DNA of 20,000 nucleotides from an uncultured virus (IMG/VR IMGVR_UViG_3300042901_000675) (IMGVR_UViG_3300042901_000675), one strand, 5' to 3'; shown: positions 1 through 20,000, numbered from the stretch's first letter. Notes: a model not told the origin generated them from the sequence alone. A program made the numbers and translations.

Positions 1-236
1 GTCCAGCCTTTGAGAAATACTTGGATAAGTTCTACGAAGCAGGAGTAGCAGAGTTAGCCGTTACCGAAGATGTAACAGCAAACCCGGATCTAGTGGCTGT
101 TGACATTCATAAAGATACATTACAGTTACTTCATGAAGAGATTGATACAGTTACAGAAAAATCAATTAATAAAAATGTGCTTGCTGATATTATAAACTCA
201 GCATATAATGCCGCAATGTCAAAGGATGAAGATTGA
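1..236 (+). CDS. gp47: T4 gp47-like recombination endonuclease subunit (Mre11/SbcD-like), 3' end only
   Basis: Frame is open from the window edge (PAFEKYLDKFYEAG...), so the TTG at 21 is not the true start. The acidic C-terminal tail overlaps the gp46-like gene by 4 nt, matching T4 47-46 order. Catalytic motifs lie outside the window, so the call rests mainly on synteny. Confidence 0.75.
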   Translation, partial: PAFEKYLDKFYEAGVAELAVTEDVTANPDLVAVDIHKDTLQLLHEEIDTVTEKSINKNVLADIINSAYNAAMSKDED

Positions 237-1954
237 TAGATTTTCTAACAGTTCGTTTTAAAAACTTTGGTTCATTTGGTAATAATTTTTCTGAGATCAA
301 ACTCGATAATTATAAGACCACATTAGTTACTGGCACCAATGGAAACGGTAAGTCTTTTGCTCTATTAGACTCTCTCTGCTTTGGTTTGTTTGGAAAGCCA
401 TTCAGACCTATTAATATTCCACAACTAATCAATACAGTTAATGCCAAGCAGTGTGTTGTAGAAATTGAATTTAAGAAGTCAAACTGCCATTTTCTAGTTC
501 GCCGTGGTCTCGCACCTAAAATCTTTGAGATTTATAAAGATGGAGAAATGCTTGACCAAAACGCTAAGACTAAAGATTATCAAGAAATGTTTGAAGAAAA
601 CATTCTTGGATTTGATTATGCAGCCTTCAAGCAGGTAGTTATTCTTGGTAAGTCTAACTTTGTTCCTTTCATGCAGTTGACTCCTGCTGAAAGACGTAAG
701 ATTATTGAAGGTCTTTTGAATCTTGATATTCTTGCTGACATGAATCTATATGTTAAGGGTCAACTATCAGGATTAAAACTGTCTCTTGGTGAACAAGAAA
801 GCATGTTAAAGATTGTACATGAAAAGATTAAGTCTCAGAAAGAAGTATTAGAAACAATTCAAACTACCGCAGTAGAAGAGATCAAGTCTATTGAAGCATC
901 TATTCAAGATTATACAACTAAGATTGCAGATGATAATGTGCTTCAAGCAAAGCATGAAAAAAATCTAAAAGATGTATCTGCTAAACTTACCAAGAAGTTA
1001 ACAAACCTAAGTGCTCTAAAAGATGTTCCTGCTATGTTAACCAAGGCAGAAGTATTAGAGGCAACTTTGGTTGAAGAGATTGTTTCTCTTAAAGAAAATG
1101 CCTTATGTAAGTGCTGTGGTCAGGATCTACCTAAGTTTCAAAAAGAAAAACATATTCAAGATAAAGAATCTAAGTTGGAAGATTGTCGCAAGGCAATTGT
1201 TATTGCCACAAAGAAGAATGCAGAACTTTTAGAACTTCAAACTGAAGTAGAAGAACTAAAGACACTCAAACAAAAACATCAGTCTGATAATAACGATATC
1301 TCATATCAAATTATCAGCAATCAATCTTCTCTTAGTTTTATGAAAAAAGAAAAGAATAAGAAGTTGGTGAACGAAAATGAGAATACATTATTGCAAAAAA
1401 TCAAAGATGCAGAATTGGAAAAGGAAAATGCTACTAGGCAATTGGACGCATTAATTACCAAACAAATACACCATGATATTGTCTACGATATACTCAAAGA
1501 TGGCGGTCTCAAAAGCCGCATTATTACACATTATGTTCCCATCATCAATGGACTCGTTAACAAGTTCCTCGGAAAACTTAATCTTTATGTTGACTTCACC
1601 ATCGATGAAGAGTTCAAGGAAACAATTAAGTCACGATACCGAGATGCATTCTCATATTCCTCTTTCTCTGAGGGAGAAAAACAACGCATTGACTTGGCAA
1701 TTCTATTGACTTGGCGTGAAGTTGCACGAATGAAAAATAGCCTTAACTGTAACCTATTAATCTTTGATGAGATTTTAGACTCATCTCTTGATGCTGCTGG
1801 TACTGAAGCCTTTATGAAAATTTTAAATAAGATGACCAACAAATGCTCTATCTATATCATCAGCCACAAGGCAGACCAGTTGGTAGATAAATTTGATCAA
1901 AGTATGCAATTTGAAAAGAAAAATAACTTTTCAAAGATAAAGACAAATATCTAA
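233..1954 (+). CDS. gp46: T4 gp46-like recombination endonuclease ATPase subunit (Rad50/SbcC-like)
   Basis: N-terminal FKNFGSFGN, Walker A GTNGNGKS, Q-loop FKQVVILG, coiled coil with central zinc hook CKCCGQ, signature FSEGEKQR, Walker B/D-loop LLIFDEILDSSLD, H-loop IISH. 573 aa. Confidence 0.96.
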   Translation: MIDFLTVRFKNFGSFGNNFSEIKLDNYKTTLVTGTNGNGKSFALLDSLCFGLFGKPFRPINIPQLINTVNAKQCVVEIEFKKSNCHFLVRRGLAPKIFEIYKDGEMLDQNAKTKDYQEMFEENILGFDYAAFKQVVILGKSNFVPFMQLTPAERRKIIEGLLNLDILADMNLYVKGQLSGLKLSLGEQESMLKIVHEKIKSQKEVLETIQTTAVEEIKSIEASIQDYTTKIADDNVLQAKHEKNLKDVSAKLTKKLTNLSALKDVPAMLTKAEVLEATLVEEIVSLKENALCKCCGQDLPKFQKEKHIQDKESKLEDCRKAIVIATKKNAELLELQTEVEELKTLKQKHQSDNNDISYQIISNQSSLSFMKKEKNKKLVNENENTLLQKIKDAELEKENATRQLDALITKQIHHDIVYDILKDGGLKSRIITHYVPIINGLVNKFLGKLNLYVDFTIDEEFKETIKSRYRDAFSYSSFSEGEKQRIDLAILLTWREVARMKNSLNCNLLIFDEILDSSLDAAGTEAFMKILNKMTNKCSIYIISHKADQLVDKFDQSMQFEKKNNFSKIKTNI

Positions 1955-1957
1955 ATA
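1951..1957 (+). promoter_or_regulatory. Putative T4-type (gp55-dependent) late promoter, CTAAATA
   Basis: Resembles T4 late consensus TATAAATA, contains the gp46 stop codon, and lies 5 nt before ATG 1963. The motif recurs before other structural-looking genes. Confidence 0.55.
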
Positions 1958-1962
1958 TTTTT

Positions 1963-2304
1963 ATGAGTGTTAAAAAGCCAGAAATATCTCTCAGTACTGA
2001 CACGATTGCAAAAAATCCGGTCACAACTCCACAGTATACAGCTAAAAGTGTTAATGGATCTGTTATAACTTATAATCGTGGTGATAACGTTACAAGCCAA
2101 GGTAGATTTTATAAGTGTTTAAAAGCAACAACTCTAAGTCCTTTACAAGATAAATCAAATTGGGCTTTTACAGGAATGTCTGAAACATTTAAAGGTTCTG
2201 TACCACCTATAAAACCATTAGAAAATCAATTGTGGATGGCTGATACTGGTGCATTATATATTTGGTATAAAGATATTTCGGGATTTCAATGGGTTCAGAT
2301 TTGA
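1963..2304 (+). CDS. Small hypothetical protein with a CBM5/12-like carbohydrate-binding segment and a fibre-type C-terminal motif
   Basis: YNRGDNVTSQGRFYKC...P....NW resembles the CBM5/12 pattern (YxxGDxVxxxGxxYxC). C-terminal PP..P..NQLW..DTG.LY.W......QWVQ resembles motifs in ORFs 14567 and 17663. Confidence 0.6.
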   Translation: MSVKKPEISLSTDTIAKNPVTTPQYTAKSVNGSVITYNRGDNVTSQGRFYKCLKATTLSPLQDKSNWAFTGMSETFKGSVPPIKPLENQLWMADTGALYIWYKDISGFQWVQI

Positions 2305-2328
2305 CTATTTCAATACAGGAGATATACT
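2301..2328 (+). promoter_or_regulatory. Putative sigma70-type early/middle promoter for the gp45-gp44-gp62-regA operon
   Basis: TTGACT (2301-2306), 16-nt spacer, TATACT (2323-2328), each 5/6 to consensus, at the gene junction upstream of the replication genes. Confidence 0.65.
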
Positions 2329-2334
2329 AGGGCT

Positions 2335-2487
2335 ATGAACGAGGAAAGTTTTCAGAAGTTTAGTAACCGAGGCAAGAATAAGCCATCAGGTTTGGGTAAA
2401 AAGCAACAGAAGAGAAGTAAGCGTGGAGATCGCCACGAACAGAAGCAGCAACTTAACGATATCGTTTATCGTAAAGAACGTGATTAA
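2335..2487 (+). CDS. 50-aa basic hypothetical protein (below the ORF-track cutoff)
   Basis: Hand translation: MNEESFQKFSNRGKNKPSGLGKKQQKRSKRGDRHEQKQQLNDIVYRKERD*. It fills the gap between the promoter and gp45. Confidence 0.7.
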   Translation: MNEESFQKFSNRGKNKPSGLGKKQQKRSKRGDRHEQKQQLNDIVYRKERD

Positions 2488-2506
2488 TTTTTAGAAAGAT
2501 TTATAT

Positions 2507-3178
2507 ATGGAAACTGTGACAAAAATGCGTTTATCAAAAGACACCTATAACATTCTCAAGAATTTTGCAGCAATCAATTCAAATATTCTTATTTCACCAG
2601 GAAACGTCCTCAAGACTATCTCTCCTGGTAAGAATATTTACGTTGAGGCTACAATCTCAGAGGACTTTGATGTTGAAGTTCCTGTTTGGGATTTGAACAA
2701 GTTTTTGGGTGTTGTAAGTATGTTCTCAAACCCCGATTTAGAGTTCCACGATACCCATGTAGTCGTTTCTAACGGCAGATCGAGTGTTACATACTATTAC
2801 TCAGAACCAAGCCTCTTAACGGTTCCTACTAGAGAACTCAAGATGCCAAAGACTACAATTAAGTTTGATCTTGATGAAAAGGATCTAAATGAAATTTTGA
2901 AGGCAGCAAGCATTCTACAAGTAAGTGATCTTCGTATGATTGGTGGAGAAGGTTCTTTCCGTATTATGGTTGATGATTCTAGTCAGAGTACTACCAATAG
3001 TTTTGAGATCGTTTTAGATGAAAACTATACTGGTAAGGATTTTGAAGGTACTTTGAATGTATCTGAGATTAAGTTTATTCCTGGTTCCTACACTGTGGAA
3101 TTGAGTGATACTATTATCTCTAAGTTTACTCATAAGAGTCTGGAACTTGCTTACTACATCGCTATCAAGCGGGGTTAA
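2507..3178 (+). CDS. gp45: T4 gp45-like DNA polymerase sliding clamp
   Basis: MRLSKDTYNILKNFAAINSNILI matches the gp45 N-terminus. WDLNKFL motif, C-terminal YYIA, 223 aa, directly upstream of gp44. The start may be the second Met (2525). Confidence 0.95.
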   Translation: METVTKMRLSKDTYNILKNFAAINSNILISPGNVLKTISPGKNIYVEATISEDFDVEVPVWDLNKFLGVVSMFSNPDLEFHDTHVVVSNGRSSVTYYYSEPSLLTVPTRELKMPKTTIKFDLDEKDLNEILKAASILQVSDLRMIGGEGSFRIMVDDSSQSTTNSFEIVLDENYTGKDFEGTLNVSEIKFIPGSYTVELSDTIISKFTHKSLELAYYIAIKRG

Positions 3179-3180
3179 TT

Positions 3181-4125
3181 GTGTCTGACATTAATAGTCT
3201 GCTCTGGGTTGAAAAATATCGACCCAAGTCATTATCTGATTGTATTCTTCCTATTGATCTTACCACGATTTTTAATGGTATGATCAAGGAAGGTACAATT
3301 CCTAATATGATGCTATATGGCAAGGCGGGTACGGGAAAGACAACCGTAGCCCGTGCTCTTGCCAATGACATCGGTGCCGAAAGTATTATTATTAACTGTT
3401 CTGAAGAGAATGGTATTGATACATTACGCACGAAGATTCGTAATTATGCCTCAACGGTTTCCCTAAGTGGAAATCTAAAGGTTGTAATTTTGGATGAGTT
3501 TGATTATGCCAACGCACAGTCAATTCAGCCTGCTCTTCGTGGAGCCATTGAAGAATTTGCAAAGAACTGCAGATTCATCATGACTTGCAATTACAAGAAT
3601 CGTATCATTGAGCCATTGCACTCTCGTTGCACCGGTATTGATTTTACAGTTCCTAATGCCGAGAAGGCTGCTGTTGCATCTGCAATGATGAAGCGTGTGG
3701 AGTATATTCTTGCACAAGAGAAGATTCCGTATGAGAAAACAGTAATTGTAAACCTTGTTAAGAAGCATTTTCCTGATCTTCGCCGTATTATCAATGAACT
3801 ACAGAGATACGCCTCTGCAGGTAGTATTGATATTGGAGTTCTTGGTCAAGGTAGTAGTGAGTCCTACAAGGAACTTTTAGGATTTATGAAGAATAAGGAT
3901 TTTGTATCGTGTCGTAAGTGGGTGGTACAGAATCTAGATCTTAATACATCTGATTTTTATAAACGTTTATATACTGAACTATATACATCTCTTAAGAATC
4001 CTTCGGTACCACAGGCTATTCTGATTATTGCTGAATACCAATATAAGTCTGCATTTGCAGCAGACCAAGAAATTAACACCATGGCATTGATTGTTCAACT
4101 TATGATGGACTGTGAGTTTAACTGA
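3181..4125 (+). CDS. gp44: T4 gp44-like clamp loader AAA+ ATPase subunit (RFC-like)
   Basis: LWVEKYRP, Walker A GKAGTGKT, Walker B ILDEFD, SRC arginine finger, FPDLRR. GTG start, 314 aa. Confidence 0.97.
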   Translation: MSDINSLLWVEKYRPKSLSDCILPIDLTTIFNGMIKEGTIPNMMLYGKAGTGKTTVARALANDIGAESIIINCSEENGIDTLRTKIRNYASTVSLSGNLKVVILDEFDYANAQSIQPALRGAIEEFAKNCRFIMTCNYKNRIIEPLHSRCTGIDFTVPNAEKAAVASAMMKRVEYILAQEKIPYEKTVIVNLVKKHFPDLRRIINELQRYASAGSIDIGVLGQGSSESYKELLGFMKNKDFVSCRKWVVQNLDLNTSDFYKRLYTELYTSLKNPSVPQAILIIAEYQYKSAFAADQEINTMALIVQLMMDCEFN

Positions 4126-4505
4126 TGCAACTAAAAGACTTTTTATCTAGTATAAACCATGACAAGAAACCTCTTCTCGATACAGATGAGGGCGCGGTCA
4201 AGGCATATACACCGTTTGTAGTCAATCGGTGTTTATCTTATTTTGCAGATACCTTATTTCATGCCAACGAGATGAATTGTTCTCCTTGGTTAGACAACAA
4301 GAGTCAATTTGATTTCTATCGGCTTGCTGTTCGTAAAAAGAAGCGGTTTTCTCCTTGGTTACGTAAAGATACCGAAGAGAATGTAACGCTAATAAAGCAG
4401 GCATATGGTTACACAGAATCCAAGGCTAGAGAAGTACTAAATATACTGAGTACCGAGGATTTGCAAGAAATACGCAAAGCCCTTGATACTGGTGGTGTGA
4501 GGTAA
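4125..4505 (+). CDS. gp62: T4 gp62-like clamp loader small subunit
   Basis: LKDFLSSIN, YTPFVVNRCLSYFADT, ANEMN, RKKKRFSPW, YGY...KA.E.L..L, terminal GG. TGATG overlap with gp44. Confidence 0.93.
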   Translation: MQLKDFLSSINHDKKPLLDTDEGAVKAYTPFVVNRCLSYFADTLFHANEMNCSPWLDNKSQFDFYRLAVRKKKRFSPWLRKDTEENVTLIKQAYGYTESKAREVLNILSTEDLQEIRKALDTGGVR

Positions 4506-4522
4506 TTTAGTAAGGATTTGTT

Positions 4523-4948
4523 ATGTCTGATCTATCTGATAAAACATTTAAAAATATTGGCGTTCATATTACTCTTTTGGATGAAGAAGATTTCATGGTT
4601 GTTCGTGAAACTCTTTCTCGTATTGGTGTATCTCCAAAAGGAAAGAATGTCTTATACCAATCATGTCATCTAATTCATAAAGATGACGTTTATATCATTG
4701 CACACTTCAAAGAACTATTTGCACTAGATGATCTTCCATCTAATGTATCAGATGAAGATTTGCAAAGACGTAATGCTATCGTTAAATTACTCGAAGAATG
4801 GGAACTTCTTGAAGTAGTTGATAAAGATAAACTTAAAGATTGTATGCCAATCAATGGTATTAAAATTATTAAGCACACAGAAAAAGATAATTGGGATTTG
4901 ATTCCTAAATTTAATACCGGATCACTACGTAAATTTTTTAATTCATAA
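4523..4948 (+). CDS. regA: RegA translational repressor
   Basis: DFMVVRETLSRIGV, LYQSCHLIHK, YIIAHFKELFALD, RRNAIVKLLEEWELL, W.LIPKF. Follows gp62 as in T4, with an AGGA Shine-Dalgarno. Confidence 0.96.
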   Translation: MSDLSDKTFKNIGVHITLLDEEDFMVVRETLSRIGVSPKGKNVLYQSCHLIHKDDVYIIAHFKELFALDDLPSNVSDEDLQRRNAIVKLLEEWELLEVVDKDKLKDCMPINGIKIIKHTEKDNWDLIPKFNTGSLRKFFNS

Positions 4949-4956
4949 GGATGACT

Positions 4957-6174
4957 ATGTATAATTTGACACTATCTATGATCGTTAAGGACGAAGCACC
5001 AAATATCGAAAGATGCCTAGCTTCATGCGCACCGTTTATTAATTATTATGTTATTTGTGATACGGGTTCAACCGATAACACAAAGGAAATAATTAAGAAG
5101 TTCTTTGATGAAAAGGGAATTCCTGGTGAAATTCTAGATCATGAATGGTCTGATTTCGGAACCAACCGATCCAAGGCATTGGAAGCGTGCATGGGTAAAA
5201 CCAAGTGGGTTATGATGATTGATGCGGATGATTTTCTTGTTGGAGAACTACCAGTAGCATCCTTCGATGATACATTAGATGGTTATGTTGTACAAATAAA
5301 AAGAGGTGAGTTTCAGTGGCTTCGTGCACAAGTTTTCAATGTTGCTAGAAAGAAGTGGTGGTATGAAGAACCGTTGCATGAATATGCAATGTGTGAACAG
5401 CCCATGAATGTTAAAAAGCTTGAAGGTAATTATGGATGGGAAGTCCGTACCGAAGGTTGTCGTTCACGTGCCGTTGCTAATGATATTGAAAAGTATACTA
5501 AAGATTATCATATTCTTAAGTCGTACCTAGATAAAGATCCAAATCAACCTCGTAAACAATTTTATGCCGCCCAATCGGCATTTGATGCCAGAATGTACGA
5601 TGTTGCAGAAGTAGAATATATGGCACGAATTAAACTTGAATCCTGGCACGAAGAAGTATTCTTCTCTTGGATGCGAGTAGGTATGTGTCGTGAATTCCAA
5701 GGAAAACCTGTACATGAAATTGCAGATGCCTTTATGATGGCATTTGAGACTGCTCCTAATCGAGTAGAACCACTATATCATCTTTCTTGCATTTATAGAA
5801 AGTATAATAGACCTAGAAATGCATTCTTGGTAGCTTCATTGGGTCTTAGTATTCCTCTTCCAGAAAATGACATTCTTTTTGTTGACAAGGCAAATTATGC
5901 ATGGGGAATTTTTGATGAGGTTGCTACAACTGCATATTACACTGGTAGACCTGAAATTGGTATTGCAACATGTGAAAAGTTGTTAAAGGAACCACATCTG
6001 CCACAGGAACACAGAGAAAGAATTGCCAATAATTATAAAATTTATGGCCAAGGTATGCAAAAGATGCAAGAAGCTCTTGCTAACCAAAATAAAGAATGGG
6101 CAGAAAAGGTAACCAAAGCAACTAATAAAACAACTTTGGTAATGGATCCCAAAGCCGCTACGGTCAAACTCTGA
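4957..6174 (+). CDS. Family 2 (GT-A fold) glycosyltransferase with C-terminal TPR-like repeats
   Basis: LSMIVKDEAPNIERCL, DTGSTDNT, W.DFG..R..AL, DxD motif IDADD, LHE, then helical TPR-like units (PRKQFYAAQS, PNRVEPLYHLSCIY). AAGGA at 4947-4951 favours ATG 4957 over 4951. Confidence 0.9.
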   Translation: MYNLTLSMIVKDEAPNIERCLASCAPFINYYVICDTGSTDNTKEIIKKFFDEKGIPGEILDHEWSDFGTNRSKALEACMGKTKWVMMIDADDFLVGELPVASFDDTLDGYVVQIKRGEFQWLRAQVFNVARKKWWYEEPLHEYAMCEQPMNVKKLEGNYGWEVRTEGCRSRAVANDIEKYTKDYHILKSYLDKDPNQPRKQFYAAQSAFDARMYDVAEVEYMARIKLESWHEEVFFSWMRVGMCREFQGKPVHEIADAFMMAFETAPNRVEPLYHLSCIYRKYNRPRNAFLVASLGLSIPLPENDILFVDKANYAWGIFDEVATTAYYTGRPEIGIATCEKLLKEPHLPQEHRERIANNYKIYGQGMQKMQEALANQNKEWAEKVTKATNKTTLVMDPKAATVKL

Positions 6175-6189
6175 TAATCTTCAAAGCTT

Positions 6190-6196
6190 CTAAATA
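6190..6196 (+). promoter_or_regulatory. Putative late promoter, CTAAATA
   Basis: Intergenic copy of the recurring motif at the head of the fibre gene block. Confidence 0.55.
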
Positions 6197-6207
6197 TAGG
6201 AGAATCT

Positions 6208-6233
6208 ATAATAGCCTTTAATAGGGCTATTAT
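6208..6233 (+). terminator. Stem-loop: possible intrinsic terminator or 5'-UTR regulatory hairpin
   Basis: ATAATAGCCTT-TAAT-AGGGCTATTAT forms an 11-bp stem with one G-U pair, followed by TCTTT. Confidence 0.45.
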
Positions 6234-6252
6234 TCTTTGGAGAATCCTAATA

Positions 6253-6651
6253 ATGTCAGATAACTTTAATCCAGTTGTTGTCAAAGGTGATACGTTAACT
6301 TGGGTGATGAATCTTGCTAATGCAGCGGGGAATACCTTTGATTTGGGTGGATCTACATTATCCATGCAAGTTAGAAAAAGTTATCATCCAAGTGGTCTTT
6401 TAGTCTCATATGAGCTTGGAATACCAGCTGGATCTGTAGTTGTTCCTGTAGATGGAATTACTGGAGGATTGGCAGCAAGTGCTACAGGGGGAACAATATA
6501 TGTTACTATTGGCTCCGAATACACTAAAAGTTTTTCAGAATATTCTTCATCATTTTATGATATGCAACTTCAATACCCAAATAATGGTGGTGTAGTCACC
6601 CTATTAAGAGGAAGAATTGAAACTCTTCCTGATGTAACTGAGAGTACTTAA
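6253..6651 (+). CDS. Small beta-sandwich virion protein, probable fibre adaptor/collar (BppU-N/LtfC-like)
   Basis: Pattern KGDTL...DL.G....MQVRK...G.I...I....T...YD.......G....LL.G.I...PDVT recalls small phage proteins found just before tail fibres. GGAG Shine-Dalgarno, and 1 nt from the next gene. Confidence 0.55.
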
Positions 6652-6652
6652 T

Positions 6653-9600
6653 ATGGCAAGCCCAAGCAAAACAGTTCAAGTAACCGTATATCCAACTCCC
6701 TATGCTGTTGAAGGTGTTCCTGGAGTACCAGGATCAACTGGACCAGCTGGTCCACAAGGTAATACAGGTCAAGGTTTCTTTTTATTAAATTTTACAGGTT
6801 CTATTACTGTAAATTATGGTACTAGTAGTACATTAAATGTTAACTTAGCTTCGAATGCTAATGCAATATCTGTTGGACACACAATAAAAATAAGTTTTAC
6901 AGATATTGGAAATTATATTTATGGAACAGTTACGGCATATTCTGGTAATCAAATAACATTTATTCAAGTTAGCGGTACGGCTGTTAATGGTAATACGTCT
7001 AATGTTGGTACAATTATTTACGATACTATTCCTGCAGATGATGGTATTGCTACACAGATGGCTCTCACTACAACCAATACTGAAGATGTACAATATCTTG
7101 TATTTGCTGGTGGGTGTGGTAACCAAGCATTAAAAATTGATGGAGGACTCTCTCCTCTTAGATATACTCCTAACCCATCACAATTATCTCTTAATTCAGT
7201 ATTAGTAGGTAGTGGAAGTTTTGAAGTAGAACTAAGCGGAGCGGAGTTGTCTGCAACTAGTTTCTTTTACTTTAGAGCACAAGATGGAATATTCTTTCAA
7301 GATCGTAGTCTTGTTCAATTGGGTGATGTAGAATCTAATAATTATGGAACGGTTTTAGAAGTATTGGGATCAACTAGTTCTAATATGGTTAAGATCCGAA
7401 ACCAAAATCCACTTTCTCCTGATACCAATCTTGTGATTAATAGAAATAGTGTTTTAGCTAGAACCCATGCTATAGAAGTTAATAAAAGTGATGGAAAAAT
7501 TCTAAAGCTTATTTACAACGATGTTACTGATGGTGCTATTACAAATGCTACTTTAGACCTTTCATCATCTGGAAATATGATTCTAACACCAAGTGGTGGT
7601 TTAGTATATATTAATGGTAATATTGGTGTTAGTGGGAGTTATCAGGGAACTGTTGTACAAAGTATAAATGGCATTACTGGAACGATAGATTTTCTTGCTG
7701 GTCAAAATGTAACATTGGGGATTAGTGGAAATAGTGTAACTATCGCATCTTCTGGTGGTATTACTAGTGGAGTCTCATCACTTAATGGTCTTAGTGGTGG
7801 TATTAATTTAGTAGCAGGTTTAAATGTTGGTATAACTTTATCTGGTAATAATATTGAAATTTCTTCTATTGGGGGAGTTGGTTCAACTGGTCCTACTGGT
7901 CCACAAGGAAATACTGGTGCTACTGGTCCACAAGGAAATACTGGTGCCACTGGTGCAGGTTCCACGGCTCCTGGTCCTACTGGTCCTCAAGGAAATACTG
8001 GAAATCAGGGAAATACTGGTGCAACTGGTGCAACATCTACTGTTCCCGGCCCAACAGGTCCGCAAGGAAATACTGGGAATCAAGGAAATACGGGCGCAAC
8101 TGGTAGAACAGGTAATACAGGTGCAACTGGTGCAGATTCAACCGTTCCTGGTCCTAGAGGCAATACTGGTTCAACGGGTTCCACTGGTGCTACTGGTAAT
8201 GCTGGTCCAACTGGTAGTACGGGGCTAGCTGGTGATATTTACAAATCAACAGGTACAGCGGGTATAACCTTGGCATCTATTGGTGCTGGTGTTACATTAA
8301 CAGTGCCATCTGGATTAGCCTATAGTAAAGTTCAAACTGTTTTAGTTGCAGCTGGAGCATCTCAATATTTTATCGCAACAGTTAATAGTTATAGTGGTGT
8401 AACATTATCTCTTGTTGTTAATTCTGTTACTGGTACCGCGTATTCAAATTCATGGGATGTAAATCTTAATGGTGCTGTTGGACAAAAGGGCGATCAAGGA
8501 ATTCAAGGTCCTACTGGTCTACAAGGAACTACTGGTAATACAGGTTCTACAGGAAATACTGGTAATACTGGTGCTACTGGTATTCAAGGTACTACAGGTA
8601 ATACTGGTGCAACCGGTATTCAGGGGAATACTGGTGCTACTGGTAATGTAACGCTTTCTGGTCTTTGTTTCACACAATCTGGTAGCGGTGCAGTAGCTCG
8701 TACAATTGACAGTAAATTGAAAGATGTATTTTCTGTTAAGGACTTTGGTGCAGTTGGTGATGGTATTACAGATGATAGAGCCGCTATTCAAACAGCATTG
8801 GGTGCTATGTTTGGATTGAGCGGTATCTCTTCGGGAACAATATATTTTCCATATGGAAGATATAAAATAAATGCAGCACTTGGTTATGAACCTGTTAATA
8901 AAGATATTAAACTTTTAGGAGATAATGCCACTATCCAATGGGGTTCTGCTACTGGTGCTGGAATGTTGACATTAAACGGAAATACCAACTATATTCATAT
9001 AGAAGGTATAATTTTTGATGCAAATAATACAAATTCTAGAATTTTTCAATCTTATTCTGCTGCTCAATCAGCTGCAAGAATTTTTATTAATAATTGTCAG
9101 TTTCTTAATACTTTTGCTACAACTGAAACACCAGCGAGTTTAGGATGTTATATTGAGGGTGGGTTTGAAAGTGTTACATTAACAAATTCATTATTTAAAA
9201 ATATACTTAGATCTTCGGCTGGAATAACTGGTGGTGGTTGTCAAGCCTTTGTTGTAACAAACCGAGGCGCAGAAACCCAATATGCTGAATGGGTTAATGT
9301 AACAAATAATGTATTTGAAAATATTTTAACAGGAACTTCTGGTGGAAATGTTGAGAGAAACTCTGATGCCGATGGAGTGGTATTATTTGGTGGAAGAACA
9401 TATGGTGCAAATACTATTCCTGCAAGCAGTATTGTAGCAAATAATAAATTCACAAATTGCCAAGGTCGTTCAATAAAAATTCAAGGAGATGAATCCACAA
9501 TAACTGGCAATCAAATCTATTGTAATGTTAGATCGATTGCTAGAGGATCACCGCACATAAATCCTCAAATTGCTGTTGGCAATGTTAGCAATAATACATT

Positions 9601-11053
9601 CCACTTTGATGTTACATCTGATGGAAAAAGTCCATTTACACACGATGGTTTGCCAATAGTTGCTGATACCAGTTTTCCTTATTATAGTTCTACTGCAATC
9701 GGATTTTATACTGATATGAGTATGGGTAGACCAAAGTATTATACAGTTAGAAATAATACTATTATTAATAATGTTCCTGCATCTATTGGAGTATATAGAG
9801 GAGGTGTTATATCTGTAGCTGAGAATGATGGTACCCAAGCTTCTGGACTCCCTGCACTAGCAATAGAACCATTATTTGTAAATGCAGATGGAAATTCTAT
9901 TATTGGAAAAGGAGAATCTCAAAGATTAGCAATGTTATGTACCCGAGGGCTACAAACTGACGGTGCTACGTCTTATGCTCCCCCATCTCAAACTGCATTA
10001 TATGCAACAATAACAAATAATTATGTTGCCAAAATATCAGCACCCTTTACAGGCGGATTAACTTTAACACCAATATATGGAAGTATTGTATCTACAGGTG
10101 GTGTATTCTTAAGTAGCACTTCTGATTATGTATCTGGTACAGCTTATAATAAAATATTTCTCAGTAACAATAGTCATGGTTCATCATATTTTGTTCCACT
10201 GATGGATAGACAATCCCAAAGTAGTTATCAAAATTATGCATTAGATTTAGTGTCTATAAACAATAGAAAAGTTAATGATATTGCTAAAGGTCTTACAGGA
10301 GAATTAAATCAATTTGGAACAATTGGTGTCTGTGCGGCAAACATAACTACTAACAATCTTACCGCAACAAATATAACAGTAGGATCAGGTGGAATATCTG
10401 GTATTAATCTTGTTAATAGTGTTAGAGGTATAACAGGTAATGTTGGATTTACTGGTTCTTCCGGATTAGCAATTAGTAGTACAGGAAATACTCTTACATT
10501 TACAAATAGTGGTGTATTGAGTATCAATTCTGCTACTGGTGCAATTACAAATGTTGCTAAATTAGATGTTGCTCAAAATTTTACTGCAACACAGAATTTT
10601 ACCACCGGCTTCACAATTGTACCAACAGGTCCAGCTACGTTTGGTGGTTTAACTGCAGATTTTAATAAAAATACAATATATCAACCAACATTGCAGTGGT
10701 ATAATGAACCATATGCAGCAGTATCAATTGATAGTGGTACACTTACTTTAGATTTATCCAAAGCTCAAGTATTTACGGTGACATTAACTTCCAGTATTAC
10801 AAATTTTGTAGTAACAAATGTTCCGACAACAGTAGCTAACCGTACTATTGGATTTACTTTAATACTGCAGATGAATACACCAACTTCTACAATTACATGG
10901 GGATCCAAAGTAAGATGGGCTGGTGGAGTTGCTCCTACACTAACTTCAGGTTCTGCTGGAGTACAAAAAGTTGATGTATTCTCATTTGTAACAGTAGATA
11001 ATGGAGTTTCTTGGCTGGGCTTTATTGGTGGACAAAATTTTGCTTCAGTCTAA
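6653..11053 (+). CDS. Large tail fibre/spike protein: Gly-X-Thr collagen segments, pectin-lyase-like beta-helix, C-terminal fibre beta-domain
   Basis: GXY runs at about 7880-8232 and 8471-8646. [33 protein letters not shown]...IYFPYGRY is the typical pectate_lyase_3/tailspike entry motif, followed by Asn-rich beta-helix rungs. VxSxNGxTG fibre repeats. C-terminal LTLDLS...ITW...VRWAGG.AP...VDVFSF. Confidence 0.85.
7880..8232 (+). repeat. Collagen-coding 9n-nt repeats ([12 protein letters not shown] triplets)
   Basis: Includes a near-perfect tandem 27-mer GGTCCACAAGGAAATACTGGTGCYACT at 7898-7951 and three GAxST(A/V)PGP blocks. Confidence 0.9.
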
Positions 11054-11074
11054 ATTTAAATAACATGCACTTGA

Positions 11075-11082
11075 TATAAATA
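11075..11082 (+). promoter_or_regulatory. T4-type late promoter, TATAAATA
   Basis: Exact T4 late consensus, intergenic, 9 nt before ATG 11092. Confidence 0.75.
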
Positions 11083-11091
11083 TATTACCAC

Positions 11092-14000
11092 ATGGAAGAC
11101 ATTATTAATGTAATAGTTTACGGAACTCCTTATGGAGTACCCGGAGCCACCGGACCACAAGGACCTGTTGGACCGGGTAGTACCTTAACTGGACCTCCCG
11201 GACCCACTGGTCCACAGGGTATACAGGGTATTCAAGGTAATGCTGGAGCAAAAGGAAATCCAGGTGAGCAAGGAGATCCTGGTTCACAGGGGCTTCAAGG
11301 AAATACTGGTGCTACTGGTGCCACTGGTAATCGGGGAAATACTGGTGCTACTGGTAATACTGGTGCTACCGGGAACCGAGGAAGTACTGGTACTACTGGT
11401 GCAGGATATCTATCATACAGTGGGACAGAAGTATTTATAGGTGATTTTTCTGTTGGTGATCCTATTATTTTTACCATAACGGCAGTACCTTTGCCAGCAT
11501 ATTCTATTGGTCAAACTTTAATTATAACTGATAATCTTGACCCCACCAACAATTATCTTATTGGAACTATTACCAATTGGGTTCCGGGAACTAGCATTGT
11601 TACTTTAACTCTGACAGAAGTTGTTGGATCTGGAACAGTTATAGATTGGACTCTAAATCTTTTTGGTCAACAGGGTATTCAAGGTAATACTGGTAATGCT
11701 GGTGCAACTGGACTTAGAGGACCTACTGGTAATACAGGAACAGCAGGAGATCTGTTTAGTACTACGTCCGGTACATCAATTTACCTTTCAGATAAATTAC
11801 CAGGGTCTGTTGTATTTTTATCAGTTCCAACGGGGCTAGCATATACTCCCGCACAAACTGTATTAGCGGCTGTAAGTATTACACAATATTTTAATGCACA
11901 AGTTGTAAGTTATTCCCCACCAGGAATAACATTGAGTATGACTGGTATATGTGGAGGTGCAACCGGATCAAATTGGAAAGTAAATCTTGACGGCGCACCT
12001 GGTCAACAAGGTGATCAAGGAATTCAAGGAATTCAAGGTCCTACTGGATCGCAGGGAAATACGGGAAACACCGGTGCCACTGGTGCTACTGGAAATCAAG
12101 GAAACACCGGTGCTACTGGTGCTAATTCAACTGTTCCCGGTCCAACTGGTCCTCAAGGAAATACTGGTAATAATGGAACAAATGGTAATACTGGTAATAC
12201 TGGTGCTACTGGCAGTCAGGGAAATACTGGTGCTACTGGTTCACCAGGAAATACTGGTGCTACTGGTGCAGATGGTATCAGTGGTCCGTATGTTATTACT
12301 TTTAATGGACTCACAGGGGCTGTAACTGGAGTAACTACCGGAATTGCAAACAACTTTCTTGCACTGCAATCATTTAGTTCCGGTATTAGTGCAGCCGGAG
12401 GTACACTATCAGGAATATTTAATATTCCTATTCCTGGTATTACTTTTACTAGTAGAAGTATTACTGGTACGATAGCTTCTTTAAATATTAATGCTGGTAA
12501 TAATATTAATATACATTCTGGAGCAGCTCAAGCAAAACATACAATAAAACCAACTTTACTAATTCAAAATGATGGTCAAAATATTCATGGCAATGTTCCA
12601 TTAGATGTACGTGGTACAACTTCACAAAATTCAAATTTAACAAATTGGACCACCGTTTCTGGTACAGTTTTATCTTCTATTGGTATATCTGGTGGATTTA
12701 GTGGACCTGCATCATCATTTAGTGGGCTGCTTACAGCAAATGCTGGTATAAGTTCTTCTGGTGCAACCTTTAGCGGATTAATTACAGCAAATTCTGGTAT
12801 AAATTCTTCTGGTGCAACATTCTCTGGAAATATAAGTGCACCAAATATTATTAATTATATTAATGGTCTCACGGGTGCAGTAACTTTAGCTGCTGGAAAT
12901 AATATGGGAATTACTTTATCAGGTAATTCTATAATATTCTCATCTACTGGAGCATGTGGCTCATGTGGTCCAATTATTCTTGATGATATTGTTTATATTA
13001 CGGGTGTGTGTAATGCAAGTGGAATTTTTATCAATACAACTAATGATACATTAACTCTTTATGGTAGTAACATTACAAAAGTTGGATCTGGTGTAAGTAA
13101 AACAGTACCCGGAATAGAGATAACAAATCAAACTAATTCTATCAATGTGTATGCTTCTAATATATCTTTTGATGGATCTGTAAATGATATTGAAGGAAAC
13201 CTTGTAAACCGATTCAATGGTCTTACCGGTAATGTAGTAGGTGTTGGATCAGTTAATCAAGGATCTGGAATCCTGTTATCAGGTTCTACTGGTAATGTAA
13301 CTATTACGAATACTGGTGTTCGTCAAATAATTGGAACATCATCACAAATTAATGTAAGTCCACTTGGAGGAACAGGAAATTTAACATTAAGTTTGTCATC
13401 TAATCTTACTGATATTAATAGTATTACATCAACAGATACTACTAAAAGTATAGGTTTATCACACGTTGGTAGTTTTGTTACCTCAAATGTTAATTTAAAA
13501 GATGCTGTCTTAAGTATTGGTGGTGCTAGTCAAGGTGTTAGTACAATTGCATATGGAACTCTCACAGTTACTGGTGGTAATAATCTTAATGTAAGTGGAA
13601 CTTATCTTGGTACTGTTGTAAGAAGTTTTAATGGAAAAACTGGAGCACTTCAAGGTGTATGCACGGCTGTTGCTGGAACCGCTATTTCAGTATCAGGTGC
13701 AACAGGTAATGTTACTATTACAAATCAAGGTGTTCATGGTTTATTTACAACTGGTTTTGGTGGACTGACAGGGGATATTACTTTACTTGCCGGTTCAAAT
13801 ATTACAATCGGTTCATGTGTTGCAGCAAACACTATTACAATTAGTGGTAGTAGTAGTGGAAGTAGTGGTGTTACAGATGGTTCTGCAATAATTTCTAGAT
13901 TATATCCAAATCTTCCAGCAAACGGATTGTGTGCTGGTGATATAATTTCATACAATGGATCTGATAGATGGATTCCAACACCACGCACATTCTTGTCTAC

Positions 14001-14541
14001 ACCTAGTATATGGCAGACAAGAAAAACATCCTCTAATGGATACCCGTCTTCAAGTGTTGTTATACCTGGAAACGGTACATTACAGATTCAAGGTGCAACT
14101 GCAGTTGTTGGGGAATTAATTCAATTAAGTTTAAGTGGTGATGATGTTGGAGGTACTACTCTAGGTGTTGGTACTTGGTGGTTAAATTATTCTCTGTATG
14201 GAAGTCTAGCCTCTCTAGATCCTGGTCTGTTTAAAGGATCCTATAGTGGCTTGACTATATTAAATTCACCGGCATTTTATAGTGCAATAAGTTTAGGTGG
14301 TGTAGATCGTGATGTTGCTGGTTTCGCAATGTTAATACGTGGAACTACATATAATGCCTATGATGGTCGTGGTGGTCCATTTGGTAGTACATTATGTAGT
14401 ACAGATCCAAATCAAATGCCTCTAGGAGATGGTAGTGTATGTGATGGTGAAGGTGTAGATTTATATCCAATTACTTGTAGTATACGCACTGGTGGAGGAT
14501 TTACATATAATGGTGTTTACTTTGAGTGTATTCCAGTCTAA
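11092..14541 (+). CDS. Collagen-like tail fibre protein, paralogous in its N-terminal part to ORF 6653
   Basis: Three GXY runs (about 11134-11403, 11664-11748, 11992-12285) separated by beta-domains, multiple V..FNG.TG repeats, Gly/Ser/Thr-rich, with a Cys-containing C-terminus. Confidence 0.82.
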   Translation: MEDIINVIVYGTPYGVPGATGPQGPVGPGSTLTGPPGPTGPQGIQGIQGNAGAKGNPGEQGDPGSQGLQGNTGATGATGNRGNTGATGNTGATGNRGSTGTTGAGYLSYSGTEVFIGDFSVGDPIIFTITAVPLPAYSIGQTLIITDNLDPTNNYLIGTITNWVPGTSIVTLTLTEVVGSGTVIDWTLNLFGQQGIQGNTGNAGATGLRGPTGNTGTAGDLFSTTSGTSIYLSDKLPGSVVFLSVPTGLAYTPAQTVLAAVSITQYFNAQVVSYSPPGITLSMTGICGGATGSNWKVNLDGAPGQQGDQGIQGIQGPTGSQGNTGNTGATGATGNQGNTGATGANSTVPGPTGPQGNTGNNGTNGNTGNTGATGSQGNTGATGSPGNTGATGADGISGPYVITFNGLTGAVTGVTTGIANNFLALQSFSSGISAAGGTLSGIFNIPIPGITFTSRSITGTIASLNINAGNNINIHSGAAQAKHTIKPTLLIQNDGQNIHGNVPLDVRGTTSQNSNLTNWTTVSGTVLSSIGISGGFSGPASSFSGLLTANAGISSSGATFSGLITANSGINSSGATFSGNISAPNIINYINGLTGAVTLAAGNNMGITLSGNSIIFSSTGACGSCGPIILDDIVYITGVCNASGIFINTTNDTLTLYGSNITKVGSGVSKTVPGIEITNQTNSINVYASNISFDGSVNDIEGNLVNRFNGLTGNVVGVGSVNQGSGILLSGSTGNVTITNTGVRQIIGTSSQINVSPLGGTGNLTLSLSSNLTDINSITSTDTTKSIGLSHVGSFVTSNVNLKDAVLSIGGASQGVSTIAYGTLTVTGGNNLNVSGTYLGTVVRSFNGKTGALQGVCTAVAGTAISVSGATGNVTITNQGVHGLFTTGFGGLTGDITLLAGSNITIGSCVAANTITISGSSSGSSGVTDGSAIISRLYPNLPANGLCAGDIISYNGSDRWIPTPRTFLSTPSIWQTRKTSSNGYPSSSVVIPGNGTLQIQGATAVVGELIQLSLSGDDVGGTTLGVGTWWLNYSLYGSLASLDPGLFKGSYSGLTILNSPAFYSAISLGGVDRDVAGFAMLIRGTTYNAYDGRGGPFGSTLCSTDPNQMPLGDGSVCDGEGVDLYPITCSIRTGGGFTYNGVYFECIPV

Positions 14542-14553
14542 TGAAATCGGACC

Positions 14554-14560
14554 CTAAATA
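14554..14560 (+). promoter_or_regulatory. Putative late promoter, CTAAATA
   Basis: Intergenic copy of the motif, 6 nt before ATG 14567. Confidence 0.6.
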
Positions 14561-14566
14561 ATATAA

Positions 14567-16420
14567 ATGTTCTTCGGAAAGAACAAAACATCTTTAAAAC
14601 TGGCAAAACAGCACTCAGAACTGCTGCAAGGCTGTGAATACCACATTGTCGAATATCTGACAAATCCAAAAGTTATAAGAGTTGGTTCTGGTATATCACA
14701 GTTATATCTAAGAAATTCTGATGGTGAAGAATATTTAATCGAAGGTAATTCTTCTAAAATTAAAGAATTATTCATTCCAGTACAAACCTTTGAAGGACTT
14801 CAAGGAACTTCTTTCAAGGTTAAAAGACCTATTGGTTCGTTATTACAAAATCAAGTACTGAAAGAAATTTCTTCTTGTCCGTATGATGAAAAAATGCAAC
14901 TTGGTCATGGTATCAGTGAGCATTATTTTATTCAAAAAGATACAAACAAAGTTATTAAATTTTATGGTAATTCTCATCAGATTAAAAATCTGTTTGAAGA
15001 AATTATTGTACCAGTAAAATCACCAGAAGTAAAGCCAGTTGCACCAAAGACCAAAATTGAAATTATAGAAAGAACTATAATTAAAGAATCTACACCTGTT
15101 ATGGGTGTTCAAGGATTCAAAGGTGATGAGGGTATTCAAGGTAAGCAAGGAATTCAAGGTCTTCGTGGAGATCGTGGTATTCAAGGAGAAGTTGGTCCAC
15201 AAGGTGAAATCGGTCCTCAAGGAGAAGTTGGTCCGCAAGGTCCAAAAGGTGATAATGGAGATATGGGTGCACGAGGAGCACAGGGACTACAAGGCAAGCA
15301 AGGAATTCAAGGAGACAAGGGTGATAAAGGCGATCAAGGCGATCAAGGATTGGTTGGTCCACAAGGTATTCCGGGCACACAAGGTGAGCAAGGTGGAATT
15401 GGTCCTGAAGGTCCGGTTGGACCTCAAGGCTCCATTGGTCTGCAAGGTCTTCGTGGTGAAAAGGGAGAAAAAGGTGATCGAGGACCTGTGGGCATTCCGG
15501 GTTCTAATGGTGCAAAGGGCGAACGAGGCGAAGATGGGATCGTAGGTCCTCAAGGTCCTGCGGGAGAATCTCCAGTACTTGAAGCAGAATTTCCTCTTGT
15601 ATTAGATAATGGAGTATTGTCATTTCATTCAGAACACGTTACAAATGTTCTGAATACATTTAAAAATGATGATATTCAAAAAGCAATAGATCGTATTGGT
15701 GCGATGACAACACCTGCTGGTGGCGGTGGTGTTGATATAAGTTTGAATGGTGATAAAATTATTCGTAATCCCAATACGATTAATTTTATTGGTGATAATA
15801 TTACAATCACCAGAAGAAGAAAAAATGTAGATATTAGTATTGCTGGTGGTTGTGGTGGAAGTAGTACGAGTGGGGTGTCATCAATTATTGCTGGAACTGG
15901 AATTTCAATAAGTCCTAGTGGTGGTACTGGTAATGTAACTATAAATTCAATTGTATCTGGTGTTACATATTATTACCAATCTTCAGCCCCCACAGATCCT
16001 GGTATTACTATGGGATATCGTTGGATGTCTTCCGATACTGGTATTGAATATGTGTATGTTAATGATGGCAATAGTCCACAGTGGGTTCAGCCAACTAATA
16101 CAAGCAGCAATTCTACTCCAGTTTCAATTTTAGGAACAGTTGGTGTCACGGGAGCAACTTATACAGCATCTGTGGTTGATTATTATATTGGTGTTAGTTA
16201 TGCAGGACCAGTTACAGTAACACTTCCAGTTGCTCCAGAAACTGGAAGAGAAATTGTTGTTAAAGATGAATCTGGTAATGCGGGTAATGGAGTCAATCGT
16301 CAGATTACGATTGTCGGAGCCACTGCAGCACATACGATAGATAATCAAAGTTCAGCAATAATAAATTTAGATAATGCCGGGTTGCATTTCATTTATAGAA
16401 ATGGATGGAGAATAATATGA
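14567..16420 (+). CDS. Collagen triple-helix protein (charged GXY type) with duplicated N-terminal domain and fibre-like C-terminal domain
   Basis: About 51 uninterrupted GXY triplets (15104-15566: GIQ, GPQ, GEK, GDR). C-terminal YYIGV....VTVTLP..P..GREIVVKDESG...ITI...ID recalls T4 gp34-type fibre modules. Confidence 0.8.
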   Translation: MFFGKNKTSLKLAKQHSELLQGCEYHIVEYLTNPKVIRVGSGISQLYLRNSDGEEYLIEGNSSKIKELFIPVQTFEGLQGTSFKVKRPIGSLLQNQVLKEISSCPYDEKMQLGHGISEHYFIQKDTNKVIKFYGNSHQIKNLFEEIIVPVKSPEVKPVAPKTKIEIIERTIIKESTPVMGVQGFKGDEGIQGKQGIQGLRGDRGIQGEVGPQGEIGPQGEVGPQGPKGDNGDMGARGAQGLQGKQGIQGDKGDKGDQGDQGLVGPQGIPGTQGEQGGIGPEGPVGPQGSIGLQGLRGEKGEKGDRGPVGIPGSNGAKGERGEDGIVGPQGPAGESPVLEAEFPLVLDNGVLSFHSEHVTNVLNTFKNDDIQKAIDRIGAMTTPAGGGGVDISLNGDKIIRNPNTINFIGDNITITRRRKNVDISIAGGCGGSSTSGVSSIIAGTGISISPSGGTGNVTINSIVSGVTYYYQSSAPTDPGITMGYRWMSSDTGIEYVYVNDGNSPQWVQPTNTSSNSTPVSILGTVGVTGATYTASVVDYYIGVSYAGPVTVTLPVAPETGREIVVKDESGNAGNGVNRQITIVGATAAHTIDNQSSAIINLDNAGLHFIYRNGWRII

Positions 16421-17652
16421 GTTACTTATTTAATGATACTGTTGGGTTCAAAGCAGATGCAGTGGATGCATTTAATCGTCTTAAAGTTGCTAACCCATTC
16501 ACAATCTTTGACAGTCAAAATAGATATCAACCCAATGACAAATGGGATTCCTTTGGTGTCACAGGTGGTACATATTCTTATGCAATTACTGAAAGCGCAC
16601 TAAACTTAATTGTTGGAACTACATTGGGTTCAAAATCTTCAAGAGAGACTAAAAGAGTATTTCCATACCAGCCTGGTAAATCTCTTTTGGTTCTAAACAC
16701 ATTTGCATTTAATCAACCAAAAGAAGGACTAAGACAAAGAATTGGATACTTCGGGCTTACTGGTGGTGCAACTTCTGGTGTTCCATATAATGGTGTATAT
16801 CTTCAACAAAGTGGTCTGACATTAAGTATCGTAATGTCATCAGCATCATTAAATACCACAACTACAGTAAATCAAGCAGACTGGAACGGAGATAAGTTTA
16901 ATGGAACTGGTGCTTCTGGACGTAACTTAGATGTTTCAAAAGCAAATATTTTATGGATGGATTTTGAATGGCTTGGTGTAGGTGATGTTCGTACAGGTTT
17001 CTTTGTTGATGGTAAACCTGTAATAGCACACACATTCCATAACGATAATATAAACACAACGACTTATATGACCACAGCATGTCTTCCAATTCGTTATGAA
17101 CTTGAGAATTTAACAGGTCAAACAGGAAGCAGTCAAGTAAAACAAATTTGTTCTTCTGTTATTTCAGATGGTGGATATGAAGGTTTTAGCAGACGGCATA
17201 ACGTAACTCATAGTGGGTATTTAGCACATACATTGACTACTCCAGGAGTATTGTATCCATTAATTTCTTTGAGACTTAATTCTAGTAGACTCGATTCTAT
17301 TATTATTCCATCAAATGTTTCTGCAGCATTAGAAGAAACTGGAGCAAATAAACCAAACACGGTGCAATATAGAATTATACTAAATCCTACATTAACAGGA
17401 AATACTTGGACAACACATTATAGTGGAAATGTTGATTATAATATTACTGCTACAGGAGTTACTGGTGGAACTGATATTGTTGGTGGGTACATTACCAGTG
17501 ATGGAGCATTTACTATTGGTGAGGTAAATAGTTTTAATTTTCAATTAGGTAGAACTCAAGCAGGAGTCAGTGATGTTATCTGTCTAGTTTTTATTCCCAT
17601 TAATGCCAATTCCAATGTTTTCTCAGATTTTTCATGGTATGAAATCATCTAA
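16417..17652 (+). CDS. Phage hypothetical protein, beta-rich, probably virion-associated
   Basis: Long ORF with DAFNRLKVANPFTIFDS, YQPGKS and WMDFEWLGVG motifs. ATG 16417 overlaps the upstream TGA (ATGA) and has GGAG 6 nt upstream, so it is preferred over 16405. Confidence 0.7.
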   Translation: MSYLFNDTVGFKADAVDAFNRLKVANPFTIFDSQNRYQPNDKWDSFGVTGGTYSYAITESALNLIVGTTLGSKSSRETKRVFPYQPGKSLLVLNTFAFNQPKEGLRQRIGYFGLTGGATSGVPYNGVYLQQSGLTLSIVMSSASLNTTTTVNQADWNGDKFNGTGASGRNLDVSKANILWMDFEWLGVGDVRTGFFVDGKPVIAHTFHNDNINTTTYMTTACLPIRYELENLTGQTGSSQVKQICSSVISDGGYEGFSRRHNVTHSGYLAHTLTTPGVLYPLISLRLNSSRLDSIIIPSNVSAALEETGANKPNTVQYRIILNPTLTGNTWTTHYSGNVDYNITATGVTGGTDIVGGYITSDGAFTIGEVNSFNFQLGRTQAGVSDVICLVFIPINANSNVFSDFSWYEII

Positions 17653-17655
17653 ATA
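17649..17655 (+). promoter_or_regulatory. Putative late promoter, CTAAATA
   Basis: Contains the upstream TAA stop and lies 7 nt before ATG 17663. Confidence 0.6.
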
Positions 17656-17662
17656 TTAACAC

Positions 17663-18112
17663 ATGGCACTAGATTTCCCTACATCACCAGCACTGAATGA
17701 AATTTACACGTATGGTGGTCGTTCTTGGCAATGGAACGGCACTGCGTGGGATGTTTATAGTACTGTAAGTGGTAGCGTTGTAACACGACTCAATGGTTTA
17801 ACCGGCGGTGTAACACTTGCTGCTGGGTCAAATATTACTCTAACTCCAGTTGGTAATACGATTACCATTGAATCTTCTGGTGGTGGTGGAGGTGGTGGAA
17901 CCTATTTCAGTTTCACGGAAGGTACTACCGTTGGTGCAGGACCAACTGCTGGAGATAGATGGTTTGATACAAACACTGGAAAATTATTCACAGCAATAAC
18001 AGATGGTGCTTCTCGTATTTGGGTTGAATTTGGTAATGCTGGTCAAGGTAATACGGGTGCCACAGGTGGGGTAGATGCTGCTTTTGTAATAGCAATGGCA
18101 ACGGTGTTATAA
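17663..18112 (+). CDS. Small modular virion/fibre-associated protein
   Basis: N-terminal FPTSP...YTYGGRSWQWNGTAW, one NGLTGGVTLAAGSNIT repeat, P..GDRWFDTNTGKLF motif, a collagen remnant ([12 protein letters not shown]) and a hydrophobic tail FVIAMATVL. Confidence 0.7.
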   Translation: MALDFPTSPALNEIYTYGGRSWQWNGTAWDVYSTVSGSVVTRLNGLTGGVTLAAGSNITLTPVGNTITIESSGGGGGGGTYFSFTEGTTVGAGPTAGDRWFDTNTGKLFTAITDGASRIWVEFGNAGQGNTGATGGVDAAFVIAMATVL

Positions 18113-18115
18113 ATA
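18108..18115 (+). promoter_or_regulatory. T4-type late promoter, TATAAATA
   Basis: Exact consensus overlapping the TAA of ORF 17663, followed by a GAGGA Shine-Dalgarno and ATG 18129. Confidence 0.75.
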
Positions 18116-18128
18116 TAGAGGAATACAC

Positions 18129-18758
18129 ATGAAACGATTAGTAGGAACAGATATAGTAGGTGGATACACCTTTAATCCAGCAGCCAAGACCATAACTTTT
18201 ACAGGTCTTCAATATACTATTACACTTGCAAATATTCTTCTCATCACAAATACCACAGCAAATACAATAATTTATAATTTTGCTGATTCAACCAATGGTG
18301 CAGTAAGTTTTGCTAACAATGTGTTGACTTTAGATTACAATACAGCATCCATGAATGCAACTGATGCATTGCAAATTTACATTGATGTAGAGAGTTATGA
18401 AGAAAGCCTAGCAACACTTCTTCGCCGCATGAATAAATTGCTCGAAAGTAATGCTGTTGTAGATAGCAAACTTCGACAAAAAGTTACGATTGAAGCAATT
18501 GGCTCAAACAATAACCCCAACTCACTTGAACTTAATACAACTATGCCTGTTTCGGGAACAGTTACAGCCACAGCCAATGTGAACAATGCTGTAACCGCTA
18601 CAACATTCAACAACTCAGCAGTAAATCCATATACTCTATCGACATCACAGGCAGTAGGATTGGTTTCAGAAGGTCCAGTTCACCAGTTATGGCGTGTAGC
18701 CAATGACGCTCAAGCCTGTTATGCATCCGCAATTCGATCTAAACTTTCATTTACATAA
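18129..18758 (+). CDS. Hypothetical virion structural protein
   Basis: YTFNPAAKTI...ILLITNTTANTIIYNFAD N-terminal domain of a type I recall from structural proteins of aquatic T4-like phages. Good Shine-Dalgarno and a late promoter. Confidence 0.65.
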   Translation: MKRLVGTDIVGGYTFNPAAKTITFTGLQYTITLANILLITNTTANTIIYNFADSTNGAVSFANNVLTLDYNTASMNATDALQIYIDVESYEESLATLLRRMNKLLESNAVVDSKLRQKVTIEAIGSNNNPNSLELNTTMPVSGTVTATANVNNAVTATTFNNSAVNPYTLSTSQAVGLVSEGPVHQLWRVANDAQACYASAIRSKLSFT

Positions 18759-18772
18759 TTTAAGGAAATAAT

Positions 18773-20000
18773 ATGGCAGTAACAAATTTATTAAAAACAC
18801 AAGTAGATCAACCAGTATTTGAATGGATGCGCTTTGCTCCAGCAACAAGTATTGCAACTTCTACTCTTGCAGCAAGTGATACACATGCACGATATATGTA
18901 CTATCTTGTTGGTCCAGCAATGTGGAGATATGATACCTATTCTGATACATGGCAAGAGTGTGCTGGTCCCAATATCCCACCACTTACAGCAGTGAGTCTG
19001 AAATATTCAGCATACTCTGGATATCGTGGTCATGCTGTTGCAGCATCGTCTACTACTATTACTGTAGCAGGATTTAGTCGCCATTCGCATCTTCCTGATA
19101 ATATTAAAATTCGTATTATTGCAGGTAAAGGGGCAGGACAAGAACGAACCATTACTGAACTAGCAGATGCAGAAATAGCAGACTTTGGTGTTATCACCAC
19201 AACTACAAATACTACAACAACTGTATCTATTGCAGACTCTACAAAGAAATGGAGAGTCAACCAATGGGATGGTTATCAATGCCGTTTAGTTTACGGAACA
19301 GGGCAGACTCAAATTCGTAGAATTTCATTTAATGATACGACTTCATTGACTTTCATGGATACCAATTTTCAGGCAATCGATTCCTTCAACAATACGGGAT
19401 TTTCTGCTGTTACTCCATATGCTGTTCCTGTAACAACAGCAGGATCACAGGCACACTATGTGATTGAATCATCAGTATTAACTGTAGATACTGCATGGAC
19501 TGTAACACCAGACGAAAGTTCTGTTTATCTGATTCTTGTTGGTGGTTTGTGGTTAATCTCATCGGCATCAGCAACTCCTTTTTCTTCCATGCAATTTTAT
19601 GATATTTTAACTGATACATGGATGACTAAGACACCTATTGGTGGTCACCTAACTGCTGCACTGGGAACTGATTTTTCTATAGATCGAACAGGTGAAGCCG
19701 CTGGTGCATATGTCAGTGGACTAACTGCATCTTCTGCAACCACAAGAACACTAGTAAATAGTGGTGCAACGATGGATTATGATCGTTATGCGAATTATCA
19801 GGTTCGTATTACAAGTGGTACTGGTATTGGACAACGAAGAAGAATCGTTGGACACAATGCCACAACCATGTGGATTGCTAGAAAATGGGATATCACACCT
19901 GATGCAACTTCACAATATGCAATATATGGAGATACTGATAAATTATGGTTATCGGGAAATGCAAGTGCTGCAATGTTCCAATATGGAGTAGAAGCAGATA
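18773..20000 (+). CDS. Large beta-rich protein with Kelch-like blades and repeated inserted beta-domains, 3'-truncated by the window (absent from the ORF track)
   Basis: TAAGGA Shine-Dalgarno, then ATG 18773. Hand translation MAVTNLLKTQVDQPVFEWMRFAP... is open for 409 codons to the window end. Kelch-like WRYDTYSDTW and FYDILTDTW, plus three RIxxGxGxxQxRxI motifs. Confidence 0.8.
   Translation, partial: MAVTNLLKTQVDQPVFEWMRFAPATSIATSTLAASDTHARYMYYLVGPAMWRYDTYSDTWQECAGPNIPPLTAVSLKYSAYSGYRGHAVAASSTTITVAGFSRHSHLPDNIKIRIIAGKGAGQERTITELADAEIADFGVITTTTNTTTTVSIADSTKKWRVNQWDGYQCRLVYGTGQTQIRRISFNDTTSLTFMDTNFQAIDSFNNTGFSAVTPYAVPVTTAGSQAHYVIESSVLTVDTAWTVTPDESSVYLILVGGLWLISSASATPFSSMQFYDILTDTWMTKTPIGGHLTAALGTDFSIDRTGEAAGAYVSGLTASSATTRTLVNSGATMDYDRYANYQVRITSGTGIGQRRRIVGHNATTMWIARKWDITPDATSQYAIYGDTDKLWLSGNASAAMFQYGVEAD

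Follow-up and report, generated by a model that had tools for sequence, protein, structure and literature searches.

The closest described counterpart of the system analysed here is SgtA of C. difficile. According to its published description, SgtA is a protein of 358 aa with a GT-A domain (aa 1-260) followed by four TPRs (aa 262-358), and its gene lies immediately upstream of bclA3 (PMC7157674). The enzyme was reported to transfer beta-O-GlcNAc from UDP-GlcNAc onto Thr residues of GPT collagen peptides with a preference for Mn2+ over Mg2+, and to accept Ser as well (PMC7157674). In the Bacillus cereus group, BclA is described as a surface fibre whose Thr-rich collagen repeats carry short O-glycans, and these glycans are species-specific, with deoxy, amino and methylated sugars (PMC12357932, PMC8968730). 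The C-terminal domain of BclA is reported to be glycosylated too (PMC12357932). A 2022 review describes prokaryotic collagens as mostly not glycosylated (PMC8968730), and an E. coli prophage collagen made recombinantly lacked glycosylation (PMC3368898). As for viruses, it is reported that mycobacteriophage-encoded glycosyltransferases modify the phages' own capsid and tail-tube proteins (PMC12619734, citing Freeman et al. 2023). The Mimivirus L230 lysyl hydroxylase/glucosyltransferase is an example of a viral enzyme glycosylating a viral collagen (cited in PMC8968730).

The window analysed in this study is a stretch of 20,000 nucleotides from an uncultured virus (IMG/VR IMGVR_UViG_3300042901_000675). 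As listed in Table 1, it encodes a GT2 glycosyltransferase with TPRs close to collagen-like fibre genes. The source of the enzyme is a marine T4-like phage. I consider that the enzyme probably O-glycosylates the phage's own Thr-rich collagen fibres in the manner of SgtA, and that it possibly starts the glycans that a variable sugar cluster lying upstream would build.

Table 1. Features of the glycosyltransferase-fibre region, in positions of the window
Feature	Position (nt)	Strand	Length or residues	Matches and remarks
GT2 (GT-A) + TPR glycosyltransferase	4951..6174	+	407 aa (405 aa if the start is 4957)	Pfam Glycos_transf_2 PF00535 over aa 10-96 (45.4 bits, cut-off 23.3); phrog_13126 (7.7e-25)
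Small conserved gene between enzyme and fibre 1	6253..6651	+	132 aa	phrog_1084, unknown function (4.6e-15); no Cys
Fibre 1	6653..11053	+	1466 aa	Pfam Collagen (72.3 bits, cut-off 27.2); PF12708 (47.9 bits); PHROG tail-fibre families
Fibre 1, Thr-rich collagen block			aa 21-41
Fibre 1, Thr-rich collagen block (main)	7871..8239		aa 407-529
Fibre 1, Thr-rich collagen block	8471..8650		aa 607-666
Fibre 1, pectate-lyase-like beta-helix	8729..9262		aa 693-870
Fibre 1, tail-fibre-like C-terminus				phrog_9017 over aa 1359-1463
TATAAATA motif	11075..11082			just 5' of fibre 2
Fibre 2	11092..14541	+	1149 aa	Pfam Collagen (99.8 bits, cut-off 27.2); PHROG tail-fibre families
Fibre 2, collagen block	11134..11406		aa 15-105
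Fibre 2, collagen block	11665..11754		aa 192-221
Fibre 2, collagen block	11992..12291		aa 301-400
Third collagen-like protein	14567..16420	+	617 aa	Pfam Collagen (88.2 bits); Gln/Lys/Arg at Y

The preliminary description of this locus had set the start of the enzyme gene at position 4957, which is the second Met codon of the ORF. Since an AAGGA sequence lies 6 nt upstream of 4957 and many homologues are 405 aa in length, this is plausibly the true start. It had also called the product a GT2 glycosyltransferase with TPR-like repeats, and this assignment is well supported by the Pfam match in the N-terminal part and by a profile of 56 sequences, which matched consensus TPR proteins repeatedly over positions 174-297 (E 2.5e-38) and the TPR domain of OGT (E 1e-7). 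A Pfam search with the single sequence gave no TPR match. An AF2 model built from the 56-row alignment (pLDDT 93.6; a single-sequence model with a pLDDT of 44.7 was discarded) has a GT-A domain and then TPR-like helices, ten of them across aa 170-391. The catalytic domain covers approximately aa 6-165, while the helical/TPR domain covers aa 170-391, and the protein has no membrane segment. A DADD motif lies at aa 91-94. Across the 56 homologues, D37, T38, G39, S40, D42, D91, A92, H143, R201, R271, and E273 are invariant and D93 is conserved in at least 90%; the phage enzyme keeps every one of these residues.

It was found that the closest solved relatives of the enzyme, SunS/ThuS and GmaR, all glycosylate proteins or peptides. 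In Foldseek, the best matches of the model were SunS (7msn; E 7.7e-15 over 393 columns) and ThuS (7msk; 9e-15), and the third-ranked match was TarS (8e-8). In VIA, SunS (7msp) aligned with a Z score of 22.5 over 268 residues (rmsd 2.9) and ThuS (7msk) with 21.3. These two matches span both domains of the enzyme, whereas the next one (Z 17.3) covers the GT-A domain only; TPR proteins matched the helical domain with Z scores of 15-17. When the 56-homologue profile was compared with the PDB, GmaR (9.1e-24, positions 6-192), SunS (4.6e-20), and ThuS (2.5e-14) were found, while chondroitin synthase and TarS reached only about 1e-4. GmaR (PDB 22ao) was also found with the single enzyme sequence (E 7.7e-9). 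GmaR is an O-GlcNAc transferase that glycosylates Ser/Thr residues of flagellin, and it is also an anti-repressor. Overall, the SunS/ThuS and GmaR kin score well above the wall-polymer GT2 enzymes TarS, RmlT, and TarP. The sequence identity with SunS is 16-19%, and the NCBIfam SunS equivalog model TIGR04195 matched aa 6-97 alone, with 33.4 bits where the cut-off is 350. The structural matches listed by Foldseek and VIA are GT-A enzymes and TPR proteins, with no DNA glycosyltransferase among them, and the model is GT-A plus TPR rather than GT-B, the fold that marks the T4-type DNA glucosyltransferases. Thus, the comparison proposed in the preliminary description places the enzyme with SunS/ThuS and GmaR and apart from the GT-B enzymes, in agreement with the view expressed there that it does not modify DNA in the T4 manner.

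The enzyme gene lies just upstream of two fibre genes with one small gene between them, exactly as had been noted earlier, and fibre 1 begins 479 nt past the enzyme stop codon. The small gene is kept between the glycosyltransferase and the fibre in relatives. No match for its product was found in Pfam or NCBIfam, and in the Atlas it fell into hypothetical clusters from viruses only, with one weak lead to BppU_N; it may be a small protein with a structural or adaptor role. Both fibres match many PHROG tail-fibre families. Their Gly-X-Y repeats score above the Pfam gathering cut-off and are predicted collagen triple helix repeats, and the fragment 7880-8232 singled out earlier belongs to the main collagen block of fibre 1. 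In runs of at least five Gly-X-Y triplets, Thr occupies the Y position in 40 of the 69 triplets of fibre 1 (58%; GNT 14, GAT 10, GST 6, GPT 5, and GTT 2), with a binomial p of 4e-19 against 12.5% Thr in the whole protein. In fibre 2, it occupies 31 of 71 (44%; GNT 13, GAT 12, and GPT 4; p = 2e-10). Thus, the earlier statement that the triplets mostly carry Thr at Y is true of fibre 1, but Thr is only the most frequent residue in fibre 2. Outside the collagen regions, Thr and Ser each make up 11-12% of both fibres. Prokaryotic collagens, glycosylated or not, frequently have Thr at Y, the reported shares being 31.6% for bacteria as a whole and 48.3% for Gram-positives (PMC8968730), and therefore Thr richness by itself is not unusual. 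The third collagen-like protein has Thr at Y in none of its 52 triplets, and its homologues are found in related phages whether or not these have the glycosyltransferase. It provides a contrast and is probably no substrate.

Is the enzyme found beside Thr-rich collagens in bacteria as well? With a profile made from a 10-row alignment, at least 599 genome matches were obtained, and the best 80 loci were chosen regardless of their neighbours. A Thr-rich collagen ORF was defined as one with at least 10 triplets and Thr at 40% or more of the Y positions. Among these best 80 loci, 24 have such an ORF at most 300 bp from the enzyme, and the number rises to 33 for a distance of 3 kb and to 39 for 8 kb. 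When the count is restricted to the 54 loci flanked by 3 kb or more of sequence on both sides, the numbers are 18, 22, and 28, respectively. Eight phyla are represented among the loci with the collagen within 3 kb, and most clades of the enzyme tree contain some of these loci. As a background, about 2-6 collagen ORFs per whole genome were counted in five genomes of 2.0-11.2 Mb. In all five, the ORF richest in Collagen-model matches lies inside the enzyme locus of about 17 kb, directly upstream in four of them. By my own arithmetic, the chance of adjacency is about 1% per genome. The adjacency is thus far more frequent than expected by chance, given the few collagen genes per genome. Bacillota were also sampled evenly: 148 of 401 genomes gave a match, and 20 loci whose match extends over both domains were picked. 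A collagen ORF lies beside the enzyme in 12 of the 20, and Thr is dominant at Y (GPT or GAT) in 11. Two of these Bacillota enzymes beside GPT collagens (356 and 366 aa) can be aligned with residues 6-335 and 6-318 of the phage enzyme (E 1e-13 and 3e-15; 23-24% identity). This pairing agrees with the published SgtA-BclA3 case. The enzyme family is not exclusive to collagens, with about half of its members having no collagen nearby: among the best 80, 41 loci lack a Thr-rich collagen within 8 kb, as do 26 of the 54 loci that are fully flanked. In one Chlamydiota clade, 16 of 17 members have no nearby collagen, and enterobacterial plasmid copies of the enzyme lie directly downstream of an autotransporter gene without collagen repeats. 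The family is found mainly on bacterial chromosomes, beside surface-protein genes.

In phages, the enzyme was matched by only 9 of 50,697 records; phage collagen fibres in general thus do not need it. A megablast search of window positions 4000-15000 against the phage records gave no match. The Tunturiibacter phage Tunturi_5 has an enzyme that branches separately in the enzyme tree. In the 308,711 bp of this phage there is a single collagen ORF, which lies 3.7 kb from the enzyme; it is an annotated tail fibre of 110 triplets with Thr at Y in 66. The huge phage LR756502 has one of its two collagen ORFs 6 kb from the enzyme; in phage LR756501 the closest collagen is about 44 kb away, and the huge phage LR745206 has the enzyme with no Collagen-model match across its whole genome. 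Among the close relatives of the present enzyme (at least 67% identity), collagen ORFs lie downstream in 35 of 39, and the remaining four have 3.5 kb or less of sequence past the enzyme. For T4-like phages, 80 loci were anchored on an unrelated structural gene. A Thr-rich collagen is present in 12 of the 13 enzyme-bearing loci, and Gln/Lys/Arg-type collagens are found both with and without the enzyme. Locus L205 has the enzyme, with no Thr-rich collagen inside 10 kb on either side. On the anchor-gene tree, a single change accounts for the presence of the enzyme (sign test p of 1), so the T4-like co-occurrence is one independent contrast, that is, one evolutionary event. A T4-like sub-clade (L047, L048, L051, and L052) lacks a collagen within 10 kb of the enzyme; in the contig of L048 and in L049 and L050, the nearest one is 9.7-10.8 kb off. 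In a distant viral locus (L055), a PLOD-GT-like gene adjoins the GT2-TPR gene. Thus, the co-occurrence holds in bacteria of eight phyla and in separate phage lineages, but within the T4-like phages, for which the preliminary description had proposed to test it, it amounts to only one contrast.

Upstream of the window, at 5-15 kb, the same contig carries genes for an epimerase/dehydratase, a GT6, a GT1-like protein, HtrL_YibB, a TylF-like O-methyltransferase, and a GT11, together with a weak GT25 match. This cluster is similar to O-antigen clusters. Genes for GDP-mannose 4,6-dehydratase, DegT, an FkbM methyltransferase, and GT11 are present in a close relative, and in T4-like relatives that are more distant, a cluster for sugar synthesis and transfer ends with the enzyme gene. 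The enzyme gene abuts regA. The motif TATAAATA was considered as a late-promoter marker and rejected: it has 3 matches in the window against 2.65 expected, with none upstream of the enzyme gene, and thus gives no information on the timing of the enzyme.

How might the enzyme work? It would be a cytoplasmic, metal-dependent GT-A glycosyltransferase working like SgtA, whose C-terminal TPR domain may bind the polypeptide substrate. In the infected cell, it would move a sugar from a host nucleotide-sugar, UDP-GlcNAc being the best guess by analogy. The acceptors would be the hydroxyl groups of the Y-position Thr residues in the Gly-X-Thr repeats of fibres 1 and 2, and the transfer would take place before or during fibre trimerisation. 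The transferases and the methyltransferase of the upstream cluster, 5-15 kb away on this contig, may extend this sugar to give glycan-coated fibres, with possible effects on stability, adsorption, or shielding. As the enzyme family is found beside Thr-rich collagen-like genes in many bacteria and phages, the sugars are most likely placed onto the phage's own tail fibres. The idea that the phage glycosylates its own fibres, first put forward from inspection of the locus, is supported by the kinship with protein and peptide glycosyltransferases, the recurrent pairing with Thr-type collagens, and the SgtA-like architecture.

Among the other explanations, it is unlikely, though worth weighing, that the enzyme acts on other Ser/Thr-rich parts of the fibres or on other virion proteins such as the capsid and tail-tube proteins. 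The non-collagen parts of the fibres have Thr and Ser contents that would allow this, some members of the family adjoin non-collagen surface proteins, and there are precedents in the acceptance of Ser by SgtA (PMC7157674), the glycosylated C-terminal domain of BclA (PMC12357932), and the capsid and tail-tube glycosylation recorded for mycobacteriophages (PMC12619734). However, the Gly-X-Thr repeat is the feature common to the neighbours in eight phyla and in the phage lineages, while the flanking domains vary, and in the phage group the enzyme travels with the Thr-type collagens and not with the Gln/Lys/Arg-type. Rather improbable, too, is a role of the enzyme and the upstream sugar cluster in modifying the LPS, capsule, or a surface protein of the host, which would block superinfection or alter receptors. 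The epimerase/dehydratase, GT6, GT11, and O-methyltransferase genes upstream, the similar genes of the close relative, and the position of the enzyme at the end of the sugar cluster in distant relatives would fit this role. Glycosyltransferases of pelagimyophage hypervariable regions have been interpreted as O-chain modifiers of the host surface (PMC7029224), and the PHROG label of the family is "beta-1,4-glycosyltransferase, moron/AMG". Such PHROG and JGI names are automatic labels, however, and the enzyme lacks a membrane segment, has a TPR domain, and has its nearest solved relatives among enzymes acting on peptides or proteins; the recurrent neighbour of the family is a gene for a collagen-like or other surface protein, not for polysaccharide export.

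The fold matches to SunS and ThuS, together with the weak NCBIfam match, might instead point to an S-glycosyltransferase maturing a small secreted peptide of the glycocin type. This is very improbable, because the NCBIfam score is far below its cut-off and confined to the N-terminal 90 residues, the identity with SunS is low, the only small neighbour is devoid of cysteine, and searches of the window with Pfam and PHROG found neither transporter families nor thiol-disulfide genes. DNA glucosylation is known in T4-like phages, and glycosylation of the phage DNA by this enzyme would follow the example of the T4 glucosyltransferases. Phage glycosyltransferases are also frequently annotated in this way, as noted in PMC12619734. 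This possibility seems even more remote, since the fold is not GT-B, the listed structural matches include no DNA glycosyltransferase, and the family is mostly bacterial and chromosomal with surface-protein genes at its side. Glycosylation of the collagen repeats of the fibres is therefore the preferred explanation.

More speculatively, glycosylation may be the rule and not the exception for Thr-rich prokaryotic collagens. The GT2-TPR enzyme and the Gly-X-Thr collagen might form an old, mobile two-gene module, present in at least eight bacterial phyla and captured by phages at least two to three times, which would serve as the entry point for variable sugar clusters of T4-like phages coating the tail fibres. 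I hold this wider reading only tentatively, as possible but somewhat doubtful. If it is true, the "LPS-like" clusters in the hypervariable regions of abundant marine T4-like phages would build strain-specific fibre glycans and not host-surface ones, and the result would be a variable, O-antigen-like sugar coat of the fibres affecting adsorption, stability, or escape from recognition by hosts or grazers. Phage virion glycosylation has been documented only recently and, in the sources consulted, only for mycobacteriophage capsid and tail-tube proteins; the open-access papers and bioRxiv full texts searched contained no report of phage collagen-fibre glycosylation or of the cross-phylum pairing. 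If the fibres are indeed glycosylated, an abundant group of marine T4-like phages would sugar-coat its host-recognition structures, and another interpretation may be called for where sugar genes are usually classed as host-surface "auxiliary metabolic genes". The lone SgtA-BclA3 case of C. difficile would become a module across many bacterial phyla, and short enzyme-substrate pairs would become available for glycosylated, hydroxyproline-free collagen materials.

The phage locus resembles each of the known systems only in part. In the mycobacteriophages, the modification described is at the C-termini of capsid and tail-tube subunits rather than in collagen repeats. L230, as cited, is an enzyme of another type from a eukaryotic virus and acts on hydroxylysine, not on Thr. 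As in the BclA systems, the phage contigs encode deoxy/amino-sugar and methyltransferase genes, although the BclA glycans are on the spore surface and not on a virion. Among solved proteins, GmaR of Listeria monocytogenes is the closest in sequence to the catalytic domain, but its solved chain is the glycosyltransferase domain alone, and no flagellar genes lie at the phage locus. SunS and ThuS (7MSN, 7MSP, and 7MSK) share the combination of a GT-A domain with a helical, TPR-like domain recognising the polypeptide substrate, whereas SunS acts on Cys of small bacteriocin peptides, and neither such a peptide nor export genes are found in the window. In comparison with SgtA, the presumed substrates are viral tail fibres of 1149-1466 aa with GNT/GAT instead of GPT, a small gene separates the enzyme from the fibre, and a large sugar-gene cluster lies upstream. 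Nevertheless, the architecture matches the published description of SgtA (PMC7157674): the phage enzyme (405-407 aa against 358 aa) has an N-terminal GT-A domain and C-terminal TPRs, is likewise predicted to be cytoplasmic, and has its gene a short way upstream of one for a collagen-like protein carrying Thr at Y.

The GT2-TPR enzyme of the window is predicted, with high confidence, to be a polypeptide glycosyltransferase. The preliminary description placed its start at 4957, the second Met codon of the ORF, and this is plausible because the resulting length of 405 residues is shared by many homologues; the sequence AAGGA lies 6 nucleotides 5′ of the codon. A structure model was built with 56 homologues (the single-sequence fold was useless) and showed, at a pLDDT of 93.6, a GT-A domain and, C-terminal to it, about ten helices. 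In Foldseek, the glycocin S-glycosyltransferases SunS and ThuS ranked at the top (E about 1e-14, nearly full length), with wall-teichoic-acid enzymes below them at 1e-7 or worse. VIA-align gave Z scores of 22.5 for SunS and 21.3 for ThuS, and 17.3 for the top enzyme aligning to the GT-A domain alone. The profile search put GmaR of Listeria, solved as its GT domain, first among solved chains (9.1e-24), with SunS and ThuS next, and the C-terminal half matched both consensus TPR proteins and OGT, the latter in its TPR domain. Thus, the closest characterised relatives, SunS and ThuS by fold and GmaR by profile, all act on polypeptides, as the preliminary description had supposed of this enzyme class.

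The enzyme family comprises 16,066 representatives at E ≤1e-3 and 2,059 at ≤1e-30. Its invariant residues are all present in the phage enzyme; in the D91-A92-D93 motif, D93 is nearly but not fully invariant across the family. The module of about 360 residues is frequently fused to GT25, GT4, GT10, GT9 and GT7 transferases and to methyltransferases. In one viral locus (L054, 9995-12900), it is fused to a GT25 domain in a 968-residue protein, and a gene for a DUF5899 "minor capsid protein P2" lies nearby; in another viral contig (L055, 9060-11116) it comes after a gene of PLOD-GT type. The collagen glycosyltransferases of animals belong to the GT25 and PLOD-GT families.

The source is a T4-like myovirus, and the window sits within a viral contig of 33,235 bases. 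No close DNA match to the window was found in the phage collection; when gp44 is compared, the catalogued phages that come closest are Pelagibacter phage Mosig at 54%, Methylophilales phage Melnitz at 52% and cyanomyoviruses at 50%. The late-promoter-like motif listed below occurs across the window in numbers not above chance.

Features of the window and of its parent contig
Feature	Position	Strand	Remarks
gp46, small ORF, gp45 clamp, gp44/gp62 clamp loader, RegA	233-4948		left third of the window
Small ORF (113 aa)	1963-2304		between gp46 and gp45; weak CBM_5_12 carbohydrate-binding match, E 3.9e-4, under cut-off
Enzyme ORF	4951-6174	+	directly after regA; Pfam Glycos_transf_2 passed
132-aa gene	6253-6651		the single gene between the enzyme and fibre genes
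Fibre 1 (1466 aa)	6653-11053		Pfam Collagen passed
Beta-helix in fibre 1 (aa 693-870)	8729-9262		pectate-lyase-like; PF12708, 47.9 bits
T4 late-promoter-like motif TATAAATA	11075-11082; 18108-18115		10-14 nt 5′ of the fibre 2 and ORF-18129 starts
Fibre 2 (1149 aa)	11092-14541		Pfam Collagen passed
Third collagen gene	14567-16420		just beyond the range of the preliminary description; Gln, Lys and Arg at Y, Thr there in 0 of 52 triplets
Structural gene	16405-17652		beside the third collagen gene
Sugar cluster, about 10 kb (locus L280)	G000:C1:20612-33235	minus	upstream on the window's own contig, between uvsY and gp47; strand given for the contig coordinates

Both fibres matched many PHROG tail-fibre families. 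In runs of at least five Gly-X-Y triplets, 40 of the 69 triplets of fibre 1 and 31 of the 71 of fibre 2 have Thr at Y, and GNT and GAT are the commonest triplets in both; the earlier statement that the triplets mostly carry Thr at Y therefore holds for fibre 1, while fibre 2 falls below half. Since Thr at Y is described as common in prokaryotic collagens in general (PMC8968730), the repeat composition by itself proves nothing. Because the third collagen carries Gln, Lys and Arg beside the Thr-rich ones, two chemically different collagen types are present in the virion gene set. The third collagen is conserved beside the structural gene, including in related phages without the enzyme. The beta-helix within fibre 1 suggests a polysaccharide-binding or depolymerase module.

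Is a Thr-rich collagen common beside this enzyme in bacteria? One genome per species was scanned, which gave at least 599 relatives, and the best 80 were kept solely by similarity to the query. A collagen-like ORF lies inside the 8-kb flanks in 43 of these best 80 of at least 599 loci. Under a stricter rule (at least 10 triplets, Thr at ≥40% of Y positions), 24 of the same best 80 of at least 599 have a Thr-rich collagen no more than 300 bp away, 33 have one within 3 kb and 39 within 8 kb; in 36 of the 39 it lies upstream of the enzyme. When only the 54 loci flanked by 3 kb or more on each side are counted, the corresponding numbers are 18, 22 and 28. The pairing within 3 kb extends over Actinomycetota, Pseudomonadota, Myxococcota, Bdellovibrionota, Bacillota, Bacteroidota, Acidobacteriota and Chlamydiota, so that the expected co-occurrence is borne out among bacteria in eight phyla, and the paired loci are scattered across the enzyme tree (96 rows; L109 was too short and left out). 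Cultured strains with such a pair include Acidovorax facilis DSM 649 and Flagellimonas ochracea. About half of the family has no nearby collagen. As a background check, Collagen-model matches were counted in five whole genomes (2.0-11.2 Mb) carrying enzyme-collagen loci. Each has about 2-6 collagen ORFs, and in all five the ORF richest in matches falls within the enzyme locus of about 17 kb, directly upstream of the enzyme in four and separated by about 3 kb in the Bradyrhizobium genome. By my own arithmetic, chance adjacency would be expected at about 1% per genome.

One family member is plasmid-borne (L140, NZ_CP056187.1 45304-58362) and shares 33% identity with the phage enzyme across 87% of the length; the gene immediately upstream of it encodes a 990-residue autotransporter without collagen repeats. 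Identical matches occur on further plasmids of Enterobacter, Citrobacter and E. coli, and the two genes may form an autotransporter glycosylation pair carried by conjugative plasmids. In Chlamydiota (tree rows L060-L138), 17 environmental enzymes form one clade, of which 16 have no collagen nearby; a sister group has collagen neighbours, some loci having 300-430 Gly-X-Thr triplets. On a Cupriavidus pauculus plasmid (L142, NZ_CP033971.1 246898-259968), the enzyme is divergent to an annotated "tail fiber protein" gene with 44 Gly-X-Y triplets, 33 having Thr at Y; no phage context was seen within the 13 kb shown.

Among 50,697 phage records, only nine matched the enzyme, and in five of these the match spans most of the protein. 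Tunturi_5, an isolated Tunturiibacter phage, encodes the enzyme as gp35 (annotated as "beta-1,4-glycosyltransferase"); 3.7 kb away is gp29, annotated as a tail fibre, which is the sole collagen ORF of the 308,711-bp genome and has Thr at Y in 66 of 110 triplets; the chance of this proximity is estimated at about 2%. LR756502 has two collagen ORFs, one 6 kb from the enzyme, the nearest collagen of LR756501 is about 44 kb away, and the enzyme-carrying LR745206 has no collagen anywhere in its genome. The enzyme tree places the T4-like viral enzymes in a single clade and Tunturi_5 apart from them, with the huge phages as a third group.

Within the window's own lineage (49 of 54 loci analysed, five truncated ones left out), collagen ORFs lie downstream of the enzyme in 35 of 39 close relatives, the remaining four having at most 3.5 kb of downstream sequence. 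In a second viral set, 80 loci anchored on the structural gene, the enzyme is present in 13, and 12 of these have a Thr-rich collagen. Such a collagen is found in 4 of the 67 without the enzyme; in one of the four the enzyme is just past the locus edge, two have short flanks and one is marginal. The Gln/Lys/Arg collagen occurs both with and without the enzyme. The proposed co-occurrence in T4-like phages is seen in the counts; however, a single change on the anchor-gene tree explains the presence of the enzyme, and it amounts to one evolutionary event rather than independent evidence.

Which sugar genes accompany the enzyme? The sugar cluster lies on the enzyme's strand, 5 kb upstream, and encodes an epimerase/dehydratase, GT6, a GT1-like protein, HtrL_YibB, a TylF-like methyltransferase, a nucleotidyltransferase-like protein, a HAD phosphatase, GT11 and a weak GT25 match. 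A relative with a 98% identical enzyme has a different set there (G001:C1, about 84,800-92,800: GDP-mannose dehydratase, DegT, FkbM and GT11); thus, the cluster behaves as a hypervariable glycan cassette. In T4-like relatives that are farther removed (38-43% identity), a sugar cluster ends with the enzyme gene and encodes GDP-mannose 4,6-dehydratase, epimerases, a DegT aminotransferase, C- and O-methyltransferases, GT8 and GT11. Two of these clusters directly adjoin collagen genes, and no collagen was found within 10 kb of four others. Similar genes of pelagimyophages have been interpreted as modifiers of the host O-chain (PMC7029224); the tie of the cluster to a putative protein-directed initiating enzyme suggests, but does not establish, a different reading. 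Overall, I consider, with moderate confidence, the Thr-rich collagen blocks of fibres 1 and 2 to be the likeliest candidate substrates. In open-access papers and bioRxiv, no report was found that phage collagen fibres are glycosylated, nor one of a cross-phylum enzyme-collagen pairing.

A published analogue is the SgtA-BclA3 pair of C. difficile. SgtA (CD3350, 358 residues) has a GT-A domain and four TPRs, sgtA lies directly upstream of bclA3, and the enzyme puts beta-O-GlcNAc on Thr of GPT collagen peptides in vitro (PMC7157674). When Bacillota were sampled evenly, 148 of the 401 genomes had a family match at ≤1e-10, many of these matches being a GT domain only, inside longer proteins. Of 20 loci chosen for a match spanning both domains, 12 have a collagen ORF adjoining the enzyme, with Thr dominant at Y in 11 (GPT or GAT triplets) and Gln in one. 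Two enzymes from these paired loci (356 and 366 residues) align with the phage enzyme across both domains. The arrangement of the Bacillota pairs is the same as that published for SgtA-BclA3, and the phage enzyme is compared with SgtA itself through the published description rather than its sequence.
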